A DNA stretch of 64,000 nt, from positions 220,671 through 284,670 of the forward strand of contig JAIOPI010000021.1 of assembly GCA_021413965.1 (NCBI GenBank). The letters are read 5' to 3'. Origin of the DNA: Lentisphaerota bacterium (GTDB taxonomy: Bacteria; Verrucomicrobiota; Kiritimatiellia; UBA8416; JAIOPI01). Under the pieces are notes generated by a model, which made no database searches, was not told the origin of the DNA, and saw nothing but the letters and a program-made list of their open reading frames with translations. Shown here in pieces: positions 1-64,000 of the stretch. The position numbers were made by a program, and so were the translations under genes. How positions within the stretch are numbered: position 1 is the first letter of the stretch; every line of letters starts with the position of its first letter.

Positions 1-1498
1 GCATGTTGGATTGGATCATGTCGACCGAGCAATTGATGACCGCCAGCGGCTGACACAATTCCTGCACGACTTCCGCCAGCAGTTCGAGCAGCTTGCGGCG
101 GGAAAATTTCAGGCCGATGCCCTGCCGTCGCGCCGCTTCATCCGCCTCCTCAGCCGCCTGCCGGTCGGCCTGGATATCCGCCGTCACACGCTTGATCTTC
201 TGCGCGGTGTGCTCCACCAGGACCCCGACCTGGGTCTGCACTTCGGTGAGCACGCGATCGAGCTGCCCCTGGCGGTTGCCGTCCGGCTGCTTCGTCAGCT
301 CGCCGGCGGCGCGCTCCATGCGGTCCAGCAGCGGCCCCAGGTGCGCCGCCGCCACGGCGGGATCGCCGGACTGTGCCAGCAGGGCCCCCCATCGATCAGG
401 CGCGACGCCTTCCTCCAGGAGTCGCTCTCCCAGCCCGGATTCCGCGGGCGCCTCACCGCCGTGGGCCTTCATGTAACGCAGCAGGCGCTTCTCCGTCTGT
501 TCCATGGCCTTCAGGCGCTTGGCATATTCCGCCGCGAGCGCATCGATCTGCAGGTCGTCTTCCAGGTCGGCCACCACGGCACGCACGGCGGCCACGTTCT
601 TGGCCGGATCGTAGCCGGTCACGCGGTCGAGCAGCCCGAGCAGAGACTCCTCCAACTCGCGCAACTGTTTCTGAATCTGCTTTCGCCCACGCTGGGTCTC
701 CAGGGCGTCGCCTTGCGTCAGCGCCTCGAACACCTTGCGCACACAGGCCACCAGTTCGCCCGCAAGGCTGCCATCGGGCGCCACCCGCAGGCGGGCGGCC
801 TCCACAATCAGCTCCGCCATGCGCGGGGCATCACCGGCCACGGCCCGCACGGCGTCCGCCGCCGGCGCCGGCGCCGGCGCGGCCGACGGCGCCTGCAGCA
901 GGGCCAGCGCCTCCGCCTCGCGGGCCGCGCGCGCCGCGCTCTCGACGGAGCTCGCGCCTTGCTGGGCCGCTTCCACGTCCTTGCGCTGCAGCACGACCTC
1001 GTCGTCGGCGACCTCGCGATACACGATCGTCTTGGAGGACACATGGCCCGCGCCGCGCCCGGCCAGCGCGGAGGCAAACCCGCCCGCCTGGAGCAGGACC
1101 TCGGGCTCCTGCGTCAGCAGATGGACGGCGGCGGCCAGCTCCTCCACCGTAATCCCCCGGCGCAGCACAAAGTTGCCCACATCCAGCGCCGTCATCTGCT
1201 CGATCAACGTGGTGATGTACCGCTCCTCTTCCTTCGGCGGCACGCCGTTGACGGTCAGGGCATCCCCGACAAGCCGGAAGACCAGCTCGTTGCCGCGCGT
1301 CAGGCAGCCCGACACCAACGCGTAGAAGGACACCAGCGTCTCGCGTTCATCGGTCGACGAAAACCAGTGGTGGTTCAGCGTGTTGTGCACGAGCAGCCCC
1401 AACCCTCGGGCGAGCTCGTGGGCCTCGGGCAGAAGCGACGGCGATGGCGCTGTTGACACGTCTGACATGACGGCGGGAATCGTACCCTGTGGGGCCAT
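1..1498 (-). CDS. Signal-transduction protein, sensor histidine-kinase-like (N-terminal ~500 aa; C-terminus beyond left edge)
   Basis: My reverse-complement translation of 1-120 and 1340-1498 gives a clean protein (MAPQGTIPAVMSDVSTAPSPSLLPEAHELARGLGLLVHNTLNHHWFSSTDERE ... GIGLKFSRRKLLELLAEVVQELCQPLAVINCSVDMIQSNM) in the frame antisense to track ORF 11..1456. The HisKA-like box sits at the window edge with Q where the phospho-His is expected. ATG candidates are 1498 and 1468. The gene is not in the ORF track because its stop is off-window. Confidence 0.5.
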   Translation of the reverse strand, partial: MAPQGTIPAVMSDVSTAPSPSLLPEAHELARGLGLLVHNTLNHHWFSSTDERETLVSFYALVSGCLTRGNELVFRLVGDALTVNGVPPKEEERYITTLIEQMTALDVGNFVLRRGITVEELAAAVHLLTQEPEVLLQAGGFASALAGRGAGHVSSKTIVYREVADDEVVLQRKDVEAAQQGASSVESAARAAREAEALALLQAPSAAPAPAPAADAVRAVAGDAPRMAELIVEAARLRVAPDGSLAGELVACVRKVFEALTQGDALETQRGRKQIQKQLRELEESLLGLLDRVTGYDPAKNVAAVRAVVADLEDDLQIDALAAEYAKRLKAMEQTEKRLLRYMKAHGGEAPAESGLGERLLEEGVAPDRWGALLAQSGDPAVAAAHLGPLLDRMERAAGELTKQPDGNRQGQLDRVLTEVQTQVGVLVEHTAQKIKRVTADIQADRQAAEEADEAARRQGIGLKFSRRKLLELLAEVVQELCQPLAVINCSVDMIQSNM

Positions 1499-1580
1499 GA
1501 AGATCAACGCCAGGGCGTCGGTTCCTTTTCCCTTGAGGTGCCGCAGAGGGGTCCCTATGGTGTCGCGCGGGAGGACGATC

Positions 1581-2366
1581 ATGGCGAAAATCTATTATGT
1601 TGGGGACTGGGCAATCATGCTTGGACCCATGTTTGCGGAAACCCCCTTCAACTACGCGTGGAAGGGCACGGACTTCATCAATTACGGAAAATTCCTGAAG
1701 GCCGCGCTGGAATCCACGGGCGAGCACCAGGTGGACAGCGTGGCGACCTGGGATTTCTACCGCAACCCGCCCGGCCGGCTGGAGCAGATCTTCAACGAGT
1801 ACGACGTTATTATCTTCTCGGACACCGAGGCCAAGAACTTCCAGCTCGACCCATCTTTCTTCGATCGCAACAAGTTCGGCAAGGAGCCGCTGACCTTCCC
1901 GGACCGCGTGCGGCTGACGGTGGAAGCCGTGAAGCGCGGCAAGCACATGATCTTCGTGGGCGGCTGGCTGAGCTTCAACGGCGAGTGCGGCAAGGGCGGC
2001 TGGGGCCGGACGCTGCTGCGCGAGATCCTGCCGGTGGAGTGCCTGACCGTGGAGGACCTGCGCGAGAACACGGAAGGTTTCCGCATGCGGACGCGCGGCC
2101 CGAAACACCCGATCTTCAAGGGCATCGACCTCGCCAGTGCCCCGCCGATCCTGGGCTACAACATCGTCAAGCCGCGCAAGGGCTGCCCGGTGCTGGCCAC
2201 GTGGCAGCCGGACGGCGATCCCGCCGTGGCGGTGGGTAAGTTCGGCAAGGGCCGCGTGCTGGCCTACACCTCCGACCCCGCCCCCCACTGGGGCTGCAAC
2301 TTCATCTCGTGGGATCAATACAATCGCTTCTGGTCCAACGCGCTGAACTGGCTGATCAAGGGGTAG
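1581..2366 (+). CDS. ThuA-like / class-I glutamine amidotransferase-like domain protein
   Basis: The real start is MAKIYYVGDW (M68 of ORF 1380..2366), preceded by GGAGGacgatc. Residues FVGGWLSFNGECGKGGWG and VLAYTSDPAPHW are typical of the ThuA/GATase1-like fold. GC3 is high. Confidence 0.7.
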   Translation: MAKIYYVGDWAIMLGPMFAETPFNYAWKGTDFINYGKFLKAALESTGEHQVDSVATWDFYRNPPGRLEQIFNEYDVIIFSDTEAKNFQLDPSFFDRNKFGKEPLTFPDRVRLTVEAVKRGKHMIFVGGWLSFNGECGKGGWGRTLLREILPVECLTVEDLRENTEGFRMRTRGPKHPIFKGIDLASAPPILGYNIVKPRKGCPVLATWQPDGDPAVAVGKFGKGRVLAYTSDPAPHWGCNFISWDQYNRFWSNALNWLIKG

Positions 2367-2524
2367 CCCTGGCCCACCCCGCCCGGTGGGTACTGAGGGA
2401 TCAGGCCTCGCCACCCTCAATTCCAACGCGTCCCGCGTTGTCCATGCGAGCAAATGGATCGGGCGAGCGCCGGCGGGTGGTTTCGCATTGCCAGCGCAAG
2501 GGTCCATTGGCACAGTGCCGCTCC

Positions 2525-3157
2525 ATGGACCCGCTCCCCATCTATGTGGATTTCGACGATGTGCTCTGCGAGACGGCGCGCGCGCTGACCGGGCTGCTCG
2601 AGCGCGAGTTCGGGCGGCGCGTCGCGTTCGAGGACATCCACCACTTCAACCTCGGGAAGTCGTTTGCGCTGGACGACGCCGAGCTGCAGCACCTGATGGA
2701 GCTGGCGCACGAGCCGGATTTTCTCGGCGTGCTCGAGCCCATCCCCGGGGCGATTGACGGCCTGCGCCGGTGGGCGGAGGCGGGGCACGCCGTGCACATC
2801 GTCACGGGGCGCCCGGCGTCCACGCACGCGATCTGCGACGCCTGGCTGCGCCGCTTCGAGGTGCCCCACGCCCGCGTGATCTTCGTGAACAAGTACGGCC
2901 GCGATCTGCTGCCCGGCGGCAGCGTGCGCGCCATTTCGCTGGATGAACTCGCCGGGCTGCGCTTTGCGCTGGCCGTCGAGGATGCGCCCAAGGCCATCCG
3001 CTTCCTGCTGGAGCGCACCCCGACGCCCGTGGCCGTCATGGATCGCCCGTGGAACCTGCGCGAGCCCTTCGACGACCGCCGTGGCCAGCTCCACCGCTGC
3101 CGGGATTGGGCCCACATCCTGGAGCAGTTCCCCTTGTCCCGGCCGGCCACGGCGTGA
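2525..3157 (+). CDS. HAD-superfamily 5'(3')-deoxyribonucleotidase-like hydrolase
   Basis: MDPLPIYVDFDDVLCETARAL carries the DxD HAD motif I; VHIVTGRP is motif II. The start was set by residue index (M73 of ORF 2309). Confidence 0.75.
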   Translation: MDPLPIYVDFDDVLCETARALTGLLEREFGRRVAFEDIHHFNLGKSFALDDAELQHLMELAHEPDFLGVLEPIPGAIDGLRRWAEAGHAVHIVTGRPASTHAICDAWLRRFEVPHARVIFVNKYGRDLLPGGSVRAISLDELAGLRFALAVEDAPKAIRFLLERTPTPVAVMDRPWNLREPFDDRRGQLHRCRDWAHILEQFPLSRPATA

Positions 3158-3180
3158 GCAGGTGGAGGGAGCGGGTGCCC

Positions 3181-3364
3181 GCGAATGTGGTGGGCGTTTG
3201 GTGCGCAACTGGGACGGCCATTTCACCTCATCCTCTGCGTTCTCGCCGGCGGTGCGTACCCGGAGTACAGCACCGCCGGCGACGCCTTGAGGCTGGGGCA
3301 AACTGGCCATCCCATTTGCGCATCGCGCCTGCGGCGCGAAGCCAAACGCCCACCACGTTTGCCC
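3181..3364. repeat. Nested-palindrome element A (~185 bp, MITE/REP-like) with terminal motif GAATGTGGTGGGCGTTTGG
   Basis: Left end gcgaatgtggtgggcgtttggtgcg (3181-3205) is inverted at ccaaacgcccaccacgtttgcc (3341-3364). Inner inverted repeats are ttgcgcaactgggacggccat and ggccatcccatttgcgca. Confidence 0.7.
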
Positions 3365-3642
3365 TCGCTTTGCACCCCGCCGGCGGAGCGGGGTGCTGGC
3401 GAGTTCGGACTGGGGACGCCGCTTAAATGGACACATCGTCACCACCGATGATGCCTTCCGCCTACGCGCAGACGCTACGGCGGATCTGTGAGGCTGGCTT
3501 GCCCGCCGTAGCCGATGGCGAAGGCGGGGGCAAACGGGCCGTTCGCGAGTCCAGATTTGGGCAATGAGCTTGTCGTCAGCCCATCAGTTTCTCCGCTCCG
3601 AACTCGCCGTCGCCCCGTCTGCCACGGGGCGACTGGCGAGGG

Positions 3643-3827
3643 CAAACGTGGTGGGCGTTTGGGTGCCCGCCCGCCGCGGGCGGGATGCGCATCGGGTGCG
3701 GCAAGCTTGCCGGAGCGCAAGGCGCGGGAGGCGGCGCCATACTCTTGGGTATGCGCCGCCTCTCGCAACGCCGCGATCTGGCAAGATCGCCGCACCCGAT
3801 GCGCACCAAACGCCCACCACATTCGCG
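3643..3827. repeat. Nested-palindrome element B (~185 bp), tandem to A with swapped ends
   Basis: Left caaacgtggtgggcgtttgg is inverted at ccaaacgcccaccacattcgcg. The inner 25-bp inverted repeat is gcgcatcgggtgcggcaagcttgcc / ggcaagatcgccgcacccgatgcgc. Confidence 0.7.
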
Positions 3828-3908
3828 TCAACCCGCCACCATCGCCTCGCGCGCGAGCCGCGCGGTTCCGGCTTGCACCGCGTCGGCGCGGGCGTGGTAG
3901 TGTGGGGC

Positions 3909-4844
3909 ATGTCACGTCGCTATGCCATCGTGGGGTGCGGGGCCGTTGGCGGCTACTACGGCGCCTGCCTCCAACGCGCCGGCGCCGAGGTGCACTACCT
4001 GCTGCACCGCGATTATGACCATGTGCGCGCGCACGGCCTGCGTATCGACTCCAAATTCGGCAACTTCGTCCTGCCGCGCGTTCATGCCGCGCAGCGGCCG
4101 GACCAGGTCCCACCTTGCGACGTGGTGCTGGTGGGGTTGAAGACCACCGCCAACCACGTGCTGCCGGAGATCCTGCCGCGGCTGCTGGCGCCGGGCGGGG
4201 TGGTACTCCTGCTGCAGAATGGGCTGGGGGAAGAGGACGCGCTGGCACGCATCCCCGGGGTCGGGACCATCGTCAGCGGACTGTGTTTCCTGTGCGCAAA
4301 CAAGGTGGGGCCCGGTCACGTCCTGCACCTCGACTATGGCGCCATCATGCTCGGCGAATATCGGGCCGATGGACGCCCGGCCGGCGTCACGCCCGCCATG
4401 CAGGCGATCGCCGCCGATTTCAAGCCCACGGGCATCCCCATCGAATTGCTGGAGGACTTGCTGGGCGCACGCTGGAAGAAACTCGTGTGGAACATTCCCT
4501 TCAATGGCTTGTCGGTGCTGCTGAACACGGACACGCGGCGCCTCATGGACGATCCGGGCCTGCGTCCGGTTATCCGCGGCCTGATGGAGGAGGTCGTGGC
4601 CGCCTCCGCCGCCACGGGGCACGCGGTCCCGGCGGGATTCATCGACAAGATGGTGGCGCAGACGGAAGCGATGGCGGCCTACTTGCCCAGCATGAAACTC
4701 GACTACGACGCCGGGCGCCTGCTCGAACTGAGCAGCATGTACGAGGCGCCCCTGCGACAGGCCAGCGCCGCTGGCGCCACCATGCCCCTGACCGAAGCGC
4801 TGTGGCGGGAGTTGGGGTTCATGGAAAACTCCAAGGGGCGGTGA
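3909..4844 (+). CDS. panE: 2-dehydropantoate 2-reductase (ketopantoate reductase)
   Basis: MSRRYAIVGCGAVGGYYGACL is a Rossmann GxGxxG; the LVGLKTTAN region and the C-terminal ApbA domain follow. The start is M116 of ORF 3564; the upstream part of that ORF is a translation of the repeats. Confidence 0.9.
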   Translation: MSRRYAIVGCGAVGGYYGACLQRAGAEVHYLLHRDYDHVRAHGLRIDSKFGNFVLPRVHAAQRPDQVPPCDVVLVGLKTTANHVLPEILPRLLAPGGVVLLLQNGLGEEDALARIPGVGTIVSGLCFLCANKVGPGHVLHLDYGAIMLGEYRADGRPAGVTPAMQAIAADFKPTGIPIELLEDLLGARWKKLVWNIPFNGLSVLLNTDTRRLMDDPGLRPVIRGLMEEVVAASAATGHAVPAGFIDKMVAQTEAMAAYLPSMKLDYDAGRLLELSSMYEAPLRQASAAGATMPLTEALWRELGFMENSKGR

Positions 4845-5104
4845 CGAGCGCGTCCGGCTGTTGCGGCGGAAGTTTGCCTACGGATCACCCAGCGCAGCGC
4901 CACCGCAACCAAAGCAGGTGGAATCTGGAACTCAGGAAATCAGGAGCGGCAGTCGTGCCCGATCCTTCTTGAGTTCCTGAGTTCCTGATAGTCTTCTCAG
5001 GAAAGCGCGATATTGGCGGATTGTCGTACAGGGTGACACGGATGGGGAGATGAGATGGGAACCGTTACGCGACTTGCCATGCGGTGCGCCGCAGGAGACT
5101 TCGA

Positions 5105-6064
5105 ATGAACTATGTGCAGCTCGGCAAGACCGACCTGATGGTTTCGCGCATTTGTTTTGGCTGCTGGCAGCTGTCACCCCGCTTCTGGGGCGACGTGCCG
5201 CTCAAGCCTTGGGAGGCGGCGTTGAGCGTGGCGCTCGAGCGGGGCGTCAACTTCATCGATACGGCGGATGCGTATGGCGAGGGCTATGCCGAGGAGTGTC
5301 TCGGGAATTACATGCACGCGCAGGGAGTCCGTGATCGCCTCGTCCTGGCGACCAAGTTCTACTGGCACTACACGGATGACGGCGGGCGGTATCCCGATAC
5401 GGCGCACGACCGCGTCCTGCAGGCATGCGAGGCATCGCTGCGGAGATTGCGCACGGATCGCATCGATCTGTACCAGGTGCACGCATTCGATCCGCTGACG
5501 CGACCGGAGGAGGTGGGGGCCGCCCTGCGCAGGCTGAAGCAGGAGGGCAAAGTGCGGTGGTGTGGCGTCAGCAACCTCAACGCCGAACAGATGCGGATGT
5601 ACCAGGCGCATGTTCCCATCGAGTGCCTGCAACCGCTCTACAACCTGATCGACCGCGACGTGGAGTGCGCCGAGTTGCCGTACTGCCAGGCCAACCGTGT
5701 CGGCGTGATTCCGTACTCCCCGTTGCACCGTGGGTTGCTGACGGGCAAATACCGGCCGGACACGGTGTTCACGGATAATCGCAACGAGTTGCCACTGTAT
5801 CATGGCCGCGCGTTTCAGCGCATGCTGGCGGCTATGGACGAGCTGCGGCCTGTGGCCGCAGACCTGGGACTGACGCTGCCGCAGTTGGCGGTGCGCTGGG
5901 TGTTGACGCATCCCGCCGTGACGGCCGCGATCGCCGGCGTGAAGACGCGCGAGCACATTGAAACCATCCTGCCTGCGGCGGAGGCCAACCTGCCCGCGGT
6001 GGTGTGGCACCAGGTGGCCGGCATCATCGCCAATGCGAAGGCCGAAGCGCTAAGACTGTTGTAA
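5105..6064 (+). CDS. Aldo/keto reductase family oxidoreductase
   Basis: MNYVQLGKTDLMVSRICFGCWQL ... IDTADAYGEGYAEE ... IDLYQVHAFDP are classic AKR motifs. Confidence 0.9.
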   Translation: MNYVQLGKTDLMVSRICFGCWQLSPRFWGDVPLKPWEAALSVALERGVNFIDTADAYGEGYAEECLGNYMHAQGVRDRLVLATKFYWHYTDDGGRYPDTAHDRVLQACEASLRRLRTDRIDLYQVHAFDPLTRPEEVGAALRRLKQEGKVRWCGVSNLNAEQMRMYQAHVPIECLQPLYNLIDRDVECAELPYCQANRVGVIPYSPLHRGLLTGKYRPDTVFTDNRNELPLYHGRAFQRMLAAMDELRPVAADLGLTLPQLAVRWVLTHPAVTAAIAGVKTREHIETILPAAEANLPAVVWHQVAGIIANAKAEALRLL

Positions 6065-6271
6065 CAATTTCGGGCTGGATGGTGGCGGTCAAGTCGTACG
6101 TCTCGAACGGCTCACTCGCCAATGTGCAGGCGAGTCGCCAGCCAAGCCCTTCCCCCGCTACAGCCCGATTTCCCCCCCTGAAAACAGCCTCCAAGGCCAA
6201 AAAACAGGTCGCAAAACAGCGCAACTCGTTCTGTACGAGATGGTTCTGTATGGCTTCCGTCGAGTGTGGAG

Positions 6272-7897
6272 CTATGGCGCTTCGACGGCAACGCGGAAAT
6301 AGGAGGCGGTCGCGGCGGTCTGGGCGGTGTAGATGTTCACCGGTGGCGTGGCGGCGAGGTTGGTGGCCAGGGCCGCAAAGGCATCGAACAGGTTGGTGCC
6401 ATGCCGCACGGCGTATTGCCGTCCATCGACGCTGGCCCAGTGCACCACCGGCGCGCCCTCGGGTGAAACATCCGTGGCCGTCAACGCCAGGCGGCTGACG
6501 GGATTCGTGGCGTCGGTCCCCGCCACCGCTTCATCCGCATCGCGGACGGTGTCGCCGTCGCTGTCGACCAGCGCATGCACATACTCGTAGGCGCCAATAT
6601 CCCATGCGTTGGTGCCGTCGGCATTGCCGTCGAGCGGGCGCGCGACGCCGAGGAGATCGCGGGGCGCCTCGGGGCGGTCAAGGCCGCGATCAACGGCGGC
6701 ACTGCCCGGCAGCAGGTGCAGATCGCTGAAGGGATCCATCACGAGCGACGCCGGCGCGGCGACAAAGGAGTGCAGGTCGTAGCCGTGCGTGCGCCAACTG
6801 GTGAGATTGATCACGTTGCCGCCGTCGTTGATCGAGAACCGGCCGATGACGGTGTTGTAGTCGGAGACAAAGCCTTCCAGATTCGCGACGGGAATCGTGA
6901 TGCTGCCGCGGAAGGAGTGGAAGCAGTAGGTCAGGTTGTTGAACACCCGGTTGCTCACGCAGCCCGTGCTGGCGAGATTGATCGCCCAGCCGCCATTGTT
7001 GGCGCCCATGATGATCGTGTTGTTCACGATCCAGTTCAGGCGCGAGGCGATCGCGGCATTGCCCTTGAACAGCGCGATACCGCTGTTGTTGGTCGAGTTG
7101 TAGATGAGGTTGTTGCGGACGATCGTGCGCTCGACGCCGTCCATGTTGATGCCCGCACCGCCCTGGCCATTGGAGAAGATGACGTTGTTCTCCACGATTC
7201 CGTCGGAGATCGCGCCGTCCCAAACCCAGGGGGAGCCGGTCGGCGGGGCCACGCTGATGTCCGCGTTCATGTGCAGCCCGGCGTTGCGGTTGTGGTGGAG
7301 GGTGTTGCCCCGGATCACGAAGCGGTCGCTGCTGTTGTTGTAGTAGATGCCGTGTTCTCGGTTGTCGCTGCAGGTGTTGCCTTCGATCAGTGCGTCGTAG
7401 GAGAACGCGGTAAAAATTCCGGTCGAGGCGCTGTTGGACACGGTGTTACCGCGGACGACGAGGAACTGGGTCGAGCGGGCGTCGATGCCGTAGCGCCCGG
7501 AGTTCACGACGCGCAGCCCTTCAATGGTCCAGTGGCGCACCACATACGGGGCGCTGTAGGTTTCCAGTTCCAGGACGCTCTGATGCACGGCCGCCGCGCT
7601 CGAGGCGTTGAGCGTGGCTGTTCCTGGCGTTGCAGGGCGCAGGGTGATCGGAGCCTCGGAGGAGCCGGAGCGCTCGATGCGGGCGCCGGCATACGCACCG
7701 GGGAGCAGGAGGATCGTGTCACCGGGCGCCACGCTGTTGACCGCCTTCTGCACCGTGCGGAAGGCGGCGACTTCTGACAGCCCGTTGCTGGCGTCGCTGC
7801 CGGTGGTGGCCACGTAGTACGTGCCGGCTTCCGCTCCCGCCGTGCACAACGCGAACGAGGCCATGACCGCGCGGCACGCCATGCGGGCGCCGCTCAT
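6272..7897 (-). CDS. Secreted right-handed parallel beta-helix repeat protein (pectate-lyase fold)
   Basis: Signal peptide MSGARMACRAVMASFALCTAGAEA; repeated NxxIxxN/GxxI beta-helix rungs (IRGNTLHHNRNAGLHM, VENNVIFSNGQGGAGIN). The start ATGA overlaps the stop of the upstream HAD gene. Confidence 0.8.
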   Translation of the reverse strand: MSGARMACRAVMASFALCTAGAEAGTYYVATTGSDASNGLSEVAAFRTVQKAVNSVAPGDTILLLPGAYAGARIERSGSSEAPITLRPATPGTATLNASSAAAVHQSVLELETYSAPYVVRHWTIEGLRVVNSGRYGIDARSTQFLVVRGNTVSNSASTGIFTAFSYDALIEGNTCSDNREHGIYYNNSSDRFVIRGNTLHHNRNAGLHMNADISVAPPTGSPWVWDGAISDGIVENNVIFSNGQGGAGINMDGVERTIVRNNLIYNSTNNSGIALFKGNAAIASRLNWIVNNTIIMGANNGGWAINLASTGCVSNRVFNNLTYCFHSFRGSITIPVANLEGFVSDYNTVIGRFSINDGGNVINLTSWRTHGYDLHSFVAAPASLVMDPFSDLHLLPGSAAVDRGLDRPEAPRDLLGVARPLDGNADGTNAWDIGAYEYVHALVDSDGDTVRDADEAVAGTDATNPVSRLALTATDVSPEGAPVVHWASVDGRQYAVRHGTNLFDAFAALATNLAATPPVNIYTAQTAATASYFRVAVEAP

Positions 7898-8808
7898 GCG
7901 TTGCCCAGGTCCAGGGTGAGTTGCCCCTGCACGACGACCTTGCGGCCGGTGGGCACATCGGGATCGGCCGTGTAGTACACCACGAACTTGACCGACGGGA
8001 ACTGCCGGGCCAGCTCGGCGCGGATGTATTCCTCCACCGCGCGCGCGTTGCCGACATCATCGTCGGAGAAGCCGACGCTGATGGGGCGTGTCAGGCCGCG
8101 CTGGTGGGAAATGCGAATCACGTGCTCCACGAAATCCTGTATGGCGAACTGCTTGCCTTCCTCCGTGCGCACGGCGGCCGCCCCGCGCTTGCCGACCATC
8201 AGCTGCTTGAACTGCGGCGACATGACGCCGTGGTATTTGTTGTGATCGAGGTAGTAGGCAATGACTTCGGCATCCGTGCCGGGATGGGCTTCCGGGGCGA
8301 AGCTGAGCATGTAGCCGCGCAGGTTGCTCAGCATCTGGTTCTTCTCGTCGTCGGTGAGGACGCGCTCGATGAAATACTCGACGGCGGCCCGAATGATGTC
8401 GGGATTGTGACCGCGCGCGGTGACGATGGCGAAGAGCCGGCCTTCGATCAGCGTCAGCTTGAAGCGCTGGAAACTGGGGGCCAGGCTGGTCTCGCCGTGC
8501 ATGACGCGGTCGATGGCTGTCTTGGTGTCGCGCAGGAAGACGTTCTGGTCCTCGTCGTCGAAATCGCGGAATTCAAGGAACGCGTTTTCCCAGTCGCCAC
8601 CGGGCGGGCGGTAATTCCGGGTGTCGTTGCGAATGACGCTGAACACGGCCGTGGACACGGCGTGGGGCACCCAGCGGCCATCCTCCGTCCGCTTTTCGAG
8701 GTGGATGTGCGTGGGCATGTGCAGGATGTTGTCATCCCAGTCGAAGATGTAATACTTCAGGTCGCGCTCGGCGACCGAGTAGTTGACGTGATGCGACAAT
8801 GTGACCAT
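7894..8808 (-). CDS. HAD-family 5'-nucleotidase-like hydrolase
   Basis: MVTLSHHVNYSVAERDLKYYIFDWDDNILHMPTH; DWDDN is the HAD DxD nucleophile motif. The start was set by residue index (M46). A 4-bp ATGA overlap couples it to the beta-helix gene. Confidence 0.75.
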   Translation of the reverse strand: MVTLSHHVNYSVAERDLKYYIFDWDDNILHMPTHIHLEKRTEDGRWVPHAVSTAVFSVIRNDTRNYRPPGGDWENAFLEFRDFDDEDQNVFLRDTKTAIDRVMHGETSLAPSFQRFKLTLIEGRLFAIVTARGHNPDIIRAAVEYFIERVLTDDEKNQMLSNLRGYMLSFAPEAHPGTDAEVIAYYLDHNKYHGVMSPQFKQLMVGKRGAAAVRTEEGKQFAIQDFVEHVIRISHQRGLTRPISVGFSDDDVGNARAVEEYIRAELARQFPSVKFVVYYTADPDVPTGRKVVVQGQLTLDLGNA

Positions 8809-8909
8809 GGAAACCCCGTGTGCAGACGCGGTAGTATAGGCGATCGGGGGATGGAGTGCAATGGGGGGGGCAAACAGGACTATCCCCAGTTTTCCACTTG
8901 CTGGTGAAA

Positions 8910-9077
8910 GCGTTGTGCGTTTGGTGCGAATGTGGCGCGCCATTTTGCCGCATCCGCGTCGTTGCTTGGAACGGCGCGGATGCAGGTCCAGCGCCGTTCC
9001 AGACGCCTAGCGGCTGCAGCAAACTGACACGCCACATTCGCATCCCCGCTGCGCGGGGCGGGCCAAACGCACAACGC
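8910..9077. repeat. Nested-palindrome element C (permuted relative of A/B)
   Basis: gcgttgtgcgtttggtgcgaatgtggcg is inverted at cgccacattcgc ... ccaaacgcacaacgc, with a 21-bp hairpin insertion (atccccgctgcgcggggcggg) and inner inverted repeats gcatccgcg / cgcggatgc. It lies just upstream of the HAD gene. Confidence 0.65.
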
Positions 9078-9406
9078 GTTGCCATCGCCCTCGCGGACTC
9101 GGGCGATTTCAGATGCGGAAAGGCACAACATCTTCTCAAACATGAACTTGGCAAGAATTCATCATGAAAACCGGGGATAGTTCTGGGGGGCGAAGGCGAA
9201 AATCCTCGCCCATGAAACCGCGAATCCGCTCAAACGTGCGTCATATTTAGCGTGGGCGCGGCTCGGCGGGACGCCTCGCCCCACCTCGGAGGCCACAGAG
9301 CGTCTCGATATCAGCAGGTGGGGCGAACGCGGTGGTCTCGTTCGGCCACAGGCGATGGGTTGATAGGGGAACAGCCCTTACGGGCTTAACTACAAGCGTT
9401 GGACAT

Positions 9407-10129
9407 ATGAATTTTGAATCTCCGCTCGTGTTCGGGACGCTGGTGCGGCGGTACAAGCGGTTTCTGGCGGACGTGGAACTGGCGGACGGCCGGATCCTGA
9501 CGGCCGTATGCCCAAACACGGGCAGCATGCGTTCGTGTGCCACGCCCGGCTGGCGTGTGGGGCTGTCGCATTCCGCGTCGCCCACGCGGAAGTATGCGTA
9601 CACGTGGGAGCTGGTGCACAACGGCGCGTGCTGGATCGGCATCAACACGGGGCGGACGAACGGCCTGGTGTGCGAGGCGATCGAGCAAGGGCTCCTGCCG
9701 GAGCTCGCCGGTTACGCGACGCGGCAACGCGAACAGGCCTACGGCCGGTCAAGCCGCATCGACATCCTGATGTCGGACGGCGCGCGGCGGTGCTACGTGG
9801 AAGTGAAGAACGTGAGCCTGCGCACCGACGATGGCGCGGCGGCGTTTCCGGATGCGGTGACGGCACGAGGGCTGAAGCACCTGGAGGAGCTGGCGCGCAT
9901 GGTGCGGGAGGGGCATCGGGCCGTGATGTGCTACGTCGTGCAGCGTGCGGACTGCACGGGCTTTCGGCTGGCGGCGGAGATCGATGCCGCCTACGCGAAG
10001 GGCTTTGCCAAGGCGCGGCGCGCGGGGGTGGAGGCGGTGGTTTATGCGGCGGACGTGAGTCCCGAAGGGATCGTGCTGGGGCGCCGGATGGAGATGCAGG
10101 GCGGGGCTTCGGAGTCCACCCCCTCCTGA
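9407..10129 (+). CDS. sfsA: Sugar fermentation stimulation protein SfsA
   Basis: MNFESPLVFGTLVRRYKRFLADVELADGRILTAVCPNTGSM is the SfsA N-terminal OB fold; the start is M26 of the ORF. Confidence 0.85.
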   Translation: MNFESPLVFGTLVRRYKRFLADVELADGRILTAVCPNTGSMRSCATPGWRVGLSHSASPTRKYAYTWELVHNGACWIGINTGRTNGLVCEAIEQGLLPELAGYATRQREQAYGRSSRIDILMSDGARRCYVEVKNVSLRTDDGAAAFPDAVTARGLKHLEELARMVREGHRAVMCYVVQRADCTGFRLAAEIDAAYAKGFAKARRAGVEAVVYAADVSPEGIVLGRRMEMQGGASESTPS

Positions 10130-10130
10130 G

Positions 10131-10182
10131 GGCACCCCTCCGGTGGAGGGGATCTGCCGGCAGGGCGGGGCCGGTTCGTGAG
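10131..10182. terminator. GC-rich palindromic bidirectional terminator-like element (REP family 3 half-copy)
   Basis: gggcacccctccggtggaggggatc plus cagggcgggg lies between convergent sfsA (stop 10129) and the SGNH gene (stop 10186). The same motif recurs at 19975-20069. Confidence 0.5.
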
Positions 10183-10185
10183 CGA

Positions 10186-11268
10186 CTAGCGTCCCAGCGC
10201 GCGCCGGAGGACGGGGAGGTGGGCTTCCGCCATGTGGACAAAGCCCATGTCGGTGGGATGCGTGCCATCCACCGTGCAATCGGAATCGCCGCGCAAGATA
10301 TCCGAACCGTGCAGCCGGTAGATGGAGCGGATGCCTCCCGCTTCCAGCTGGCGAATGGCGTCGGTCAGGACCTGGGTGAATTCGCGCTGAAGGTCCTTCA
10401 TCCACTTCACTTCCTCCTCGCGCGAGTAGATGAAGTGGTCAACGAGGATGAGCGGGGTGGCGGGGCGAGCTTCGTAGAGGCGTCGGACAAAGGGCACGAA
10501 GCGTTCCTGTGCGAGGGGGATGTTCATGTTCGGCAGCGTATCGATCACATAGGCGCAGGCGTCAATCTCGCCGAGCAGGTCGGCCAGTTCGGGTTCGGCC
10601 TTGCCGTTGCCGGAGAATCCGAGATTGATGGTGGGGCGGTCGAGGCGCCGGCCGAGGATATTAATATGGCTCATGCCCGGGCGGGACGCACAGCCTCCCT
10701 GTACCACGGATGTTCCGTAGAACACGATCGGCTTGCTGAGGGCCGCCACGCGTGGCGGGGCCTTGGCGAGCATGCATCCCTGGGGGATTCCGAGCCACGC
10801 CTCGGTCAGTTCGTTGTACAGCGGCAAGTACAGCGTGCAGGTGCGTTCGGCGAGCAGCATGGACTGAATCAGGACGTCCTGGTTCTGGGGAAACTCGCGG
10901 GGGCGGGCGCCACCCAGAAACTTCCAGGCTTCTCCCGCGCGCATGTAGAGATCCATCCCGCTTACGCCGGTGGCCGGCATGTGTGGCATGGCCAGGTTGG
11001 GGGACCCGACCTTCCAGCGGATCGAGATGGAGGGCGCGTCCGTGATGAATCGTACGGACAGACCGGCGGCGTGCTTGCTCAGGGACCATACCGCCTCGGG
11101 CACCATGCCTTCGGCGCGCCTGGGCAGGCGGTGAAACGGGCCTTCCGTGTCTGTAAAGCCCTGGCCCTCGATGCCGAGGCTGCGGATGTCGTACCAATGC
11201 AGACCCTTGTCCACATCGGGGACGGCGAAATTGGGATCCAGCTTGTCGATCGTCGGGGTGTTGGACAT
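10186..11268 (-). CDS. SGNH/GDSL hydrolase family protein with an N-terminal accessory domain
   Basis: The real start is MSNTPTIDKLDPNF (M115 of the ORF), with GAGGAG 8 nt upstream. FYGTSVVQGGCASRPGMSH is the SGNH block I (GDS-like), with a DxxH block near the C-terminus. Confidence 0.8.
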   Translation of the reverse strand: MSNTPTIDKLDPNFAVPDVDKGLHWYDIRSLGIEGQGFTDTEGPFHRLPRRAEGMVPEAVWSLSKHAAGLSVRFITDAPSISIRWKVGSPNLAMPHMPATGVSGMDLYMRAGEAWKFLGGARPREFPQNQDVLIQSMLLAERTCTLYLPLYNELTEAWLGIPQGCMLAKAPPRVAALSKPIVFYGTSVVQGGCASRPGMSHINILGRRLDRPTINLGFSGNGKAEPELADLLGEIDACAYVIDTLPNMNIPLAQERFVPFVRRLYEARPATPLILVDHFIYSREEEVKWMKDLQREFTQVLTDAIRQLEAGGIRSIYRLHGSDILRGDSDCTVDGTHPTDMGFVHMAEAHLPVLRRALGR

Positions 11269-11403
11269 GACCGTATCTCCTCGCGCCCGCGCGGCGGTCC
11301 GGGTGGGGCCATCACGGGAGGCGCTCGCGAACCATACCCCCGGCGCGGGGCGGGCACAACGCCGAAAGCGGGCCGCGCGGGCCGCGGCGCATCTGCGAGG
11401 TTG

Positions 11404-11490
11404 CCAGGTGGCCCGCGACCTCCGGGCGCGGGTGTCGCAGGCGAAGCCTTTCTGGCACCGCCCGCGCCCGGAGATCGCGGGCCACCTCGG
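11404..11490. repeat. REP family 1: palindromic pair of the 28-bp motif AGGTGGCCCGCGACCTCCGGGCGCGGG
   Basis: aggtggcccgcgacctccgggcgcgggtg (11404-11434) and its inverted copy caccgcccgcgcccggagatcgcgggccacct (11457-11490) are separated by 23 bp, in the divergent intergenic region between the SGNH gene and clpS. Confidence 0.7.
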
Positions 11491-11596
11491 CGTTGTGAGC
11501 ACCCTTGGCGCTGCGCCCGGCCGGCCGGTGGCGCGCTTGGTCCGCCAGATCCGCGGGGCTTGCCTCGCCAGGCCAATCCGGGAATAATGCTTGCCC

Positions 11597-11923
11597 ATGC
11601 CATTTTCCACCGATCGCGGATCTGTGTCGGTTTGCAGCGCCCCCGCGTGTATTCATGCGCCGGAGACGCGCACCACCACGCGCATCCAGTTGCAGGACAT
11701 GTACCAGGTGGTGCTGCACAACGACGACCACAACAGCATGGAATTTGTCGTGCTCTGCCTGATGCGCGTCTTCGGGCACACGGCGGATCTGGCGGCGAAG
11801 ATCATGCTCGAAGCGCACGACCGGGGGCGCGCGATTGCCGAGGTGGAGGCGGAGGCGGAAGCGAAGGTGCACCGCGACCAACTGCAATCCTTCGGCCTCA
11901 GCGCCACGGTGGAGAAGGTATGA
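11597..11923 (+). CDS. clpS: ATP-dependent Clp protease adaptor ClpS
   Basis: YQVVLHNDDHNSMEFVVLCLMRVFGHTADLAAKIMLEAHDRGRAIAEV is the ClpS core. I placed the start at the first ATG in frame; a TTG at 11591 is also possible. Confidence 0.8.
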   Translation: MPFSTDRGSVSVCSAPACIHAPETRTTTRIQLQDMYQVVLHNDDHNSMEFVVLCLMRVFGHTADLAAKIMLEAHDRGRAIAEVEAEAEAKVHRDQLQSFGLSATVEKV

Positions 11924-11966
11924 CCGGGGCGCGAGGGCGCGTGCGGCTGACCAGGATGGCGCGAGC

Positions 11967-12617
11967 ATGAAGGTGTACCGTCTGAATCGGGATGTCGCGT
12001 TTCCGCCCGTCACCGAGGCGGAGCCGGATGGGTTGCTGGCGGTGGGGGGGGATCTGAGCCCGGCCCGCCTGTTGCTGGCCTACCGCAGCGGCATCTTCCC
12101 CTGGTACGAGGCGGGCGTGCCGATCTTCTGGTGGTCGCCTGATCCGCGCTATGTGCTTTTTCCTCACGACCTCAAGGTGAGTTCCAGCCTTGGGCGCGTG
12201 GTGCGCAACGGGCCGTTCACGGTTACCTTCGATCGGGACTTCGCGGCCGTGATGAGCCACTGCGGGCGCGTGCCGCGCAAGGATCAGGAGGGCACCTGGA
12301 TCACGCCCGAGATGGAGGCGGCCTACGGGGAACTGCATCGGCTGGGGCATGCCCATTCCGTGGAGGTATGGCACGACGAGCGGCTGGTGGGGGGGCTCTA
12401 TGGCGTGGAGCTGGGGCGCGTCTATTTCGGCGAGTCGATGTTCATGCTCGAGCCGAATGCCAGCAAGGTGGGATTTGTGCGGCTGGTCGAGGCGCTGGTG
12501 GCGCGCGGCTGCACGCTGATCGACTGCCAGGTGCACACGGCGCACCTCGAGCGATTCGGGGCGTGCTACCTGCCGCGTGCGGAATTCTTGAAGCGACTGG
12601 CGGCGGGGCTGGGGTGA
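11967..12617 (+). CDS. aat: Leucyl/phenylalanyl-tRNA--protein transferase
   Basis: The start is MKVYRLNRDVAFPPV; GIFPWYEAGVPIFWWSPDPR and GESMF are Aat hallmarks. The clpS-aat pairing is the conserved N-end-rule pair. Confidence 0.9.
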   Translation: MKVYRLNRDVAFPPVTEAEPDGLLAVGGDLSPARLLLAYRSGIFPWYEAGVPIFWWSPDPRYVLFPHDLKVSSSLGRVVRNGPFTVTFDRDFAAVMSHCGRVPRKDQEGTWITPEMEAAYGELHRLGHAHSVEVWHDERLVGGLYGVELGRVYFGESMFMLEPNASKVGFVRLVEALVARGCTLIDCQVHTAHLERFGACYLPRAEFLKRLAAGLG

Positions 12618-12648
12618 GCGGAGGCGCGGCCGGGAGGGGGGTGGATTG

Positions 12649-12671
12649 GCCGGCGGGGACCGCCGGCTCCA
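12649..12671. terminator. GC-rich hairpin downstream of aat
   Basis: ggccggcggggaccgccggctcc forms an 8-bp perfect stem between convergent aat and the abhydrolase gene. There is no U-tract. Confidence 0.35.
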
Positions 12672-12797
12672 GGGGGGCGAGCATGGCGCGCACGTAAGGG
12701 CAACTTCTGAACGACAGGCGACTACGTGTGGACGACTACGCGTAAGCGACTAAGAGCCTAAACGTGAAACGATGGCCCAAGCGCCGTTCGGGTTTCA

Positions 12798-13679
12798 CTA
12801 CGGGTTGCCTGTTGAGGTGAAATCCCGGATGGCGCTGAAGTATTCGCGCGCCCCGACGTAGAGCAGGTCGTTGTGACCGGCACCGGGAACGGTGACCAGG
12901 CGCTTGGTGGCGGCGCCGGAATGGTGGTGCAACGCGCGCGCGTCCTTGACCGGGATGATCCAGTCATCCTCGCCGTGCAGGATAAGCGTGGGACGGCGAA
13001 TGGCCTCGATCTTGGTCAGATGACCGAGTCCCTGGCGGCCGTCGTCCGGCATCGCGAACGCGGGGCCGCCCAGCCGGGTGATCAATTCCATTTCGTAGGC
13101 GAAGCCGCTCTCGAGGATGAGTCCGGCGATGGCGGGTCCCGCATGCACGCCGATTTCAAGCGCTGAGGCACTGCCCAGCGAGCGGCCCATGACGTACGTG
13201 CGGGACGGTTGCATCCCGCGGTCGACCAGCAGATTGGGTAGCGCATCCCACACCATGCGGGCGTCCGATACCAGGTTGCTCAGCGTGGGGGTGCCGCCGC
13301 TGCGGCCGTAACCGCGGTAATCGACCACGAGAAAGCTCAGGCCGAGGCGATTGTACATGGGCGCGATATCGTCGTAGTCGGCGGCGATCTCGCCGTTGCC
13401 ATGAAAGAAGAGAACCAGCGGGGCGCGGACATCGGCGGCCGGGTGGAGGCGTCCGCCAAGGGTGACGCCATCGCCCACCGGCAGTCGGATGTCGTGCTGC
13501 GGATCGGGGGCGGACTCATCGGGCCGCGGATGAAAGACGATCTGCAGGATCGCGGGGTGGTCGATCGGGTTGATCTTTGGCGCAGGCATGAGCGGCGCTT
13601 CCTTTCGTGCACATGATAATACCGTGAGCACGGCCAGCACAAGCGACAGTGCGGGCAGCGCGTGGGAGTCGTCAGGCAT
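12798..13679 (-). CDS. Alpha/beta hydrolase (probable secreted or lipoprotein)
   Basis: Catalytic GRSLG nucleophile elbow, HGEDDWIIP and VPGAGHND. The start at 13679 (MPDDSHALPALSLVLAVLTVLSCARK, a signal/lipobox-like peptide, GAGG 7 nt upstream) is preferred; the alternative is 13589 (MPAPKINPID, AAGGAA upstream). The rest of the 914-aa track ORF is shadow. Confidence 0.75.
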   Translation of the reverse strand: MPDDSHALPALSLVLAVLTVLSCARKEAPLMPAPKINPIDHPAILQIVFHPRPDESAPDPQHDIRLPVGDGVTLGGRLHPAADVRAPLVLFFHGNGEIAADYDDIAPMYNRLGLSFLVVDYRGYGRSGGTPTLSNLVSDARMVWDALPNLLVDRGMQPSRTYVMGRSLGSASALEIGVHAGPAIAGLILESGFAYEMELITRLGGPAFAMPDDGRQGLGHLTKIEAIRRPTLILHGEDDWIIPVKDARALHHHSGAATKRLVTVPGAGHNDLLYVGAREYFSAIRDFTSTGNP

Positions 13680-13707
13680 GCGTCTACCTCGCGTTCTTAA
13701 CCGGATG

Positions 13708-13777
13708 CGCCGCCCGGAGGTCGGCACCCACCTTCGGCGAGCGGCGCAAGGTGGCCCGCGATCTCCGGGCGCGGGTG
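13708..13777. repeat. REP family 1 palindromic pair
   Basis: gccgcccggaggtcggcacccaccttcggcg (an inverted variant) and aaggtggcccgcgatctccgggcgcgggtg (13748-13777), 8 bp apart. Confidence 0.65.
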
Positions 13778-13915
13778 CCTTGTGACAGCCGTGGTGCGGT
13801 GCGCTCGGACGTGACGGCCACGGCCCGGGCGAGGTGCGCCGGGGCAAGGCCGGACAACAGGAACGACTGGGGCCAGGGCGCGCGGCGGCGGCTGGCGAGG
13901 CGTGTGCGGGGTCGA

Positions 13916-15085
13916 TCAGGACGGCTGATGCGCATGGGGGGTATTCCTTTCGGGTTGTTGACCTTCGAGCCAGTTTCGGACGGCCTCGCCCACGACCGCG
14001 CACTCGAGGCCGAAGGGGAGGTAGCCGGCGAAGCCGAGGAGCGGCATCTCGAAGAGCTGAAAGCGATGCACGAAGGGGACGGCGTAAATCCATTTGGCGG
14101 CACTCTGGAGGTTCCACATCTCCCAGAAGAAGCCGCAGATGAGCGCGGCGGCGGCGAGGCGGTAAAGGTGCTGCCAGTGGCCCTGCGCGATGGGGGCGAA
14201 GAGCGTGGGGCGCCCGCGCCAGGCCTGGGAGGCGGTGATCAAGATCAGCGGGGCGATCCACAGGAGCGGGAAGAGATAGTCCGGCCAGAGCCCGATGCCG
14301 GTGAGGCCGGCGACGGCGACGAGCAACCAGGCGGCGGCCCAGCGGCGCGGGTGGCGCAGGGCGAGGGGGCGGAAGCGGTCGAGTCCCGCGCCGACGCGCG
14401 GGCAGGAGTCGAGGAGGTCGGCGGTGCCGAGCACGGCGGGCAGCACGGTGGAAAAGGGGAGCGTGGCGAAGAGGGCATACTGCACCGGCGTGAGATGCTC
14501 GCAGCCGACGTAGTACCAGTTCTGCACGAAGCGGTTGAGGTACTCGAAGAACCACCAGAACGCGGCGCTGGCGGGGAAGAGCGCGAGAAGGTAACGCGGG
14601 CGGTTGAGCAACATGCAGCGGCCGGTGCGGCGCCAGGTCCAGGCGTTGACCATCAGGATGTAACCGAACCAGAGGGGGCTGAAGGTGAACGGTTGATGAG
14701 GTGCGAACCACGGAAAGCGGGTCCAGGCAAAAGCCCAGGCGATGAGCGTGAGCGCAAGGCCGGCATGGCCCCACCAGGGGAAGGGGGAGGGCAGGTGATC
14801 GGTGGCTGGTAATCTGTGGTCGCGGGGGGGAGCGGAGGGGAGGCGGCGGCGGTGACGCCAGGCATGGAGGTCGAAGGGCAGGACAACCGCGAGGATGCCG
14901 AGCGCGAGCGCGATGAAGGCGGGCCAGGCGAACGGCGCGTGGGTGACGTAGTGCGTCAGCGGCGGGAATTCGAGATAGCGCGCGACGGGGCGGCCAGCCA
15001 GCGACACGCCGAGGAGGGGGAGGCCGAGCAGCAGCGCGGCCAGCAGGGCGAACGCGGCGAGTTGGCGGGGTGCGGCGGTCTTCAT
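13916..15085 (-). CDS. Polytopic integral membrane protein, W/F-rich, function unknown
   Basis: About 10 predicted TM helices (LAAFALLAALLLGLPLLGV, FAWPAFIALALGILAVVLPF, WFFEYLNRFVQNWYYVG, FWEMWNLQSAAKWIYAVPF); GC3 is high. It sits in an operon with the ArsR-like regulator. Confidence 0.7.
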   Translation of the reverse strand: MKTAAPRQLAAFALLAALLLGLPLLGVSLAGRPVARYLEFPPLTHYVTHAPFAWPAFIALALGILAVVLPFDLHAWRHRRRLPSAPPRDHRLPATDHLPSPFPWWGHAGLALTLIAWAFAWTRFPWFAPHQPFTFSPLWFGYILMVNAWTWRRTGRCMLLNRPRYLLALFPASAAFWWFFEYLNRFVQNWYYVGCEHLTPVQYALFATLPFSTVLPAVLGTADLLDSCPRVGAGLDRFRPLALRHPRRWAAAWLLVAVAGLTGIGLWPDYLFPLLWIAPLILITASQAWRGRPTLFAPIAQGHWQHLYRLAAAALICGFFWEMWNLQSAAKWIYAVPFVHRFQLFEMPLLGFAGYLPFGLECAVVGEAVRNWLEGQQPERNTPHAHQPS

Positions 15086-15100
15086 GGTGTGTGGTTGGGT

Positions 15101-15475
15101 TCAGGCGGGGGCGACGCGGCCCAGCAGGGGCGCGCGCGCACGGCTCTCGGCCGGCAGGGCCTGTTGTGCGGCGAGGAGCACCTGCTCCAGCGCGGCGAGA
15201 TAGTCCTGAAAGCGCTTCAGCCCGGTCTTGGACAGATGAATGGTGGTGCAGGGCTTGCCGTCGACGAACTGCTTGGCGACGCGAATCACGCGCGCCTCTT
15301 CCAGTACCTTGAGGTGGCGGTTGAGGTTGCCGTCGGTGAGGCGGCAGGCATCGCGCAGGTCCTTGAACCGCATGCCCCCGGGTTGGCCGCAGACGGCGGA
15401 GAGGATCGCCAGTCGGTTCGGTTCGTGGAAGATGCGTTCGAGCGGTTCGGCATCGATGGGGGCGGCGGGGCTCAT
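15101..15475 (-). CDS. ArsR-family winged-helix transcriptional regulator
   Basis: NRLAILSAVCGQPGGMRFKDLRDACRLTDGNLNRHLKVLEEARVIRV is the ArsR HTH signature. Its ATGA overlaps the stop of the upstream membrane gene. Confidence 0.75.
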   Translation of the reverse strand: MSPAAPIDAEPLERIFHEPNRLAILSAVCGQPGGMRFKDLRDACRLTDGNLNRHLKVLEEARVIRVAKQFVDGKPCTTIHLSKTGLKRFQDYLAALEQVLLAAQQALPAESRARAPLLGRVAPA

Positions 15476-16089
15476 GGCGCGAGGTCTCCCGGGGTGGAGC
15501 GGCGTTGGTCGTCAATGAGTACGAGTCCGCTGGCGAACTCACCGGCGCAGAACGCGAACGCCATGGGCCAGGGTTCGGTGAAGGCGATGCCGGGCGTCAA
15601 CAGGAAGTAGGTGCCACAGCCGAGGTAGAGGAAGCCGAGCCGGTAGATGCCGCCGGGTAGCGAGCGCCGGTAGGCGACCTGGGCCAATCCGTAGAGGGTC
15701 AGCCAGGTGCCGAAGAGCAGGTCGTATTCGCCGTGCAGAACCAGGGCCAGGGATAGGACGCCGCCGATGGCGAGGGGCGGCACGGCGTCGAGGGCAGGCT
15801 TCAGCATCAGCGGATTGCGTCGGACGTCCGGGGCGAACAGGAACCAGTAGAGCAGTGCGCCATAGTTGATGAGCACGCCGAGGGCGAGGACGATGAGCCA
15901 GCCGGTGAGGTGGGCCGCGGGCGTGGCGGGAACGGCGGGCAGGTTGAGAATGGCGGCGCCGGCCAATGCGAGGAGGCCGGAGATGACCCGCGCCTTGCCC
16001 GAGTAGCCCTTGAACTGATTGCGTTCGAGCACGAAGGCCTGCAGGGTGCGGACCTGCGCCAACGCGTCATGAATGTGATTGGCCAGCAT
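15472..16089 (-). CDS. Membrane protein (about 6 TM), function unknown
   Basis: The real start is MLANHIHDALAQV (set by residue index); hydrophobic helices fill the remaining 200 aa. The N-terminal 300 aa of the track ORF is R/H/Q-rich shadow antisense to the + strand genes. Confidence 0.65.
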   Translation of the reverse strand: MLANHIHDALAQVRTLQAFVLERNQFKGYSGKARVISGLLALAGAAILNLPAVPATPAAHLTGWLIVLALGVLINYGALLYWFLFAPDVRRNPLMLKPALDAVPPLAIGGVLSLALVLHGEYDLLFGTWLTLYGLAQVAYRRSLPGGIYRLGFLYLGCGTYFLLTPGIAFTEPWPMAFAFCAGEFASGLVLIDDQRRSTPGDLAP

Positions 16090-16233
16090 GGTGTTCGTCC
16101 TTTCGGCGGTCACACTACCAAACTGGCAAAGTACTTTGCAATACAAAGTTAATGGTATCCGATGGGGCGGCGCGGGTGCGCGGTGCACAGCTTTCCTTGC
16201 TGCGCGGCGACAATTGCCGGATGATGTCAGGGC

Positions 16234-16572
16234 ATGCATGCGCTCCTGCCCATCCTGTTGAGCATCCTTGGCATCGCCGTGGTGCTGATCCTGCCGCTGA
16301 AGCTGGCGGGCGCGGCGGTGGGGGCGCGGCGCACCGGTGCCGGCTGGTGCTTCCTGGCGCTGATGGCGGCATCGGTCGCGCACACGATCGGGCTGTCGTT
16401 TCCCTGGTTCGGTTCGCTGATCGCCTTCCTGCTGGCGGCGGCCATGTTTGCCGCCATTCTGGATACGACGTTCATGCGCGGCATCGCCGTGGCGGTGCTG
16501 CACGCCATCTTTTCGGTTGTGCTGGTGTTGGTGCTCGTGGCGGTTTTCGGATTGAGTCTGTCGGCGCTGTGA
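16234..16572 (+). CDS. Small membrane protein (3 TM), hypothetical
   Basis: MHALLPILLSILGIAVVLILPL...; GC3 is about 90%. It lies co-directionally 33 bp upstream of the next gene. Confidence 0.45.
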   Translation: MHALLPILLSILGIAVVLILPLKLAGAAVGARRTGAGWCFLALMAASVAHTIGLSFPWFGSLIAFLLAAAMFAAILDTTFMRGIAVAVLHAIFSVVLVLVLVAVFGLSLSAL

Positions 16573-16605
16573 GCAAATCGTGGGATGCAGACAAGGAGGA
16601 CGACC

Positions 16606-17142
16606 ATGCGGCGTTTCACACGGATCGTGGCGTTGGCGGCGGTATTGGCGCTGCCGGCATTGGCGCAGGAGACGGCGGAGAAGCAGGGCGACGATTTTGC
16701 GGCCTGGCAGCAGGCGGCCGAGAAGCGCTATGCCGTGCTGGGCCTTGAAGAGGCGGAGAGCAAGGCGTATTTCCAGAATCAGATGCGCAAGCTGAATTTC
16801 GAGAAGGCGCAGGCGCAGGCCAAGGAGGACGCGCTGTACCGCGAGAAGAAGCATGCCGTGGAGTTGCGTGAGCGGGAGGCGGCGATGGCGAAGGTGATGG
16901 CGCCCGCGGCGGCGACCGGACCGGCCTGCCGGACCTGTCCGGACAAGGGCGGCTGCGCGCTGCTCCTGCTCGCGTGCGCGATCACGCACCTGTTGCTGGC
17001 GATCTGGGTTTACCAGGACGTCCGCCGGCGCAACGTGGGCTCGGGCATCTGGATTGTGGTCACGCTGATCACCGGGTTGCTGGGCGCCTTCGTGTACGCG
17101 CTGGTGCGCATTGGCGACAGCCGGACGCCGGCTGGCGCCTGA
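16606..17142 (+). CDS. Secreted/membrane protein with a C-terminal PLDc_N-like TM domain
   Basis: AGGAGG lies 6 nt upstream of ATG MRRFTRIVALAAVLALPALAQE (signal peptide); a coiled region follows; the C-terminus WVYQDVRRRNVGSGIWIVVTLITGLLGAFVYALVRI resembles PLDc_N. Confidence 0.55.
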   Translation: MRRFTRIVALAAVLALPALAQETAEKQGDDFAAWQQAAEKRYAVLGLEEAESKAYFQNQMRKLNFEKAQAQAKEDALYREKKHAVELREREAAMAKVMAPAAATGPACRTCPDKGGCALLLLACAITHLLLAIWVYQDVRRRNVGSGIWIVVTLITGLLGAFVYALVRIGDSRTPAGA

Positions 17143-17154
17143 GCCGTCCGCGGC

Positions 17155-17778
17155 TCAGGTCCCGAAAAAGCGGTCGCCGAAGTCGCCGAGGCCGGGGACG
17201 ATGAACTTCTGATGGTTCAGTTCGGCGTCGATGGCGGCGGTGACGATGGTGGCGTCGGGGTAGCGTTGCTGGATGCGCGCGATGCCTTCGCGGGCGGCGA
17301 CGATGCAGACGAGCGTCAGGGCGCGGCACCCTTTGCGCTGGAGAATCGTCACGGTATCGTCCAGCGACCCGCCGGTGGCCAGCATGGGGTCGAGCACGAG
17401 GACGTGGTGGGCGGGCGAGATGGGCGGCAGCTTCTGGTAGTACTCGTGGGCGATGGCGGTCTTCTCGTCGCGCTCGAGCCCCACGAAGCCGACGGGGACG
17501 CTGGGGAGCATGTCCTGCACGGCGACGAGCATGGCGAGTCCGGCGCGCAGGACCGGCACCACGACGACGTTGTGGTCCAGTTCCCAGCCGCTGTAGGGGG
17601 CGAGGGGGGTCTCGACCAGCCGTGGCGCCACCGCCAGCTGGCGCGTGGCCTCCACCAGCAGGATCTGCGAGACGATGGCGGCATGCTGCCGGAATTCCAC
17701 GGTGCGGGTATGCTTGTCACGCAGAATGGTGAGGGCGTGTTCCAGCAGCGGATGCTTGACCTGAACCAGCTTGCTCAT
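17155..17778 (-). CDS. upp: Uracil phosphoribosyltransferase
   Basis: MSKLVQVKHPLLEHALTILRDK ... VPVLRAGLAML ... LDPMLATGGS (PRPP-binding) ... IVPGLGDFGDRFFGT. Confidence 0.9.
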   Translation of the reverse strand: MSKLVQVKHPLLEHALTILRDKHTRTVEFRQHAAIVSQILLVEATRQLAVAPRLVETPLAPYSGWELDHNVVVVPVLRAGLAMLVAVQDMLPSVPVGFVGLERDEKTAIAHEYYQKLPPISPAHHVLVLDPMLATGGSLDDTVTILQRKGCRALTLVCIVAAREGIARIQQRYPDATIVTAAIDAELNHQKFIVPGLGDFGDRFFGT

Positions 17779-18045
17779 GCGCACCGCGAGCTATAGCGCA
17801 ACTCTCCAGCGGATGCAATGCTGCCGCGTCAGGCGCGGCTGAGCACGAACACGCTGAACGCCCGGCCCTGAAGGTCTGGTGGGGCAGGGGGGGGCCGGGA
17901 TGCGTGTCCCGCCGCGGCGGTACCGGATGCGGCTCATACAGGCGTATCGTCGTAAGTTGAACTCAATGAGCGGGTTACGAATTGTTGTTGAGAATTGGGT
18001 GGTTGTCGTCTATTTGCTGGGTAGGCATAGAGTCGCGCTGAAAAC

Positions 18046-19944
<1,899 letters not shown>

Positions 19945-19956
19945 CCGACGCCGCGC

Positions 19957-20069
19957 GGACACCCACCCCGCCCTCACGGGCACCCTTCCGGCGGAAGGGA
20001 TCAGCCTGAAAACAGGAAGCCGTCAATCCCCTCCCGGGGAGGGGTGCCCGTCAGGGCGGGGTGGGTGTT
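19957..20069. repeat. Compound palindromic element (REP family 3), bidirectional terminator-like
   Basis: The 31-bp outer inverted repeat acacccaccccgccctcacgggcacccttcc / ggaggggtgcccgtcagggcggggtgggtgt encloses two inner hairpins (cccttccggcggaaggg; cccctcccggggagggg). It sits between convergent recQ and the ABC permease. Confidence 0.65.
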
Positions 20070-20076
20070 TCAAACG

Positions 20077-20865
20077 CTACGAGCTTGCTGAGGAATAGGC
20101 GCGGAGGCCGGCGCGCCAGAAGACGGCCACGACGACGATGAAGGCGGCGAGCACGGCGGAGACGTGGAGGAAGAGGCCGGGATCGAAGGGTTCGAAGAAG
20201 AAGCGCACGGGCACGGAGGCCATGAGCGCGAAGGGCAGCACCGTGGTGAGCAGCACGCGCACGGCGCCGGTGTAGATGCGGTCGGGGCGTTCGATGAAGC
20301 GCGTCATGTGCCAGAACATCATCTGCAGGCCCTGGCCCCGGTGCCACCAGAAGACGGGGATGATGGTCAGCATGCGCATGAGGTAACGGAGGAGGAACCC
20401 CATGCACAGCGAGCCGGCCAGCAGGATGAGCCCGCCCGGGGTGATGGGGCCGGTGTAGCGGCTGAGGAAGTAGCCGAGGATGCCGAAGGCCATGAGCAGG
20501 TTGACGAACGAGTTGGCGGCGAAGTCGCGCAGGCTGAGCATGAAGAGCGGCGAGACGGGCCGGATCAGGTGGTAGTCGAGATCGCCGCGGTTAATCGACT
20601 GGGGCAATTGATAGAGGTTGTTGGCGAGCACGGTCATGTCGAGGGCGTCGAGCAGCAGGAAGCAGCCGACGAAGACCATGGCCTGGTTTTCGTCCCAGCC
20701 GCCCAGCGTGGTGGTATGCAGGTAGATGATGCGGAAGAAGACGATGTCGATGAAGTAGAAGAAGACATCCATGACGATGCGGAAGCAGAAATCGACGCGG
20801 AACTCCATGGCGCGGCTGAAGGAGAAGCGCAGGCAGTAGCCGTAGAGTGTGAGGTAGCGCCACAT
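20077..20865 (-). CDS. ABC-2 family transporter permease
   Basis: The real start is MWRYLTLYGYCLRF (M119 of the ORF); 6 TM helices, ABC-2 type. A 1-nt TGATG overlap couples it to the upstream permease. Confidence 0.8.
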   Translation of the reverse strand: MWRYLTLYGYCLRFSFSRAMEFRVDFCFRIVMDVFFYFIDIVFFRIIYLHTTTLGGWDENQAMVFVGCFLLLDALDMTVLANNLYQLPQSINRGDLDYHLIRPVSPLFMLSLRDFAANSFVNLLMAFGILGYFLSRYTGPITPGGLILLAGSLCMGFLLRYLMRMLTIIPVFWWHRGQGLQMMFWHMTRFIERPDRIYTGAVRVLLTTVLPFALMASVPVRFFFEPFDPGLFLHVSAVLAAFIVVVAVFWRAGLRAYSSASS

Positions 20866-21641
20866 CAGATGCCCACCCCCGAGTACTGATGCTGGCCGCG
20901 CTCCCACACGAGGCGGTAGAGCAGGGTGCAGACGACGGCCCAGGCGGTCACGACGAGCATGCCGGATACCCAGCGCGCGGGGGAGGTCAGGCCGAGGAGG
21001 GTTTCCACGGGGAAGGCGATGAGGTAGGCGAAGGGCATCCGGTACAGGAGCGCATGCGCCCAGTCGGGGAAGAGCGCGAGGGGCAGCATGGCGCCGCCGA
21101 GCAGGGACGTGAGGAAGCGCATGATGACGACGAGGCTCCAGACGTTGTCGGCCCAGAAGGCGATGAGCTCCAGCGTGGCCACCAGGACGAAGTTCAGGTA
21201 GGCGGCGACGAGCAGGCACGCCAGCCCGCCCGCGACGGATGCGGGCGAGAGCGAAAATTCGGAGGGGATGCCGATGGTGAAGGCGAAGAGCGTCATGACG
21301 AGGGCGAACTGGGCGGCGAAGATGCAGACGTAGGCCGTGGCGGCGGCCAGCTTGTAGCGGAAGAATGAGACCGGGTAGACGAGGTAGCGGGTCAGCGTGC
21401 CGTTGTAGATCTCTTCGGAGATGTCGCCCATTTCACCGCCCTGGACCATGCGGGCCGCGAGTGGCGCGGCCAGGTAGTAGAGCATCATGCCGGTAAAGCT
21501 GAAGGCGCCGACGTGATCCACCCCGCGCGTCGTGTAGATCGCCTGCCAGAGAAACCAGGCGACGCCGAACTGGGCCAGCAGCGATCCGAGAAACTGCGAC
21601 CAGAAGTCCATGCGGTAGGAGAGGACCTTCCGGATCTCCAT
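20865..21641 (-). CDS. ABC-2 family transporter permease
   Basis: MEIRKVLSYRMDFWSQFLGSLLAQFG is a typical ABC-2 permease N-terminus; the alternative start 21710 has no Shine-Dalgarno. Confidence 0.75.
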   Translation of the reverse strand: MEIRKVLSYRMDFWSQFLGSLLAQFGVAWFLWQAIYTTRGVDHVGAFSFTGMMLYYLAAPLAARMVQGGEMGDISEEIYNGTLTRYLVYPVSFFRYKLAAATAYVCIFAAQFALVMTLFAFTIGIPSEFSLSPASVAGGLACLLVAAYLNFVLVATLELIAFWADNVWSLVVIMRFLTSLLGGAMLPLALFPDWAHALLYRMPFAYLIAFPVETLLGLTSPARWVSGMLVVTAWAVVCTLLYRLVWERGQHQYSGVGI

Positions 21642-21714
21642 GGTGAAGACCGCGAGGGGCCAGCGCGGGAACCCACTTGGCGGCGATGCGGTTGACGAGG
21701 TGGTGAGCATGAGA

Positions 21715-21970
21715 TTCAGGGGGGAAGGGGGGGAGTAGGAGTAGGGTTCAGGGTTCGGGGTTCAGGGGTACCGTACGGTTATGGGGTGACACTTTCGGGA
21801 TCGGATGTTCACGCAGAGACCACAGAGGGCGCAGAGAGGGACTGAAAGTCTGTGATCGCTGCATCGCTGCGTAAGATTCCTTCCCGAGACATTCAACATT
21901 CAACTCGCAACGTTCTTTCCTGAACCCTGAACCCCGAACCCCGCTTTCTCCCCCTCCTCCGCCCCCCGCA
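21715..21970. mobile_element. MITE-like element with ~55-bp terminal inverted repeats built from (GGGTTCN)3 plus G-runs
   Basis: Left arm ggggggaagggggggagtaggagtagggttcagggttcggggttcagggg; right arm cctgaaccctgaaccccgaaccccgctttctccccctcctccgcccccc; a 148-bp core lies between them. The element fills the whole 265-bp gap between the ABC ATPase stop and the permease start, where tight coupling is expected. Confidence 0.6.
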
Positions 21971-21974
21971 CGCG

Positions 21975-22952
21975 TCACCCTTTCTGGATGGCCTCGATGA
22001 TGGAGCTGATGTCCGGATCTTCGATGTTGAGGTCCTGGACGGTGAAGTGCTCGAGCAGGAACTTGGCGCCGTCGCCGGCGCGGTCGCGCCCGACTTTGAT
22101 CTGGATGCGATCGCGCGTGGCCTCCACGACCGAGCCCAGCGTGGCCGGCATGCCGGACAGGTCGGGGACACCCGCGGCGGGATCGAGTTGGGCCGTGACC
22201 AGCTTGTGCGGGGCGAAGTCACGCACGATACGCTCCAGGCTGCCATCGAAGACGACCGCGCCCTTGCGAATGATCACGATGCGGCGGCAGAGTTGCTCGA
22301 TGTCGTCCATGTAGTGCGACGTGACGATCATGGCCGGCTGGTGAACCTGGCGATACTCGAGCAGGAAGCTGCGGATGGCCCGCTGGGTGGTGATGTCCAG
22401 GCCGATGGTGGGTTCGTCGAGGAACACGACCTTGGGCTTGTGCAGCAGCGTGGCGATCAGCTCCATCTTCATGCGTTCGCCCAGCGAGAGGCGGCGGATC
22501 TGGGTGGTGAGCAGATCGCCCACGCTCAACTGGTTGCAGAGCAGATCGAGCTGCGCCTGGAATTCGGCGGGGGGGATGCGGTAGATCTCGCGCAGCAGCA
22601 GGAAGCAGTCGGCGGCGGGGAGGTCCCACCAGAGCTGGGCCTTCTGGCCCATGATCAGCGCGATGCGGCGGCGGAAATCGTTGTGACGCAGCCAGGGGAC
22701 GTGGCCGAGCACCGAGACCTGGCCACTGGTGGGGTGGATGATGCCGGCCAGGATTTTGACGAGCGTGGTCTTCCCGGCGCCGTTGGCTCCCACCAGGCCG
22801 ACGATCTCGCCGGCATCGACGTCGAGCGAGACGTTGTCGAGCGCCCGCTTGTCCTCCCACTGCCGCCAGAAGAGCGCGCGCAGCGACCCGCGCAAGCCGG
22901 GGGCCTTGCGATGGATGCGGTAGACTTTGGACACGTTCTGGACGTGAATCAC
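21975..22952 (-). CDS. ABC transporter ATP-binding protein (ABC-2/DrrA-like)
   Basis: GTG start VIHVQNVSKVYRIH with AAGGAA 5 nt upstream; Walker A GANGAGKTT, signature LSLGERMK, Walker B VVFLDEPT. The upstream part of the track ORF is shadow. Confidence 0.85.
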   Translation of the reverse strand: MIHVQNVSKVYRIHRKAPGLRGSLRALFWRQWEDKRALDNVSLDVDAGEIVGLVGANGAGKTTLVKILAGIIHPTSGQVSVLGHVPWLRHNDFRRRIALIMGQKAQLWWDLPAADCFLLLREIYRIPPAEFQAQLDLLCNQLSVGDLLTTQIRRLSLGERMKMELIATLLHKPKVVFLDEPTIGLDITTQRAIRSFLLEYRQVHQPAMIVTSHYMDDIEQLCRRIVIIRKGAVVFDGSLERIVRDFAPHKLVTAQLDPAAGVPDLSGMPATLGSVVEATRDRIQIKVGRDRAGDGAKFLLEHFTVQDLNIEDPDISSIIEAIQKG

Positions 22953-23004
22953 GCGATTCCTTTTCGACTGGCGGGTTCGCTGATCGTGTGTTATCGGGTG
23001 TCCC

Positions 23005-23868
23005 GTGGCAAGCACTTTACAAGTGGGCGCGTTGGCGCTGCTGGTTCTGGCCGGTGGCTGCCGCCGCGCGGAGCCGCCGACCCGGTCCCGGGTAGCGACC
23101 GAGCCTCCGCGTCCACAGGCAGACCTGCTCTGCAGCGCGGCTGCCGTTCGTCCCGGCGACGCCGTGACCGTCGGCATTCGCATCAGGCTCGAGCCCGGGT
23201 GGCACACCTACTGGATCAATCCGGGGGATGCGGGGGCGCCGCTGAGCGTGACGTGGCATCTGCCGGATGGCGTGACGGCCGGCGCGTTGCAGTGGCCGGC
23301 GCCGGTGCGTCTGGAAGAAGATGGACTGGTCAGTTTTGTGTACGAGCGCGAACTGCTCTGTCTGGCGACCGCGACCACGTCGCGCACGCTGCCGGTTGGG
23401 ACCCACCTGGAGCTGAAGGCCGATGTGGCGTGGATGGTCTGCCGGGACGTGTGCGTGCCGCATGACGCGGTGTTGTCGGCGTCGGTGCGCGTGGAATCCC
23501 GTTCCGAACCAGCGCCGGCGGACATGGTGTCCGCGCTCACGGCGGCGCGCGACGCGATGCCGGGAGTGGATGCGGGGTGGGCTTTTCAGGCGGCGGCCAC
23601 GACCGGCGCCGTGCAGCTGGTGGTCACGCCGCCGGTTGGCACGGACGCGGCGGTTCTGACGCGGGCCGACTTTTTCCCCGAGGCGCGCGGCGTGATTGAC
23701 TACGCCCAGCGTGGGCGATGGACGACGACCGGCGGGCGGGCCACGCTGGACATGGTGCGCAGCGGCGGGGATCTTCCGGCTGGAGGGCTGGCCGGTGTGC
23801 TGGTGTGGGCCTCGGGTGAGGAGGGAGCGCCCAAGGCCTTGGTGGTGATCGCGGATCGGGTGCCGTGA
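23005..23868 (+). CDS. DsbD N-terminal (alpha) domain-like lipoprotein / thiol-disulfide interchange accessory protein
   Basis: VASTLQVGALALLVLAGGC is a lipobox-like signal; GWHTYWINPGDAG is the hallmark of the DsbD alpha / CcdA-associated domain. A GTG start at 23005 (or 23023) is possible. Confidence 0.65.
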   Translation: MASTLQVGALALLVLAGGCRRAEPPTRSRVATEPPRPQADLLCSAAAVRPGDAVTVGIRIRLEPGWHTYWINPGDAGAPLSVTWHLPDGVTAGALQWPAPVRLEEDGLVSFVYERELLCLATATTSRTLPVGTHLELKADVAWMVCRDVCVPHDAVLSASVRVESRSEPAPADMVSALTAARDAMPGVDAGWAFQAAATTGAVQLVVTPPVGTDAAVLTRADFFPEARGVIDYAQRGRWTTTGGRATLDMVRSGGDLPAGGLAGVLVWASGEEGAPKALVVIADRVP

Positions 23869-23927
23869 GGGAAGGCGTGCGCGTCCGGTGGCGCGCCGCA
23901 AGCGGATCAAAAAGGGAGGGTGCAGAC

Positions 23928-24530
23928 ATGCAGGTGATGAGAATCCGGGGGTGGGCAGGGCTGGTCGTTGCGGGATTGGTGCTGGCGGGTTGGAATGCGC
24001 AGGCGCGGCCGGCGCCGGCGTTCACCTTGACCGACATCGCGGGAAAGGCGCACTCGCTGGCTGACTACAAGGGCAAGTATGTCGTTCTGGAGTGGACGAA
24101 TCCGGAGTGCCCGTTCGTGAAGAAGCACTACGGCAGCGGCAACATGCCGCGGCTGCAGCAGACGTATACGGCAAAGGGCGTGGTCTGGCTGACGGTTAAT
24201 TCGTCGGCGGCGGGCAAGCAGGGGAACCGGGATGCGGCCGCCTGGGTCACATGGCTCGCGGAACAGCATGCGGCACCAACCGCGCTGCTGCTTGATCCGG
24301 ATGGAACCGCGGGGCATGCGTACGACGCGAAAACAACCCCTCACCTGTTTGTGATCAACCCCGAGGGCGAGATTATCTACGAAGGAGCCATCGACGACCG
24401 GCCGACTTGGAAGCCTGAAGACATCGACGGCGCCAAGAATTACGTGTCCGGTGCGCTGGACGCGGCCATGGCCGGAAAGCCGGTCGAGCCGGCGCTGACG
24501 GCTGCCTATGGTTGCTCGGTGAAATACTAG
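23928..24530 (+). CDS. TlpA-like periplasmic thioredoxin/redoxin
   Basis: GGGAGGG SD; MQVMRIRGWAGLVVAGLVLAGWNAQA is a signal peptide; AFTLTDIAGKAHSLADYKGKYVVLEWTNPECPFV carries an atypical CxxC-position motif in a Trx fold. Confidence 0.8.
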   Translation: MQVMRIRGWAGLVVAGLVLAGWNAQARPAPAFTLTDIAGKAHSLADYKGKYVVLEWTNPECPFVKKHYGSGNMPRLQQTYTAKGVVWLTVNSSAAGKQGNRDAAAWVTWLAEQHAAPTALLLDPDGTAGHAYDAKTTPHLFVINPEGEIIYEGAIDDRPTWKPEDIDGAKNYVSGALDAAMAGKPVEPALTAAYGCSVKY

Positions 24531-24591
24531 TCAGCACGCCAAGGGCCGATGCACGGGCTGATGTTCGCCGCGCCAGGCGTGGCGGACGTCC

Positions 24592-24828
24592 TCAGGTAAT
24601 GGTCCACACGGCGACGCCTCCGGAATTGCGGCGCTTGGGGGAGTCCTGGTAGATGGGCCGTTCAGGCGGGCGAGGCTTGTGTTCCACCATCGGCATGTTG
24701 GGTTCCTCCATCTGTGTGGAGCCCGGATTGGCCGCCGGTTGGCTATGTGAGTGGGCGAGTTCCTGTTTCAGCGACCAAATCCACCAGGCGAAGAGCGATG
24801 CCATGCAGGCGGCGAGTATGGCGTTCAT
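24592..24828 (-). CDS. Small single-TM protein, hypothetical
   Basis: GGAGG lies 6 nt upstream of ATG MNAILAACMASLFAWWIWSLKQEL; GC3 is modest, so the call is weak. Confidence 0.3.
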   Translation of the reverse strand: MNAILAACMASLFAWWIWSLKQELAHSHSQPAANPGSTQMEEPNMPMVEHKPRPPERPIYQDSPKRRNSGGVAVWTIT

Positions 24829-25219
24829 AGGGGCCTCCATGCCGGACGACAGTTCTGGCTGGCTGGCACCTTGCCCCGAGCCTGAGTGCATCCGGCAAAT
24901 CATCGTTTAAAGCAGGAATCGGGCCGGATCGCGAAGCGCCGGTGATGCGGCACGTTTTGGCCTCGTTTGTGGCACGTACCGGGACGGAACCGCCGGTCCG
25001 GTGCCGCAAGTTTGAGACTTTTTGCGTTCGTGCAACCTGCGACGGTCGTGGTACCCGCCACACGCTGTGAGGGGTGACGGTTCTGGTAGAGGGGCGGGAC
25101 GGTGGCGTGGGAGGTGGAGCTTGACGGGGAACTGCTGTACACCGGATGCCGGCCGGACAGAAGGGACGGTGGACGCGGCGACACCATTGACGCGAGTCTA
25201 TTCGGGTGCGCCACGGGAC

Positions 25220-26092
25220 ATGGCGCGCATTCCCGGCGGTTCGTTTCTGATGGGCACGGCCGACCTGAGCGGCTTTCCCGACGATGGCGAAGGCCCCGTG
25301 CGTGAGGTGAGGCTGAATACCTTCCTGATGGATCGCCATGCCGTCACGAATGCCCGGTTCCGGGACTTCGTCCGGGACACGCATTATCGGACGGAAGCCG
25401 AAATGTTCGGTTGGTCCTATGTGTTTCGCCTGCTGGTGCCGCCCTATCTGCGACGTGAGTTGCAGGGGCGGGGAGAGACCGTGCTGGGGTTGGAATGGTG
25501 GTACCGGGTGCACGGGGCCAACTGGCGCCATCCATACGGACCGCAATCGAACATCCGCAACAGTCCAGACCTGCCGGTGGTGCATATTTCGCATCGCGAT
25601 GCCAGGGCTTACTGTGACTGGACGGGCGCGCGACTGCCGACGGAAGCGGAATGGGAATGCGCGGCGCGCGGGGGGCTGGTTCAGAAGACGTACGCCTGGG
25701 GCGATGAGTTGACTCCCGGGGGCCGGCACTGCTGCAACATCTGGCAGGGCACCTTTCCGGACATCAATACGGCGGAAGACGGTTATGTCGGGCCGGCGCC
25801 GGTTTTCACGTTTGAGCCAAACGGCTACGGGTTGTACAACATGGCCGGCAATGTGTGGGAGTGGTGCCACGACTGGTGGAGTGCGACGCATCACCAAACG
25901 GGACCGCGCGACAATCCGACGGGGCCGGCGGAGTCAACGGGCCGGCGCGTGATGAAGGGCGGTTCGTACCTCTGCCACCATTCCTACTGCAACCGCTATC
26001 GCGTCGCCGCCCGCACGTCCAACACCCCCGATTCCTCCACCGGCAACCTGGGCTTCCGGTGCGTGCGGGATGTGGCGGAGGACGTCGCCTGA
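25220..26092 (+). CDS. Formylglycine-generating enzyme (SUMF1/EgtB/PvdO) family protein, no signal peptide
   Basis: MARIPGGSFLMGT ... the RHPYGP-type segment ... NVWEWCHDWW ... GGSYLCHHSYCNRYRVAAR is the FGE-sulfatase domain. The start was set by residue index (M67). Confidence 0.8.
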   Translation: MARIPGGSFLMGTADLSGFPDDGEGPVREVRLNTFLMDRHAVTNARFRDFVRDTHYRTEAEMFGWSYVFRLLVPPYLRRELQGRGETVLGLEWWYRVHGANWRHPYGPQSNIRNSPDLPVVHISHRDARAYCDWTGARLPTEAEWECAARGGLVQKTYAWGDELTPGGRHCCNIWQGTFPDINTAEDGYVGPAPVFTFEPNGYGLYNMAGNVWEWCHDWWSATHHQTGPRDNPTGPAESTGRRVMKGGSYLCHHSYCNRYRVAARTSNTPDSSTGNLGFRCVRDVAEDVA

Positions 26093-26106
26093 GCGACTCG
26101 TCCGTG

Positions 26107-26129
26107 CCCGGAGGTCGCGGACCACCTGG
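26107..26129. repeat. REP family 1 single copy (inverted variant)
   Basis: cccggaggtcgcggaccacctgg is the reverse complement of ccaggtggtccgcgacctccggg; it lies between convergent FGE and the ABC permease. Confidence 0.55.
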
Positions 26130-26163
26130 GGTGGCAGCAGGCACGAGGAGGCTGCCACGCCGT

Positions 26164-27609
26164 TCAGCGCGAGCCGGCGGCGAGTTCGCGGCGGTGCAGG
26201 AGCCAGGCGGAAGCGGCGGCGAGGGTGCCGCCGTAGAGGCCCAGGAGGACGGCAACGTCCCGCGCCGCACGTCCCCAGGAAATCAGGATGCCATCCGACA
26301 GTGCGGCGAGAGGCGAGCGCCCAACCACCGGCGCGGCCATCGATTCCAGTCCGCGCAGCACCGCCTCGCTGATGGTCTGCAGATGCGAGGGACGGCTGAT
26401 CTGCTGTGTGGACATGGTCATGATGTCCGTGGCTTCCGACGAGGTGAAGTAGTGTCCGGTCAGTGCCAGGAGCACCACGGCAGAGGCGAAGAACGCCGCG
26501 ACTGGGAACGAGAAGCAGGTGCTGGCGGCCAGCCCGAGCGCACACAGCAGCCCAATCTGGCACCAGAGGACCAGCAGTGCTCGCATCAAATTCGGGCCGA
26601 ACGCGCTCTCTCGGATCAGCAACTCCACGCTGCGGTCGAGGTCGAACGCCACGGCGCCGGCTGTCTCGGCCGGCCCGTTCACGTAGGCGACGCTGAACGG
26701 TTCGCCGGGCCGGACCCAGCTGGCGGGGATCGCCACATGGCTGAGTCCGTGATCCACATTGGGCGCTGGAATATTCCAGCCGGTGCCGGGGTGTCCGTCG
26801 GGTCCGACGTGCCAGTGGCCCGTCAAGGGCCGCGCGGCACCCCAGGTGGGCGCCAGGCGGATACGCAGGGCGATGACCGGCGACGCCGGCAATGCGCGGG
26901 GCATGTCGATGATCCAACGTCGGGTCTGGCCGGGGGCCACCGTGGCGCGCTCGGCGAGCACGCGCTGGCGCAGCAGGACCAGCATCTTGCGGCGAGACAC
27001 CACCTCCGGGTTCCAGCCTTGGGCGGCGTACTGCTCCAGGCGGCGTTCGCATTCATCGGTGACGTCGTCCGGGCGGGGGGCGAGGGCGCGCTGCCCGACG
27101 AGTACTTGTTCGACCAGGGCCTGGCGTTCGGCGGGCGCGGCCGCGGTGCGGCGCAGCGTCACGTGCAGCATGGCATAGGTGCCAGCGCCGGCGATGGTCA
27201 GGAGCAGCCCGCTCAGCGCGAGCAGGCCCAGCCACTTGCCCAGCCACAGCTCGAGCGCGCGCACGGGGCCGACCCGGAGGAGGCGGAGCTGGCCCTGTTC
27301 AATTTCCGTGGCGATGCTGGCGCAGGAGCTCCACAACATGGCCACGCTCAGCAGGGTGGCGGAGAGGCCCAGGGTGTAGCTGAGCAGGACGCGCACGGTG
27401 CCCGCGAGCGTTCCATCGCCCGCGACCGTGGCCGGCAAGCCGAAAGTCACCAGCAGGATCATGGCGGCCATGCACAGGAGCAGGCGAGAGCGCAAGGCGG
27501 AGCGGAAGGCGAGCACGGCCAGGGCGGCGATACGCTGGACGGAGGCGCGGCCGAGCTGCCACGGCGTCTCATCCGGCTCCGGGCGCGCATCGGCGGAGGA
27601 AGCATTCAT
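26164..27609 (-). CDS. ABC transporter permease with a large extracytoplasmic loop
   Basis: N-terminal and C-terminal TM bundles flank a ~200-aa soluble insert. Its ATGA overlaps the stop of the ATPase gene. Confidence 0.75.
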   Translation of the reverse strand: MNASSADARPEPDETPWQLGRASVQRIAALAVLAFRSALRSRLLLCMAAMILLVTFGLPATVAGDGTLAGTVRVLLSYTLGLSATLLSVAMLWSSCASIATEIEQGQLRLLRVGPVRALELWLGKWLGLLALSGLLLTIAGAGTYAMLHVTLRRTAAAPAERQALVEQVLVGQRALAPRPDDVTDECERRLEQYAAQGWNPEVVSRRKMLVLLRQRVLAERATVAPGQTRRWIIDMPRALPASPVIALRIRLAPTWGAARPLTGHWHVGPDGHPGTGWNIPAPNVDHGLSHVAIPASWVRPGEPFSVAYVNGPAETAGAVAFDLDRSVELLIRESAFGPNLMRALLVLWCQIGLLCALGLAASTCFSFPVAAFFASAVVLLALTGHYFTSSEATDIMTMSTQQISRPSHLQTISEAVLRGLESMAAPVVGRSPLAALSDGILISWGRAARDVAVLLGLYGGTLAAASAWLLHRRELAAGSR

Positions 27610-28556
27610 GTGCGTTCGCCGGATAGGAAGGCGGCCACGCGCCCCGTGGGGGCGGCACCGGTCGGCGCGGCGGCGGAATCGCCGGCGTGTTCAATGACAT
27701 CCAGGAAGAACTGTTCCAGGTCGAGCGTGGGATGGTCGACGCGCGGCTCGCTTCCGATCTGGGTACGGAGGAGCGCCAGCACGGCGCGCATCTGCTCCGG
27801 CGGCAGGTTTGGTACGGTGAGCGTGACGGCGTCGGGCACTTTGAGCAGCGCCTGAACCGTCCCTTCGGCGCGGATGCTGCCGTTGTACAAGATGGCCAAC
27901 CGGTCGCAGACATCCTCAACGTCGGCCAGCAGGTGCGACGTCAGCAGGATGGTCTTGCCGCGTTTGGCCAGTGCCAGGATGAGGTCCTTGACCTGGCGGC
28001 AGCCGAGCGGATCGAGTCCGGCGGTGGGTTCGTCGAGGATCAGGAACTGCGGATCATTGATGAGGGCCTGGGCCAGGCCGACGCGACGGGCCATGCCCTT
28101 GGAAAATTCGCCCACGGGCCGGTCGGCGGCGTGCGTGAGTCCGGTCATTTCCAGCAGTTGGTCGGTGCGCAGGCGGCGCGTGGCGCGGTCGAGGGCGAAG
28201 AGGCGGCCGTAGAAGTCGAGCGTTTCACGCGGGGTGAGATAGCGATAGAGGTGCGATTCCTCGGGCAGATAGCCGATGTGGCGCTTGGTGTGGACGAGGC
28301 GAGGCGAGTTGCCAAGCACGCGCACGGTGCCGGCCGTGGGGAAGAGCAGGCCCAGCAGGATCTTGATCGTGGTGCTCTTGCCGGAGCCGTTGGGACCGAG
28401 GAGGCCGAACACCTGTCCGGAGCGGAGCGTCAGGTCCACGCCATTCACGGCACGCACGGTGGGGCGCCGCCAGAAGTCGCGGAAGACTTTCACGAGGCCC
28501 CGCACATCGACGACGGGTGGGGTGGCGTCCAAGGTCATGTGTGCGTTCTCCATCAT
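27606..28556 (-). CDS. ABC transporter ATP-binding protein
   Basis: GLLGPNGSGKST (Walker A), FSKGMARRVGLAQAL (signature), LILDEPTAGLD (Walker B). The start is MMENAHMTLD (ggaag SD); the alternative M34 is at 28538. Confidence 0.85.
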   Translation of the reverse strand: MMENAHMTLDATPPVVDVRGLVKVFRDFWRRPTVRAVNGVDLTLRSGQVFGLLGPNGSGKSTTIKILLGLLFPTAGTVRVLGNSPRLVHTKRHIGYLPEESHLYRYLTPRETLDFYGRLFALDRATRRLRTDQLLEMTGLTHAADRPVGEFSKGMARRVGLAQALINDPQFLILDEPTAGLDPLGCRQVKDLILALAKRGKTILLTSHLLADVEDVCDRLAILYNGSIRAEGTVQALLKVPDAVTLTVPNLPPEQMRAVLALLRTQIGSEPRVDHPTLDLEQFFLDVIEHAGDSAAAPTGAAPTGRVAAFLSGERT

Positions 28557-28587
28557 CCGTGGCTTCCGATTCTGCCTGACGTCATGG

Positions 28588-29568
28588 TCACACATCGGTG
28601 TGCTCGAAAGCGAGGGCGCCCAGTGCGAGCACGGCACCGGTGTAGGTGGCGGCGTAGGCGACGGCCCGCGCCACGTACGGCCAGGGAATGGTCCCGCCGC
28701 CGGTCAGCGCGTCCGACACCCAGAAATGCTGCCAGTTGGGGACGAGGCTGTAAAGCCAGGCACGCGCCGGCGTGGCGGGGGCGGGGCCGAACCAGAATTC
28801 CCAGAGCAGGCCCAGGACGAAGACCAACCCGCACAGCAGAAGGGTGGGGGCGGTGGCAAGACGGGTGGACAGGCTCGCGGCGAGGGCGGACAGGGGCAAG
28901 AGCGCCGCCGTGATCAGCACGCCGGCGGGGAGGATGCGCCAGTCGACTCGGAAATCGAATTCGGCGCGGACGCCGGTGCGGTCATAGGCGGCCGATACGA
29001 GGAAGACCACCAACAGGCCGGCCAGGACGAGGAGAAAGGCGGCGGAGCCGAACGGGGCGCGGCGCAGGTAATTCAAGATGCCGGCCGCCGCGAGGGCGAG
29101 GACGGGAGCCACCAGGAGCCAGGTGCCGGTGCGCCAGTCGATGAGGTTGCCTGCCAGTTGCGGGGTGATGGTCCACTTCTCGGCGACACGCTCGCTCAGC
29201 AGCGTGGCGAGCACGGCGCCGATCGAGAAGGCCATCACGACGCATGCGACCCCCGCGAACTTGGCGAGGAAGAAGGTGGTGCGGCCGACGGGCTTGCTCA
29301 GGACGGCGGCGGCGGTGCCGGTGCGCACTTCGCGGGCGAGGGCGGAACTCGCGGCCTGCACGGCCACGAGGAGTCCGAAAATAAAGTGGCAGGCCAATCC
29401 CGATTCGCGGGCGAGTTTTCCGTATTCGCCAAAGGCGTGCAGCAGCAGCAGGGGGGTGAGGGCCGTGAGGACGACACAGCCGCAGAAGAGCAGTAAAACA
29501 ATCGGCTGGCGCAGCGCTTCAACCGCTGTGAGTTTGGCCAACGCGAAAAAGGCATGACCCGGGCGCAT
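28588..29568 (-). CDS. ABC-2 type transporter permease
   Basis: [27 protein letters not shown]; 6 TM helices; the first gene of the permease-ATPase-permease operon. Confidence 0.75.
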
Positions 29569-29764
29569 GATTGCTCTCCCGTCCATCCTGTCCCGATGCA
29601 GGTGGAACGATTCCGCCGCGAATGTTCCCGCAGAGTCGTCGCGATGTCACTGTCGAAGTTCCGGTCGGAAGCGGGGAGACGGAGGGCCGATCGAACTGGC
29701 GACCCCGGTGCACGATTTCCTTGCCGGCGAATCGTGCAGGGGCTGCCTGCCTGACGAATGGATC

Positions 29765-29790
29765 CTCTGCGGAAGACCGCTTCCGCAGAG
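29765..29790. terminator. Perfect 11-bp stem hairpin downstream of pnp
   Basis: ctctgcggaag accg cttccgcagag lies immediately 3' of the pnp stop on the minus strand. There is no U-tract. Confidence 0.4.
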
Positions 29791-29811
29791 GTGGAACTTG
29801 CCGTCGCCTGA

Positions 29812-31914
29812 TCAGGCCGGCTTGCCATCGCGCTCGCGCATCGCGGCCTTGCGGCTGAGCTTGACGCGGCCGCGATCATCGACGCCGAGGCACTTCACCC
29901 ACATGGTGTCGCCGACCTTGCACACATCTTCGACGCGGTTGACGCGGAAGTCCGCCAGCTCGCTGATATGCACGAGGCCATCCTTGCCGGGCAGGATTTC
30001 GACGAAGGCGCCGAATTCCTTCACGCCGGTCACGACGCCGCTGTAGATCTCGCCTTCGCGCGCTTCGGCGGTGACGAGTTCGACTTCGCGCACGGCCAGG
30101 CGCAGGGCTTCGGCGTCCGTCGCGAAGATGCGCACGGTGCCGTCCTCCTCGATGTCGATCTGCGCGCCGGTCAGGTCCGTGATGCGGCGAATGGTTTTGC
30201 CGCCCGGCCCGATCAGCATGCCGATCTGCTCGGGGTCAATCTGCACGACATGGATGCGCGGGGCATGCGGCGACATTTCCGACCGCGGGCTCGCGATGAC
30301 CGACTGCATGTAATCGAGGATCTGCATGCGGGCGCGGTGCGCCATCGCAAAGGCTCCCTCGACGAGATTCCACGGCAGGCCGCGGATCTTGAGATCGACC
30401 TGGAAGCCCGTGACGCCGTCGCGGGTGCCGGAGACCTTGAAGTCCATGTCGCCGCAATGGTCTTCGGCGCCGATGATATCCGTCACCAGTTCGGCACGGT
30501 TCGGGCCGGTGAACAGGCCGACGGAGATCCCGGCGACCGGCTTGATGATCGGGATACCCGCGTCCATCATCGCCAGGGTGCCGGCGCAAACGCTGGCCAT
30601 CGAGGTCGACCCGTTCGAACCCATGATGTCCGAGACAAGGCGCACGGTGTAGGGGTAGTCCGACGGCAGGACTTCGCGCAGCGAGCGCTCGGCGAGGTTG
30701 CCGTGGCCGATTTCGCGGCGGCCCGTGGAGCCCAGCCGCCCCACTTCGCCGACGCTGTACGGCGGGAAGTTGTAGTGCAGCATGAACTTCTTTTCGGTCT
30801 CGCCGCCGGTGATGGCGTCGAGGCTCTGGGTATCCGACTTGGTGCCGAGGGTGACCGAGCACAAGGCCTGGGTCTCGCCGCGGCTGAAGATGGCGGATCC
30901 ATGGGTCCGGGGCAGGACGTTCACCTGGGCCGTCAGCGTGCGCAGTTCGTCGGACTTGCGGCCATCGATGCGGCGCCCGCGCTCCAGCACGTTCCGGCGC
31001 ACGAGATCGATTTCCAGCTCGTCGAACATGGCCCGGAAGGTCTCGTCCTTCAGTTCGGGATTGGCCGCCTGCAGCTTGGCCTTGAGTTGATCCTTCAGGG
31101 CGGTCACGCGGTTCTGGCGTTCCAGCTTGCCGGGGATCGTCAGGATTTCGGCAAATTCCGTGCCGACCAGCGCGCGCGCCTGGTTCAGCAAGGCATGGTC
31201 CGGGGTGACTTCCGCGACGACCTTGTCCGGCAGGCCGAGCTTGCGGCGAAGTTCCAGCTGGGCGTCGATCAGCTTGACGACGGCAGCGTGCCCGATGCGC
31301 ATGGCGGCGACCAAATCAGCCTCGCTGGCTTCCTTGGCGCTGCCTTCGATCATGATGGGCAGGTCGCGCGTGCCGCTGTACATGAGGTCCAGGTCGCTCA
31401 GTTCGCGCTGCTCGTGCCCGGGATTGAGGACGAACGTGCCATTGATGCGGCCGACGCGCACGCTGGCGACGGGCCCCATGAAGGGGATCTCGGAGAGGGT
31501 CAGCGCGGCGCTGGCGGCCAGGATGCTGACGGCATCGGCGTCATTCTCGCCATCGGCCGACAACAGCATGCTGTTGATCTGCACGTCGTTGCGATAGGTC
31601 TCGGGGAAGAGCGGCCGGATGGGGCGGTCCGTGAGGCGGGCGGTCAGGATTTCCTTTTCGCTGGGGCGCGCTTCGCGCTTGAAGAATCCACCGGGGAACC
31701 GGCCGGCGGCGTAATACTTTTCGCGGTATTCGACCTGGAGGGGGAAGTAGTCGATGCCTTCGCGGGGCTTGTCGGTGCAGGTTACGGCGGAGAAGAGGAT
31801 GGTGTCCCCGATGCGGACGGTCACGGCGCCGGAGGCCTGTTGGGCCAGCAGGCCGGCTTCGAGGGTGATATCCTTGCCATCGATATTGACTGTGACGGAT
31901 GTGGTGTTCTGCAT
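29812..31914 (-). CDS. pnp: Polyribonucleotide nucleotidyltransferase (PNPase)
   Basis: [21 protein letters not shown]; two RNase PH domains, KH ([11 protein letters not shown]) and S1 ([20 protein letters not shown]). Confidence 0.95.
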
Positions 31915-31960
31915 GGTGTGTCTCGCTGCTACGGGAGGGAGGCGCCGGTGCGGGAGTAAA

Positions 31961-32005
31961 CTGCCTGGACGCGCTCCGCGTCGCCGCGAAGTGGGGTCCA
32001 GGCAG
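31961..32005 (-). promoter_or_regulatory. rpsO terminator / pnp leader stem-loop (candidate RNase III / autoregulatory hairpin)
   Basis: On the minus-strand RNA, ctgcctggac ... gtccaggcag forms a 10-bp stem with an inner GC hairpin. It occupies the position of the E. coli rpsO-pnp processing hairpin. Confidence 0.4.
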
Positions 32006-32024
32006 GGAAAGCAAACAAGCCGCG

Positions 32025-32288
32025 TTACCGCCGAATGTTCAGCTCTTTGATGAGCCGCTGGTAACGCTTCTCGTCCTTCTGCTTCAGATAGTCAAGCAGG
32101 CGCCTGCGGGCGCTAACCATTTTGATGAGACCAAAGCGGGAGCTATGGTCCTTCTTGTGCTGCTTGAGATGTTCGGTGAGCAGCTCAATTCGCTTCGAGA
32201 GCAACGCCACTTGGACATCGGAGGAGCCCGTGTCCCCTTCGTGCCGTTGAAACTGCTCTCGGATCTGCTTCTTGTCTATCTGACTCAT
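32025..32288 (-). CDS. rpsO: 30S ribosomal protein S15
   Basis: [69 protein letters not shown]; the start was set by residue index. Confidence 0.95.
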
Positions 32289-32346
32289 GCTGCCGACGAG
32301 CCCTTCCTGATTGTGTTCTATCGCTCCTTGATGTTGCTGGGGCGGA

Positions 32347-33327
32347 CTATAGTACGGTGCTGGCCATTGTGCAAAGGGATTCTTTGACCCTTTTTTTGCG
32401 GGCCAAGACGCGTCGTCCGTGGGCCACATCGCGCGCGATCTGGGCGCACAGGGCATCGAGGGAATCGAAGGTCTGTTCGTCGCGCAGCTTGGCGATAAAG
32501 AAGATTTCCACTTCACGTCCGTAGAGATTGCCCGCGAAGTCAAGGACGTACCATTCGAGGACGGCGGGCGGATGCGGGCCATGATGAACGGTGGGCCGGA
32601 CGCCGTAGCTGAGCAGGCCGGCGCGCAGGTGGTTGCCGACCAGGCCGAAGACGGCGTAGATGCCGAAGGGCGGGAGCACCTCGTTGGTGGGCGCGACGTT
32701 GGCGGTGGGGTACCCGAGGCGGCGTCCGAGGCGCGACCCGTGCACGACGCGTCCGAGCACGCTGAAGGGCCGGCCCAGCAGCGCGGCGGCGTGGTTCAGC
32801 TCGCCCGCGTGGATGGCGGCCCGCACGCGCGTGCTCGACACCACGGCGCCCCCGCGGGTCGCGGGCCGCACGATGTGAACGCGGAAGCCGTGCTGCCGCG
32901 CGAAGCGCGCCAACAGGGCCGGCGTGCCGGCGCGGCCCTGGCCAAAGCGCCAGTTGGGGCCGACAAACACATCCGTCAGCGTTGGCGCGGATGCCACCAG
33001 GTGATCCAGAAAATCCTGCGGGCTGCGCGCCGCCAGTGTCGGGGTGAAGGGGAGGACCATGCACCCGTCGATCCCCACGCGCGCCAGGGCGCGCAGCTTG
33101 TGGGGCAGGGACGTCAGCAGGCGCGGGGCGGCGGGGGGGTGCAGGACGCGGGCGGGGTGCGGGTCAAACGTCAGGGCCCAGGCGGTGCCGCCCTGCTCCC
33201 GGGCGCGGCGCAGGGCCGCTTCGAGCACCTTTGCGTGACCGCGATGAACGCCGTCGAAGAACCCGACCGCCACGCACAGCGGTTGTCGCAGGGTGCGCCA
33301 GCGCGCCAGATCGTTCGCCACGGTCAT
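32347..33327 (-). CDS. ribF: Bifunctional riboflavin kinase / FAD synthetase
   Basis: [15 protein letters not shown] (FAD-synthetase HxGH), then the riboflavin-kinase domain [20 protein letters not shown]. The start is M46 of the ORF. Confidence 0.9.
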
Positions 33328-33430
33328 GCGTCGGGCGTTTGTGGCAGCGGCGCGGTGTCCGTCTGGCGCTGTTCCGGCGGGAGTCTTCCGCAGAGTCGCA
33401 GGGTTCACGGAGCATTCCTTGCCGAGTGGA

Positions 33431-34204
33431 TCAGTCGCGCTTGTACTCGCCTGCGCCGGCAAAACGCGCCAGGGGCAACAGGCGCCGGGTCAGGTCGTCG
33501 CGGCTCAGTCTTGCCAGTTCATCATCCGTGATGGAATCTTCGATGCCCAGATTTCCCGACCGCGTGCGCCGCAGTCGCGACAGATGCGCACCGCAACCGA
33601 GCTGGTCCCCGATGTCCGAGGCGATCTTGCGCACGTAGGTGCCCTTCGTGCAACGCAGCACGAAATCTGCCTCCGGCAGCTCAAAGCGCGTGAGGGTGAA
33701 CTCGTAGATGTGAATCAGGCGGGGCTGGCGCTCGACCTCCTGCCCCTTGCGCGCGCGCTTGTACAGCGGTACGCCTTCGAACTTGATCGCGGACACCATG
33801 GGAGGGACCTGCAGGATGTCGCCCAGGAAGGTGGTCATCGAGGCCTCGAGCTGGGCGCGCGTGATGCCATGGCAATCCTTCTCGGAGATCACGGCGCCGG
33901 CCGCATCGTGCGAATCCGTGGCGACGCCCAGGCGCAGCGTGCCCTCGTACGTCTTGTCCGACCCGAGGAACTGGCTGGACAGCTTGGTGGCGCGTCCGAG
34001 CAGCAGCACCAGCACGCCGGTGGCCAGGGGGTCGAGCGTGCCGCCGTGGCCGACCTTTCGGATGCCGAAGAGCCGGCGCACCCGGTCGACCATGTCGTGC
34101 GACGTCGGTCCGGCCGGCTTGTCCACCACAAGGACGCCGTCCAGGGGATCGGCGGCGCGCGGCGGGGCGGGTCGTTGAAAGCGAACATTGGCGTCGGGCG
34201 TCAT
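33431..34204 (-). CDS. truB: tRNA pseudouridine(55) synthase
   Basis: DGVLVVDKPAGPTSHDMVDRVRRLFGIRKVGHGGTLDPLATGVLVLLLG holds the catalytic Asp motif. Confidence 0.9.
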   Translation of the reverse strand: MTPDANVRFQRPAPPRAADPLDGVLVVDKPAGPTSHDMVDRVRRLFGIRKVGHGGTLDPLATGVLVLLLGRATKLSSQFLGSDKTYEGTLRLGVATDSHDAAGAVISEKDCHGITRAQLEASMTTFLGDILQVPPMVSAIKFEGVPLYKRARKGQEVERQPRLIHIYEFTLTRFELPEADFVLRCTKGTYVRKIASDIGDQLGCGAHLSRLRRTRSGNLGIEDSITDDELARLSRDDLTRRLLPLARFAGAGEYKRD

Positions 34205-34587
34205 GGGATGTCTTCCTCCGGGGTGGGCTCCGGCGGCGCGCCGTCCATCTGGGTGAGCAGTTCCAGCACGTGGTCGCCCCGTTCGATGGAGGTGTCGAGT
34301 TCGAACGTGAGCCGCGGCGTGTACTTCAGCTTGAGGTTGGTGTTGATGCGCTCCTGCATCTCCGCCCGGTGGTGGCGCAGCAGGTCCATCATCCGTTCGC
34401 GCTCGTCCTGGTGATCCCGGATCGAGACCAGCACGCGCGCCGTGCGCAGGTTGCTGCTCGCGACCACATGCGTGATGGTGACGGCCGAGAGGTCGAACGC
34501 GCGCTCGTTCATCAGGCGGAACAGGGCGTCGCCCAGCTCGCGCCGGATCAACTCGTTGACTCGGACCATGCGTCGCGATGTCGTCAT
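34201..34587 (-). CDS. rbfA: Ribosome-binding factor A
   Basis: RVNELIRRELGDALF ... LTFELD; a 4-bp overlap with truB. Confidence 0.9.
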   Translation of the reverse strand: MTTSRRMVRVNELIRRELGDALFRLMNERAFDLSAVTITHVVASSNLRTARVLVSIRDHQDERERMMDLLRHHRAEMQERINTNLKLKYTPRLTFELDTSIERGDHVLELLTQMDGAPPEPTPEEDIP

Positions 34588-34710
34588 AAGGAAAGTGTCA
34601 AACGGCCGGTGTTACGTGTCAAGCGGCAGGACGGCCGCCAAGTCTGTCCGTCAACAAGCGAAATGCAAATCCCTGGGCGATTCGACCTGGCGGTCCCTGC
34701 GGCGTGCGGG

Positions 34711-36924
34711 TCAGAGGGTCTGGCGGACCTCTTCGACCGTGTAGAACTCCAGGAGGTCCCCCTTGTCGAAGGCGGTAAAGCGATCCAGACGGATGCCGCA
34801 CTCCTGCGACTCGCGCACTTCGGCGACGCTTTCCTGGAAATGTTTGAGCGAGGCGATGGACCCCTGGTAGAGAACTTCGTCCCCGCGACGCACGCGAACC
34901 TTGTTGCGCGCGGCGATGGTGCCCTTGATGACGCGGCAGCCGGCCACCCGGCTGGTCTTGCCGATCGGGAACACCTCGAGAATCTGTGCCGTGCCCACCA
35001 CGGTCTCCTTGAGCTCCGGCGCCAGCAGGCCGGTCATGGCGTCGCGCACTTCATCCAGCAATTCGTAGATGATGTTGTGCATGCGGATATCGACGCCTTC
35101 GCGGCGGGCGAGCGAATCGACGCCGACTTCCTTGCCGACGCAGAACCCCAGGATCACGCCCTGGGAGGCGCTGGCCAGCATGACGTCGTTCTCGGTGATG
35201 TTGCCGGTCGAGCCCAGCATGATCGTCAGGGAGATCTTCTCGCTGCGGATATCCTTGAGCGCGTGATGGATGGCCTCGATGCTGCCCTGCGTGTCGGCTT
35301 TGAGCACGACGCGCAGATCCAGCTTCTTCTCGCCTTCGAGCTGGCTGAAGAGGTTCTCCAGCGACACCTTCTTGGGGGAGGCGAGATGTTTCTGCTTGAG
35401 CTGTTCGGACAAGTCGCTGGCCATCTGGCGCGCGAGGCGCTCGTTGGCGTAGACGCGGAATTCCGCGCCGGCTTCAGGCACGCCTGGCAGCCCCAGGCAC
35501 TTGACGGGCGTCGACGGTTCCGCCGATTTCACCTTGGTGCCGTGGTCGTTGATCAGGGCGCGTACACGGCCGCAATGGGGGCCGCAGAGAATCACATCGC
35601 CGATCTTGAGCGTGCCGGTGGTCACGAGCAGGTTGGCCGTGGGGCCCATGCCGTGCTCCAGCTTGGCTTCAATCACATAGCCCGTGGCCCGCCGATGCGG
35701 GTTGGCGCGCAATTCGAGCAGGTCCGACTGCAGCAAGATCATTTCCAGCAGGTGGTCGATGCCCGCGCCGGTCTGGGCGCTGACGGGGCAGCAGATGGTC
35801 TGGCCGCCCCAGTCTTCCGGGCTCAGGTTTTCGGCCTGCAGCTGACGCCGCACGCGTTCCACATTGGCCGTGGGCAGATCGATCTTGTTGATGGCCACCA
35901 TGATCGTGACGTCCGCGGCGAGTGCGTGCTGAATGGCTTCGCGCGTCTGCGGCATGATGCCGTCATCCGCGGCGATCACGATCACCGCGATGTCGGTGAG
36001 ATTGGCGCCGCGGGCGCGCATGGCCGTGAAGGCCGCGTGGCCGGGCGTGTCCAGGAACGTGATCTGGCGCCCCTGCAGGTTCACGGTGTAGGCGCCGATG
36101 TGCTGTGTGATGCCGCCGAATTCGTCTTCCACGACGGAGGCCTTGCGGATGCGATCCAGCAGGGACGTCTTGCCATGGTCAACGTGGCCAAGGAAGGTGA
36201 CGACGGGCGGGCGCGGCTGCAAATCCTCAGGCCGCTCCTCGTCTTCCCGGGTCTCGGTGGCCTTCTTGGGAACGACGACCTTATGCTCGGTGGAGCGCTT
36301 GTCGTGTTCCAGCGTGTAGCCGTGTTTCTCGGCCACCGCGCGGGCGACGGCCACGTCCACCTTCTGGGTGATGGAGGCCAGGATGTTCATGCCCATCAAT
36401 TCGGCGATGACGGCGTTGGGCCGCATCCCGAGGGCTTCAGCCAGATCGCGAACGACGACCGGTCCCTTGACGTGAATGGCGCGTTCGCCGGGGATGACTT
36501 CCGGCTTGGCCGGCGGCGGCGGTGGCGGAGGAGGCTTGGGCATCGCCACGGGGGCGGGTGGGACGACGGGTGTCGCTGGTTTGACCACCACAGGCTCAAC
36601 CTTGGCAACCGGCTTGGCTGCAGGCTCGGGAGACGTCGGGGGTGCGGCCGGTGGCGCCACCTTGGGCGTGGGTGCCGGCGGGGCGGGCGGCTTGACCGCA
36701 ACGGCCGGGGCGGCCGGCGCGGTGGCTGCGGCCGGGGCGGGTGTCGCCGCCGGAGCCGCTGGCGCAGGAGCCGCGGCCTGGCCGTGGCCGGCCATCAGCT
36801 TCTGGACGATCGCTTCGTCCACCGTGCTGGCGTGAGATTTGACTTCCACACCCAGCTCGTGCAGACGGGCGATGCAGTCCTTGCTGCTGATATCCAGCGC
36901 TTTGGCCAGTTCGTGTACTCTCAT
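34711..36924 (-). CDS. infB: Translation initiation factor IF-2
   Basis: A Pro/Ala-rich N-terminal linker; GTPase G1 [13 protein letters not shown]3 DTPGH, G4 NKID; C-terminal beta-barrels. Confidence 0.95.
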
Positions 36925-38192
36925 GATTCAGGTGCCGGGGGTTCTGCCGATTGCGCGGCTGCGGCCGCTTCATAGACGGCTTGGGCCGTGTCGTGATCAA
37001 AACCTGTAACTTCTTCGAGATCAGTCACTTCAGCGGCCAGAATGCCTTCAACCGTCAGGAAGCCGGCCTTGACCAGCGCCTCGGCGTGTGCACGGTCGAT
37101 GCCCTTGACGGTCGCCATGCTGTCCACGGCCCGCGCGACCTTCTCCTCGAAGGTGGTTTCGCGCTCGTCCTTCTGAATGTCGACCTTCATGCCCAGCAGC
37201 TTGGCCGTCAGCCGCACGTTCTGTCCGCGCTTGCCGATGGCGAGGGAGAGCTGCTCGGAGTCCGCGATCACATGGATCAGGCCCGGGACATTAGGATCCA
37301 ATTCCACCTTCAAAAGCTTGGCTGGCGACAGGGCATTGGTCACGTATGTCTTCGGGTCATCGCTCCAGCGTATGATGTCGATCTTCTCGCCCGACAGTTC
37401 GCGCACAATGTTCTTCACGCGCATGCCACGCATGCCGACGCAGGCCCCGACGGGGTCCACCTTGTCGTCCTTGGAGACGACGGCGATCTTCGTGCGGTAG
37501 CCGGGCTCGCGGGCAATGCCCTTGATCTCGACGATGCCGTCGGCGATCTCGGATACTTCCAACTCAAACAGCTTGATGACGAAATTGGGGTGGCTGCGCG
37601 ACAGGATCACGCCCGGACCCGCGGCATTGCTCTGCACATCCATGACATAGGCTCGGATCCGATCGCCCACCTGGTATTCTTCGGTGGGGACGCGCTCCTT
37701 GGTCGGCAGGATGGCTTCGGCCCGGCCCAGGTCGACAATGATGTCGCTGCGGTTGAACTGGCGCACGGAGCCGCTGACGATGTCGCCGATGCGGTCCTTG
37801 TACTCTTCGAACACGATATCGCGCTCCGCCTGGCGGATTTTCTGCAAAATCGCCTGTTTGGCGGTCTGGGCGGCGATACGGCCAAAATTGGAGGGCGTGA
37901 ACTCGACCTCGATCTTGTCGCCAATCTTGGCGTCGGCCTTGATGCGGCGCGCCTCGTCCAGCCTGATCTCGCCCTGTTCGGGGCGGATCTTGGAATCCAC
38001 GACCTCGGAGGTCTGAAAGGCCTTGATATCGCAGGTCTGGCGGTCAATATGGATGCGCAGGTCCTGGCTGGCGGTGTAGTTCTTGCGCGCGGCGGACTGC
38101 AGCGCAAACTCCACGGCTTCCAAAAGGACTTCACGGTTAATCCCGCGGTCCTTCTCCATATAGTTCAAGATCGTCAGCAATTCATTATTCAT
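36921..38192 (-). CDS. nusA: Transcription termination/antitermination factor NusA
   Basis: The start is MNNELLTILNYMEKDRGINREVLLEAVEFAL (M36 of the ORF); S1 and KH domains and C-terminal acidic repeats. It overlaps infB by 4 bp. Confidence 0.95.
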   Translation of the reverse strand: MNNELLTILNYMEKDRGINREVLLEAVEFALQSAARKNYTASQDLRIHIDRQTCDIKAFQTSEVVDSKIRPEQGEIRLDEARRIKADAKIGDKIEVEFTPSNFGRIAAQTAKQAILQKIRQAERDIVFEEYKDRIGDIVSGSVRQFNRSDIIVDLGRAEAILPTKERVPTEEYQVGDRIRAYVMDVQSNAAGPGVILSRSHPNFVIKLFELEVSEIADGIVEIKGIAREPGYRTKIAVVSKDDKVDPVGACVGMRGMRVKNIVRELSGEKIDIIRWSDDPKTYVTNALSPAKLLKVELDPNVPGLIHVIADSEQLSLAIGKRGQNVRLTAKLLGMKVDIQKDERETTFEEKVARAVDSMATVKGIDRAHAEALVKAGFLTVEGILAAEVTDLEEVTGFDHDTAQAVYEAAAAAQSAEPPAPES

Positions 38193-38242
38193 GGCCGCGC
38201 ATTCCTGAGGGCCTGTCGGGGGCCAAACCCCCTCTAATGCAC

Positions 38243-38268
38243 AACAGAGTGGGACGGCCCACTCTGTT
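38243..38268 (-). promoter_or_regulatory. Perfect 10-bp hairpin in the nusA leader
   Basis: aacagagtggg acggc ccactctgtt lies about 55 nt upstream of the nusA start; no rimP gene is present between the promoter region and nusA. Confidence 0.35.
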
Positions 38269-38402
38269 CGCGCAAGCACCCTTATTGTCCCGAACACTCC
38301 AAATAAACCATAATGCCAGCCTGAGGGTCAAGCTCGCATTCCCCACAAATTGGGCTGGCGGCTTGTCGACGCCCTCTCTGGAATGATAAGACAGCCGTCT
38401 GT

Positions 38403-39251
38403 ATGGACGATCTGGACATTTTTCATGAGCAACTGCGGTCGCAGGGGCGATATGAGACCCCGGTTGGGGCGCGCCGCGTCTGGGACCGGTTGACGGGCGG
38501 GTCGGATCTTTGGTTTTACCTGAGGGTGATGGCCGTGGTCCGCGCCGGGTCGCGCGAGGCGCTGGCTGGGACTTACGATGGCCGCCGCTGGGCGCGGAGT
38601 TCACGGGCCACCATGCGCCTGTTCGAACGCTGCGGCTGCACCATCCATATCGAGGGAGCGGGGGCGCTGGCCGCGGCGGGGGGGCCGGTCGTGATCGTGG
38701 GTAACCACATGAGCATGGCGGAAACCTTCATTCTCCCAGGGGTTTGCCTGGCTTTTCGCGAGGCAACTTTTGTGGTGAAGCAAAGCTTGCTGGACTACCC
38801 CTTCTTTGGGCCCCTGCTGCGGGCCCGGCACCCCATCGCCGTATCGCGCGCCAACCCGCGTGAGGATCTTAAAGAGGTGTTGCGGCAGGGGCAGGCATCG
38901 CTCGCAGAAGGGCGCAGCGTGGTGGTCTTCCCCCAGGCAACCCGCTCAGCCACGTTCATCCCGGCACAGTTCAACTCGCTGGGGGTCAAACTGGCAGCGC
39001 GTGCCGGCGTGCCGGTCGTCCCCCTGGCGCTGAAGACCGATTGCCAGGGCATCGGCCGCTGGATCAAGGATTTTGGGCCGCTGACCCGCCGCCTGCCGAT
39101 GCATTTTGCTTTCGGCGCCCCGCTCGACCCCCGCGGCCAGGAGAAAGCCACCCACGCCGCCGTCGTGTCCTTCATCCGTGACCACCTCACCGACTGGGGC
39201 GGCGTGGTGAAGGAGGACGCGGCGGACGGCGAGTTGCCGAAGGCGGGCTGA
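38403..39251 (+). CDS. Lysophospholipid (1-acyl-sn-glycerol-3-phosphate-like) acyltransferase family protein
   Basis: VVIVGNHMSMAETFILP is the HxxxxE/D acyltransferase motif I; VVVFPQATRS is motif III; the FVPLALKT-like segment is motif IV. Confidence 0.75.
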   Translation: MDDLDIFHEQLRSQGRYETPVGARRVWDRLTGGSDLWFYLRVMAVVRAGSREALAGTYDGRRWARSSRATMRLFERCGCTIHIEGAGALAAAGGPVVIVGNHMSMAETFILPGVCLAFREATFVVKQSLLDYPFFGPLLRARHPIAVSRANPREDLKEVLRQGQASLAEGRSVVVFPQATRSATFIPAQFNSLGVKLAARAGVPVVPLALKTDCQGIGRWIKDFGPLTRRLPMHFAFGAPLDPRGQEKATHAAVVSFIRDHLTDWGGVVKEDAADGELPKAG

Positions 39252-39290
39252 GCCTTGGTGCGTGCCGGACCCGCCGGCAAGCCCCGGCCG

Positions 39291-39318
39291 CCTCCGGTTC
39301 GCAGGCTTGAACCGGAGG
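39291..39318. terminator. Hairpin downstream of the acyltransferase gene
   Basis: cctccggtt cgcaggcttg aaccggagg forms a 9-bp stem. Confidence 0.3.
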
Positions 39319-39387
39319 CTCACAAAGTGATAGAAATGCAGTGAACCTGGTGTTCCGAAGCTGCATAGCCGCGCGGAGAACGAGCCG

Positions 39388-39795
39388 ATGATTCCCGACT
39401 TACAGTCCAGCCTGCTCTGCGATGATGTGCGCCAGGAGCGCAATGGCAAGTTCATCCTGATCGGCCTCTTCGACATGATCGCCGTGCCGACCTACCCGGC
39501 CGTGTTCCAGCGCATCTGCGTGGTGAATCGCTGGTGCTGCGGCGAGGGCACCTTCCGGCAGCGCAGCCGCTTGATCAAGTCCGACGGTGACACGCTCTTG
39601 ATCGAAGGCCGCGAGGTCCCCGTCACGCTTCCGGACGCCGAAGCCACGGCTACGAGCGTTGAGTTCTTCCTGAACGTGCGTTTTGAGGCACCCGGCACCT
39701 ACTGGGTGGAAATCCTGCTTGATGGCGACATCAAGGTGCGCTACCCGCTCAAGGCGCGCCAGATTCAACCCCGGCCGGAGGGCATCAGCACATGA
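39388..39795 (+). CDS. Hypothetical cytoplasmic protein (135 aa)
   Basis: MIPDLQSSLLCDDVRQERNGKFILIGLFDM...; GC3 is high. A 4-bp overlap couples it to the downstream YjiK-like gene. Confidence 0.6.
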   Translation: MIPDLQSSLLCDDVRQERNGKFILIGLFDMIAVPTYPAVFQRICVVNRWCCGEGTFRQRSRLIKSDGDTLLIEGREVPVTLPDAEATATSVEFFLNVRFEAPGTYWVEILLDGDIKVRYPLKARQIQPRPEGIST

Positions 39796-40676
39796 ACCAT
39801 CCCACCAGTCCCGGTTCCTGTTTGGCCTTCACCATGCTGGCCCTGACGCTGCTCGCCGCGTCGTTGGCTTGCGCCGAGGCGACCGCACCCGCCCCGGCCG
39901 CCCCGCCTGCCGCTTCCGTCACCGTGACGGACTCCGTTCTTGCGGGCTATCAGCTGGTGGCGGGCCCGATCATCGTCTCCGGCGTGGAGGACGACCTGTC
40001 CGGCATTTCGTTCAACCCGGAAACCGGTACGCTATTCGCCATTCGCAACGGCGATCCCCGCGTGTTTGAACTGAACCGCGATGGCCGTGTGCTGCGCGCG
40101 TTCGATCTCGCCGGACTGGAAGATACCGAGGACCTCGCCTGCCTGGGTGATGGTCGCCTTGCCGTCATCGAAGAGCGCCGCCGCACCCTGAGCGTCTGTA
40201 CCATCCCCGACGGCACCAATGCTGCCGCTCGTCCCGCCGGAACACTGCTCATCGAGCCGAAGAAGTATGGGAACCTCGGACTGGAAGGCGTGACCTTCGA
40301 TCCCGCCGCCTCGCGTTTCTACATCGTCAAGGAGAAGGAACCGCGGCGCCTCTACGCCGTTCCGCGCACGACGCGCCTGGATGAGGAATCGGCCGTGACG
40401 CAGCCGTGGGATATCGAGGCGCGCAACTTCGGGCTGTCAGACCTGTCGGCGATCTCCTTCGTACCGGAGAATGGACACCTGCTCCTGTTGAGCGATGAAT
40501 CGCGCTGCATCGTGGAATGCACCACGGACGGCCAGGAAATCGGCCGCCTGCCGCTGACCACCGGATCAGCCGGCCTGAAGGCGGATCTGATGCAACCCGA
40601 AGGCCTCGCGCGCGACGACCGGGGCCGCCTCTACGTCACCTGCGAACCCAACCTCCTCTACATTTTCGCGAAGTAG
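39792..40676 (+). CDS. Secreted SdiA-regulated/YjiK-like beta-propeller protein
   Basis: Signal peptide MNHPTSPGSCLAFTMLALTLLAASLACAEA; LSGISFNPETGTLFAI, EDTEDLACLGDG, GLEGVTFDP and PEGLARDDRGRLYVT are propeller-blade-like repeats. Confidence 0.65.
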   Translation: MNHPTSPGSCLAFTMLALTLLAASLACAEATAPAPAAPPAASVTVTDSVLAGYQLVAGPIIVSGVEDDLSGISFNPETGTLFAIRNGDPRVFELNRDGRVLRAFDLAGLEDTEDLACLGDGRLAVIEERRRTLSVCTIPDGTNAAARPAGTLLIEPKKYGNLGLEGVTFDPAASRFYIVKEKEPRRLYAVPRTTRLDEESAVTQPWDIEARNFGLSDLSAISFVPENGHLLLLSDESRCIVECTTDGQEIGRLPLTTGSAGLKADLMQPEGLARDDRGRLYVTCEPNLLYIFAK

Positions 40677-40714
40677 CCGCGCGAAGCACCCGCCGCGTTG
40701 CTAAATCGCGCGCC

Positions 40715-40743
40715 AAGGTGGCCCGCGACCTCCGGGCGCGGGC
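40715..40743. repeat. REP family 1 copy
   Basis: aaggtggcccgcgacctccgggcgcgggc, followed by the palindrome cgcgggtcgccgacccgcg; it lies between convergent yjiK-like and the STK. Confidence 0.6.
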
Positions 40744-40898
40744 TCAGGTTGCCGATTGTAGCGCGGGTCGCCGACCCGCGCACGTAGCGCCACGGATGGC
40801 GGGTCATGCGACCCGCCCTACATCCGGAGCGTTCATGGCCGGATCAGAGCCTGTCACGCGCATGTGTCAACCGATAGTCGGACGAGACAGGTGCTTAT

Positions 40899-43007
40899 TC
40901 ACTCGCCCTTCGTCGCCCTTTCGGGCCGTCCGTTCAACCACTGCAACTCGGGCAGGACGGCCAGCGCGTCAAAGTTCGTCGCCGTGGCTGGCACGTCGGC
41001 CAGGCGCAGGCTCCGGCAACTCGCGAGGGGAGACAGGTCCTTCACCAGCGTATCGAGCATGCCGATCCGCCGCAGTGGCAGGCCGGCCAGCGGCGCCAGA
41101 TTCCAGACGTGCGTGCAATTCATGTGCAGTTCCTCCAGCGGCATGCCCTGCAGCGGCGTCAGGTCGGTGACCGCCGTGTGCCCGATGTCGAGATAGCGCA
41201 GTGGTGCGCCTCGCAACGGGGTGAGATCGCGAACGGGGGTGGCCTCCAGGCGCAGTTCGCGCAACGGCGCGCCCGCCAGTGGCGCGAGGTCGGCCACATG
41301 GCCGCGCGCGAGGTCGAGCGTGGCGAGCGGCATGCCCCGCAAGGGCTCCAGGTCCGTCACGCCGGACCAGCTGATGTCCAGGTTCTCCAGCGGCAGCCCC
41401 GTCAGGGCCGAAAGGTCCCGGACGTGCGGGCCCGTCAGGATGGCGCCGGTCACGACGCCGTTGGTGATGGTGAAGGCGCCGCGTCCATCGTAGCCGGGAT
41501 TCGTGCGGCGCAGCGCCGCGTGCAGGGCGGCGGGATCGGCGCCGCGCGTGGGAACGCTGGCAGCCTCGCGGCGCTCCCACTCGCAAATGAACCCGTCGAT
41601 GATCGGGGACTGGCCGGCGAAGTCGTTCCACTTGCCGTACTTCGTCATCATCAGGCAATTCTCATGGCTCGCCGCATCATTCGGTTCGCCAAGGTCCCAG
41701 TTCGTGTAGACCAGCGAGGAGCCGTCGACCCACGTCCATGCGCCGGTGAGCGGATCACGGGTGGCGCCCAGCCAGACATGGCTGCGGGAGAGACCGGCGA
41801 GGAACTCGTTTTCGCCCGGGCTGTTGACGATCGCCAGCTGGCCGCCCATGCGTTCGCACTGGCGCCGCGCGTCGTCCCAGGGACGGCGATCGATGAAGAC
41901 CTTGTACGCGTGACCGCCGAAGGCGGCCACATCGCGCGGCACGGGCAACCTGCGCAGGCGCGCCGCTCCGAACAGCAGGCCGCCCAGCACGAGCGCGATG
42001 CAGGCGAGTGCCGCCAGCGCCGCGAGCGAGGAGCGGCGGCGGGGCGCGGCCGGCGACCACGCGTCAAGGGGCTCCGAGAGGACCACATCCAGCAGGGCCT
42101 GCTTGACATCCTGCGCACGCTGAAACCGCCGCGCCGGATCGCTGGCCATGGCCTTCAGCACCACGGCATCCAATGACGGGGGCGTGCCGGCGCGCTGGGA
42201 TGGTGGAGGGAAGTGCCCCACCGGCAGTTCGCCGGTGAGCATCTCGTACAGCACGACTCCGGCCGCAAAAAGGTCGGCGCGGGCATCGGCGTTGGCCGTG
42301 CGCGCATGCTGTTCGGGAGCCATGTAATAGGGCGTGCCCATGGTCTGTGCGTGCGAGGTCAGCGCCCGGTCCGGGTGTGCCTCGCCGGCCAGCTTCGCCA
42401 GCCCGAAGTCCGCGACCTTCACGTGCCCGCCGTCATTGATCAGGATGTTGGCGGGCTTGATGTCGCGATGCACGATGCCGCGCGCGTGGGCGGCCTCAAG
42501 GGCATCGCACAGCGCCAGCGCGATGTTCAGCGCCTCGCGCGGCGTGAGGCGGCGCGACGCCATGAGTCGCCGCAGATCGGTGCCCGCGACCAGCTCCATC
42601 ACGAGGTAGGGCATCCCTCCGGCCTCGCCGAAATCATGCACGGCGACGATATTGGGATGGTTCAGGCTTGCCATGGCCTGCGCCTCACGGCGAAACCGCT
42701 CGCGAAACTCGAGCGGCCCGCCGGATGGCTCGCGCAGGATCTTCAACGCCACCAGCCGGTTCAGCGCCGGCTGGCGGGCCCGGTACACGGCGCCGGCTCC
42801 GCCCTGGCCCAACAGATCGATCAGCTCGAGGTGGGGGAAGAGCACTTGAAGCGCGGTGAGCGGGGGCAGCGCGAGGGCATCAGGCGCATCGTTCGCCGCA
42901 CCGGTGTCGCCGAGCCCCTGGCGCAAGAGGCATGCCGGGCACAGGCCGGCAGGCGCATCCTCGGGGATCCGGTGCCCGCAGACCTCGCACGATGAGTCTG
43001 GCGCCAT
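40899..43007 (-). CDS. Serine/threonine protein kinase with a transmembrane segment, extracytoplasmic C-type lectin domain and leucine-rich repeats
   Basis: An N-terminal zinc-ribbon (CEVCGHRIPEDAPAGLCPAC); the kinase domain (GQGGAGAVYRA, VALK, HRDIKPANIL, DFG, APE); a TM helix (LAALAALACIALVLGGLLFGAA); a CTLD (WDDARRQCERMGGQLAIVNSPGENEFL ... WNDFAGQSPIIDGFICEW); about seven 22-aa LRRs. Confidence 0.9.
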   Translation of the reverse strand: MAPDSSCEVCGHRIPEDAPAGLCPACLLRQGLGDTGAANDAPDALALPPLTALQVLFPHLELIDLLGQGGAGAVYRARQPALNRLVALKILREPSGGPLEFRERFRREAQAMASLNHPNIVAVHDFGEAGGMPYLVMELVAGTDLRRLMASRRLTPREALNIALALCDALEAAHARGIVHRDIKPANILINDGGHVKVADFGLAKLAGEAHPDRALTSHAQTMGTPYYMAPEQHARTANADARADLFAAGVVLYEMLTGELPVGHFPPPSQRAGTPPSLDAVVLKAMASDPARRFQRAQDVKQALLDVVLSEPLDAWSPAAPRRRSSLAALAALACIALVLGGLLFGAARLRRLPVPRDVAAFGGHAYKVFIDRRPWDDARRQCERMGGQLAIVNSPGENEFLAGLSRSHVWLGATRDPLTGAWTWVDGSSLVYTNWDLGEPNDAASHENCLMMTKYGKWNDFAGQSPIIDGFICEWERREAASVPTRGADPAALHAALRRTNPGYDGRGAFTITNGVVTGAILTGPHVRDLSALTGLPLENLDISWSGVTDLEPLRGMPLATLDLARGHVADLAPLAGAPLRELRLEATPVRDLTPLRGAPLRYLDIGHTAVTDLTPLQGMPLEELHMNCTHVWNLAPLAGLPLRRIGMLDTLVKDLSPLASCRSLRLADVPATATNFDALAVLPELQWLNGRPERATKGE

Positions 43008-43727
43008 TTACGCCGCTCCCGCCAGGCAGGCCACCAGGTGCCGGAGTTCGTCGTCCACGTCGGTGGCGGTACCCACGGTGTCGGCCACCTGCTGCCGCAG
43101 GAGTTCGGCGAAGCGGCGCCGCAAGCGGTGTGCCAGCACGCGCACGTGCCCCTCGTTGATCGCGAGTCGGCCGGCAGCGTCCTCGCAGGCGCCGGCGGGG
43201 GTGTGAATGATGTGACCGCGAAGCGCGTCGAAGACGGCCTGCTTGCCGGCCTGTGTGTATTCAGCTTCCAGGATCACCAGCGTGCGTTGCAGCAACACGT
43301 TGGCCCAGCGGTGGTCGAAGTACACATCGGGAGGTGCGGGGTCCGCAGGTTCGGCGGCATAGCGCGCATCACCATCGTCGGCGTTGAGGGACATGGTTGG
43401 CACGCCACCGCCTCGCTTCTCGGCCTGGCGGCGCGTGTGCATGTCGGCCATGTGATGCTTCATCGCGCCCAGCAGAAAGGAGCGAAAGCGCCCGCGGTTC
43501 GGGTTGGCTGTCGCCAGGCTGTCGCGACGGATGAGGTCGGCGAACAGGCCCTGCGTCAGATCTTCGGCTTCATGATGGGCGCAGCCGGACCGTCGGGCGA
43601 AGGCATAGAGGGGATACCAGTAGGCCTGGCAGAGATCGGACAAGGCGGCGTGTGCCACGGTGGCTTCCTCGTCCCGCGCCCGCAGCACCACGCTCCACCG
43701 GGTGACGGCAAAATCGCCTGAGGGCAT
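43008..43727 (-). CDS. ECF-type RNA polymerase sigma factor (planctomycete/verrucomicrobial TRWS-type)
   Basis: The start is MPSGDFAVTRWSVVLRA (M142 of the ORF); sigma-2 LTQGLFADLIRR and sigma-4 regions. Its stop abuts the STK start codon. Confidence 0.8.
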   Translation of the reverse strand: MPSGDFAVTRWSVVLRARDEEATVAHAALSDLCQAYWYPLYAFARRSGCAHHEAEDLTQGLFADLIRRDSLATANPNRGRFRSFLLGAMKHHMADMHTRRQAEKRGGGVPTMSLNADDGDARYAAEPADPAPPDVYFDHRWANVLLQRTLVILEAEYTQAGKQAVFDALRGHIIHTPAGACEDAAGRLAINEGHVRVLAHRLRRRFAELLRQQVADTVGTATDVDDELRHLVACLAGAA

Positions 43728-43983
43728 GGCGCGAGTATGGCAAAGAACCCCGTCCCCGGCAACGGTGCGACCCACTGCCCAATCGCCGGCACCCCGTCGA
43801 CGCCTACCATCGGTAACATCCTTATGTAGAATTGGTTGTGCCATATTTGGGGCGATTTTATGGCCTTGCAGGCTATTTTTTGGGGCCAAAAGGGGATCTA
43901 ACGGACTGATGTTTCGCCGGTGCGCGTGGTGTGTGCTTGTAACACCTGGTTCTGGAATCCGAAGGAAGAGATGAAAGGAGACA

Positions 43984-46900
43984 GTGCCGATGCATGCAAC
44001 CGAACATGTCCGCGAGAGCCTGCTCCCAGAGGGAATGCACCGCGCATCCCTGCTCTGGTGGCTGTGGATTCTGCCGCAGGCCCTGCTCGGTCTGATCAAC
44101 TTGCGCGACTTCTTTCTTGTGAACGGGGAGATGACTCTGCCCCAAATCACGCTGGCCGGTTATGTGGCGTCCGCCGAGTTCGGATTGCTGGCGTTCGGCT
44201 GCGCGTCGCTCCTGGCGCAGCGTTTGCGCAACCGGCCGCTGTCGCTGCCTCTGTGCGGGGCCATCCTTCTGTCTCACGCGGCCTACCTGTGGGGATTCAC
44301 GGCTTGCCTCAACGATCTCCTGCCGAGTTCTGTGACGATGTGGCTGCTGCCATTGCCGCGCGTCCTCTACGCGCAGTTCGCTCTCATCATGCCGATCCTC
44401 TTCTATTCCCTGCTTCGGCTGTCGAGCTATGCCGTTCCGTGGTCGCGGCGGCAGGATCTGTGGCTGATGCTGAGTGCCATGACGGGGCCGCTCCTCCTCT
44501 GGGCCGGCGCGATCTCGCCGTGGCATCCACGCAACGCCTTCATCGCCGTTGCCCTCTGGGATGTCGCGCTCACAATCATCCTGCTGCCGCTTCTTCTCGC
44601 CGCGCGGGCCGCCTTGCATGACCGGAGGCGGGGAGCGCTCACCGCGGTAGCCACCCTGACCTGGCTCGTGCTGGTCGGCATTTCATTCGTTCGCGCGACG
44701 CCGTCGTGGCGCTGGTCCGACGGCAACGAGTGGGGCATCATCGCCGCCGTCGTCCTGCTGACGGTGGCCTTCATGCTCCACCTCCTGCGCCTGCTGGTGC
44801 GCATCGAAGCCTGGCTCGCCGACCGCGGGCCTGTGGGCCGAACACTGGTGGCCGCCCTGGTCGCGGTGGTCGGTCCGTTCGGCGGCCTGATGCTGAATCG
44901 ACACATTCCCTTTCCCGCCGACTACCAGTGCCTCTCGGTCTACATCCTGGCGGTCGTGAATGCCGCACTCCTCATGCTCCCGGCGTCGCGCTCCCGCGCG
45001 CGCGCGCTGGCAACGTGGCTCCTGCAGGCGCTGATGTTTCCCTTCACGTTCTACTTCTTCATCGTCTTCCTGCCCTTTCTGCCGCTGGCCCTGCTCGCCA
45101 TCGTGGCGGCGGGCGCGGGATTCCTGGTGCTGACGCCGACAGCCTTGTTCCTGTTCCATGGCCGGCGCATGCTGGAAGGACTGCGCCTCGCGCAGCTGGC
45201 GTGGGGGCCCCGACGCGCCAGGCTGGCTCTCGCCGGCGCCCTTGCCGCGCTGCCGCTCGCGCTCACCGCCGCAGCCCTCGTGGATCGCGCCGGCCTGCGG
45301 CAGGCCATGGACTACGTCTTTGAACCCACCTACGAAGCGGCCACCTTCCACGGCTCCCGCGCGCTGGTGCGCCGCACCCTGTTGCGCATGGTCGATGCCC
45401 GCGACGACCGTCGCCTGCCGATCCTTTCCGGCATCTACAACCACATCGTGTTCGGCGGTCTCGTACTGCCTGATGCCAAGTTGAAACAGATGCAGGATGT
45501 GTTCTTCGGCGGTCCGCTCCCGGGCGGCACCAAGCCCGGCGTGCTGGCGGAAGTCTTCGGTGAGCCTCAGCGCGGTGTCCTTGATGACATCACCGGCGGT
45601 CCGGACAGCCTGCGGGACTTCGCGGGCCCGAGCGCCACCCTCGCCGACCTCGCCTCGCATTCGGACGCCGTGCGCGGCGGCGTGCGGACCCAACTTACCC
45701 TGACCCTGACGAACACCCATTCCGCGCCAGCCGAATGCGTCACCCGCCTCCATCTGCCGGACAGCGTCCTCGTCTCCGGCCTCTGGTTGTCCATCGATGG
45801 CGAGCGCGTCGCGGGGCAGCTCTTCGAGAAACAGGCCGCCCTGTGGGTCTACCGCATGATCACCTCCAGTCGTCGCGATCCCGCGTTGCTGGCGTATACG
45901 GGGCCGCAGTCCGCGGAATTGCGCGTCTTTCCGGTCGAGCCGCACCAGACGCGCACCGTGGACATCGAGCTGTTGCATCCCCGGGGATATGCCGCCACGA
46001 TTTTCGTGGATGCACGCCCCGTGACGCTTCCCGCACTGGGCACAGCATCGGCCCCTGCCTTTACCACCGCGGGCGACGGGACGGGAACGTTCCTGATCCT
46101 CGGACGGGAGCTTCCCTCCGTCGTGCGCCAGCCGTACCTGCACCTCATCGTGGACCAATCCGCCGCCGCCACGGGCACCGCAAGCGTCGCGGATCGTGTG
46201 CGCGCCGCGGCGGCCCAGTTTCCGGGCCTCGCCACGGGTGTCGTCACGCTGGCCAACTACGAGTTCGCCGAGCCCGCGGGTACGGTGCCGCGGCCGCTGA
46301 GCGAGATTGCCGATATCCTGGAGCAGGACGCTGACGAGGCCCTGCCGCCGCGCGGGGGCTTCTGCCGTGATCGTGCCATTCAGCGGGCTCTGACACAACG
46401 CGCCGCGTTACTGGATTCGCCGGCCACGCCCGACGCTGAGCGACTCCGGGCGCCCGTGTTCGTCGTGCTGCCCTCCGTTGGCTCCGTGGTTGCAGGCGAC
46501 CCGGACCGTCTGGCGTGGTGGCAGGACTTGGCACCCGACTTCCCGTTCTTCTACGAGTGGCAGGCGAACCGCCTTGAACTCCGCAGCTTCGCCGGGCCAT
46601 CCCACCCCGGCGGGGCGCGCCCGCCGGAACTGGCCCCCGTCACCCTCGTGCGGAGTGACTCACAGTTCGCGGCGCTGCCGCCCGCAGTCGATGTATGGCA
46701 TGTGGACCGCGTCGAGGAGAACATCGCGCCGACCTGGCGGATCTACCGGCCCGACACCGGGCGCTTCACGCCGTGGCCAGCCTTGAGCCGGTTCTCGTCG
46801 GGCGCCTATCGGCGGGGGCTCGACGTGTTGGCGGAATCCCGTCGATTGCAGCACCATCCGGAGGAGACGCCCACGCGCTGGCCGGAGGTGGTGCGCGCCA

Positions 46901-47124
46901 GCAAAACCGCGGGCGTCCTGGCGCCCGCCACGGCGTGGATGGTGGTGGAGAATTCGGCGCAGTGGAAGATGCTGGCCCGCAAGGAATCCGAGAAGCTGGC
47001 GCACGCCGAGGCGCTGTCCTTCCGCACTGTGCCGGACGCGCCGGGCACATTCGCGCTGACCGCGCTGGGCCTGCTCGCCCTTGGCGTCGTCCAGGCGCGG
47101 TTACGAAAGGCTGGCGTGCCATGA
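43984..47124 (+). CDS. Large polytopic membrane protein (about 12 N-terminal TM helices and a ~600-aa extracytoplasmic domain) with a C-terminal PEP-CTERM/VPDSG-CTERM-like sorting signal
   Basis: AAAGGAGA SD; the start is GTG 43984 or ATG 43990. The C-terminus is ...FRTVPDAPGTFALTALGLLALGVVQARLRKAGVP, that is motif, TM helix and basic cluster. There is no N-terminal signal peptide. Its TGA overlaps the ATG of the next gene. Confidence 0.8.
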   Translation: MPMHATEHVRESLLPEGMHRASLLWWLWILPQALLGLINLRDFFLVNGEMTLPQITLAGYVASAEFGLLAFGCASLLAQRLRNRPLSLPLCGAILLSHAAYLWGFTACLNDLLPSSVTMWLLPLPRVLYAQFALIMPILFYSLLRLSSYAVPWSRRQDLWLMLSAMTGPLLLWAGAISPWHPRNAFIAVALWDVALTIILLPLLLAARAALHDRRRGALTAVATLTWLVLVGISFVRATPSWRWSDGNEWGIIAAVVLLTVAFMLHLLRLLVRIEAWLADRGPVGRTLVAALVAVVGPFGGLMLNRHIPFPADYQCLSVYILAVVNAALLMLPASRSRARALATWLLQALMFPFTFYFFIVFLPFLPLALLAIVAAGAGFLVLTPTALFLFHGRRMLEGLRLAQLAWGPRRARLALAGALAALPLALTAAALVDRAGLRQAMDYVFEPTYEAATFHGSRALVRRTLLRMVDARDDRRLPILSGIYNHIVFGGLVLPDAKLKQMQDVFFGGPLPGGTKPGVLAEVFGEPQRGVLDDITGGPDSLRDFAGPSATLADLASHSDAVRGGVRTQLTLTLTNTHSAPAECVTRLHLPDSVLVSGLWLSIDGERVAGQLFEKQAALWVYRMITSSRRDPALLAYTGPQSAELRVFPVEPHQTRTVDIELLHPRGYAATIFVDARPVTLPALGTASAPAFTTAGDGTGTFLILGRELPSVVRQPYLHLIVDQSAAATGTASVADRVRAAAAQFPGLATGVVTLANYEFAEPAGTVPRPLSEIADILEQDADEALPPRGGFCRDRAIQRALTQRAALLDSPATPDAERLRAPVFVVLPSVGSVVAGDPDRLAWWQDLAPDFPFFYEWQANRLELRSFAGPSHPGGARPPELAPVTLVRSDSQFAALPPAVDVWHVDRVEENIAPTWRIYRPDTGRFTPWPALSRFSSGAYRRGLDVLAESRRLQHHPEETPTRWPEVVRASKTAGVLAPATAWMVVENSAQWKMLARKESEKLAHAEALSFRTVPDAPGTFALTALGLLALGVVQARLRKAGVP

Positions 47125-47834
47125 ACTCGCTTCCGCTGATCGTCCTCACCCGGCCCGACACGTTCTGGCGCGGCGTGCGCGCGGACCGCTGGCGCGCGCA
47201 CGACCTGCTCCAACTGGCCGCCTTCACGGCGCTGGCCTGTGGCGTGTACGGCGCGATCATGGCCGGTTGGCGATCCCCGCGCCTGGCCCTCTATGTGGGC
47301 ATCAAGCTGCCGATGATGGTCTTCATGACGACCGGCACCGTTTCGGTTTTCAACTGGATGGCGGCCCTCGCGCTGGGATGCTCTTTGGGATACCGCCAAA
47401 CACTGTTCCTCGCCGCGGGCGCCATGGCCGTGTCCGGCTGGCTGCTGCTCGCGCTGGCCCCCGTCGCGCTCATGTTCATCGTGTCCAGCGTCCCCGGCTC
47501 CGGCACTGGCGCGGAACTTCGCTACGCCCACAACGTCATGCTCCTGACGCATATTGCCGTCCTGGCGGGAGCCGGCGTGGCAGGCAACGCCCGGCTGCTG
47601 GCCTGGCTGCGGACGGTGGCATCGACGCGCGCCCGCGCCCGGACCGTGTTCATCGTCTGGCTGGCCGTCTTTGCCTTTGTCGGCTGCCAGGCGTCATGGC
47701 TGCTGCGCCCCTTTGTCGGCAGCCCCTTCTATCCCGTTGTCTTCCTGCGGCCCGACGCCCTGGAGCGAAACTTCTACGAGTTCGTGCTGGGAGATGTGCT
47801 GCCTTACGTCCTTAACGGAGGAGACCGACCATGA
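47121..47834 (+). CDS. Multi-pass membrane protein (paralog 1), function unknown
   Basis: MNSLPLIVLTRPDTFWRG; about 5 TM helices. ATGA couples it on both sides. It shares IKLPMMVF, LAPVALMFIVSS and the LLRPFV motif with the next gene. Confidence 0.7.
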   Translation: MNSLPLIVLTRPDTFWRGVRADRWRAHDLLQLAAFTALACGVYGAIMAGWRSPRLALYVGIKLPMMVFMTTGTVSVFNWMAALALGCSLGYRQTLFLAAGAMAVSGWLLLALAPVALMFIVSSVPGSGTGAELRYAHNVMLLTHIAVLAGAGVAGNARLLAWLRTVASTRARARTVFIVWLAVFAFVGCQASWLLRPFVGSPFYPVVFLRPDALERNFYEFVLGDVLPYVLNGGDRP

Positions 47835-48535
47835 ATGCGACGCCTGCTGCTGCCGAATCCAAAACGCCGCCCCCGCCGCCCATGGACACATCCCCGCCGC
47901 TGACCGCGCTCTTGCGCGCCCCGGCCAGCGTGGGGGCGCGCATCGCCGCGCCGCGCGAGCTGCTCCGGCACGGACGGCACTTTCTGCTCGCCGCCATCGC
48001 GGGGCACGCCGCCTTCGGTTTGGCGGCGGGCTTGTTCGGCGGTGTGTCCGCGGGCCTGATGGGGGCGGCGAAGGTGCCGCTGATCGCGCTCGGCGCCTTC
48101 CTGCTCTGCCTGCCGAGCCTCTATGTGTTCTGCAACCTGGCGGGCGCGCCACTCTCCGGCGAACAAATCACCGTGGTGGGGCTGGCCTGCCTGGCGCTGG
48201 TCGGACTGCTACTGGCTGCGCTCGCGCCAGTGGTCTGGCTCTTCGCGGTGTCGACGTCCAGCCTGCCGTTTGTGGTTGTGCTGGATTTGCTGGCGTGCGG
48301 CATCGGTCTCGTCTACGCCTTCCGCCTGCCCGTTCATCTCCGTCAGGCGGCGGGCCTGCACCGCATGGGTGGCCTTCGCGTCTGGCTGCTGGTGCTGACC
48401 GTGACCTCGCTGCAGATGCTGACGTTCCTGCGGCCCGTGATCGCGGCGCCGGTCGACGGCTGGTGGACGCCGAAGAAGCAATTCTTCCTGAAGCATTTCA
48501 CGACCTGCTTCGAAGAGAGTGCGCACCGGCATTGA
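47831..48535 (+). CDS. Multi-pass membrane protein (paralog 2), function unknown
   Basis: MNATPAAAESKTPPPPPMDTS ...; AKVPLIALGAFLL, LAPVVWLFAVSTS and TFLRPVIA are collinear with the previous gene, indicating a tandem duplication. Confidence 0.7.
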   Translation: MNATPAAAESKTPPPPPMDTSPPLTALLRAPASVGARIAAPRELLRHGRHFLLAAIAGHAAFGLAAGLFGGVSAGLMGAAKVPLIALGAFLLCLPSLYVFCNLAGAPLSGEQITVVGLACLALVGLLLAALAPVVWLFAVSTSSLPFVVVLDLLACGIGLVYAFRLPVHLRQAAGLHRMGGLRVWLLVLTVTSLQMLTFLRPVIAAPVDGWWTPKKQFFLKHFTTCFEESAHRH

Positions 48536-48692
48536 TGGACACGGCTCGCCGGGACGGCTCGCCCCACCACGGTTCCGTGGGGACGCGCAAACCGGGCGCT
48601 CAGGCCGGGACGCTTTGCCGTTGTGCCATCCGGCACAGGTGCTAGAATTGCGCGAGGGAACGGGGTTACACATTCGAGGAGGAATCCACGCC

Positions 48693-49433
48693 ATGAATAT
48701 CAGTCGACGAGACGTGCTTCGCACCACCGCATTGGGATCCCTGGCCGTCCTGGCGGGCCAGCGAATTATCACGGGTACGGCTTGGGCGGTGCCGGCAGAA
48801 GGTGCGCCGGCCGCGGGGACCGACTATTGCACGCTGCCGGCGTTGCCCTACGCATTCGATGCGCTCGAGCCTCACCTCGACGCGCAGACGATGCAGATCC
48901 ACCACGACAAGCACCATGCCGCCTACGTCAAGGGGCTGAACGCCGCCGTGGCCAGCCAGCCCGACCTGGGCTCACGCACGCCCGAGGACCTGGTTGCCCA
49001 TTGGCATGACCTTCCGGCTGCCGTGCAGACCGCCGTGCGCAACCATGGCGGCGGCCACGTGAACCATTCCATGTTCTGGACCTCGCTGTCGGCCAGGGGT
49101 GGGGCGCCCGCGGGCGAGTTTGCCCAGGCGGTGGACAAGACGTTCGGCAGCCTGGCGGCACTTCGGGAGCAACTGACGAAAGCCGCCACGGGCGTGTTCG
49201 GAAGCGGGTGGGCCTGGTTGTGCGTGGGCGCCGGCGGGGTGCTTGCCGTGGAGTCCACGCCGAACCAGGACAATCCACTGACGGCTGGTCACAAGCCGCT
49301 GCTCGGCCTCGACGTCTGGGAGCACGCGTACTACCTGAAGTACCAGAACCGCCGGGCCGATTACCTGACCGCGATCATGCATGTGATCGACTGGGATGTC
49401 GTCTCCGCCCGCTTTGCGGCAACGCCGGCCTGA
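48693..49433 (+). CDS. Fe/Mn superoxide dismutase with a Tat signal peptide
   Basis: GAGGAGG SD; MNISRRDVLRTTALGSLAVLAG is a twin-arginine signal; HHDKHHAAY, DVWEHAYYLKYQNRRADY. Confidence 0.9.
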   Translation: MNISRRDVLRTTALGSLAVLAGQRIITGTAWAVPAEGAPAAGTDYCTLPALPYAFDALEPHLDAQTMQIHHDKHHAAYVKGLNAAVASQPDLGSRTPEDLVAHWHDLPAAVQTAVRNHGGGHVNHSMFWTSLSARGGAPAGEFAQAVDKTFGSLAALREQLTKAATGVFGSGWAWLCVGAGGVLAVESTPNQDNPLTAGHKPLLGLDVWEHAYYLKYQNRRADYLTAIMHVIDWDVVSARFAATPA

Positions 49434-49541
49434 CGCGTGGCCCCCGCGGTTGACACGCATGGCGCAGAGGGCCGCGGCGGCTCCGATGTGCGACGTTCGT
49501 GATCGCCGTGGCTCCTGGCAAAACACTCAGAGAAGGCGCGC

Positions 49542-50606
49542 ATGTCCATTCGAGACACGATGAACCCGGTTGCACGCCGGTTGCCGCTCGCGGGCGGCCG
49601 GCCTGCGGCGGGCGCCACCGCGTCCGGCGTGCAGGACCGCTTCGGCCGCACGATCAACTACCTGCGCGTGTCGCTCACGGACATGTGCAACCTGCGCTGT
49701 GTCTACTGCATGCCCGCCGATATGAAATTCCGCCCGCCCGCGGAATTGATGCAGGATGCCGAGCTGCTGCGGTTGATCGAGCTGTTTGGCGCGCTGGGCT
49801 TCCGCAAGATCCGCTACACGGGAGGCGAGCCCACCCTGCGCGACAACCTGCCCGGGCTCGTCTGCCGCGTGGCGCAGTTCCCCGGCATTGAAGCGCAGGC
49901 GATGACCACCAACGGCCTCCTGCTGGACCAGCTGGCCGCACCGTTGAAGGAGGCCGGGCTGCAGCGCGTCAACATCAGCATCGATTCGCTGGATCCGCAG
50001 AAATTCCGCCGCATGACCCGCTGGGGTAATCTGCGCGACGTCCTCGCGGGCATCCAGGCGGCTGAACGCGTGGGCTTCGAGATCAAGCTGAATGCCGTGG
50101 TCGTCCGCGGTTTCAACGACCAGGCCGATGCCGTGGAACTCGCGCGGCTGACGCGGGAGCACGACTGGCAGGTCCGCTACATCGAGATCATGCCCTTCGG
50201 CGGCATCCATGAGTTCCAGCGTGGCCACATCGTCTCCGAGGATGAACTGCGCGCCACGATCGGCAGCGCCCTGGGCCCGCTCGAGCTGCAGGACGACGGC
50301 AAGCTCGACGGCGAGGCGCGCATCTTCCGCCTGCGCGGCGCGCGCGGCACCCTGGGGTTCATCAGCTCGGTGACCAAGCCGTTCTGCGCCGGCTGCAACC
50401 GTGCCCGGCTCACCGCCGACGGCAAGCTGCGCCTGTGCCTGCTGCGGGACAAGGAAGTCGATCTGCTCACGCCGCTGCGTGCCGGAGCCGCGGCGCCGGA
50501 CCTGGAGGCCTTGATCCGGGCCAACATCTGGGACAAGCCCTGGGGGCACGGCCTCGAGCAAAACCAGTTCGCCACCAACCGCACGATGTCGGAAATCGGC
50601 GGCTAG
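49542..50606 (+). CDS. moaA: GTP 3',8-cyclase (radical SAM)
   Basis: CNLRCVYCMP is the radical-SAM cluster motif; C-terminal CAGCNRARLTADGKLRLCL. Confidence 0.9.
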   Translation: MSIRDTMNPVARRLPLAGGRPAAGATASGVQDRFGRTINYLRVSLTDMCNLRCVYCMPADMKFRPPAELMQDAELLRLIELFGALGFRKIRYTGGEPTLRDNLPGLVCRVAQFPGIEAQAMTTNGLLLDQLAAPLKEAGLQRVNISIDSLDPQKFRRMTRWGNLRDVLAGIQAAERVGFEIKLNAVVVRGFNDQADAVELARLTREHDWQVRYIEIMPFGGIHEFQRGHIVSEDELRATIGSALGPLELQDDGKLDGEARIFRLRGARGTLGFISSVTKPFCAGCNRARLTADGKLRLCLLRDKEVDLLTPLRAGAAAPDLEALIRANIWDKPWGHGLEQNQFATNRTMSEIGG

Positions 50607-50726
50607 GGGCCGCCGCGGGTGAAGCACCAACGTGCGAGGGCACGCCAGAACACATCGAACGGCCTGGGGCATCGGGGCATGCCTGCGAGTCTCCGCGATG
50701 CTCCGGCATATGGTACCGTCTTCGCC

Positions 50727-51968
50727 ATGACCACCGTTTCTGAAGCAGAAGCCCTGATCCTTGCCGCGGTGCCCCAGGCCGCGGCGGTTGATGTTCCGCT
50801 CGCCGATGCGCGCGGCGCGGTGCTGCGCGAGCCCCTCACGGCCGATCGCCCCTTCCCCCCCTACAACCGTGTGGCCATGGACGGGATTGCGCTGTCGCAC
50901 GCCACGTGGGCCGGCGGCGGGCGCGCCTTTCCCGTGGCAGGCGTGGTGCGTGCCGGCGAAGCGCCGCGCGCACTGCCGGATCCCTCGCAGTGCCTCGAAA
51001 TCATGACCGGTGCCGTGCTGCCGCCGGGCTGCGACTGCGTGGTGCCCGTCGAGCAACTTGTCGTCGCGGGCGGCGTGGCCACGCTGCGCGACGGGGTGGC
51101 TGTGGATCCCATGCAGCATGTGCATCGCCTGGGTTCCGATCGACCTGCCGGCGCCACTCTGCTGAACGCCGGCACGATGCTCTGGGGGCCGGCATGCGCC
51201 GTGGCCGCCTCTGTCGGTAACACGCACCTGCGCGTGTCGTCATCCCCCCGCATCACGATCGTGAGCACCGGCGACGAACTGGTTCCGGTGGAGGCCACGC
51301 CGCTGCCTCACCAGGTGCGCCGTTCCAATGCGTACGCGCTGGGCGCCGCGCTGGCGACGGCAGGCTTCACCGACATCCGCACCGCGCACGCGCCCGACGA
51401 TCCGGCGGCGATCGCCCGCACGCTGCGCGCGGCGCTGGCCGACAGCCGGTTCATCGTGCTGTCCGGCGGCGTGTCGGAGGGCCGCTTCGACCACGTACCC
51501 GGCGTGCTCGCCACGCTGGGTGTCGTCCAGCGCCTGCATAAGGTCAGCCAGCGTCCCGGCAAGCCGCTATGGTTTGGGATCGGCCCCGACGGGCAGGCCG
51601 TCTTCGGGCTGCCGGGCAATCCGGTTTCAGCCGCCGTCTGCCTGTACCGGTACGTCCTGCCCGCATTGTGGCGGCATGTCGGGGCCGGCCTGCGATCCGC
51701 GGACGCGCGCCCGCGGGCCGTGCTGACGGTGGAGGTGCGATTCAAGAAGCCGTTGACCTTGTTTCAACCGGTGCGGGTGTGCGAGCATACAGACGGACGG
51801 CGCCTCGCCACGCCGGTTCCCATGAACGGGTCCGGCGACCTGGCGGGACTGGCCGTCAGCGATGGCGTGCTGGAGCTTCCCGACGGCGGCCGCACCTTCG
51901 CCGCGGGCGAAGCGCACGTGATCTGGCTGTGGGCCGATCCGTATGGCATGCTGATGCAGACCGGTTGA
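50727..51968 (+). CDS. moeA: Molybdopterin molybdotransferase
   Basis: NRVAMDGIAL, TGDEL, GGVSEGRFDHV (MPT-binding), LPGNPVSA. Confidence 0.9.
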   Translation: MTTVSEAEALILAAVPQAAAVDVPLADARGAVLREPLTADRPFPPYNRVAMDGIALSHATWAGGGRAFPVAGVVRAGEAPRALPDPSQCLEIMTGAVLPPGCDCVVPVEQLVVAGGVATLRDGVAVDPMQHVHRLGSDRPAGATLLNAGTMLWGPACAVAASVGNTHLRVSSSPRITIVSTGDELVPVEATPLPHQVRRSNAYALGAALATAGFTDIRTAHAPDDPAAIARTLRAALADSRFIVLSGGVSEGRFDHVPGVLATLGVVQRLHKVSQRPGKPLWFGIGPDGQAVFGLPGNPVSAAVCLYRYVLPALWRHVGAGLRSADARPRAVLTVEVRFKKPLTLFQPVRVCEHTDGRRLATPVPMNGSGDLAGLAVSDGVLELPDGGRTFAAGEAHVIWLWADPYGMLMQTG

Positions 51969-52043
51969 TCGACGTGTCGCGGCGGCAGGCTTTCGCCCCT
52001 GCTGCCGAATGAGAGGGCATGAACGTCTGCCCCGCGAGGATGT

Positions 52044-52535
52044 ATGAAATCGAAAGCCAAGCTCTCCCACATCGATGCCGCCAACCAGCCGCGAATGGTG
52101 GATGTCGGCGCCAAGGCCTACACGCGGCGTGAGGCCACGGCGCGGTCGGTGGTGGTGGCGCCGCCCGCAGTCATGCGCCTGCTGGCCGATGGGGAACTGC
52201 GCGGCCCCAAGGGGCCCGTCTTTCAAACGGCGATCATCGCCGGGACGCAGGCCGTCAAGCGCACCAGCGACCTGATTCCGTTCTGCCATCCGCTGCCCAT
52301 CGAGCATTGCCGCATCACGATTGCGGTGAACGCGGAGCAGGAAATCGAAATTGAGTGCACGGTGGGCGTCGAGCACAAGACGGGCGTGGAAATGGAAGCC
52401 CTGGTGGGCGCGTCGGTGGCCGCGCTCACGGTTTACGACATGTGCAAGGCGGTCTCGCACGATATCCGCATCCGCGAGACGCGCCTGCTTCGCAAGCGCG
52501 GTGGCATGCGCGATGTAACAGCGGCGTCAAGCTGA
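52044..52535 (+). CDS. moaC: Cyclic pyranopterin monophosphate synthase
   Basis: [25 protein letters not shown] ... [24 protein letters not shown]. Confidence 0.9.
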
Positions 52536-52554
52536 CGAGCGGGAAGCACGTGGT

Positions 52555-53772
52555 ATGAAGCCGTACTTCCATCCCTTTGAACTGGCGGTCTGCGGCTACT
52601 CGGGCTCGGGCAAGACCACCCTGCTCACGCGCCTGATCGCACACCTGGCGCCGACCCTGCGCCTGGGCTATGCCAAGCACAGCGGCCACGCGTTCACGCT
52701 CGACCAAGCCGGCAAGGACACGGCCCGCGCCCGCGACGCCGGCGCCGTTCGGATCTTCATCACCAACGACCGCGCCACGGCGCTGACCACCGGGGAGCCG
52801 CTGGACGTTGTGCAGCGCCGCACGATGTTCGACGATTGCGATGCGGTCCTGGTGGAAGGATGGAAGTCGAGTCCGTTGCCGCGGTTGGTGATGATCGATG
52901 CGCAGGGCGCGATCCTGGAGCCGGACACGGCGGATGCGCACGCGTCAGACCGGACGGCTCGGCGGGACGCCTCGCCCCACCAGTCTGAACAGGCAAAAGG
53001 GCGGGGCGAGCCGTCCCGGCGAGCCGCGCAGGACGAGGCCGGCCCCGTCATTGGGTGGGTGGGGGCTCATGCGATCCGCCCTGCCGCCATCCCGGGCGAC
53101 GCGCCGTACGTTCAGCGCGACGACATCGGGGGCATCGCGGCGCTGGTCACACGCCATTTTGACGGCCTGGCGGGCGGCACCCCGCTCTACGGGCTGATCC
53201 TGGCCGGCGGCCGAAGCACGCGCATGCAACGCGACAAGGCCCTGCTTGCCTATCGCGGCCGCACCCAGGTGGAGCACATGTACGATCTCGTGGGGCGCCG
53301 CTGCGCGAGCACCTTCGTATCGGCGCGAGCCGGGCAGTGGGCCGCGGCGCCGTTTGCCGCGCTGCCCCAGATCCACGACACCATCCAGGAATGCGGGCCG
53401 ACGGGGGGCATCCTGTCCGCCATGCAGGCGCACCCGGAGGCGGCGTGGCTGGTCGTGGCCTGCGATCTGCCTTATCTCGACGGCGCCACGCTGGATGCAC
53501 TCATCCGCCAGCGCGCGCCGCTGAAGGTGGCCACGGCCTACACGAGTTCAAGCGACGGCCTGCCGGAACCGCTCTGCGCGATTTACGAACCCCGCGCCCG
53601 CAGCCGGCTGTTCCAATTCGTCGCCATCGGGTACACTTGTCCGCGCAAGATGCTGATCAACTCCAATGCGCGCCTGCTGGCGTTGGCCAATCCGCGCGCG
53701 CTGGACAACGTGAACCGGCCCGAGGAGTATGAGCGGGCCATGCGGGAATTGGGCGAGTCTGGCAAAGCCTGA
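52555..53772 (+). CDS. mobA: Fused MobB (GTP-binding) - MobA (molybdenum cofactor guanylyltransferase)
   Basis: N-terminus AVCGYSGSGKTTLLTRLI is the MobB P-loop; C-terminus LILAGGRSTRMQRDKALL, LVVACDLPYL is MobA. It is a single 405-aa ORF. Confidence 0.85.
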   Translation: MKPYFHPFELAVCGYSGSGKTTLLTRLIAHLAPTLRLGYAKHSGHAFTLDQAGKDTARARDAGAVRIFITNDRATALTTGEPLDVVQRRTMFDDCDAVLVEGWKSSPLPRLVMIDAQGAILEPDTADAHASDRTARRDASPHQSEQAKGRGEPSRRAAQDEAGPVIGWVGAHAIRPAAIPGDAPYVQRDDIGGIAALVTRHFDGLAGGTPLYGLILAGGRSTRMQRDKALLAYRGRTQVEHMYDLVGRRCASTFVSARAGQWAAAPFAALPQIHDTIQECGPTGGILSAMQAHPEAAWLVVACDLPYLDGATLDALIRQRAPLKVATAYTSSSDGLPEPLCAIYEPRARSRLFQFVAIGYTCPRKMLINSNARLLALANPRALDNVNRPEEYERAMRELGESGKA

Positions 53773-53838
53773 TCGTGTTCAGGGGCGGGCGCGGTGCCAT
53801 CCGCGGCATTTGCCGGCGTGAGGATACGTGAGGAGCAC

Positions 53839-54081
53839 ATGATGACCATCCACGTCCGCTATTTCGCCGCTCTGCGGGAGCAGGCGGGGCGGTCCGAGGA
53901 GTCTGTGGAGACCACGGCCGCAACGCCGGCCGCGCTGTATGCGGAGCTGGCCCCGCGCCGCGGGCTGACGCTGGATGAAAAGATTCTGCGTGTGTCGATT
54001 AACGACCGCTACGCCGACATGCAGGGCGGGCTGCAGAGTGGCGACCGCATCGCCTTCATCCCGCCCGTGTCGGGAGGGTGA
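53839..54081 (+). CDS. moaD: Molybdopterin synthase sulfur-carrier subunit
   Basis: GAGGAG SD; MMTIHVRYFAALRE ... the C-terminus ends in GG. Confidence 0.8.
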   Translation: MMTIHVRYFAALREQAGRSEESVETTAATPAALYAELAPRRGLTLDEKILRVSINDRYADMQGGLQSGDRIAFIPPVSGG

Positions 54082-54187
54082 GGGCCCGTGGTCGGGCGGG
54101 GCGCCAATTATGAGCGCGTGATCAACCGGTTTCCGAGTCTTGCAAGGAATGCATATTGCGTTGGAATCGAACGCCAAACCTGAACCC

Positions 54188-55807
54188 ATGTTCACCATCA
54201 CAGATCACCCCATCGACGCGGCCGGCTTAAAGGCCGCCATGGCCCACCCCGAAGCCGGGGCGTATGCGGAATTCGAGGGCTGGGTGCGCAATCATAACGA
54301 GGGGCGCGCCGTGTCCGCCCTCGACTATGAGGCGTACGCCGAGCTGGCCGCCGCCGAAGGTGGCGCGATACTGGAGGAGCTGCGCAGCGAGTGTGAGATC
54401 ATCGACGCGCGCTGCGTGCACCGCGTCGGCCATTTGCGCATCGGCGAGATGGCCGTGTGGGTGGGCGTCACCGCGCGGCACCGTGAGGCGGCTTTCCGCG
54501 CCTGTCGCGCCATCATCGATGCCGTGAAAGCCCGCGTCCCGATCTGGAAGAAGGAGCACTACGCTGATGGCACGGCCGAATGGGTGAGCTGCGTGGCGTG
54601 TGCGAAGCACGGGCGTGAGGCGTTGGCCGGCCATCGGTCGCCTGTGCCCGGTTCGTGTTCGCCGGCGCCTGCCCGCCCTCAGCCGAACGTGCCGCACCCC
54701 GCCGAGGTCACCGAGGCTGCCTTCTACCGCCGCCAGATGGCGCTGCCGGAAGTCGGGATTGCCGGGCAGGAGAAGCTCAGGGCGGCGCGGGTCCTTGTCG
54801 TCGGGGCTGGCGGGTTGGGCTGCCCTGCGCTCAGCTACCTCGCCGCCGCGGGCGTCGGGCACCTCACCGTGTGCGATGGCGACCTGGTGGACGCGACGAA
54901 TCTGCACCGCCAGGTGCTCTTCAATGCCGCCGATGTCGGGCGCAACAAGGCCGAGGTCGCGGCCGAGCGGCTGCGGGCACAGAACCCGTTCATCACGGTG
55001 ACGGCCCTCACGGAACGCTGCGCGCCCGAGCACGCACGGGAGCACCTGAAGGCGTTTGATGTGGTGCTGGATTGCACGGATAACTTCAGTTCCAAGTTTC
55101 TTATTCACGACGCGTGCTACCTGGAGCGCCGGCCCCTCGTGCAGGCGTCGCTCTATCAGTTTGAGGGGCAGCTTCAGGTGTTCCGGCCGGGTTCAGGAGC
55201 GGGGTGCCTGCGCTGCCTCTGGCCGGCCGTGCCCGAGGATGGTTGCGTCGGCACGTGCGCGGACGTCGGCGTGCTGGGCGTCGTCGCCGGTGTGCTCGGC
55301 ACGTTGCAGGCCACCGAGGCCCTGAAGGTGATCCTGGGCATGCCCGACGTCTGCGATTCGCACACCCTGCTTGTCGATGTGGCCGCGCTGGACTTCCGCC
55401 GCATTGCGCGCGACCGCCACCCGCGCTGCCCGCTCTGCGGCGAGGCGCCGACCATTTGCGACGTCACGGCCACGGGGCCCGCGGTGCTTCCCTCCACGGG
55501 GTGGAGCGTGGATGCGCGGATCCTGACGGCCGCTCAACTGGCGCAGTTTCAGGTTGTGGACATTCGCGCGGAGGGGGAGCGCCTGGGAAACCCGGAGTGG
55601 GTGCAGCGCCTGCCCCGCCTGGACTGGACGGATGCGGATGCCTTCATGCGCCTCCCGCCCGATCGCCCGTACCTGCTGTGCTGCGCGCACGGCGTTCGCA
55701 GCAGGGCTCTCGTGGATCACTTGCGCCGTGCCGGTCATGCCAATTTTTTCACACTCATTCAGGGCATCGACGCACTGGCCCCGTTGATGGAGGGGATGCA
55801 GAGGTAA
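54188..55807 (+). CDS. moaE: Fused MoaE (molybdopterin synthase catalytic subunit) - MoeB/ThiF adenylyltransferase - rhodanese
   Basis: N-terminus GAYAEFEGWVRNHNEGR ... VPIWKKEHY is MoaE; the middle VLVVGAGGLGCPALSYLAAAGVG, CxxC pairs is ThiF/MoeB; the C-terminus CCAHGVRSRA is rhodanese. The start is ambiguous: TTG 54140, ATG 54149 or ATG 54188. Confidence 0.8.
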   Translation: MFTITDHPIDAAGLKAAMAHPEAGAYAEFEGWVRNHNEGRAVSALDYEAYAELAAAEGGAILEELRSECEIIDARCVHRVGHLRIGEMAVWVGVTARHREAAFRACRAIIDAVKARVPIWKKEHYADGTAEWVSCVACAKHGREALAGHRSPVPGSCSPAPARPQPNVPHPAEVTEAAFYRRQMALPEVGIAGQEKLRAARVLVVGAGGLGCPALSYLAAAGVGHLTVCDGDLVDATNLHRQVLFNAADVGRNKAEVAAERLRAQNPFITVTALTERCAPEHAREHLKAFDVVLDCTDNFSSKFLIHDACYLERRPLVQASLYQFEGQLQVFRPGSGAGCLRCLWPAVPEDGCVGTCADVGVLGVVAGVLGTLQATEALKVILGMPDVCDSHTLLVDVAALDFRRIARDRHPRCPLCGEAPTICDVTATGPAVLPSTGWSVDARILTAAQLAQFQVVDIRAEGERLGNPEWVQRLPRLDWTDADAFMRLPPDRPYLLCCAHGVRSRALVDHLRRAGHANFFTLIQGIDALAPLMEGMQR

Positions 55808-55901
55808 GGAGCCGGGGCTTCTGCGCCTCTGCGAGTCTATTCGATCAGCAACGGATCTCCGCCAGGCCGGACCGAAACCGACAGCCGGACATCCCGATCA
55901 T

Positions 55902-56654
55902 GTGTTTCCCATGTCGCTCCTTGCCGCACTCTTCTTTGGCGTCGCACTGCTCTATGCCATGGTGGGCTTTGGCGGCGGGTCGTCGTACGTGGCCTTTCTG
56001 GCGTTGTTCGACCGGCCGTACCAGGACATCCCGCAGGTGGCGCTGGTCTGCAACATGATCGTGGTAACGGGCGGTACGCTTCACTTCCTGCGCCAGGGCC
56101 ATTTTCGCTGGCCCTTGTTCTGGCCGTTCGTGGTCTCGTCCGTGCCATTGGCCTTTCTGGGCGGGCGCCTGCCGCTCAGCAAGACGGTATTCCTGGGCCT
56201 CCTGGGCGGCAGCCTGGTGGTGGCGGGGCTGCGGTTGCTGCTCCTGAAGAGCGGGATAGAAGGCGAGGGGGCCGATCGACGCCCGCCGCTGCCCGGCGCC
56301 CTGGCACTGGGCGGCGGCCTCGGCTTTCTGTCGGGGCTGGTCGGCATCGGCGGCGGCATCTTCCTCTCGCCCGCGATGATGAACCTGCGCTGGGGGCGCC
56401 CCAAGCAGATTGCCGCGACGGCTTCCGCGTTCATTCTCGTGAACTCCGTCTCCGGTCTGCTGGGGCAGATCGCAAAACGTGGCGGGGTCGGCGAGGTGGT
56501 GCCCTACTGGCCGCTCTTCCTTGCCGTGCTGGTCGGCGGCCAGCTGGGCAGCTGCCTCGGCGCCGGCGCGCTGCCCCAGCGCTGGGTCCGCCTCCTGACC
56601 GCGGCGCTGGTGCTGTGGGTCGGCACGCGGGTGCTGTGGAAGGCCCTTGGGTAG
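55902..56654 (+). CDS. Sulfite exporter TauE/SafE family membrane protein
   Basis: Two halves, each with the GxGGG motif (MVGFGGGSSY; LVGIGGGIFLSP); the start is GTG 55902 or ATG 55911. Confidence 0.8.
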   Translation: MFPMSLLAALFFGVALLYAMVGFGGGSSYVAFLALFDRPYQDIPQVALVCNMIVVTGGTLHFLRQGHFRWPLFWPFVVSSVPLAFLGGRLPLSKTVFLGLLGGSLVVAGLRLLLLKSGIEGEGADRRPPLPGALALGGGLGFLSGLVGIGGGIFLSPAMMNLRWGRPKQIAATASAFILVNSVSGLLGQIAKRGGVGEVVPYWPLFLAVLVGGQLGSCLGAGALPQRWVRLLTAALVLWVGTRVLWKALG

Positions 56655-56662
56655 GGACGGAC

Positions 56663-58153
56663 CTACGCCTTCAGCAGGTCGTTGATGGACGCCGCGGCCC
56701 GGCGGCCTTCCCCCATGGCCAGGATGACGGTCGCCGCGCCGAGCACGATGTCGCCGCCCGCAAAGACCCGCTCGATGGAGGTCTTGCCGGTCTCGTCCAC
56801 GATGACCGTGCCCCACGGCGTGACCTTGAGGCCCTGCGTCGTGCGCTGGATCAGGGGATTGGATTCGTTTCCGATGGCCACGATCACCGTGTCCACCTCC
56901 ATCATGAACTCGCTGCCCTTGATTTCCACCGGGCGGCGTCGGCCGGAGGCGTCGGGTTCCCCGAGTTCGTAGCGCACGCACGCCATGCCCTTCACGCATC
57001 CGTAGTCATCCCCGATGATGCGCTTGGCATTCTGGAGCAGGTGGAACTGCACGCCTTCCTCACCGGCATGCGCCACCTCCTCGACGCGTGCGGGCATCTC
57101 GGCCTGCGTGCGCCGGTACACGAGGTGGACCTCGGCGGCGCCGAGGCGCAGCGCCGTGCGCGCGGCGTCCATGGCGACGTTGCCGCCCCCGAGCACGGCC
57201 ACCTTGCGCGAGGCGTAAATCGGCGTGTCGGCGCGCCCCTTGTCATAGGCCTTCATCAGGTTGGCGCGGGTGAGATACTCGTTGGCCGAGAAGACGCCCA
57301 CCAGGTTCTCGCCTTCGATCTCCATGAACTTCGGCAGCCCGGCGCCGGTGCCGATGAACACGGCGTCAAAGCCGTCCTTCTCCAGCAGGTCCTGGAGCTT
57401 GCGGGTGCGCCCGATCAGGAAGTTGGTGTGGATCTCGACGCCCATGGCCGTCAGCGCATCGATCTCCGCCTGGACGATTTTCTTGGGCAGCCGGAATTCG
57501 GGGATGCCATAGATCATGACGCCGCCGGGCTTGTGAAACGCTTCGAACATGACCACGTGATGGCCCTCACGGCGCACGTCCGCGGCCACCGTGATGCTGG
57601 CGGGTCCCGTGCCGATCACGGCCACCTTGCGGCCGGTCTCGGGCTTGACCTCCGGGGGGCGGGCGTGGCCGCCGTCGCGCTCCAGGTCGGCGACAAAACG
57701 CTCCACGCGCCCGATGGACACGGCTTTGGCGGGGTCCTTCAGAACCTTGCCGAGCGTGCAGTTTTCCTGGCACTGCGATTCCTGCGGGCAGACGCGGCCG
57801 CAGACGGCCGGCAAGAGGCTGTTGCGCTTGATGATGGCGATGGCCGCCTTGAAATCCCCATCCGCCGCGGCCTTGAGGAATCCGGGGATGTCGATCCGCA
57901 CCGGGCAGCCATCCACGCAGGGCGCCGTCTTGCATTGCAGGCAGCGCAGCGACTCGACCTGGGTTTGCTCGGGGCTGTACCCCAGCGCCACTTCAGCCAT
58001 GTTCGCGCGGCGAACGTCCGCCGGCTGTGAGGGCATGTCCTGCAACGGAATCGCGCGGCGGTCGCGCGGCGTCAGGGGCTTGTCGCGCCGGCGCAGCGCC
58101 TCCAGTTCCCGGCGGGCGGCCTCGGCCAATTGTTCAGGGGTGTCGTGGCTCAC
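56663..58153 (-). CDS. NADPH-dependent glutamate synthase small-subunit-like oxidoreductase (NfnB/SudA-type)
   Basis: 2x[4Fe-4S] CLQCKTAPC ... CPQESQC, then FAD/NAD Rossmann folds (VAVIGTGPAS, VAVLGGGNVAMD). The GTG start overlaps the upstream stop (GTGA), which supports a start at 58153 rather than the track ATG at 58198. Confidence 0.85.
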   Translation of the reverse strand: MSHDTPEQLAEAARRELEALRRRDKPLTPRDRRAIPLQDMPSQPADVRRANMAEVALGYSPEQTQVESLRCLQCKTAPCVDGCPVRIDIPGFLKAAADGDFKAAIAIIKRNSLLPAVCGRVCPQESQCQENCTLGKVLKDPAKAVSIGRVERFVADLERDGGHARPPEVKPETGRKVAVIGTGPASITVAADVRREGHHVVMFEAFHKPGGVMIYGIPEFRLPKKIVQAEIDALTAMGVEIHTNFLIGRTRKLQDLLEKDGFDAVFIGTGAGLPKFMEIEGENLVGVFSANEYLTRANLMKAYDKGRADTPIYASRKVAVLGGGNVAMDAARTALRLGAAEVHLVYRRTQAEMPARVEEVAHAGEEGVQFHLLQNAKRIIGDDYGCVKGMACVRYELGEPDASGRRRPVEIKGSEFMMEVDTVIVAIGNESNPLIQRTTQGLKVTPWGTVIVDETGKTSIERVFAGGDIVLGAATVILAMGEGRRAAASINDLLKA

Positions 58154-59010
58154 GGTTTGGGCGACTCCCGGCTCGCAATCTCCGCGTCGAGGCGGCACCG
58201 GTGGTGGGCCTCCTCCTCCTGGCGCTTGTACGACTTGAGCCGTTGCATCATGTTGTCGAAATCCACGCGGTGGCCGTCAAACTCGGGCCCGTCCACGCAG
58301 ACAAATTTCGTCTTGCCGCCAACCGTCACGCGACAGCCGCCGCACATGCCCGTGCCGTCCACCATGATGGTGTTGAGCGACACCATGGTATGCACGCCGA
58401 AGGGGCGCGTCGCCTCCGAACAGGCCTTCATCATGATGGGCGGCCCGATGGCCACGGCCAGGTCGGGCTTGGGGTCCCGGCCGCAGAGTTCCTTCAGCGG
58501 CTCCGTCACCAGTCCGCGGCGCCCGTAGGAGCCGTCGTCCGTCACCACGATCAACTCGTCCGCGATGGCGCGCAGCTCGTCCTCGAGAATGACCAGGCTG
58601 CGCGTGCGGGCGCCGATGATGGCGATGACGCGGTTGCCGGCGTCGCGCATCCCTTTGGCGATGGGGTGCAGCGGGGCCACCCCGATGCCGCCGCCGACGC
58701 ACACCACCGTGCCGAACTTCTCAATGTGCGTCGGATGACCAAGCGGCCCCAGGATACTGGCGATATGGTCGCCTGCCAATTTGAGGGCGAGCGCGCGGGT
58801 CGTCTTACCCACGGTCTGGAAAATGATCGTGATCGATCCTTCGGCCGGATCGGCGTCGGCAATGGTAAGAGGGATGCGCTCCCCGAAATCGTTGTCGAGC
58901 TGCAGGATGATGAACTGGCCCGGCAGGCGTTCGCTCGCGATCAGCGGCGCGCTGACCTTCATCAGGAACACGGCATCCGACAGCTGGCGTTTGACGAGGA
59001 TTTTATTCAT
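58150..59010 (-). CDS. Ferredoxin-NADP(+) reductase-like subunit (NfnA/SudB/PyrK-type)
   Basis: MNKILVKRQLSDAVFLMKVSAP ... GGGIGVAPL ... the C-terminal 2Fe-2S C-cluster (GTGMCGGCRV). Confidence 0.85.
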   Translation of the reverse strand: MNKILVKRQLSDAVFLMKVSAPLIASERLPGQFIILQLDNDFGERIPLTIADADPAEGSITIIFQTVGKTTRALALKLAGDHIASILGPLGHPTHIEKFGTVVCVGGGIGVAPLHPIAKGMRDAGNRVIAIIGARTRSLVILEDELRAIADELIVVTDDGSYGRRGLVTEPLKELCGRDPKPDLAVAIGPPIMMKACSEATRPFGVHTMVSLNTIMVDGTGMCGGCRVTVGGKTKFVCVDGPEFDGHRVDFDNMMQRLKSYKRQEEEAHHRCRLDAEIASRESPKP

Positions 59011-59153
59011 GAAAGCGTCACCACCTCCCCCGCCCGTTCAGGACCACAGCGCAACCATCAAGTTTCCGCCTTCGCGCCGTCCGGTGCAAGCCGGAAGGCA
59101 AAATAGTTGACGGTTGAAATTGACCATGCCGCCGTGCGGAACTATTTTCGGGC

Positions 59154-59663
59154 ATGAGCAAGGCCTTCACGCGGGAGGATGATCGTGACGATGCTCCCGT
59201 CCTGCCACGCCCGGCTTCACCGCTGCCCCCCGGGGTGAAGAACTACCTGACGCCGGACGGCGCCCGGCGCCTGCGCGAGGAATTGACGCATCTCTCCGAC
59301 GTGGACCGCCCCCTGGTCGCGGCTCGACCGGAGGAGGAATCGGCCCGGCGGCAGCTTCACGTGATCGATCAGCGCCTGGACTATCTGCAGGCAAGCCTGC
59401 GCACGGCCGAGGTGGTGCGTCCCCCGGCGGAGCCCCCTGTTCAGGTCCGCTTCGGTACCACGGTGACCGTGCGCGACAGCCGTGGCCGGCAGCAGCGCTA
59501 TCGTATCGTGGGCGTGGATGAAACCGACACGGACCGGGGCTGGGTGAGCTGGCGCTCCCCCGTGGCCACCGCCCTGCTCAAGAGCCGCGTGGGCGACTGC
59601 GTCCTCCTGCGCTCGCCAGAAGGCGACGAGGCGCTCGACGTCCTCGACATCGTCTACGAGTGA
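59154..59663 (+). CDS. GreA/GreB-family transcription elongation factor homolog
   Basis: MSKAFTREDD ... YLTPDGARRLREEL is a coiled coil, followed by the C-terminal FKBP-like domain (RFGTTVTVRD ... VSWRSPVATALLKSRVGDCV). Confidence 0.75.
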   Translation: MSKAFTREDDRDDAPVLPRPASPLPPGVKNYLTPDGARRLREELTHLSDVDRPLVAARPEEESARRQLHVIDQRLDYLQASLRTAEVVRPPAEPPVQVRFGTTVTVRDSRGRQQRYRIVGVDETDTDRGWVSWRSPVATALLKSRVGDCVLLRSPEGDEALDVLDIVYE

Positions 59664-59684
59664 CAGGCAGGGAGGGTGGCGCCC

Positions 59685-62447
59685 CTACTTCGCCACGACT
59701 TCGGACGGCTGCCGCTTGCCGTTGGTCACGGGAGCCGTCGCCACACGGACCACGTCCACGGCACAAACCTTGTACTCGGGGCACAGTGCATCCTTGTCGG
59801 ACACGCTGCTGGTGAGGGTGTTGATCTTGAGTTCCGGGAAGTGGAAGGTCGTGTACAGCACGCCGGGCTTCACGCTGGTGGAGCGGTAGGCGTGCAGCCG
59901 GATCTCTCCGCGCGCGGATGACAGCGCCACCAGGTCCCCGTCCTCGATGCGCTTGGCCGCGGCATCGTCGGGATGGATCAGCAGCACGTCCGCGCCCAGG
60001 ATGTCCGCATTGCCCGTGCGCCGGGTCATGGTGCCGCAGTTGTAGTGCTCCAGCTTGCGGCCCGTGGTGAGGATGTAGGGGAACCGCTCGCCGTTATCCA
60101 CAATCTCCGAGGACTCCTCCCAGTCGAAGTAGTGGAACTTGCCGCGCCCGCGTTTGAACGAGTCGACATGGATGAGCGGCGAGTCGTGGCCGTCCGGATA
60201 CACCGGCCACTGCTTGCCGTCCGTGCCGAGTTCGTCCCACTTCACGCCGGCGAAGAACGGCACGACGCGCGCGATCTCCTCCAGCAGCACGGCCGGGTCC
60301 GGGCCCTTTTGCGGGTAGCCCATGCGATTCATGATGTCGACCATGATCTGCCCGTCGGTCTTCGTGCCCGCCAGCGGCGGCACGACCTCCAGCACGCGCT
60401 GAATGCGCCGCTCGCCGTTGGTGAACGTTCCGCTCTTCTCGAGGAACGTCGTCGCCGGCAGCACCACGTGCGCCAACTTTGCGGTTTCGGTGAGGAAGAT
60501 CTCCTGGACCACCAGCAGGTCGAGGCACGTCAGCGCGGCGAGCACATGGTTGGTGTTCGGGTCCGTCTGCGCGAGGTCCTCGCCCATGAGCCACAGCGCC
60601 TTGAGCTTGCCGGCCAGCGCGGCCTCATACATCTGCGGAATCTTCAAGCCGGCGTGCTTCGGCAGTGTCACGCCATAGATCGACTCGTAGTGGGCCTGGA
60701 CATCGGGCAGGGTGACATCCAGATAGCCCGCGCCCTGGTGGGGCTGCGTCCCCATGTCCGCACAGCCCTGGACGTTGTTCTGGCCGCGCAGCGGGTTCAC
60801 GCCCACGCCCGGCCGGCCGATGTTCCCGGTCATCATGGCCAGGTTCGCGATCAGGTTGATGGTGCGCGTGCCCTGGCTGTGCTCGGTGACCCCCAGGCCG
60901 TGGAACTCCATGGCGTTGCGGGCCGAGGCGTAGGCGATCGCCGCCTCGCGGACGAGGTGGCGATCCACGCCGCAGATGCGCTCCATGGCGACCACATCCA
61001 GCGTGCGGATCTGCGCCTCGAACTCGGCAAAGCCCTCGCAGCGCTGGGCCACAAAATCCCGTTTTACCAGGCCCGCCTCGATGATGAAGTAGGCCATCAT
61101 GTTGAGCAGCGCCACGTTGGTGCCGGGCCGCAGGGCGAGGTGCCACTGTGCATAGGCCGCCAGCTCCGTGCGCATGGGGTCGATCACGATCAGCGTCGCG
61201 CCCTTCATGACCTTCTGCTTGATCTTCGCGCCGGTCACGGGGTGGCCGGAGGTCGGGTTGGCGCCGATGATCAGAATCAGGTCCGTCTGGTCCAGGCAGG
61301 CGATGGAGTTGGTGGCCGCGCCGGTGCCGAAGCTGCGCTGCATGCCCAGCGCCGTGGGCGAGTGGCAGACGCGCGCGCAGCTGTCGATGTTGTTCGTGCC
61401 GACGACGGCGCGAATGAACTTCTGCATCAGGTAGTTCTCTTCGTTCGTGCAGCGCGCGGAGGAAATGCCGGCGATGGCGTCGGGGCCGTGCGCGCCGCGG
61501 ATGCGGGTCAGCTCCCCGGCGATGAAATCGTAGGCTTCGTCCCACGTGGCGGGCTGGAGCGTGCCCTGGCGCCGGACCAGGGGCTGGCGCAGGCGGTCGG
61601 GGTGGGTGACGAAGCGGAAGGCGTAGCGCCCCTTCAGGCAGGTGTGCCCGCGGTTGGACTTGGCATCCTTCGGGGCCGTGATCGCGAGGATCTCGTTCTC
61701 CTTCACATGCACGTCGAGGTTGCAGCCGACCCCGCAGTAGGAGCACACCGTTCGCTGCGAGCGCGTGGCCTCGTGCTTGCGCGGCAGATTGATGTCCGTG
61801 ATCGCGCCCGTGGGGCAGGTCTGCGCACAGGCCCCGCAGGAGACGCAGGGCGACGCCTTGTAGGAGACGTCCGCGCCCATGATGACGCGGCTGTCGAACC
61901 CGCGGCCCTTCATCCCGAGCACGAACTGCCCCTGGATTTCGTCGCAGGCCCGGATGCAGCGGAAGCAGTTGATGCAGGCGCTCAAGTCCGCGCGCATGTA
62001 GGGGTGCGTGGTGTCCGGCCGGCGGTCCTGATGGTGTTTTCCCGGCGCGTAGCGCACGGCCGTGGGATCCAGGCCGACGTGCGCGATCACGTCCCGCAGT
62101 TCGGCGTCGCCGTTGCGCGGGGTCGAGGTCAGCTTGTCCACCGGGTAATCCGTCAGGACCAGCTCCACAATGTTGCGGCGCAGGCGCTGCACCCGGGGCG
62201 AGTGGTGGAAGATGTGCAGGTTCTCCGACACCGGCGTGTGACAGGAGGCGACGACGCGCCGCGGGCCGTCGGGCTTCAGCGCGACTTCGACCGAGCAGAC
62301 GCGGCAGGATCCGAAGGGCTCCAGCAGTTCGTCGTAACACAGCGTGGGAATCGTGCGCTTGCCGACGTGGCGCTCGACGAACTGCAGGATGGTTTCACCA
62401 TCGCGGATCTCAAAGGGCTGGCCGTCGATGTAGGCGATTGGGTTCAT
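59685..62447 (-). CDS. fdsA: Formate dehydrogenase alpha subunit, NAD-dependent type (N-terminal 2Fe-2S/4Fe-4S NuoG-like domains plus Mo-bisPGD catalytic domain; Cys, not Sec)
   Basis: CYDELLEPFGSCRVCSV, CINCFRCIRAC and CVSCGACAQTC are cluster motifs; the molybdopterin domain SCARVCHSPT has Cys at the Sec position and no in-frame TGA. Confidence 0.9.
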   Translation of the reverse strand: MNPIAYIDGQPFEIRDGETILQFVERHVGKRTIPTLCYDELLEPFGSCRVCSVEVALKPDGPRRVVASCHTPVSENLHIFHHSPRVQRLRRNIVELVLTDYPVDKLTSTPRNGDAELRDVIAHVGLDPTAVRYAPGKHHQDRRPDTTHPYMRADLSACINCFRCIRACDEIQGQFVLGMKGRGFDSRVIMGADVSYKASPCVSCGACAQTCPTGAITDINLPRKHEATRSQRTVCSYCGVGCNLDVHVKENEILAITAPKDAKSNRGHTCLKGRYAFRFVTHPDRLRQPLVRRQGTLQPATWDEAYDFIAGELTRIRGAHGPDAIAGISSARCTNEENYLMQKFIRAVVGTNNIDSCARVCHSPTALGMQRSFGTGAATNSIACLDQTDLILIIGANPTSGHPVTGAKIKQKVMKGATLIVIDPMRTELAAYAQWHLALRPGTNVALLNMMAYFIIEAGLVKRDFVAQRCEGFAEFEAQIRTLDVVAMERICGVDRHLVREAAIAYASARNAMEFHGLGVTEHSQGTRTINLIANLAMMTGNIGRPGVGVNPLRGQNNVQGCADMGTQPHQGAGYLDVTLPDVQAHYESIYGVTLPKHAGLKIPQMYEAALAGKLKALWLMGEDLAQTDPNTNHVLAALTCLDLLVVQEIFLTETAKLAHVVLPATTFLEKSGTFTNGERRIQRVLEVVPPLAGTKTDGQIMVDIMNRMGYPQKGPDPAVLLEEIARVVPFFAGVKWDELGTDGKQWPVYPDGHDSPLIHVDSFKRGRGKFHYFDWEESSEIVDNGERFPYILTTGRKLEHYNCGTMTRRTGNADILGADVLLIHPDDAAAKRIEDGDLVALSSARGEIRLHAYRSTSVKPGVLYTTFHFPELKINTLTSSVSDKDALCPEYKVCAVDVVRVATAPVTNGKRQPSEVVAK

Positions 62448-62464
62448 TATCTGCTCTTGGTCGG

Positions 62465-62545
62465 AATCGTAATCTTAATCCTAATCGTAATCTCCCGCGG
62501 TTGGCCGGCGATTAAGATTAGGATTACGATTAAGATTATGACTGG
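62465..62545. repeat. AT-rich palindrome of hexamer repeats (AATCNT)5 ... (ANGATT)5 between fdsB and fdsA
   Basis: aatcgtaatcttaatcctaatcgtaatc tcccgcggttggccggcg attaagattaggattacgattaagatt; local GC is about 35% in a 68% GC genome; the arms have periodic mismatches at the N position. Confidence 0.7.
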
Positions 62546-62551
62546 GATTTG

Positions 62552-64000
62552 CTATTCAAAGTATTCCCGCAATTCCCCCTCGAAGTGTTTCAGCGCATTC
62601 TGGATCGGCAGCGGGACGCCGCTGCCGTGCGCGCACAGGCTGGTCAGCGCCATCGTGTCCAGCAGGTCATTCAGCAGCTCGCGGTTGAGTTTGGCGCGCC
62701 CGTGGGCTGCCGCGGCCAGCATCTCCTGCCCGCGCGTCGAGCCCAGGCGGCAGGGGAAGCACTTGCCGCACGATTCCGCCGCGCAGAACTCCATGAGATG
62801 TTCGAGGTACTGGATCATCGGGAAACTTTCGGGAATGCCCAGGATGCTGCCATGCCCGAGCAGGAAGCCCGCCTCCCGGAACGATTCGAAATCAATGGTC
62901 AGGCTGCCGAACATCGATTTGGGGACGAGGCCCCCCAGCGGGCCGCCGATGTGCAGGGCCTTGACGGGCACACGGAAGCCGCCGCCGAGCGTGTCGATCA
63001 CCGTGGTTAGCGGCGTGCCCATGGGCACTTCGTAGAGGCCGGGGCGATTGAACACGCCGTTGAGGCAAACCAGCTTCGCCCCTGTTGACTGCGGGGTGCC
63101 GATGCGGGCAAAGGCTTCGCCGCCGGCGATCAGGATCTGATGCACGTGGGCAAAGGTCTCGACATTGTTGACGACGGTCGGCTGGCCGTAAAGCCCTTGC
63201 GTGGTGGGGTAGGGCGGGCGGGCGCTGACTTCGGGGCGGCGGCCCTCGATTGACGCGATCAGCGCCGTCTCCTCGCCGCAGATGTAGGCGCCCGCGCCGG
63301 CAATGACCTTGAACGTGAACGAGAAGTCCGTGCCGAACACGCGCGCGCCGGCGGCGCCGGCAGCCTCCGCCTCGCGCACGGCGGCACGCGTGGCCTCCAC
63401 GGCTTCGGGGTACTCGGCGCGAATGTAGACGACGCCCTCGCTGGCGCCGACGACCCAGCCCGCCACGAGCATACCGAAGAGCACGCGGTGAGGCTGCTGC
63501 TCCAGCAGGTAGCGGTCAATGTACGCGCCGGGGTCGCCCTCATCGCCGTTGCAGACGATGTACTTCCTGGCGCCGGGGGCGGCCTTCGCCGCGGCCCACT
63601 TGGCGCCGGTGGGGAAGCCCGCCCCGCCGCGGCCGCGCAGCCTGGCGCGCGTGACCTCGTCCAGCGCGGCTTCCGGCGGACGCTGCAAGATCTCGCGCAG
63701 CGGTTCGTAGTAGGCGGCGACGCCGGGAAACGCGGCGGTCAGCACGGCGGGCGTGCCATGCGCGGCCACCGCATAGGTATCGCGGCGTGGCACTTCCGGC
63801 GTCGCCAGGATGGCGGCCAGGTTGTCCACGTCGCGGCCCGAAAAGTTGCGGCCGGCGATGTGGAATGCCGCGTTCTCGTGGCAGCGGCCCAGGCAGGTGA
63901 TGACGCCGACGTCCTCCGGCTTGAATGCTCGACCCAGGGCCTCCGCGACGCGCGGCTGCGTGCCCGCGCACAAGCAGGCCGATCCGTTACACACCAGCGC
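62552..64000 (-). CDS. fdsB: Formate dehydrogenase beta subunit (NuoF-like NADH-binding/FMN/4Fe-4S, with an N-terminal NuoE-like 2Fe-2S region; 5' end beyond the window)
   Basis: GRGGAGFPTGAKW, ICGEETALIASIEG, ESCGKCFPCR. The frame stays open upstream of the track GTG at 63994 (ALVCNGSACLCAG looks like a 2Fe-2S motif), so the N-terminus is off-window. Confidence 0.85.
   Translation of the reverse strand, partial: ALVCNGSACLCAGTQPRVAEALGRAFKPEDVGVITCLGRCHENAAFHIAGRNFSGRDVDNLAAILATPEVPRRDTYAVAAHGTPAVLTAAFPGVAAYYEPLREILQRPPEAALDEVTRARLRGRGGAGFPTGAKWAAAKAAPGARKYIVCNGDEGDPGAYIDRYLLEQQPHRVLFGMLVAGWVVGASEGVVYIRAEYPEAVEATRAAVREAEAAGAAGARVFGTDFSFTFKVIAGAGAYICGEETALIASIEGRRPEVSARPPYPTTQGLYGQPTVVNNVETFAHVHQILIAGGEAFARIGTPQSTGAKLVCLNGVFNRPGLYEVPMGTPLTTVIDTLGGGFRVPVKALHIGGPLGGLVPKSMFGSLTIDFESFREAGFLLGHGSILGIPESFPMIQYLEHLMEFCAAESCGKCFPCRLGSTRGQEMLAAAAHGRAKLNRELLNDLLDTMALTSLCAHGSGVPLPIQNALKHFEGELREYFE

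Follow-up and report, generated by a model that had tools for sequence, protein, structure and literature searches.

Three copies of one repeat unit in the window

The window, a 64-kb stretch of DNA considered here over its full length, carries three collinear copies of a single repeat unit, which we designate A (3181-3409, + strand), B (3597-3826, - strand) and C (8907-9113, + strand). A and B share the intergenic region between an NT5C/HAD-like gene (2309-3157) and panE (3909-4844), the location given in an earlier sequence-only reading of this DNA, and B is antisense to panE; an exact look-up of the window PanE found none on record. C is located in the divergent promoter region between a 304-aa gene that matches nothing in Pfam (7894-8808, - strand) and sfsA (9332-10129, + strand), and not upstream of a HAD gene as that reading had it. 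A Pfam survey of about 50 window ORFs identified housekeeping genes only, with no transposase, reverse transcriptase or HUH enzyme among them.

That repeat elements are present at 3158-3908, and a third at 8910-9077, is borne out by word counts, folding and covariance-model scores. The 15-mer GTGGTGGGCGTTTGG occurs four times in the window, at 3187(+), 3342(-), 3648(+) and 3806(-), forming two inverted pairs, compared with 0.19 occurrences expected and with four or more in none of 100 shuffles, and the inverted repeats said to bound the elements are present as described. As single strands (DNA parameters, 200 shuffles), A folds with -97.4 kcal/mol (z = -11.4) and C with -79.1 kcal/mol (z = -7.2). 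The family covariance model R1, described below, scores A at 178.8 bits (E 2e-41), B at 162.2 (2e-37) and C at 152 (6e-35), and recovers no other copy from the whole 64 kb. When A (3170-3375, +), the reverse complement of B (3630-3838) and C (8897-9092, +) are aligned they match end to end, with a mean column identity of 81% and pairwise identities of 65-73%; C is thus not a permuted relative, as had been suggested.

Each window copy forms one long hairpin of about 75 pairs, so that what had been described as an inner inverted repeat of 20-25 bp is part of an almost full-length hairpin with an asymmetric side hairpin. In A this long hairpin spans 3181-3362 (+; model hit 3182-3365, also identified by folding and as an inverted repeat), and is composed of an outer stem, P1 (GCGAATGTGGTGGGCGTTTGG / CCAAACGCCCACCACGTTTGC), an inner hairpin, P2, with the apex GTGCGTACCCGGAGTACAGCAC, and a side hairpin, P3 (TCGCGCCTGCGGCGCGA; 3323-3339, +), which folds between the 3' arms of P2 and P1 and is the feature that gives the unit its direction. 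A 3' tail follows at 3363-3409 (+), recognised from its conservation and fold, with the GTTTGCC end, a hairpin CTCGC..GCACCCCGCCGGCGGAGCGGGGTGC..GGCGAG and TTCGGA. The long hairpin of B lies at 3641-3826 (-; model hit 3639-3825; P3 at 3666-3684), and its conserved tail, at 3597-3640 (-), contains the hairpin CTCGCC..GTCGCCCCGTGGCAGACGGGGCGAC..GGCGAG and then TTCGGA in the minus-strand reading; the P1 and tail ends of B are identical to those of A, and P2 is different. C has its long hairpin at 8907-9083 (+; model hit 8905-9085; P1 GCGTTGTGCGTTTGG / CCAAACGCACAACGC; P3 at 9044-9058) and a folding tail at 9084-9113 (+) with the hairpin ATCGCCC..GGGCGAT followed by TTTCAGA, a tail type that is also present in 10 copies of a Kiritimatiellales MAG.

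The two elements of about 185 bp proposed between the HAD-like gene and panE are therefore indeed two copies, but they are not in tandem: they are inverted tail to tail, and each has its own tail. The gap of 273 bp between the A and B hairpins comprises both tail hairpins and a spacer of about 187 bp (3410-3596), which has a hairpin of its own at about 3455-3530, predicted from inverted repeats and folding; the spacer gave no related copy by blastn and matches no family found here. Together, A, the spacer and B constitute a large imperfect palindrome (3160-3847) centred near 3503.

Fold and distribution of the family

The unit is about 240 bp long (230-250 bp) and intergenic. Read on the sense strand it begins with a leader (CGAAWG), the P1 5' arm (xxGCGTTTGG) and P2, which starts with TGCGMA, continues through the one-sided P3 and the P1 3' arm (CCAAACGCxx), and ends with GTTTGCC, the tail hairpin and TTCGGA; P1, P2 and P3 together form a near-perfect hairpin of about 182 nt.

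We scanned one genome per species with a pattern representing the P1 core, GCGTTTGGTGCG N120-150 CCAAACGC, which matched 97 stretches. About 27 of these fold like the window copies, and the true copies are nearly all in PVC MAGs; the other stretches look like chance matches. The Kiritimatiellales MAG CAMFEP01 has 18 pattern matches, and 20 copies following the covariance-model search; other carriers are the Victivallales MAG CAZWQJ01, a 'Verrucomicrobiota' MAG (L054) and an unclassified bin (L075). Searching the fetched loci with R1 yielded five more copies that the pattern had missed, and the additions include a tandem pair and a tail-to-tail pair (L007:93-277 with 485-667). Because this first pattern fixed the P1 core as invariant, metagenomes were scanned for the apex, GGCGCATACC-N-GGAGTAT-N-GCGCC, and 34 loci were recovered with a divergent subfamily in which the P1 core is CCATTTCG/CGAAATGG or GCATTTCG/CGAAATGC. 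This subfamily retains GTTTNCC and an inner motif, CGCGGCGTTG.../...CGCCTTGCG, both of which lie outside the scan pattern; we read the inner motif as two TTG bulges around a GGCG/CGCC helix. In total, the sampling of PVC genomes and metagenomes gives 50 or more family copies.

No Rfam 15 family matches any part of the window at gathering thresholds, and relaxing E to 10 for the window and six other loci gave chance-level miRNA-precursor matches only. The phage, plasmid and viral-contig collections searched contained no match to the family, and we found no description of such a PVC repeat in the literature. To our knowledge, interspersed palindromic repeats, much studied in proteobacteria, are essentially undescribed in the PVC superphylum. 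The family is thus an undescribed, lineage-restricted set of strongly structured and strand-polarised interspersed repeats, hosted by Kiritimatiellales and Victivallales MAGs together with bins labelled only as Verrucomicrobiota or unclassified.

The consensus structure and R1 were derived from an alignment of 28 family sequences (A2). Compensatory double changes are present at 40 of its 62 base pairs, standard pairing is seen in 94.4% of cells compared with 80.3% in shuffles, and there are 213 double-change cells compared with 59; none of 500 shuffles equals any observed pairing measure, and pairing falls to 31-45% when partners are slid. The asymmetric parts are included, with compensatory changes at all six pairs of P3 (helix 5 of the family structure), and the P1 core covaries across subfamilies (GCGTTTGG/CCAAACGC, GCATTTCG/CGAAATGC, CCATTTCG/CGAAATGG). 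A one-base bulge beside the apex loop is also conserved among the A2 copies, which were selected independently of the apex pattern. The compensatory changes across copies that the sequence-only reading had proposed as a check are thus present, but covariation does not distinguish an RNA hairpin from a single-strand DNA hairpin.

The two strands do not fold equally well. The complement of the sense strand is the more stable in 47 of 50 copies (-77.9 versus -72.7 kcal/mol with DNA parameters), and with RNA parameters the values are -127 and -120 kcal/mol, with 175 G.U pairs in the complement and 118 in the sense strand, where two or three U.G positions are conserved. The copies share descent, which makes these figures indicative only.

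Strand polarity and turnover

To relate the orientation of the copies to their surroundings, GC skew was read in the sense orientation from up to 4 kb of flank on each side, excluding the 300 nt beside the element. A positive value was obtained for 43 of the 45 copies, which lie on 36 contigs (mean +0.18), so the sense strand is the G-rich strand; p-values attached to this polarity are inflated by the relatedness of the copies by descent. Skew ranges from 0.18 to 0.34 in the Kiritimatiellales MAG, and from 0.05 to 0.16 in an organism represented by three near-identical metagenome assemblies (Ga0156641, Ga0156516 and Ga0208374), in which all 14 copies with enough flank to score are polarised. 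Only B and L007:485-667 depart from this, and both are second members of tail-to-tail pairs. Within the window alone there are only three copies and the skew is weak. The better-folding strand is that on the C-rich side of the flanks. As the complement folds better and has more G.U pairs, the sporadic transition mismatches on the strand with G-rich flanks are A.C, whereas C-to-T pressure acting there should give the reverse.

The skew keeps its sign whichever way the genes run, and AT skew is opposite. Genes called in the MAG loci with a heuristic GC3-based caller lie about as often on the G-rich as on the C-rich strand (32/36, 4/7 and 36/29 in three organisms). A very strong GC skew (0.2-0.33) in host MAGs without a gene-strand bias is in itself worth explaining. 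The elements show no corresponding preference relative to genes, being co-directional with the upstream gene in 15 cases and divergent from it in 11, with values of 8 and 14 for the downstream gene; where the upstream gene is co-directional, the hairpin begins 16-53 nt past its stop codon. Strand composition and transcription can be separated at a syntenic pair of loci. L083, in the Kiritimatiellales MAG, is syntenic with window positions 1380-3157, the GATase1-like and NT5C proteins being 88% and 57% identical, and its Pfam-verified GATase1-like and NT5C genes are on the C-rich strand with the elements antisense to both; in the window the strand that carries these two genes is neutral to weakly G-rich, and A runs in their direction. 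The orientation of the element tracks the skew at both loci, and we conclude that it follows DNA strand asymmetry, not transcription.

These loci also differ in the sites that are occupied. The GATase1-like/NT5C spacer contains a copy in L083 and is empty in the window and in L132, and the site following NT5C has two copies in the window, one in L083 and none in L132, a locus that is also 88% identical, has short spacers, and has no copy in its whole 10 kb. Copies within one genome are 58-92% identical (median 71% in the Kiritimatiellales MAG), whereas the organism of the three metagenome assemblies contains a burst of 16 copies, 87-99% identical, at different loci and with different flanks. 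No insertion polymorphism was observed where those assemblies overlap.

Decayed forms are also found. At L002:3668-3740 a solo copy retains the leader and tail, the hairpin having been lost exactly between GCGTTTG direct repeats at its base, with a GCGTTTG-CC joint in its place; the copy at L091:2880-3014 is truncated at its 5' end; and L029:858-900 is a 5' fragment of about 40 nt. Within one genome P1 and the tail are homogeneous and P2 varies, which suggests modular exchange among copies, and in one organism other small hairpin modules form mosaics in which the unit is embedded. Homology beyond the unit of the burst subfamily, sought as the trace of an autonomous element, ends within about 50-190 nt and dissolves into small repeat modules. 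In the 28 and 16 aligned copies, in which unit ends are blurred by mosaic modules, neither a target-site duplication nor a fixed target motif could be defined.

Proposed mobilisation and its alternatives

The sequence-only reading proposed MITE/REP-like elements of a genome-wide family, or possibly structured small RNAs. The first of these is correct in kind, given the 50 or more copies in related genomes and metagenomes, the burst and the syntenic gain and loss, although neither the classical MITE nor the REP/REPIN class fits in detail. As independent genes, structured small RNAs are not supported: nothing is conserved upstream of the copies, no promoter- or terminator-like site and no U-tract was found at them, and their orientation follows strand asymmetry. 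The absence of both an orientation bias relative to genes and a conserved upstream sequence counts in favour of a DNA element, and the nearly invariable orientation of copies with respect to the G-rich strand suggests a mobile element moving as single-stranded DNA over an RNA gene.

Our preferred explanation, to which we assign a probability of a little under one half (about 0.45), is replication-coupled mobilisation, as single-strand DNA, of a non-autonomous structured repeat by a trans-acting enzyme. The unit would be mobilised at the replication fork as folded single-stranded DNA by an enzyme whose gene lies elsewhere in the genome; HUH/Y1 enzymes are one candidate class, represented by RAYT-like proteins in two host MAGs. 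The features recognised would be the conserved base of P1, the bulged apex, the motif with two TTG bulges, and two asymmetric hairpins, P3 and that of the tail. Insertion would be into intergenic DNA, always with one orientation with respect to the moving fork. If only copies able to fold go on propagating, this would explain the compensatory changes as well as the subfamilies seen inside single genomes. Tail-to-tail inversions such as A/B would have arisen secondarily, by local rearrangement, and solo and truncated copies by decay, for example through slippage across the hairpin base; any effects on neighbouring mRNAs, as 3'-end hairpins, would be a by-product. A near-perfect tie of orientation to strand asymmetry is a signature so far characteristic of single-strand DNA transposons: IS200/IS605 elements excise from and insert into the lagging-strand template, their insertion orientation matches that template, and the resulting bias is their known signature (PMC5027513; PMC3333891, citing Ton-Hoang 2010). 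For the present family, replication direction in the fragmented MAGs is taken from GC skew only. What the data show directly is family membership, fold and covariation, multiple copies, the burst, gain or loss between syntenic loci, the polarity and the RAYT-like genes of two host MAGs; the single-strand route and the enzyme are inferred. Counting against single-strand mobilisation, no enzyme is tied to the family, there is no recurrent neighbour protein, target duplication or target motif, neither IS200/IS605 ends nor REPINs are built as a single long hairpin, and the better-folding strand, on the C-rich side, is not the lagging-strand template under the usual convention.

With the better-folding strand on the C-rich side, models based on survival or selection fit at least as well. 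The same selfish or neutral repeat could owe its polarity to orientation-dependent survival, or to a host role at the DNA level, and not to biased insertion. Copies that place the more stable strand on the single-stranded lagging-strand template would be lost to slippage deletion or hairpin nucleases, and the persisting orientation would put the stronger-folding strand on the other template. The greater stability of the complement in nearly all copies, on the C-rich side, is as expected from such loss, and the solo copy at L002, with its hairpin deleted exactly between GCGTTTG repeats, indicates that deletions of this type happen. There is a comparable case in the attC arrays of sedentary integrons, in which the stronger hairpin is argued to be kept off the lagging-strand template (PMC5371416). 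However, the stability gap, about 5 of 75 kcal/mol, is small for a bias as strict as 43 of 45, wrong-way copies persist when paired (B and L007:485-667), and the youngest subfamily, that of the burst, is already fully polarised. For this last reason we favour a bias set at insertion, and consider polarity by survival or host role unlikely, though the leading rival. A host role also figures in a distinctly improbable proposal, that the repeats represent a new, replication-strand-specific class of chromosomal element, either the substrate of an undescribed single-strand DNA transposition system recognising one hairpin of about 180 nt, or host signals at the fork. In the host-signal version they could act on one template strand as sites of priming, pausing or processing. 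In both versions the conserved double TTG bulge and bulged apex would be a protein-binding module.

An RNA-level role is the other direction in which the structure could be interpreted. A cis-acting element, kept by host selection on RNA structure, would form an mRNA 3'-end or intercistronic hairpin acting as a transcription terminator or as a barrier to 3' exonucleases, in the manner of enterobacterial REP or ERIC sequences. All copies are intergenic, the hairpin follows closely (16-53 nt) on the stop codon of a co-directional upstream gene, the L007 tail-to-tail pair lies between the 3' ends of convergent genes, and covariation is strong. On the other side, orientation is unrelated to neighbouring genes and locked to strand composition, neither a U-tract nor a terminator-like site is present, B runs antisense to panE, C occupies a divergent promoter region, and the occupied sites differ between syntenic genomes, so that we regard a cis-acting RNA as rather unlikely. 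Independent multi-copy sRNA genes, or a retron-like or guide-RNA-like ncRNA with the hairpin as the functional transcript, would be in keeping with a large, conserved and directional structure that has conserved loops, bulges and apex, with a complement richer in G.U pairs, and with the order of parts on that complement (small hairpin, P1, small hairpin, long hairpin, P1'), an order loosely reminiscent of a retron msr-msd. But even at E up to 10 Rfam gives only generic miRNA-hairpin noise, upstream regions share no promoter-like sequence, the copies have no recurrent partner gene (reverse transcriptase, TnpB, IscB or any other) and none is present in the window, copies in a genome are just 58-92% identical, and truncated and solo forms exist; transcripts of this kind are very improbable. 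Readings as integron attC, retron, 6S-like RNA, bridge RNA or omega RNA were dropped, as the defining motifs or partner genes are lacking.

Comparison with known repeats shows partial resemblances to several. Like REP, BIME and REPIN-RAYT systems, the family is intergenic, multi-copy and lineage-restricted, with compensatory hairpins, subfamilies, mosaic clusters and head-to-head or tail-to-tail pairs, and small REPs flank the RAYT-like genes of two host MAGs. However, the unit is 5-10 times larger than a REP and no GTAG or CGTC tag was seen; a REPIN consists of two inverted REPs, each an imperfect palindrome of 20-40 nt, whereas here there is one hairpin of about 182 nt with arms that are not palindromic. 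RAYT genes of such systems lie beside their cognate repeats; next to the RAYT-like genes of the carriers are a different, small REP and, in L029, one 40-nt fragment of the big element. With IS200/IS605 elements and PATEs it shares directionality, the absence of classical terminal inverted repeats once the tail is counted, no evident target duplication, and an orientation bias relative to the replication strand (43 of 45, direction being inferred from skew; PMC5027513). The tail hairpin is universal at the 3' end, and a small 5' hairpin is present in some copies of one subfamily. The differences from IS200/IS605 are that one central hairpin of about 180 nt replaces two short subterminal imperfect palindromes, that no TnpA or TnpB is nearby and no conserved tetra- or pentanucleotide target was identified, and that the better-folding strand appears opposite to the expected one.

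ERIC/IRU (127 bp), Correia, RUP and SMAG elements are similar in being intergenic imperfect palindromes over their whole length, with structure conserved across genera and possible effects on mRNA. There is no sequence similarity to these, they belong to another phylum, no TA or other duplication is seen in the present family, and it is longer, with an asymmetric side hairpin, a tail and strand polarity. Integron attC sites likewise have variable sequence, a conserved single-strand fold, extrahelical bases, one strand that folds better and an orientation that matters (PMC5371416), but the core RYYYAAC / GTTRRRY is not matched by the GTTTGGT and GCCAAAC of the element, which is longer than 57-141 bp and dispersed singly, and the window has neither cassettes nor an integrase. 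A classical MITE has inverted repeats at its very ends; in this family the P1 arms are inverted repeats of 15-20 bp, and the conserved unit runs on beyond them for about 45 nt on the 3' side and about 10-30 nt on the 5' side. There is no target-site duplication among the 28 and 16 copies, the only recurrent direct repeat (GCGTTTG) being internal, at the hairpin base, and no parent IS was seen in about 0.9 Mb sampled, nor any recurrent adjacent protein. Conservation of the apex argues against origin as the deletion junction of a parent IS. A retron ncRNA differs in being a single locus, whereas dozens of dispersed copies are seen here and no reverse transcriptase is present in the window.

If the polarity holds in a closed genome, the copies would be markers of replication direction in Kiritimatiellia and a tractable substrate for finding the mobilising enzyme, and annotators would be warned that these hairpins break MAG assemblies and yield spurious ORFs. 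The repeats themselves are probably non-autonomous. An all-against-all BLAST of the ORFs of 23 element-bearing loci gave no recurrent partner protein, only the repeat's own translations recurring, and tblastn of the sequences sampled with IS608 and IS200 TnpA, as approximate Y1 transposase queries, gave RAYT-like matches but no TnpA. The matches are proteins of 155 and 198 aa in two carrier MAGs (L029:162-629 and L088:3242-3838), with HUH (MPDHVHLF) and Y (YVRLNPVR; YxxxNP) motifs. They match NCBIfam NF047646 (REP-associated tyrosine transposase) with E of 5e-20 and 8e-16, below the curated cut-off, PDB 4ER8 (TnpA-REP) with E of 1.6e-5, and Pfam Y1_Tnp weakly. On this basis, at least two carrier MAGs have the enzymology for mobilising single-strand hairpins. 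The link between the RAYT-like enzymes and the big-hairpin family is weak: full copies of the element are 3-6 kb from the two genes, the only adjoining piece being the 5' fragment of about 40 nt beside the REP array in L029, and six other RAYT homologues (55-65% identity; 9 loci, about 130 kb) have no big-hairpin copy nearby. Arrays of a small REP, which belongs to a different family, flank both genes. At the small number of loci covered, these REPs too have a single orientation with respect to the skew, 8 of 8 in the Kiritimatiellales MAG and 5 of 5 at a single Victivallales locus. A small-REP 25-mer of the same kind occurs four times in the window.

A second, small repeat and its gene context

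Besides the big hairpin repeat, the window carries a second, small REP-like (small palindromic) repeat, the 25-mer GGCTCGSCGGGACGSCTCGCCCCAC, which occurs four times as against 0.01 occurrences expected, at 9260–9284, 48543–48567 and 52956–52980 on the forward strand and at 53001–53025 on the reverse strand. One copy is located ~150 nt 3' of element C, a window copy of the big hairpin, in the same intergenic region. The two copies at 52956–53025 constitute an inverted, REPIN-like pair within ORF 52555–53772, where they occupy the linker joining the MobB and MobA domains of a single long ORF; either the pair has inserted in frame, or two genes on either side of an intergenic repeat have been falsely joined into one ORF. 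The molybdenum-cofactor cluster (moaA, moeA, moaC, mobB-mobA and moaE-thiF; 49542–55807, forward strand) and the nusA-infB-rbfA-truB-ribF-pnp cluster (29812–38297, reverse strand) are ordinary housekeeping surroundings, and no mobile-element genes were found across the whole 64-kb window.

RAYT-like genes and their REP arrays

The window 25-mer is similar to the REPs flanking a RAYT-like Y1/HUH gene (REP-associated tyrosine transposase-like; 3242–3838, forward strand) in L088, a locus from elsewhere bearing the big hairpin family. The REP there is TGGAGGGCGAGGCTGCGCCGAGCC, and one copy lies within the gene itself (the LEGEAAPSR insert). A RAYT-like Y1/HUH gene in a further such locus, L029 (162–629, reverse strand), is likewise flanked by small REP arrays, with five copies of GGCCCGCGGGCCGCGGGCCCTCCAGC. 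More than 1000 homologues are present in public data, many carrying the JGI name RayT. We also observed in L029 about seven tandem copies of a 14-nt, GAACATCGAACACA-like unit (942–1046), placed between the REP array and the gene for a 1715-aa surface protein.

Sequences accompanying the big hairpin

The inter-tail spacer between elements A and B, an inverted pair of big hairpin copies, spans 3410–3596 and has its own hairpin, GCCTTCCGCC..GCTACGGCGG / CCGCCGTAGC..GGCGAAGGC, at ~3455–3530; no relative of the spacer was found among the sequences compared. In the metagenomic organism with a recent burst of copies (Ga0156641/Ga0156516/Ga0208374; L102, L113, L098, L103 and L104), the big hairpin sits within mosaics of other modules, including GCTGGAGCCGGCCCGACCCCGGGCCGG, which is a small hairpin, a leader rich in G and T with TGATGA at its 3' end, and a purine-rich trailer (GGAATATGGAAAAGAG..GCGGAGCGCATGGAGGGCGAG). 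These modules reappear in differing combinations, and are BIME-like in this respect.

Loci L002-L091 (Kiritimatiellales MAG CAMFEP01) and L007-L087 (a Victivallales MAG) have a very strong GC skew (|0.18–0.33|) across their entire 4–8 kb, the same over genes of either orientation. Such skew, with gene-strand bias absent, is unusual.

Follow-up and report, generated by a model that had tools for sequence, protein, structure and literature searches.

The ATP-binding and membrane subunits of ABC transporters in the family studied here are mostly encoded by closely packed genes, and the presence of a long spacer between two such genes in one Lentisphaerota-like genome raises the question of what this spacer is, how it came to lie there, and how the operon could accommodate it. 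The spacer lies within a 64-kb stretch of DNA (hereafter the window), and an original prediction made from its letters described it as a MITE-like element with inverted arms built of GGGTTCA heptamers, inserted into the operon. The anatomy of the spacer, its presence or absence in homologous operons, the distribution of its repeat unit in other genomes and its predicted fold were analysed, and each of them is considered below in relation to the possible origins and roles of the spacer.

Anatomy of the ATPase/permease spacer

The gene calls, which were taken from an identical Logan contig (an independent assembly of run SRR15633504), revealed an ABC ATPase gene, a gap, a gene for a first permease and then a second permease (Table 1). 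The ATPase is 100% identical to a database protein (P0001, NCBI), and the exact permease protein is also on record, called from the ATG at 21710. The 23-codon N-terminal extension between this ATG and an internal methionine has a GC3 of 0.83, and an RWPLAVFT motif upstream of the internal methionine is conserved in relatives; because of these two sequence properties, ATG 21710 is the likely start of the permease, with ATG 21641 as the alternative.

Measured from the ATPase stop codon to the permease ATG, the spacer comprises 264 nt (21711-21974), in close agreement with the gap of about 265 bp that had been predicted. Its GC3 was 0.54-0.66 over all six frames, as compared to 0.91-0.92 in the flanking genes, and the spacer is non-coding by this measure. 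A small open reading frame in the gap (76 aa, with a GTG start and overlapping the ATPase stop) was rejected, its GC3 being 0.55 as compared to 0.91 in real genes. A search of the whole window against Rfam gave nothing at the gathering threshold, and MIR1437, the sole match in an E-value scan of the region, was spurious (26.9 bits against a threshold of 168). No sigma-70-like promoter was found in the gap by consensus scan, and no terminator-like site, defined as a GC-rich hairpin with a U-tract, was found in 21400-22300.

Repeat analyses with TRF revealed (AGGGTTC)x3.6 at 21743-21767 and (CCTGAAC)x3.3 at 21919-21941, which correspond to (GGGTTCR)3.6 on the plus strand and to its reverse complement, (YGAACCC)3.3, at the positions given in Table 1. 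The three tandem GGGTTCN heptamers with G-runs that had been noticed at both ends were confirmed by TRF, by a repeat finder and by pattern search. The sequence GGGTTCRGGGTTC occurs in four copies in the 64-kb window, all of them within the spacer, with 0.12 copies expected and none of 100 shuffles reaching four, and the pattern search found one GGGTTCR site in the whole window. According to TRF, tandem repeats account for about 40% of the spacer, as compared to about 2% across the window. The two arrays belong to an inverted repeat (21719-21766 and 21919-21966) with arms of 48 nt, 71% complementarity and 152 nt between them; in an alternative register the arms are 41 nt long at 78%, while the heptamer portion comprises 16 nt at 94%. 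Inverted arms around a core were therefore present as predicted, although their sizes, about 48 nt for the arms and 150-152 nt for the core, differed from the 55 bp and 148 bp first given.

The arms are degenerate tandem arrays which grade into the core. On the ATPase side, the G-rich arm begins 7 nt past the TGA and its heptamers 32 nt past it, while on the permease side the C-rich arm ends 8 nt 5' of the ATG, and the outer arm is read on the mRNA as a pyrimidine-only tract immediately 5' of the permease AUG.

Table 1. Features of the ATPase/permease locus in the order of the operon transcript (positions in the window).
Feature	Position	Strand	Evidence
ABC transporter ATPase, 325 aa, stop TGA 21975-21977	21975..22952	-	gene call, Pfam ABC_tran, GC3 0.91
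Outer 5' arm on mRNA, G-run, SD-like tract GCGGGGGGCGGAGGAGGGGGAGAAAGC, degenerate; pairs with 21711-21743	21943..21974	-	inverted repeat, fold
(GGGTTCR)3 array on operon strand; plus strand is CCTGAACCCTGAACCCCGAACCCC	21919..21942	-	TRF, pattern search, inverted repeat
Unique 150-nt core, weakly palindromic itself	21769..21918	.	TRF, fold, copy searches, GC3
Core tandem duplication (ACATTCA)x2.3	21889-21904		TRF
Core tandem duplication (ATCGCTGC)x2	21855-21870		TRF
Core tandem duplication (CGCAGAGAC)x2.9	21812-21837		TRF
(GGGTTCR)3.6 array; on mRNA the C-rich 3' arm (YGAACCC)n	21744..21768	+	TRF, pattern search, inverted repeat
Outer arm, G-runs GGGGGGAAGGGGGGGAG and (GTAGGA)2	21711..21743	+	sequence, inverted repeat
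Predicted closing stem, 3' half CAUGCUCACC, includes permease start codon 21708-21710	21702..21711	-	MFE and centroid structures
ABC-2 permease 1, 281 aa, Pfam ABC2_membrane_6, followed by permease 2	20865..21710	-	gene call

Comparison with homologous operons

Junctions were compared by counting the nucleotides that separate the ATPase stop from the conserved permease methionine. This distance was 333 nt in the window, as compared to 65 nt in the closest syntenic relative (loci L002 and L003, ATPase identity 83%) and 73 nt in a second relative (L004, ATPase identity 75%), while in a third (L127, ATPase identity 70%) stop and start overlap as ATGA. The median over 77 homologous junctions was 29 nt, and the only junctions longer than 73 nt were those of the window, L162 (301 nt) and L189 (191 nt). 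Because the homologous junctions are short or overlapping, a tight, translationally coupled junction is the probable ancestral state, and the spacer is lineage-specific as judged by this sequence comparison. The claim that the gap contains extra DNA relative to orthologous operons was in this respect well founded, the spacer being absent from the closest relative and from 74 of the 77 homologous junctions.

Other repeats were found at the same junction in two of these operons. In L002, a direct array, (AATCGGC)4.4, is located between the ATPase and permease genes at 6988-7018 and begins within the stop codon. In L162, a distant homologue, the 301-nt gap opens with (CAAATCC)4, which is followed by other short and inverted repeats (2182-2450), and a predicted stem closes at the stop and start codons of that gap (z = -4.4). 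That L002 has another heptamer array here, in direct orientation, points to local repeat growth and not to transposition. The neighbouring intergenic regions were also compared. A palindrome without periodicity, whose arms measure 43 nt at 86% (dG -96 kcal/mol, z = -7.7), lies between convergent genes at 19959-20068 of the window, and at the corresponding place after permease 2 L002 has an unrelated inverted heptamer pair, (CGAAATC)n, at 8629-8786. Since these neighbouring hairpins differ wholly between the window and its 83% relative, such structures appear to turn over fast in this lineage.

Inverted repeats of other composition were observed elsewhere in the window. Inverted hexamer arrays of (AATCGT/AATCTT/AATCCT)n at 62460-62542, with 39-nt arms at 82% (dG -36.7 kcal/mol, z = -5.4), form a hairpin. 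It takes up the 104 nt by which two co-directional genes on the minus strand are separated, one ending with a stop at 62552 and the next starting at 62447. Inverted arrays of an 8-mer, (GGAAxTCA)n, at 4922-4989 form a hairpin (dG -38.9 kcal/mol, z = -3.5) between the co-directional plus-strand open reading frames at 3564-4844 and 5084-6064. A 21-nt unit, GCRAAYGTGGTGGGCGTTTGG, is present four times in alternating orientation at 3181-3826 (3183+, 3342-, 3644+, 3806-), a region that overlaps the start of the open reading frame 3564-4844; its copies delimit two segments, each about 180 bp long and unrelated to each other inside, and further nested inverted repeats with arms of up to 47 nt are present.

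GGGTTCR arrays and inverted pairs in other genomes

A census in which one genome per species was scanned for GGGTTCRGGGTTCRGGGTTC revealed at least 120 stretches of (GGGTTCR)>=3, distributed over many phyla. Among the matches listed, about 42 stretches were from Planctomycetota, about 17 from Lentisphaerota/Kiritimatiellia/Verrucomicrobiota, about 15 from Acidobacteriota, about 10 from Gammaproteobacteria and about 6 from Actinomycetota, with other phyla besides, and in a number of cases several contigs of one MAG were matched. About a third of the arrays listed had an inverted array as partner. In many cases this partner lay no more than 400 nt away, in the order 5'-(GGGTTCA)n..core..(TGAACCC)n-3'. 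This order was tested for close pairs among the matches listed: a regular expression found 24 G-first and no C-first pairs, and TRF found 40 G-first pairs and one C-first pair, the exception having a gap of 374 nt, while for other units of 5-9 nt the counts by TRF were 20 G-first vs 7 C-first. When no pairing threshold was applied, at least two GAACCC were found within 300 nt on the 3' side in 39 of 110 arrays listed, and on the 5' side in none. The pair in the window is also G-first. As a palindrome is identical on both strands, the G-first order is intrinsic and does not result from the choice of strand. The likeness to telomeres that had been remarked upon is superficial, for the G-rich array comes first and the C-rich array second, and capped linear ends have the reverse order.

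The sequences enclosed by these pairs have nothing in common. The 23 GGGTTCA-flanked cores among the matches listed, 27-272 nt in length, gave no cross-matches and showed no similarity. At four loci, nested mirror-image layers of heptamers were found around one core (L086 5496-5650, L117 2803-2975, L030 1712-1865 and L039 6958-7077), the outer layer being, for example, GGGTATA outside GGGTTCA in L086 and GAGAGCA in L117, and the spacer likewise carries an extra outer layer of G-runs. The nesting suggests successive symmetric rounds of repeat addition. Taken together, the occurrence of GGGTTCR pairs across phyla, consistently in the G-first order and around unrelated cores, argues for a common directional mechanism or constraint.

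The gene context of the arrays was evaluated with simple gene calls. According to crude open reading frame calls, 8 pairs among the matches listed were between co-directional, 3 between convergent and 3 between divergent genes, and in this crude tally the pairs were not strongly biased towards co-directional junctions. Where single arrays lay between co-directional genes, they were G-rich on the sense strand in 21 cases and C-rich in 17 under a noisy home-made filter, and a Rho-based avoidance of C-rich RNA was unsupported by these noisy calls. For single G-arrays, crude gene calls gave a median distance to the nearest open reading frame of 41.5 nt at the 5' end and 211.5 nt at the 3' end, and the 5' end was the nearer one in 23 arrays and not in 11. 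It was also observed, at loci L007-L126, that three consecutive TGAACCC units place a TGA in all three frames of the C-rich strand, the G-rich strand being stop-free; the spacer has its C-rich arm, with these stops, just 5' of the permease AUG.

A literature search on GGGTTCA/TGAACCC repeats found no bacterial paper on this unit, but G-rich heptameric repeats with other units have been described, namely GGGAATC in Xanthomonas and GGGGA(C/T)T in Nostoc, which occur as hundreds of arrays per genome with four units preferred, and whose oligonucleotides fold into G4 structures in vitro (Rehm et al. 2015, PMC4692102). In Xanthomonas, 70-75 convergent GGGAATC pairs were counted per genome, and single G-arrays likewise point away from the nearest open reading frame; the arrays are enriched between aligned open reading frames, where the coding strand carries the G-rich array no more than 50 bp past the stop, and neither a link to mobile elements nor a function was identified (PMC4692102). 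The spacer resembles these repeats in its 7-nt units with a G-tract and an A/T-rich part, arranged in tandem in at least two copies (3.6 and 3.3 here), in its intergenic position between aligned genes, with the G-rich array after the stop and the C-rich array before the next start, in the convergent G-first order of its opposite-strand arrays, which include a G4 motif, and in its variation in length and sequence between close relatives with no tie to mobile elements. It differs in the unit, GGGTTCR as compared to the consensus GGGNATC, in its Lentisphaerota-like MAG host and the spread of the unit over many phyla, and in having arms nested in a degenerate G-run layer, a 150-nt core and a hairpin predicted to close on the stop and start codons. 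On these sequence features, the spacer is a member of the class of convergent G-rich heptamer repeat pairs, with GGGTTCR as a new unit.

Other known repeat systems are more distant. The STRR heptamers of cyanobacteria were reportedly described by Mazel et al. in 1990. In Beggiatoaceae, TAACTGA repeats form 169 direct sets and one indirect set (MacGregor 2015, PMC4679880). Both systems resemble the spacer as intergenic tandem heptanucleotides, often beside start codons, but they have other units and are almost always direct arrays, whereas the spacer is an inverted pair. REP and BIME elements are extragenic palindromes between co-transcribed genes, which fold in the mRNA and can shield upstream mRNA from 3' exonucleases; REPs are conserved units of 20-40 nt, present in many identical dispersed copies and mobilised by RAYT transposases, and REPINs are inverted doublets of fixed orientation. 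The spacer does not contain such a dispersed conserved unit of 20-40 nt, as its heptamer alone recurs in the DNA searched and the rest is unique there. A separate 22-nt dispersed repeat, GGTGGCCCGCGAYCTCCGGGCG, was observed in the window in five copies, with 0 expected (11407-11486, 13750-13771, 26105-26126 and 40717-40738); at 11406-11487 the copies are arranged as an inverted doublet (27-nt arms, 96%), and the repeat looks like a genuine REP/REPIN-type family of this genome.

Predicted fold and origin of the spacer

Folding of the minus-strand transcript predicted, from this single sequence, an energy of -143 kcal/mol for the operon-strand RNA of the spacer (z = -8.95), and none of 200 shuffles was as stable, in accordance with the very large mRNA hairpin that the original prediction had anticipated. 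The z-scores were -5.9 for the opposite-strand RNA and -4.3 for single-stranded DNA. Because the core also pairs with itself, the whole gap can be described as one long imperfect palindrome, in which a continuous duplex of about 25 bp in the predicted fold lies inside a longer stem. At the base of the hairpin, the 3' half of the closing stem, with the permease start codon, is predicted to pair with GGUGA-C-GCGUG at 21969-21979, which includes the ATPase stop codon. The closing-stem duplex was -14.4 kcal/mol, as compared to -9.0 +/- 2.6 in shuffles, of which 58 of 2000 equalled it (p about 0.03), and the modelled stem is thus only modestly better than chance.

The best explanation of these results taken jointly, held at about even confidence, is that the spacer is a locally grown tandem-repeat palindrome of the heptamer-pair class and not a MITE, and that it would be looped out of the mRNA with the coupling of the two genes kept. 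From its sequence, the spacer looks as if slippage and duplication had recurred locally at a site that tolerates them, and not like an imported, defined element. It would have arisen in this lineage at an ATPase/permease junction that was ancestrally tight and translationally coupled. In the polycistronic mRNA, it would fold into one long hairpin, the closing stem of which would hold both the ATPase UGA and the permease AUG, and with the insertion looped out the stop and start codons would remain adjacent. The permease AUG, having no Shine-Dalgarno sequence, would stay masked until the foot of the stem is melted by a ribosome that terminates at the UGA. Since this ribosome would open the lower stem and expose the AUG beside the stop, the ancestral coupling could survive a 264-nt insertion. 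No SD-like motif was found in the 30 nt upstream of the permease ATG, which are purine-poor, and an SD-like purine tract was found in 6 of 9 other called genes nearby. The predicted closure of the L162 gap at its own stop and start codons, and the position of the repeat-built hairpin at 62460-62542 between a stop and a start, are in line with the coupling idea. In the MS2 RNA phage and in ribosomal-protein operons, a downstream start is sequestered in a stem and opened by the ribosomes of the upstream cistron. The spacer would share with these systems a start codon held in a stem, as predicted here, but its stem closes a 264-nt repeat-built insertion, and its function, like its mode of origin, is one that we infer from the model. 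The long duplex may also be a plausible substrate of RNase III or a barrier to 3' exonucleases, and cleavage or blockage at this site could make the ATPase and permease segments of the mRNA independent of each other in stability; this idea rests on general knowledge of intercistronic stem-loops.

An unlikely but not negligible alternative is that the spacer is neutral debris of slippage, expanded in a tolerant spot, with a hairpin that has no role and a permease that is translated independently. The fast turnover of neighbouring hairpins between the window and its 83% relative speaks for this reading, as does the lack of conservation of the spacer, and no function was found for the Xanthomonas repeats (PMC4692102). 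However, the stop and start codons are paired in the predicted fold, and the strict G-first polarity across phyla is unexpected from undirected slippage. Moreover, an unstructured insert of 264 nt should be costly, because the ancestral junction is tight or overlapping and the permease start has no SD sequence.

A G-quadruplex element is considered improbable. The G-rich arm would in that case fold as a quadruplex in the RNA or in the non-template DNA and modulate transcription, translation or mRNA decay, and as it is transcribed about 200 nt before its complement, the C-rich arm could act as a competing partner in a kinetic switch. The suggestion of a quadruplex was correct as regards the motifs, for canonical G4 motifs are present in the 5' arm of each strand (on the plus strand at 21744 and on the minus strand starting at 21967), and the spacer holds one of the six plus-strand and at least one of the three minus-strand G4 motifs of the window. 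It is also in line with the in vitro quadruplexes of related heptamer oligonucleotides, with their preference for four units (PMC4692102), and with the G-first polarity, by which the G arm always emerges first. Nevertheless, pairing with the other arm into a long G:C duplex has a much higher predicted stability, and the same window has inverted pairs of units that are not G4-forming, such as the (AATCNT)n pair at 62460-62542.

The reading originally put forward, in which the spacer is a non-autonomous transposable element (MITE) with heptamer-built inverted ends, moved by a transposase encoded elsewhere in the genome, is now regarded as very unlikely. Like MITEs, the spacer is small and non-coding, has inverted ends and is absent from the orthologous site in relatives, and the absolute orientation rule of the heptamer pairs is what would be expected of a fixed mobile unit. 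A target-site duplication was not found, however, as the two 40-nt boundary zones share no direct repeat of more than 3 nt, a length that 1995 of 2000 shuffles matched. The search for further copies that had been proposed as a check was negative as well: blastn with the core and outer arms found no second copy in the 64-kb window or in about 1.3 Mb of other loci, and neither had a match in plasmid and phage collections. In addition, the 23 cores with the same flanking heptamers form no core-sharing family, all being unrelated even inside one contig or genome, the ends are degenerate tandem arrays of simple repeats that merge into the core, the same junction holds other heptamers in relatives (L002, L162), and the Xanthomonas repeats were reported without association to mobile elements (PMC4692102). 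What stands of the MITE-like description is therefore the inverted ends and the empty site, while no target-site duplication and, in the DNA searched, no second core copy was found, and on this sequence evidence the spacer is probably not a jumping element. An ancestral regulatory region, which had been set against an insertion as a spacer both single-copy and conserved in relatives, agrees with one half of the results, as the spacer appears to be single-copy in the DNA searched but relatives do not share it. It is highly improbable that the heptamers are an array of sites for a DNA- or RNA-binding protein that recognises them and regulates the operon, for although periodic identical units occur at many loci per genome and the TAACTGA repeats of Beggiatoaceae have prompted a similar proposal (PMC4679880), there is no known candidate protein, the units vary from site to site within one genome, and the site is absent from orthologous operons.

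Beyond this locus, a bolder proposal, to which only a low probability is given, is that convergent heptamer pairs were left behind by a directional process at the DNA level which many phyla have in common. This process might be slippage or templated synthesis on 3'-ended G-rich strands that flank a central break or hairpin, which would resemble a 'healing' of two ends that were later rejoined. Such a process would explain the G-first order (39:0 among the matches listed), the nested mirror-image layers and the tendency of single G-arrays to point away from the nearest open reading frame in either orientation of the latter. If it is true, the spacer of the window would record several directional repeat events at a junction of coupled genes.

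The heptamer-pair architecture known from Xanthomonas is now found with the GGGTTCR unit in Lentisphaerota, Planctomycetota, Acidobacteriota and other phyla. As a locally grown palindrome of this class, and provided that the predicted geometry holds, the spacer would be a concrete example of an operon that absorbed a large insertion without losing translational coupling.

Follow-up and report, generated by a model that had tools for sequence, protein, structure and literature searches.

A pair of five-helix membrane proteins beside an MSEP-CTERM family protein that has no exosortase next to it

How can a protein carry a C-terminal sorting tail but no signal peptide, and what is the role of the two small membrane proteins that are encoded just downstream of it? 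These questions are raised by an operon on the plus strand of a 64-kb stretch of bacterial DNA (the window). The first gene (43984-47124, + strand) encodes a protein of 1046 amino acids, if translation begins at a GTG codon. The next two genes, which we will call A (47121-47834, + strand) and B (47831-48535, + strand), encode proteins of 237 and 234 amino acids. A sequence-only reading of the window considered a sorting tail without a signal peptide to be undescribed, and suggested that A and B might be sortase-like or Yip1-like.

The large protein is a true member of a known family. It scores 328.1 bits against TIGR04286 (MSEP-CTERM sorting domain-containing protein; cutoff 150, E = 1.1e-97), and NCBI's annotation of the identical protein already uses this name. 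(NCBI's version has 1044 amino acids, or two residues fewer, and we infer that it starts at the ATG at 43990.) What defines the family is the combination of a polytopic N-terminus with a VIT domain and a PEP-CTERM-type tail. In the window's protein, about 13 membrane helices are predicted within amino acids 22-433 from hydropathy and positive-inside counting. These are followed by a soluble region (amino acids 434-1021), a final helix (amino acids 1022-1038), and the basic residues RLRK, so the overall architecture (a polytopic N-terminus, a soluble domain of roughly 600 amino acids, and a tail) is as the sequence-only reading had it. The VIT domain lies within the soluble region, at amino acids 565-662 (45676-45969, + strand; PF08487, 43.4 bits, cutoff 26.5, E = 4.4e-11). 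When a profile of the large-protein family was compared to the sequences in the PDB, the only match was a weak one to the VIT domain, in ITIH4 and ITIH1.

Because these three features define the family, the absence of a signal peptide is no paradox, and the arrangement was not new. Judged by hydropathy, it is the 13th membrane helix that exports the soluble domain. This helix, the last of the N-terminal ones, carries the VIT-containing domain of about 590 amino acids into the periplasm, so no signal peptide is needed. The PEP-CTERM-type helix then re-anchors the C-terminus and leaves the basic cluster in the cytoplasm.

The sorting signal itself (47029-47124, + strand) is tripartite. The tail of the large protein reads VPDAPGTFALTALGLLALGVVQARLRKAGVP, with a VPDAPG motif, then the hydrophobic helix TFALTALGLLALGVVQA, and then the RLRK cluster, all at the extreme C-terminus. 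Generic HMMs for such tails all score the window's protein under their cutoffs, and the VPDSG-CTERM model (PF18205) gives 14.7 bits with a cutoff of 25. The tails of its orthologs are canonical, with VPEPGT-helix-RRQR or VPEPGT-helix-RRRQR, which bears out the identification of a PEP-CTERM-type tail. The motif is VPDAPG, or VPEPGT in the orthologs, rather than the MSEP that gave the family its name. Both VPDSG and PEP-CTERM variants have been described in the bacterial group that this genome belongs to. A tail of this kind occurs once in the 64-kb window.

We then looked for the exosortase. In four of the more distant homologous loci (L047, L048, L050, and L051; 32-37% identity), the large gene has its start overlapped by a small gene for an XrtK-like exosortase. 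In the window, the gene upstream of the large gene is a divergent ECF sigma factor and not exosortase K. Exosortase models had no match among the polytopic open reading frames of the 64-kb window, and a profile built from the four XrtK-like neighbors found nothing in the window or in any locus with A and B. As had been proposed, then, no canonical exosortase is encoded nearby. We also considered a 298-amino-acid gene, in locus L006, that lies between the large gene and A, but it had no match of this kind. The tails of XrtK-linked and A-B-linked homologs do not differ clearly in flavor: all are PEP-like. In two other homologs (L045 and L046), the large gene is flanked neither by an exosortase gene nor by A-B, so members of the MSEP-CTERM family can exist without a neighboring partner. 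In our preferred reading, if the window protein's tail is cleaved at all, it would be cut by an exosortase that is encoded elsewhere in the genome.

What are A and B? AlphaFold2 models of A (pLDDT 82) and B (pLDDT 88) have the same layout, with short helices at the N-terminus, then five long membrane helices, and lastly a helix at the C-terminus. These models, and the two four-nucleotide ATGA overlaps by which the start of A overlaps the upstream stop (47121-47124) and the start of B overlaps the stop of A (47831-47834), agree with the earlier description of coupled genes for proteins of about 235 amino acids with five transmembrane segments. A plain BLASTP comparison gives no support for paralogy (E = 2.4), but profile-profile alignment with hhalign relates A to B with a probability of 97% (E = 5e-11 across 178 columns). 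By this measure, A and B are ancient paralogs, as had been claimed. Neither could be assigned to a family then, and neither matches one now in scans of Pfam or NCBIfam; fold searches found no relatives among solved structures.

Although nameless, this is a large family. With clustering at 50% identity, B has 2048 clusters of homologs at E <= 1e-3, most of which come from the PVC group (Planctomycetes, Verrucomicrobia and relatives). In about 34 of 37 genome loci, B is the very next gene after A, and there are natural A-B fusion proteins (P0310 and P0325). Thus, A and B probably work as a pair. We picture a pseudo-symmetric heterodimer, with 5+5 helices, that would sit in the inner membrane; its orientation is likewise tentative. 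The best-conserved polar residues are a lysine in helix 2 and, at the end of helix 5, a glutamine and an Arg-Pro. From the positive-inside rule, we infer that these residues face the periplasm.

The suggestion that A and B are sortase-like did not hold up. Neither protein matches any NCBIfam model at E <= 1 (exosortase models included), and Pfam scans of 62 family members (30 of A and 32 of B) did not find any exosortase family. The signature models of the exosortase/archaeosortase family are TIGR04178 and PF09721, and A and B match neither. Aligning the A or B profile to an XrtK-like protein with hhalign gives probabilities of just 0.2-0.4%. Exosortases have a nearly invariant Cys, Arg, and His, which are the proposed catalytic triad (Haft 2023, 10.1101/2023.06.07.544157). 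In B, Cys93 is 96% conserved (8 of 238 sequences have Thr instead), as is Arg201, and His222 is 86% conserved. The model places Cys93 in the portion of helix 2 that faces the cytoplasm, and not on the membrane face that holds Arg201 and His222. The fusion proteins have other residues in place of Cys189 and His137 of A. There is no conserved Cys/His pair in A or B. On sequence grounds, we reject the idea that A or B is an exosortase in disguise.

The genomic neighborhood of the pair points in two directions. About 30 of the 37 loci lack a VIT or PEP-CTERM gene in flanks of up to 10 kb, and the core function of the pair therefore cannot depend on the large protein. No other neighbor is conserved across the 37 loci, and the only PEP-CTERM tails near A-B are those of the VIT proteins. 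(Some small open reading frames upstream of A do end in a helix and a basic cluster, as in L001 and L005, but this feature is inconsistent, and we set it aside.) A-B is a free-standing module: the majority of copies, chiefly from the PVC group, are encoded alone. On the other hand, the pair lies beside a VIT/PEP-CTERM protein in the clade of the window (the window, L006/L007, L049, and two contigs represented by gene tables), as well as in L026, where a protein resembling XrtN targets is encoded upstream of A, and in L040, where such a protein is encoded downstream of B. The proteins from L026 and L040 match the model for XrtN targets (TIGR04477) with E = 6e-37 and 9e-35, which is under its cutoff, and they exceed the cutoff of the PEP-CTERM model TIGR02595. 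No exosortase was found among the larger flanking open reading frames of these two loci by an NCBIfam scan. The window's clade, L026, and L040 are three separate branches of the tree for A. So the proposed linkage between the pair and CTERM proteins is not conserved in general, but its recurrence in three separate lineages suggests that the two are functionally linked.

The upstream genes may indicate how the operon is controlled. The ECF-type sigma factor gene (43008-43727, - strand) encodes a protein with the N-terminus MPSGDFAVTRWSVV and matches to Sigma70_r2 (E = 7e-6), Sigma70_ECF (E = 4e-3), and TIGR02937 (E = 3e-7, under its cutoff). Its stop codon abuts the start codon of the kinase gene (TAA directly followed by ATG). 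The kinase gene (40899-43007, - strand) encodes a Hanks-type Ser/Thr kinase of 702 amino acids. Pfam finds Pkinase (E = 1e-48), Lectin_C (E = 3e-19), and LRR_4 (E = 3e-5), and there is a single predicted membrane helix (amino acids 328-346), with the C-type lectin domain and the leucine-rich repeats being extracytoplasmic. These results match the sequence-only reading, which had recognized a sigma factor abutting a kinase with lectin and leucine-rich repeats. (The range it gave for the locus, 43008-48535, omits the kinase gene that its title names.) It also described a divergent intergenic region, which is present (43728-43983), but this is 256 bp long when read directly, not 257. Orthologs of the sigma factor and the kinase are found in L006 at the same relative position; in L049, the upstream gene is not a sigma factor.

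The divergent region contains the motif TGTAACA-N15-CGAAG (43938-43964, + strand), which ends 20 nt before the start codon of the large gene and is followed by a ribosome-binding site, AAGGAG (43975-43980, + strand). No other exact match to the motif occurs in the 64-kb window. Upstream of the L006 ortholog, the motif recurs with identical spacing (5717-5743 in that locus), and the version in L049 is CGTAACA-N15-CGAAG (983-1008). In other words, GTAACA-N15-CGAAG is kept in all three of the clade's loci with readable sequence. We found no match to a sigma-70-type promoter across 43600-48900. Given its conservation and geometry, we consider the motif to be promoter-like: a putative conserved ECF-type promoter. 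The lectin and leucine-rich-repeat ectodomain of the kinase would sense a ligand outside the cell, and the sigma factor, activated in response, would read this promoter.

Taking these observations together, we think the best explanation is that this is an operon for envelope proteins, with an ECF-type promoter, in which the A-B pair is the membrane partner of the MSEP-CTERM protein. We give this reading a probability of roughly 40%. We do not think that A-B is the protease. Rather, the pair would dock, position, or hand over the membrane-embedded parts of VIT/PEP-CTERM proteins. Another account, which we doubt but take seriously, is that A and B are coincidental or merely co-expressed neighbors with a general membrane task (such as transport, lipid handling, or scaffolding) that is unrelated to sorting. 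A general exosortase from elsewhere would handle the MSEP-CTERM protein, and the adjacency would be due to operon shuffling among envelope genes. The highly variable surroundings of A-B, most of which have no VIT/PEP-CTERM neighbor, fit with this, as do the two extra genes between the large gene and A in L006 and the homologs in L045 and L046 that stand without A-B or an exosortase. But coincidence does not easily explain why a rare type of protein directly adjoins A-B in three lineages of A, from two VIT families and in both gene orders. If each genome has about 3 such genes per 4,000, then we roughly estimate that there would be about 0.06 chance adjacencies in 40 lineages. Also, the genes in the window's clade are coupled by 4-bp overlaps.

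Could the pair have taken over the job of the missing enzyme? As a non-homologous replacement for XrtK, the A-B heterodimer would itself sort or process the PEP-CTERM tail. The two do have complementary distributions: four loci (L047, L048, L050, and L051) have an XrtK-like gene, five (the window, L006, L049, and the two gene-table contigs) have A-B, none has both, and neither the window nor any other A-B locus has an XrtK-like open reading frame. L026 and L040 also combine a protein like the XrtN targets with no exosortase among the larger flanking open reading frames scanned. Furthermore, positive-inside reasoning puts the conserved residues of both proteins on the periplasmic side, where the PEP motif would sit. 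However, the complementary distribution amounts to about 10 loci, with all of the A-B-linked ones in a single clade. Most A-B pairs also lack a substrate next to them, contrary to what is expected from a dedicated system. Neither HMMs nor hhalign show any resemblance of these proteins to exosortases. The pair has no invariant nucleophile, given the substitutions at Cys93 of B and at Cys189 and His137 of A, and Cys93 is not on the same membrane face as Arg201 and His222. Replacement therefore seems unlikely to us. A broader version, in which A-B is a new C-terminal sorting machine that replaced XrtK here and acts in trans elsewhere in the PVC group, seems slightly less likely again. We see even less of a case for A and B being distant bacterial relatives of the Yip1/Yif1 five-helix proteins that likewise act as a scaffold. 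Five helices, a cytoplasmic N-terminus, and two paralogs that act as a pair, as in Yip1-Yif1, are all suggestive. There is a stored Pfam match to PF04893 for one homolog of A (P0022), one homolog of B matches Yip1 with E = 0.034, and a Yip1-domain gene follows the pair in L003. But Pfam's Yip1 model hits 0 of 30 members of A and 1 of 32 members of B (the match with E = 0.034, which is below threshold), and hhalign of the A or B profile against the Yip1-domain protein from L003 gives a probability under 1%. No similarity of sequence or profile between Yip1/Yif1 and A or B is significant, and no solved Yip1 structure figured in the fold searches. We therefore set aside the Yip1-like label from the sequence-only reading as statistically unsupported.

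Finally, we compared the locus to known systems. ECF43 sigma factors are activated by neighboring Hanks kinases, as with EcfP/PknT and EcfK/PknS, and their sigma-2.2 segment is uncharged, with a phospho-acceptor Thr and the consensus QTTA (PMC13147305). The window is similar in that the sigma factor gene abuts the gene for a transmembrane Ser/Thr kinase with a sensory ectodomain, with no anti-sigma gene in between. Unlike ECF43, the sigma-2.2 segment in the window is EAEDLTQG, which includes a Thr but retains acidic residues, so control by phosphorylation is uncertain. An N-terminal TRWSVV motif and a weak match to PF07638 point to the Planctomycete-type ECF groups.

The window protein's tail is tripartite and C-terminal, as in the general PEP-CTERM/exosortase system (EpsH, XrtA; Haft 2006, PMC1569441; Haft 2023, 10.1101/2023.06.07.544157). 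However, the substrates of that system are typically secreted with signal peptides, with one enzyme for many of them, while the window's protein is polytopic. Two more curated families, TIGR04477 (XrtN targets) and TIGR02921, likewise combine a membrane domain with a VIT domain and a PEP-CTERM tail, but the window's protein matches these via its VIT domain only (44 and 24 bits). We know of dedicated exosortase systems from comparative genomics only, and we are not aware of a function for their polytopic VIT-domain targets; the literature that we searched had nothing on MSEP-CTERM, XrtK, or XrtN.

The closest known system is MSEP-CTERM/XrtK (TIGR04286/TIGR04287). The window's protein is above the cutoff for this family and has the polytopic N-terminus, the VIT domain, and the tail of motif, helix, and basic residues. 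The locus differs in that no XrtK-like gene is found, either adjacent or across the 64 kb, and in that the operon adds two unrelated five-helix paralogs, with the ECF sigma factor and kinase upstream. It represents a clade of a known target family that has no adjacent enzyme and has a downstream pair of membrane proteins in its place. Even if this link is not functional, it is useful to recognize that MSEP-CTERM proteins ordinarily carry a sorting tail and no signal peptide. If the link is functional, then it gives the first handle on the role of the large unnamed A-B family, as well as a case in which the exchange of partners in protein sorting can be tested.

The gene layout described in the sequence-only reading was borne out by the ORF list and by direct reading of the sequence. 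On the minus strand, an ECF-type sigma gene (43008-43727; MPSGDFAVTRWSVV...; Sigma70_r2, 7e-6) has its TAA stop immediately before the ATG of a Ser/Thr kinase gene (40899-43007), whose product has one membrane helix and matches Pkinase, Lectin_C, and LRR. A gap of 256 bp separates the sigma gene from three plus-strand genes that are linked by ATGA overlaps: BIG (43984-47124; 1046 aa), A (47121-47834; 237 aa), and B (47831-48535; 234 aa). (Convergent with the 3' end of the kinase gene is a plus-strand pair at 39388-40676, overlapping by 4 bp, which encodes a DUF6941 protein (PF22091, 3e-27) and a SdiA-regulated-domain protein (PF06977, 4e-66). Downstream of B, the translations as read by eye point to an Fe/Mn superoxide-dismutase-like ORF at ~48690-49433 (+), whose twin-arginine-like N-terminus (MNISRRDVLRT) suggests an exported enzyme, and then to MoaA/MoeA/MoaC/MobB-MobA-like ORFs at 49542-53772.)

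BIG matches the NCBIfam model for "MSEP-CTERM sorting domain-containing protein" (TIGR04286) with 328 bits (cutoff 150; E 1e-97), and NCBI already annotates it as such. It also has a VIT domain (PF08487, 4e-11). Since BIG is unexceptional for its curated family, the paradox of a sorting tail without a signal peptide disappears. From hydropathy and positive-inside counting, BIG has a cytoplasmic N-terminus and about 13 helices at aa 22 to 433; aa 434-1021 are placed in the periplasm, and a final helix (1022-1038) returns through the membrane, so that RLRK is cytoplasmic. This predicted topology is the one that a PEP-CTERM-type signal requires. The last of the N-terminal helices would be the export signal, so BIG would not need a signal peptide. 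The tail (VPDAPG-helix-RLRK) is the only one of its type in the window and does not reach the cutoff for generic tail models (PF18205, 14.7 vs. 25). Because orthologues carry VPEPGT-helix-RRQR or VPEPGT-helix-RRRQR, it is a PEP-CTERM variant.

BIG is preceded by a candidate promoter. TGTAACA-N15-CGAAG has a single exact occurrence in the window, at 43938-43964, which ends 20 nt ahead of the start codon, just before an AAGGAG ribosome-binding site. The identical pattern is found upstream of the BIG orthologue in locus L006, and CGTAACA-N15-CGAAG, with equal spacing, is upstream of the orthologue in locus L049. No sigma-70-type promoter matched in 43600-48900. With AAC in the -35 element, CG in the -10 element, and ~16 nt between the two, GTAACA-N15-CGAAG is in keeping with ECF promoters. 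The sigma/kinase pair is kept beside the operon in L006, and another gene is upstream in L049. (In L006 and L007, the sigma gene is separated from the operon by a URO-D gene.) ECF43 sigma factors are activated by neighbouring Hanks kinases (PMC13147305). The sigma gene studied here is also next to a Hanks kinase gene, but its sigma-2.2 segment (EAEDLTQG) retains acidic residues. By analogy, activation by the adjacent kinase is plausible.

We then compared the two small proteins. BLASTP found no significant similarity between A and B (E 2.4), but their profiles (30 A and 32 B homologues) aligned over 178 columns with an hhalign probability of 97% (E 5e-11), which indicates that they are ancient paralogues. 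Neither Pfam nor NCBIfam has a family for them, in line with the sequence-only reading, which could name none. AlphaFold2 models (pLDDT 82 and 88, pTM 0.80 and 0.82 for A and B) share one plan: after two short N-terminal helices come five long membrane helices, then a loop and a C-terminal helix. Searching 1.84 billion representatives with the B profile gave 2048 clusters at E <= 1e-3 (245 at E <= 1e-30), with named sources in Verrucomicrobiota, Kiritimatiellia, Lentisphaerae/Victivallales, Planctomycetes, and a few others. Lys81, Pro95, Pro133, Phe138, Gln195, and Pro202 are near-invariant in B; Trp50-Arg51, Lys62, Pro64, Gln190, Arg196-Pro197, Arg210, Asp212, and Glu220 of A are retained even in distant fusion proteins.

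In species-representative genomes, A is immediately followed by B in about 34 of 37 loci, with no other conserved neighbour, and two single polypeptides (P0310, 491 aa; P0325, 507 aa) have an A domain and then a B domain. A-B is an autonomous module. Tandem order, translational coupling, and fusion suggest that A and B probably form a 5+5-helix heterodimer. (Two other homologues, P0256 and P0337, extend B by ~280 aa at the C-terminus; the extension of P0256 matches DUF4440, and that of P0337 matches nothing in Pfam. At L001 9693-10004, where it overlaps the A start, and at L005 9699-9920, a small ORF immediately precedes A and ends in a hydrophobic helix and a basic cluster, which recalls a C-terminal anchor but is inconsistent between loci. 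In one metagenomic locus, the gene directly after A-B, L003 11471-12103, encodes a Yip1-domain protein (PF04893) that resembles neither A nor B at the profile level.)

What does A-B do beside BIG? We compared the surroundings of BIG homologues in the window, L006/L007, L045-L051, and two further contigs. In four loci at 32-37% identity, a small exosortase gene overlaps the start of the large gene: those of L047 and L048 score above the TIGR04178 signature cutoff, with TIGR04287 (exosortase K, XrtK) matches at 1e-9 and 2e-12, that of L051 matches PF09721, and that of L050 encodes 187 aa with the same PGCSGADF motif. Throughout the clade at 51-100% identity (the window, L006/L007, L049, and the two contigs, known from gene tables alone by matching gene sizes and order), A-B is directly downstream of the large gene. 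(In L006 8861-10004, a 55%-identical orthologous locus, and in L007, A is separated from the MSEP-CTERM gene by ORFs for a 298-aa membrane protein and for 55 aa, neither with a family match.) L045 and L046 have neither neighbour. (The neighbours of the L046 homologue, 6751-9422 (-), are an ECF sigma gene and a gene for a 702-aa vWA/YfbK_C protein, which gives this family another type of linkage to sigma factors.) None of the compared loci combines an exosortase with A-B. No exosortase was found among the window's polytopic ORFs, nor an XrtK-like protein in the window with a profile built from four of them.

This distribution could mean that A-B is a non-homologous replacement of XrtK, but we think this improbable. 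In B, 8 of 238 sequences have Thr in place of Cys93, and in A, Cys189 and His137 are missing from fusion proteins, so neither has an exosortase-like Cys/Arg/His signature; when either profile was compared with an XrtK-like protein, hhalign probabilities stayed below 1%. The earlier suggestion that the paralogues are sortase-like thus finds no support. Its alternative, a distant Yip1-like scaffold, is improbable too; against a Yip1-domain protein, probabilities were again below 1%. A stronger rival, somewhat less probable than the reading given below, is that A-B and BIG are unrelated neighbours. VIT and PEP-CTERM genes are absent from the flanks of most A-B loci, so A-B is not dependent on BIG. 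But in L026 and L040, A-B immediately adjoins a polytopic VIT protein whose tail is a canonical PEP-CTERM one (VPEPETWAL...), upstream of A and downstream of B, respectively. Both proteins exceed the PEP-CTERM cutoff (TIGR02595) and are nearest to the XrtN-target family (TIGR04477, 127 and 120 bits vs. a cutoff of 250); the larger flanking ORFs that were scanned had no exosortase match. In a phylogeny of A, L026, L040, and the window clade each occupy a separate branch. If there are about three such genes per 4,000, we roughly estimate that ~0.06 juxtapositions are expected in 40 lineages. The three independent cases, all with a rare type of protein, greatly exceed this, so we consider a functional link likely. 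Our tentative reading (probability roughly 0.4) is that A-B is a free-standing complex that would partner polytopic VIT/PEP-CTERM proteins in the inner membrane; cleavage of the tail, if any, would fall to an exosortase encoded elsewhere.

As an ordinary MSEP-CTERM protein, BIG belongs to what was already known. The lack of an adjacent exosortase is a departure from what this family usually has. Also out of the ordinary is the membrane pair in the operon, which has no name, is widespread and probably heterodimeric, and is repeatedly encoded beside VIT/PEP-CTERM membrane proteins.

Follow-up and report, generated by a model that had tools for sequence, protein, structure and literature searches.

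A polar TAATC hexamer palindrome between fdsB and fdsA of a Lentisphaerota bacterium fits a palindrome class of PVC genomes and may be a mobile-type passenger

The window, the whole stretch of 64,000 nucleotides (64 kb) that was analysed, has a GC content of 66.8%; a first-pass annotation had assumed 68% for the genome. Two genes for formate dehydrogenase subunits are located on its minus strand, separated by a spacer of 104 nt (62448-62551). The first of them, fdsB, encodes a NuoF-like NAD/FMN subunit. Its 3' part occupies 62552..64000 on the minus strand and the gene continues past the window end; its TAG stop codon is read from the reverse complement at 62552-62554. The product matched the NuoF family of NCBIfam (372 bits) and was 100% identical to P0241, 'formate dehydrogenase [Lentisphaerae bacterium]'. 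The second gene, fdsA (59685..62447, minus strand), encodes the formate dehydrogenase alpha subunit of 920 aa. It starts with the ATG given by the reverse complement of 62445-62447 and matched the profile TIGR01591 above cutoff (779 bits). The N-terminus of FdsA, MNPIAYIDGQP, aligned with MNPSAFINGQP of the closest relative, L001, and the C-terminus of FdsB aligned with L001 as well. The nearest homologues of FdsA, FdsB and PNPase were found in MAGs of Lentisphaerae, Kiritimatiellia and Verrucomicrobia, and the PNPase of the window is 100% identical to a protein of a 'Lentisphaerae bacterium' MAG. A betaproteobacterial source with fds genes of the Cupriavidus type was rejected on these grounds.

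The plus strand of the spacer consists of (K-AATC-N)5, a GC-rich core of 17 nt and (GATTA-N)5. In mRNA sense, the 5' arm (62510..62538, minus strand) is (UAAUC-N)5, which reads GATTAa GATTAg GATTAc GATTAa GATTA on the plus strand. The 3' arm (62464..62492, minus strand) comprises (N-GAUUA)4 followed by GAUUC, on the plus strand GAATCg TAATCt TAATCc TAATCg TAATC. Between the arms lies the core or loop TCCCGCGGTTGGCCGGC (62493..62509), to which no strand was assigned. The stem is lengthened by gtc/gac at 62460-62462 and 62540-62542. Including these closing pairs, the whole imperfect hairpin or cruciform on the minus strand measures 83 nt (62460..62542) and is positioned 9 nt past the fdsB stop codon and 12 nt ahead of the fdsA AUG. 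The arms are complementary by 82% across 39 nt, and in the window copy the hexamer array itself constitutes the inverted repeat. The N positions are T-G-C-T-G; read in the GATTAN sense no N is T, except the base after the last unit. Two further tandem-repeat palindromes with other units, a 7-mer and an 8-mer, are present in the same 64-kb window.

The palindrome was reported in the first-pass annotation with coordinates and anatomy that could be confirmed, the core being 17 nt long. The motif AATCNTAATCNT gave six matches in the 64-kb window, all within the element, at an expectation of 0.01. For TAATCNTAATC with at most one mismatch eight matches were obtained, again all within the element (expected 0.27). 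No second TAATC array was found in the 64-kb window, even by a relaxed search for two units. The predicted folding energy was -36.7 kcal/mol for the RNA in mRNA sense (z -5.4) and -23.1 kcal/mol for the DNA (z -6.1), and in both cases 0 of 200 shuffles folded as well. Thus, both the match counts, far over expectation, and the folds, better than those of shuffles, indicate that the TAATC palindrome did not arise by chance.

The prediction supports the assumption that the fdsBA mRNA would contain the fold as well. The 83-nt hairpin was retained in a context of 231 nt, with the fdsA AUG and an AAGAG tract unpaired. Mismatches in the predicted fold occur at every sixth position, which is the N of each hexamer. 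The core is partly self-complementary and a 5-nt apical loop remains. Neither a promoter-like site nor an intrinsic terminator was found in 62000-63000; the stem is AT-rich and lacks a U-tract. With Rfam 15 no family was detected at the element, across the 64-kb window or in 16 related loci; the best match, a miRNA-precursor model, reached 31.8 bits compared with a gathering score of 90.

The spacer was compared with related loci, for which the gene calls are heuristic. L001 (FdsA 88% identical) has a spacer of 73 nt with one arm only, AATCGTTATCGTTATCCTAATCT. The N pattern of this arm, G-C-T, corresponds to three consecutive units of the 5' arm in the window, and no significant fold was predicted for the L001 spacer (z +0.83). 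For L002 and L003, with FdsA identities of 82% and 80%, spacers of 30 and 32 nt without the element were found. In relatives at 72% FdsA identity the genes overlap or are separated by a 129-nt spacer of unrelated sequence. Every resolved spacer of 40 more distant metagenome junctions was 0-33 nt long. Altogether, 64 fds loci (361 kb) were searched, and no TAATC array, even of two units, was detected in the 63 loci besides L001. A conserved device for differential expression of the fds operon, as proposed earlier, is not supported by this distribution. Judged from these comparisons, the element appears to be a recent passenger of the operon and not a conserved regulator.

The same comparison bears on the proposal that the element is an operator specific to this locus, read by a regulator of the ModE or FdsR type that responds to formate or molybdenum. 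The arrays do resemble repeated half-sites, and genes of the NuoE/NuoF type were identified beside arrays in three of 150 neighbours, a post hoc observation. Such an operator is expected to be conserved at orthologues and repeated upstream of regulon genes or promoters. The orthologous junctions examined were without the motif, apart from the one arm in L001, and hence a conserved fds operator fails. Furthermore, no other copies were found upstream of the Mo-cofactor genes moaA/moeA/moaC/mobB/moaE or elsewhere in the 64-kb window. The element is located inside the operon, not at a promoter, and among the matches listed the same architecture recurs at more than 100 unrelated loci of other genomes, beside genes of 167 unrelated families. 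The specific operator is largely refuted by these results and seems very improbable to us.

To examine the element beyond the fds operon, 185,579 species genomes were scanned for four contiguous perfect TAATCN units. The scan yielded at least 119 loci that carry four TAATCN units or more, and 82 of those listed belong to PVC bacteria according to the record title. The PVC hosts among the matches listed are Verrucomicrobiota, including Akkermansia and Chthoniobacter flavus Ellin428, Lentisphaerota, Kiritimatiellia and Planctomycetota. The exact architecture of the window element was present at many loci among the matches listed, and some hosts, e.g. CSMAG_2466 and MFD00008.bin.2.151, carry several copies per MAG. 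We defined the class by four or more B-TAATC units in a row, a loop of some 10-30 nt and at least four GATTA-V units, in that polarity, at an intergenic position in a PVC host. With 5 + 5 units, a 17-nt loop, TAATCN-to-NGATTA polarity and a Lentisphaerae MAG as host, the window element fits this definition. By its sequence distribution, the class appears characteristic of PVC-superphylum genomes. A literature search on the motif, on PVC repeats and on inverted tandem repeats revealed no description of the motif or the class, which has apparently not been described before.

The polarity of the class is nearly fixed. For array pairs within 80 nt, TAATCN followed by NGATTA was counted 48 times and the reverse order three times among the matches listed; a check with 7-mers gave 45 versus 6 among these matches. 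As a control, 120 viral contigs with the four-unit pattern (median GC 33%, largely giant-virus MAGs) were examined, and 0 versus 1 pairs were found in 1.06 Mb. An association with phages was also considered and rejected, as viral arrays are numerous but occur in AT-rich and giant-virus contigs, essentially without palindromes. Fixed polarity is not explained by the thermodynamics of a hairpin but can be explained by two inverted transposon ends or by oriented binding sites. Loops of 6-79 nt were observed among the matches listed, two thirds of them with 10-27 nt, and the arms of these matches mostly have 4-6 units. The 17-nt loop and the 5 + 5 units of the window copy are typical in both respects. 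The correlation of arm lengths was not significant among the matches listed.

In 24 palindromes among the matches listed, 38 N positions were complementary between the arms, compared with 39.5 +/- 2.3 in shuffled controls; in symmetric register the value was 23 of 74 among these matches. The N positions pair no better than in shuffles, which supports the earlier view that conservation lies in the TAATC/GATTA pentamer with its 6-nt phase and not in a perfectly pairing arm. Among the matches listed N is C, A or G, and T was found in only 7% of the cases, in any orientation to genes. Avoidance of ATG in 5' leaders was rejected as explanation for the rare T, since the depletion is independent of gene orientation. 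Furthermore, the N positions of the matches listed show runs and periodicities of 12 or 18 nt, which suggests that arrays grow by slippage. At other loci adjacent hybrid arrays of GAGCAC, GAGTAA and GATCAA were observed.

The slippage signatures would agree with a minisatellite formed in situ, in which the hexamer array arose by slippage and the inverted arm by intrastrand template switching of the quasipalindrome type, the product being neither mobile nor functional. The single arm of L001, the 7-mer and 8-mer palindromes of the window and the adjacent hybrid arrays are compatible with this origin. However, it leaves unexplained that the same pentamer is found across four PVC phyla, and likewise the 48:3 polarity, the exclusion of T at N and the 4-6 units per arm among the matches listed. 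Template switching should yield complementary N positions, but none beyond chance were detected, and some relatives possess terminal inverted repeats and target-site duplications. We therefore consider this explanation unlikely.

The context of the arrays was determined with a rough gene caller based on GC3. Among the matches listed, 114 of 129 arrays are intergenic, and single arrays have little preference for one strand. As the bias is only weak, a 5'-UTR element with strong strand specificity was rejected. The palindromes of these matches are mostly flanked by co-directional genes and hardly ever by convergent ones. Array ends within 100 nt of gene starts were more frequent in GATTAN sense (34%) than in TAATCN sense (20%) among the matches listed. 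The 150 neighbouring genes of the matches listed were assigned to 167 Pfam families, none of which occurred more than three times. Transposases were not enriched among these 150 neighbours, and no autonomous element was found. The three NuoE/NuoF-type neighbours (at L104, L040 and L052) correspond to a marginal enrichment, noticed post hoc. In L052, a Verrucomicrobiota MAG, (GATTAN)4 is located 19 nt upstream of a start codon at the junction of a NuoF-like and a 2Fe-2S-subunit gene. A link to a particular neighbour gene or to a transposase was rejected, with no enrichment beyond the NuoE-like genes.

These positions relate to the question if the hairpin is a selected RNA element of the fdsBA transcript. 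It might stabilise the upstream fdsB segment or direct processing. It might also couple translation: a ribosome terminating at the fdsB stop codon would melt the 5' arm and free (GAUUAN)n upstream of the fdsA AUG. A stable hairpin close behind the stop codon, with the AUG and the AAGAG tract downstream of it unpaired, would suit such a function, as would the analogous junction in L052. A slight excess of sense-GATTAN arrays was observed 25-100 nt from gene starts among the matches listed, and GATTAN always adjoins the flanking gene, given the polarity. Against this function, L001 is without the hairpin, and the element is missing from all other fdsB-fdsA junctions examined, most of which show tight coupling and spacers of 0-33 nt. 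Compensatory pairing at N and an Rfam family were not found, and single arrays have little strand bias. A selected RNA element, translational coupling included, is improbable in our view.

Alternatively, the array could serve an abundant DNA- or RNA-binding host factor of PVC bacteria that reads TAATC at a 6-nt phase, as a structural, insulating or global regulatory site. Several features of the matches listed are in agreement with this: conserved pentamer, phase and polarity with an N that is free except for T, uniform arm size, a distribution centred on one superphylum and the near absence of palindromes between convergent genes. A comparable case is that of ribbon-helix-helix proteins, which bind unspaced short repeats cooperatively, e.g. 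the omega repressor of pSM19035 the heptads WATCACW. Operators of the omega type are similar in their contiguous 6-7-bp repeats in direct and inverted arrays, and the orientation matters for omega binding. They are situated at promoters of a plasmid regulon, whereas TAATC arrays are chromosomal, dispersed, outside promoters and not conserved at orthologous sites. TRAP binds (G/U)AG repeats spaced by 2-3 nt in the trp leader of Bacillus. TRAP sites share the 5-6-nt periodicity, a short conserved core with free spacer bases and the possible competition with an alternative hairpin; they differ as strand-specific leaders of one regulon, while TAATC arrays show little strand bias and form self-complementary pairs. 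For a general host factor there is no known candidate; moreover, with an estimate of about one array per 60 kb, the sites are sparse for a nucleoid protein, and orthologous positions are not conserved. Since some copies lie within elements bounded by target-site duplications, a binding protein would more probably be a transposase. A general host-factor array is unlikely in our view.

Evidence for mobility was obtained from related families. In an extended family with hosts among Akkermansia, Kiritimatiellia, Lentisphaerales and Planctomycetota, the order is GAATGGCRCTAASTTAAG...(TAATCN)n...(NGATTA)n...CTTAASTTAGYGCCATTC. Here the hexamer palindrome is the core, the loop of 15 nt is conserved and the ends are terminal inverted repeats (G/C)AATGGCRCTAASTTAAG, also written GAATGGCGCTAAGTTAAG. 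Copy-specific direct repeats of about 10-12 bp flank five of the six copies among the matches listed, with GGCGTCCCGCC, GGCGGGACGCC, AGGCCCGGTCC(C) and GGGGCGTCAG as examples. They are exact (10/10) in three scored copies. Inspection by eye revealed an exact repeat in L120 and one with a single indel in L083, whereas L050 shows a weak direct repeat only. Over 45 palindromes among the matches listed, symmetric direct repeats of at least 9/10 were found in five, compared with 8 of 523 permuted controls, and exact 10/10 repeats in three, compared with none of the 523. Most 'naked' copies elsewhere have no clear target-site duplication. The terminal inverted repeat of the extended family (…AACTTAAG…), together with a target-site duplication of 10-12 bp, may resemble elements of the IS4/IS231 type. 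In the viral contigs scanned this terminal inverted repeat was absent.

A second set from Verrucomicrobiae contains the same core within different, imperfect outer inverted repeats, GGGGCGCATT..CACTTTTTGGG. They are clear in L100 copy 2 and in L113, and weaker in L106 and L100 copy 1. The TSD-like evidence in this set consists solely of one L100 copy whose flanks, inspected by eye, match at 8/9. Arrays with a single arm that continue into '...ATGCGCCC' are probably solo ends belonging to this second terminal-inverted-repeat family. The possibility that ATGCGCCC behind the arrays is a gene start was rejected, as it is not an ORF.

The window copy is flanked by a possible target-site duplication of 10 bp. 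Its left copy, ATCTGCTCTT (62449..62458), is located directly upstream of the fdsA start codon, and its right copy, ATTTGCTATT (62547..62556), overlaps the fdsB stop codon. The two are placed symmetrically, 5 and 8 nt outside the arrays, and are 8/10 identical, a value that 15% of the permuted pairs of flanks also reach and that is therefore only suggestive. Should this be a true duplication, the junction would originally have been ...GAA TAG CAAAT A ATG... with a spacer of 6 nt like those of the relatives, and the duplication would have kept the bases just upstream of the fdsA AUG.

Several known systems were compared with the class. Like MITEs, its members are small palindromes of about 80-250 bp that are non-coding, lie between genes and are carried by some relatives but not by others. 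The arms themselves form terminal inverted repeats, and at the orthologous sites the element is half present in L001 and absent from L002, L003 and farther junctions. Related families add terminal inverted repeats, flanked by direct repeats of 10-12 bp that differ from copy to copy, and the internal tandem array varies in copy number. MITEs with an internal minisatellite exist, e.g. in Porphyromonas gingivalis (PMC4596501). In contrast to MITEs, the window copy lacks terminal inverted repeats outside the hexamer arms and its flanking repeat is weak, no cognate transposase was found, and the hexamer core occurs in at least two unrelated families of terminal inverted repeats as well as 'naked'.

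REP, BIME and REPIN sequences are similar as extragenic imperfect palindromes that are dispersed, sometimes located within operons and transcribed as stem-loop; an intercistronic REP in malE-malF of E. coli, for instance, stabilises upstream mRNA. The REP/REPIN elements of proteobacteria are RAYT-associated stem-loops of 20-40 nt with a GTAG/CGTC tag (PMC3733652). REP families were also reported in PVC bacteria (O. terrae, Planctomycetes), but they are GTAG-tagged, unlike the TAATC palindromes. In the spacer (62448-62551) neither tetranucleotide is present, and the window element measures 83 nt. Moreover, it is composed of AT-rich tandem hexamers with every sixth base unpaired instead of a unique GC-rich stem, and TAATC palindromes are seldom found between convergent genes, a common location of REPs.

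Another counterpart of the arrays may be the subterminal binding sites of transposases. Examples are the AAACGG hexamers of maize Ac/Ds, the 12-bp TNPA sites of En/Spm and the multiple TnsB and MuA sites in the ends of Tn7 and Mu. They share arrays of a short motif at each of two inverted ends, with fixed polarity to the termini and with conservation of sequence rather than base-pairing; for TAATC the binding is putative. The motifs of these systems are interspersed over 100-250 bp, whereas TAATC hexamers are strictly contiguous at a 6-nt phase. To our knowledge, there is no bacterial IS family with contiguous hexamer ends.

Taken together, the spacer is best explained as one copy of the polar palindrome class of PVC bacteria, a passenger of mobile or self-expanding type that is tolerated as intercistronic stem-loop. 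We assign a probability of roughly 0.55 to this explanation. The element would have entered, or grown in, an fdsB-fdsA junction that was very short at first, in an ancestor shared by the window MAG and L001. Since then, slippage by 6, 12 or 18 nt at a time and the loss of an arm may have altered it. It would most likely behave as non-autonomous mobile or selfish DNA, like a MITE or REP. By analogy, the fact that the polarity is fixed, that the pentamer is conserved while N is unconstrained and that the arms vary little in size suggests that the hexamers are repeated, putative protein-recognition sites, inverted between the two ends, and do not serve for pairing. Such features would not be expected of a hairpin under selection for pairing. 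In the fds operon the element is presumably co-transcribed and would form the imperfect 83-nt stem-loop between the fdsB stop and the fdsA start. This stem-loop may be tolerated because the region of the fdsA start codon stays unpaired. We infer the mobility of the window copy, the recognition of its hexamers by a protein and its neutrality for fds expression.

The passenger explanation is favoured by the lineage restriction to the window and, with one arm, L001 (none in L002 and L003), by the target-site-like duplications in related families and by the intergenic position of arrays beside unrelated genes. Against it stand the single copy in the 64-kb window, the lack of outer terminal inverted repeats beyond gtc/gac in this copy, an 8/10 flank repeat within the null range, and the lack of transposase enrichment and of an autonomous element among the neighbours examined. 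The L001 arm, with the same N pattern across a protein divergence of 12%, could also reflect selection. The weak excess of GATTAN ends near gene starts and the near absence between convergent genes hint at a role related to expression.

More speculatively, the TAATCV palindromes might constitute an unrecognised superfamily of non-autonomous elements in PVC bacteria, with spill-over to Desulfobacterota, Ignavibacteriota and others. The hexamers would then be oriented recognition sites for a transposase or a host protein, a bacterial counterpart of the subterminal hexamers of Ac/Ds, and the core would be joined to several terminal inverted repeats or nested in the apex of other palindromes. We regard this extension as tentative.

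For the biology of formate dehydrogenase the element is of little consequence; it means more for the genome biology of PVC bacteria, Akkermansia included. That a strictly polar hexamer palindrome recurs across four phyla in dozens of genomes, with neither an Rfam family nor a description in the literature searched, suggests a new family of small elements that are mobile or recognised by a protein. Such elements shape operon spacers and make long RNA hairpins, and they may mislead predictors of repeats, terminators and sRNAs. They could lead to a transposase or binding protein, or act as markers for strain typing.

The TAATC hexamer core was found in a MITE-like family with cross-phylum distribution (Akkermansia, Lentisphaerales, Kiritimatiellia and Planctomycetota). 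Copies were detected in L031 (4516-4652 and 4712-4836), L050 (72-196), L095 (876-1012), L120 (about 495-705) and L083 (about 2765-2975); L-numbers denote loci of other genomes with TAATC/GATTA arrays and have their own coordinates. Terminal inverted repeats (G/C)AATGGCRCTAASTTAAG enclose the core, and the loop CATTCTCCACCAGKA is conserved. Direct repeats of about 10-12 bp, which differ from copy to copy, flank five of the six copies; L050 shows a weak one only. In L031, each of the two tandem copies occupies one arm of a GC-rich hairpin, and the target duplication of one copy is the reverse complement of that of the other. The family was found neither in viral contigs nor in Rfam.

A second family has the TAATC core in common with the MITE-like family, but its outer inverted repeats (GGGGCGCATTNCACTTTTTGGG...) are different. 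It was identified in L100 (1154-1231 and 3784-3851), L106 (6075-6144) and L113 (6715-6773). Furthermore, L004, L056, L089, L095 and L104 carry a one-armed TAATC array, followed 20-30 nt downstream by ...ATGCGCCC. These arrays look like solo ends of the second family; an ORF start at ...ATGCGCCC was considered and rejected.

Outside the PVC bacteria, a multi-copy TAATC family was present in the Desulfobacteraceae MAG CSMAG_2466 (L006, L040, L058 and L065). Its copies have a conserved loop TTACTCAAAAC and a conserved asymmetric flank (...CTGAACGAAATAACTTCCCTATTTCA). The pattern of mismatched N positions is identical across all copies. Hence, the mismatches are inherited features of this family and not signs of decay.

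Palindromes with other tandem units were observed in the window itself. The 264-nt intergenic region at 21711-21974 folds into a single long hairpin along its entire length (-130.3 kcal/mol, z -7.4) and matched no Rfam family. Its outer arms, a G-rich tract with (GGGTTCR)3.6 and (YGAACCC)3.3 with a C-rich tract, enclose an interior of 150 nt. Two copies of its "G-rich + GGTTCAGGGTTCGGGGTTC" motif also occur in L052, a locus of a Verrucomicrobiota MAG (452-470 and 2558-2576). The palindrome at 4922-4989, (GGAAMTCA)3, 21 nt and (TGAKTTCC)3, is located between the co-directional ORFs 3564-4844 and 5084-6064, with a predicted RNA fold of -38.9 kcal/mol (z -3.5).

Further repeats and palindromes were detected as well. 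Four copies of a GC-rich REP-like repeat, CCAAACGCCCACCACRTTYGC, are clustered within 3181-3826 on alternating strands, compared with 0.02 copies expected by chance. They make up nested long inverted repeats, with a related pair of arms at 8925-9042. Two palindromes at 11406-11487 and 13711-13771 (arms 96% and 79% complementary), which have the sequence AGGTGGCCCGCGA(C/T)CTCCGGGCG in common, are another, dispersed repeat. The palindrome at 19959-20068 (arms of 43 nt, 86% complementary, loop of 24 nt) is situated exactly between the convergent genes for RecQ (18046-19944, plus strand) and an ABC-2 transporter (20077-21219, minus strand) and is a candidate bidirectional terminator.

Regarding the neighbouring genes, TAATC/GATTA arrays adjoin NuoE/NuoF-type genes in three further lineages (L052, 2532-2652; L104, 1638-1890; L040, 2040-2135). 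With 3 of 150 neighbours, this enrichment is marginal and post hoc. The array of L052 lies between a HoxF/FdsB-like and a HoxU/NuoG-N-terminal-like gene, with the start codon 19 nt downstream, and this junction is an analogue of the fdsB-fdsA junction. In two Lentisphaerota loci (L056, about 4534-4650; L089, 38-151) a small conserved ORF with the C-terminus ...MLVRIVSML(V/C)(G/L)LIRS... precedes the array, which starts immediately 3' of its stop codon. In L074, L085, L099, L121 and others, arrays of the related hexamers CGAGCA, GAGTAA, GAGCAA and GATCAA merge gradually with TAATC/GATTA arrays. This grading suggests turnover of the units inside a single array.
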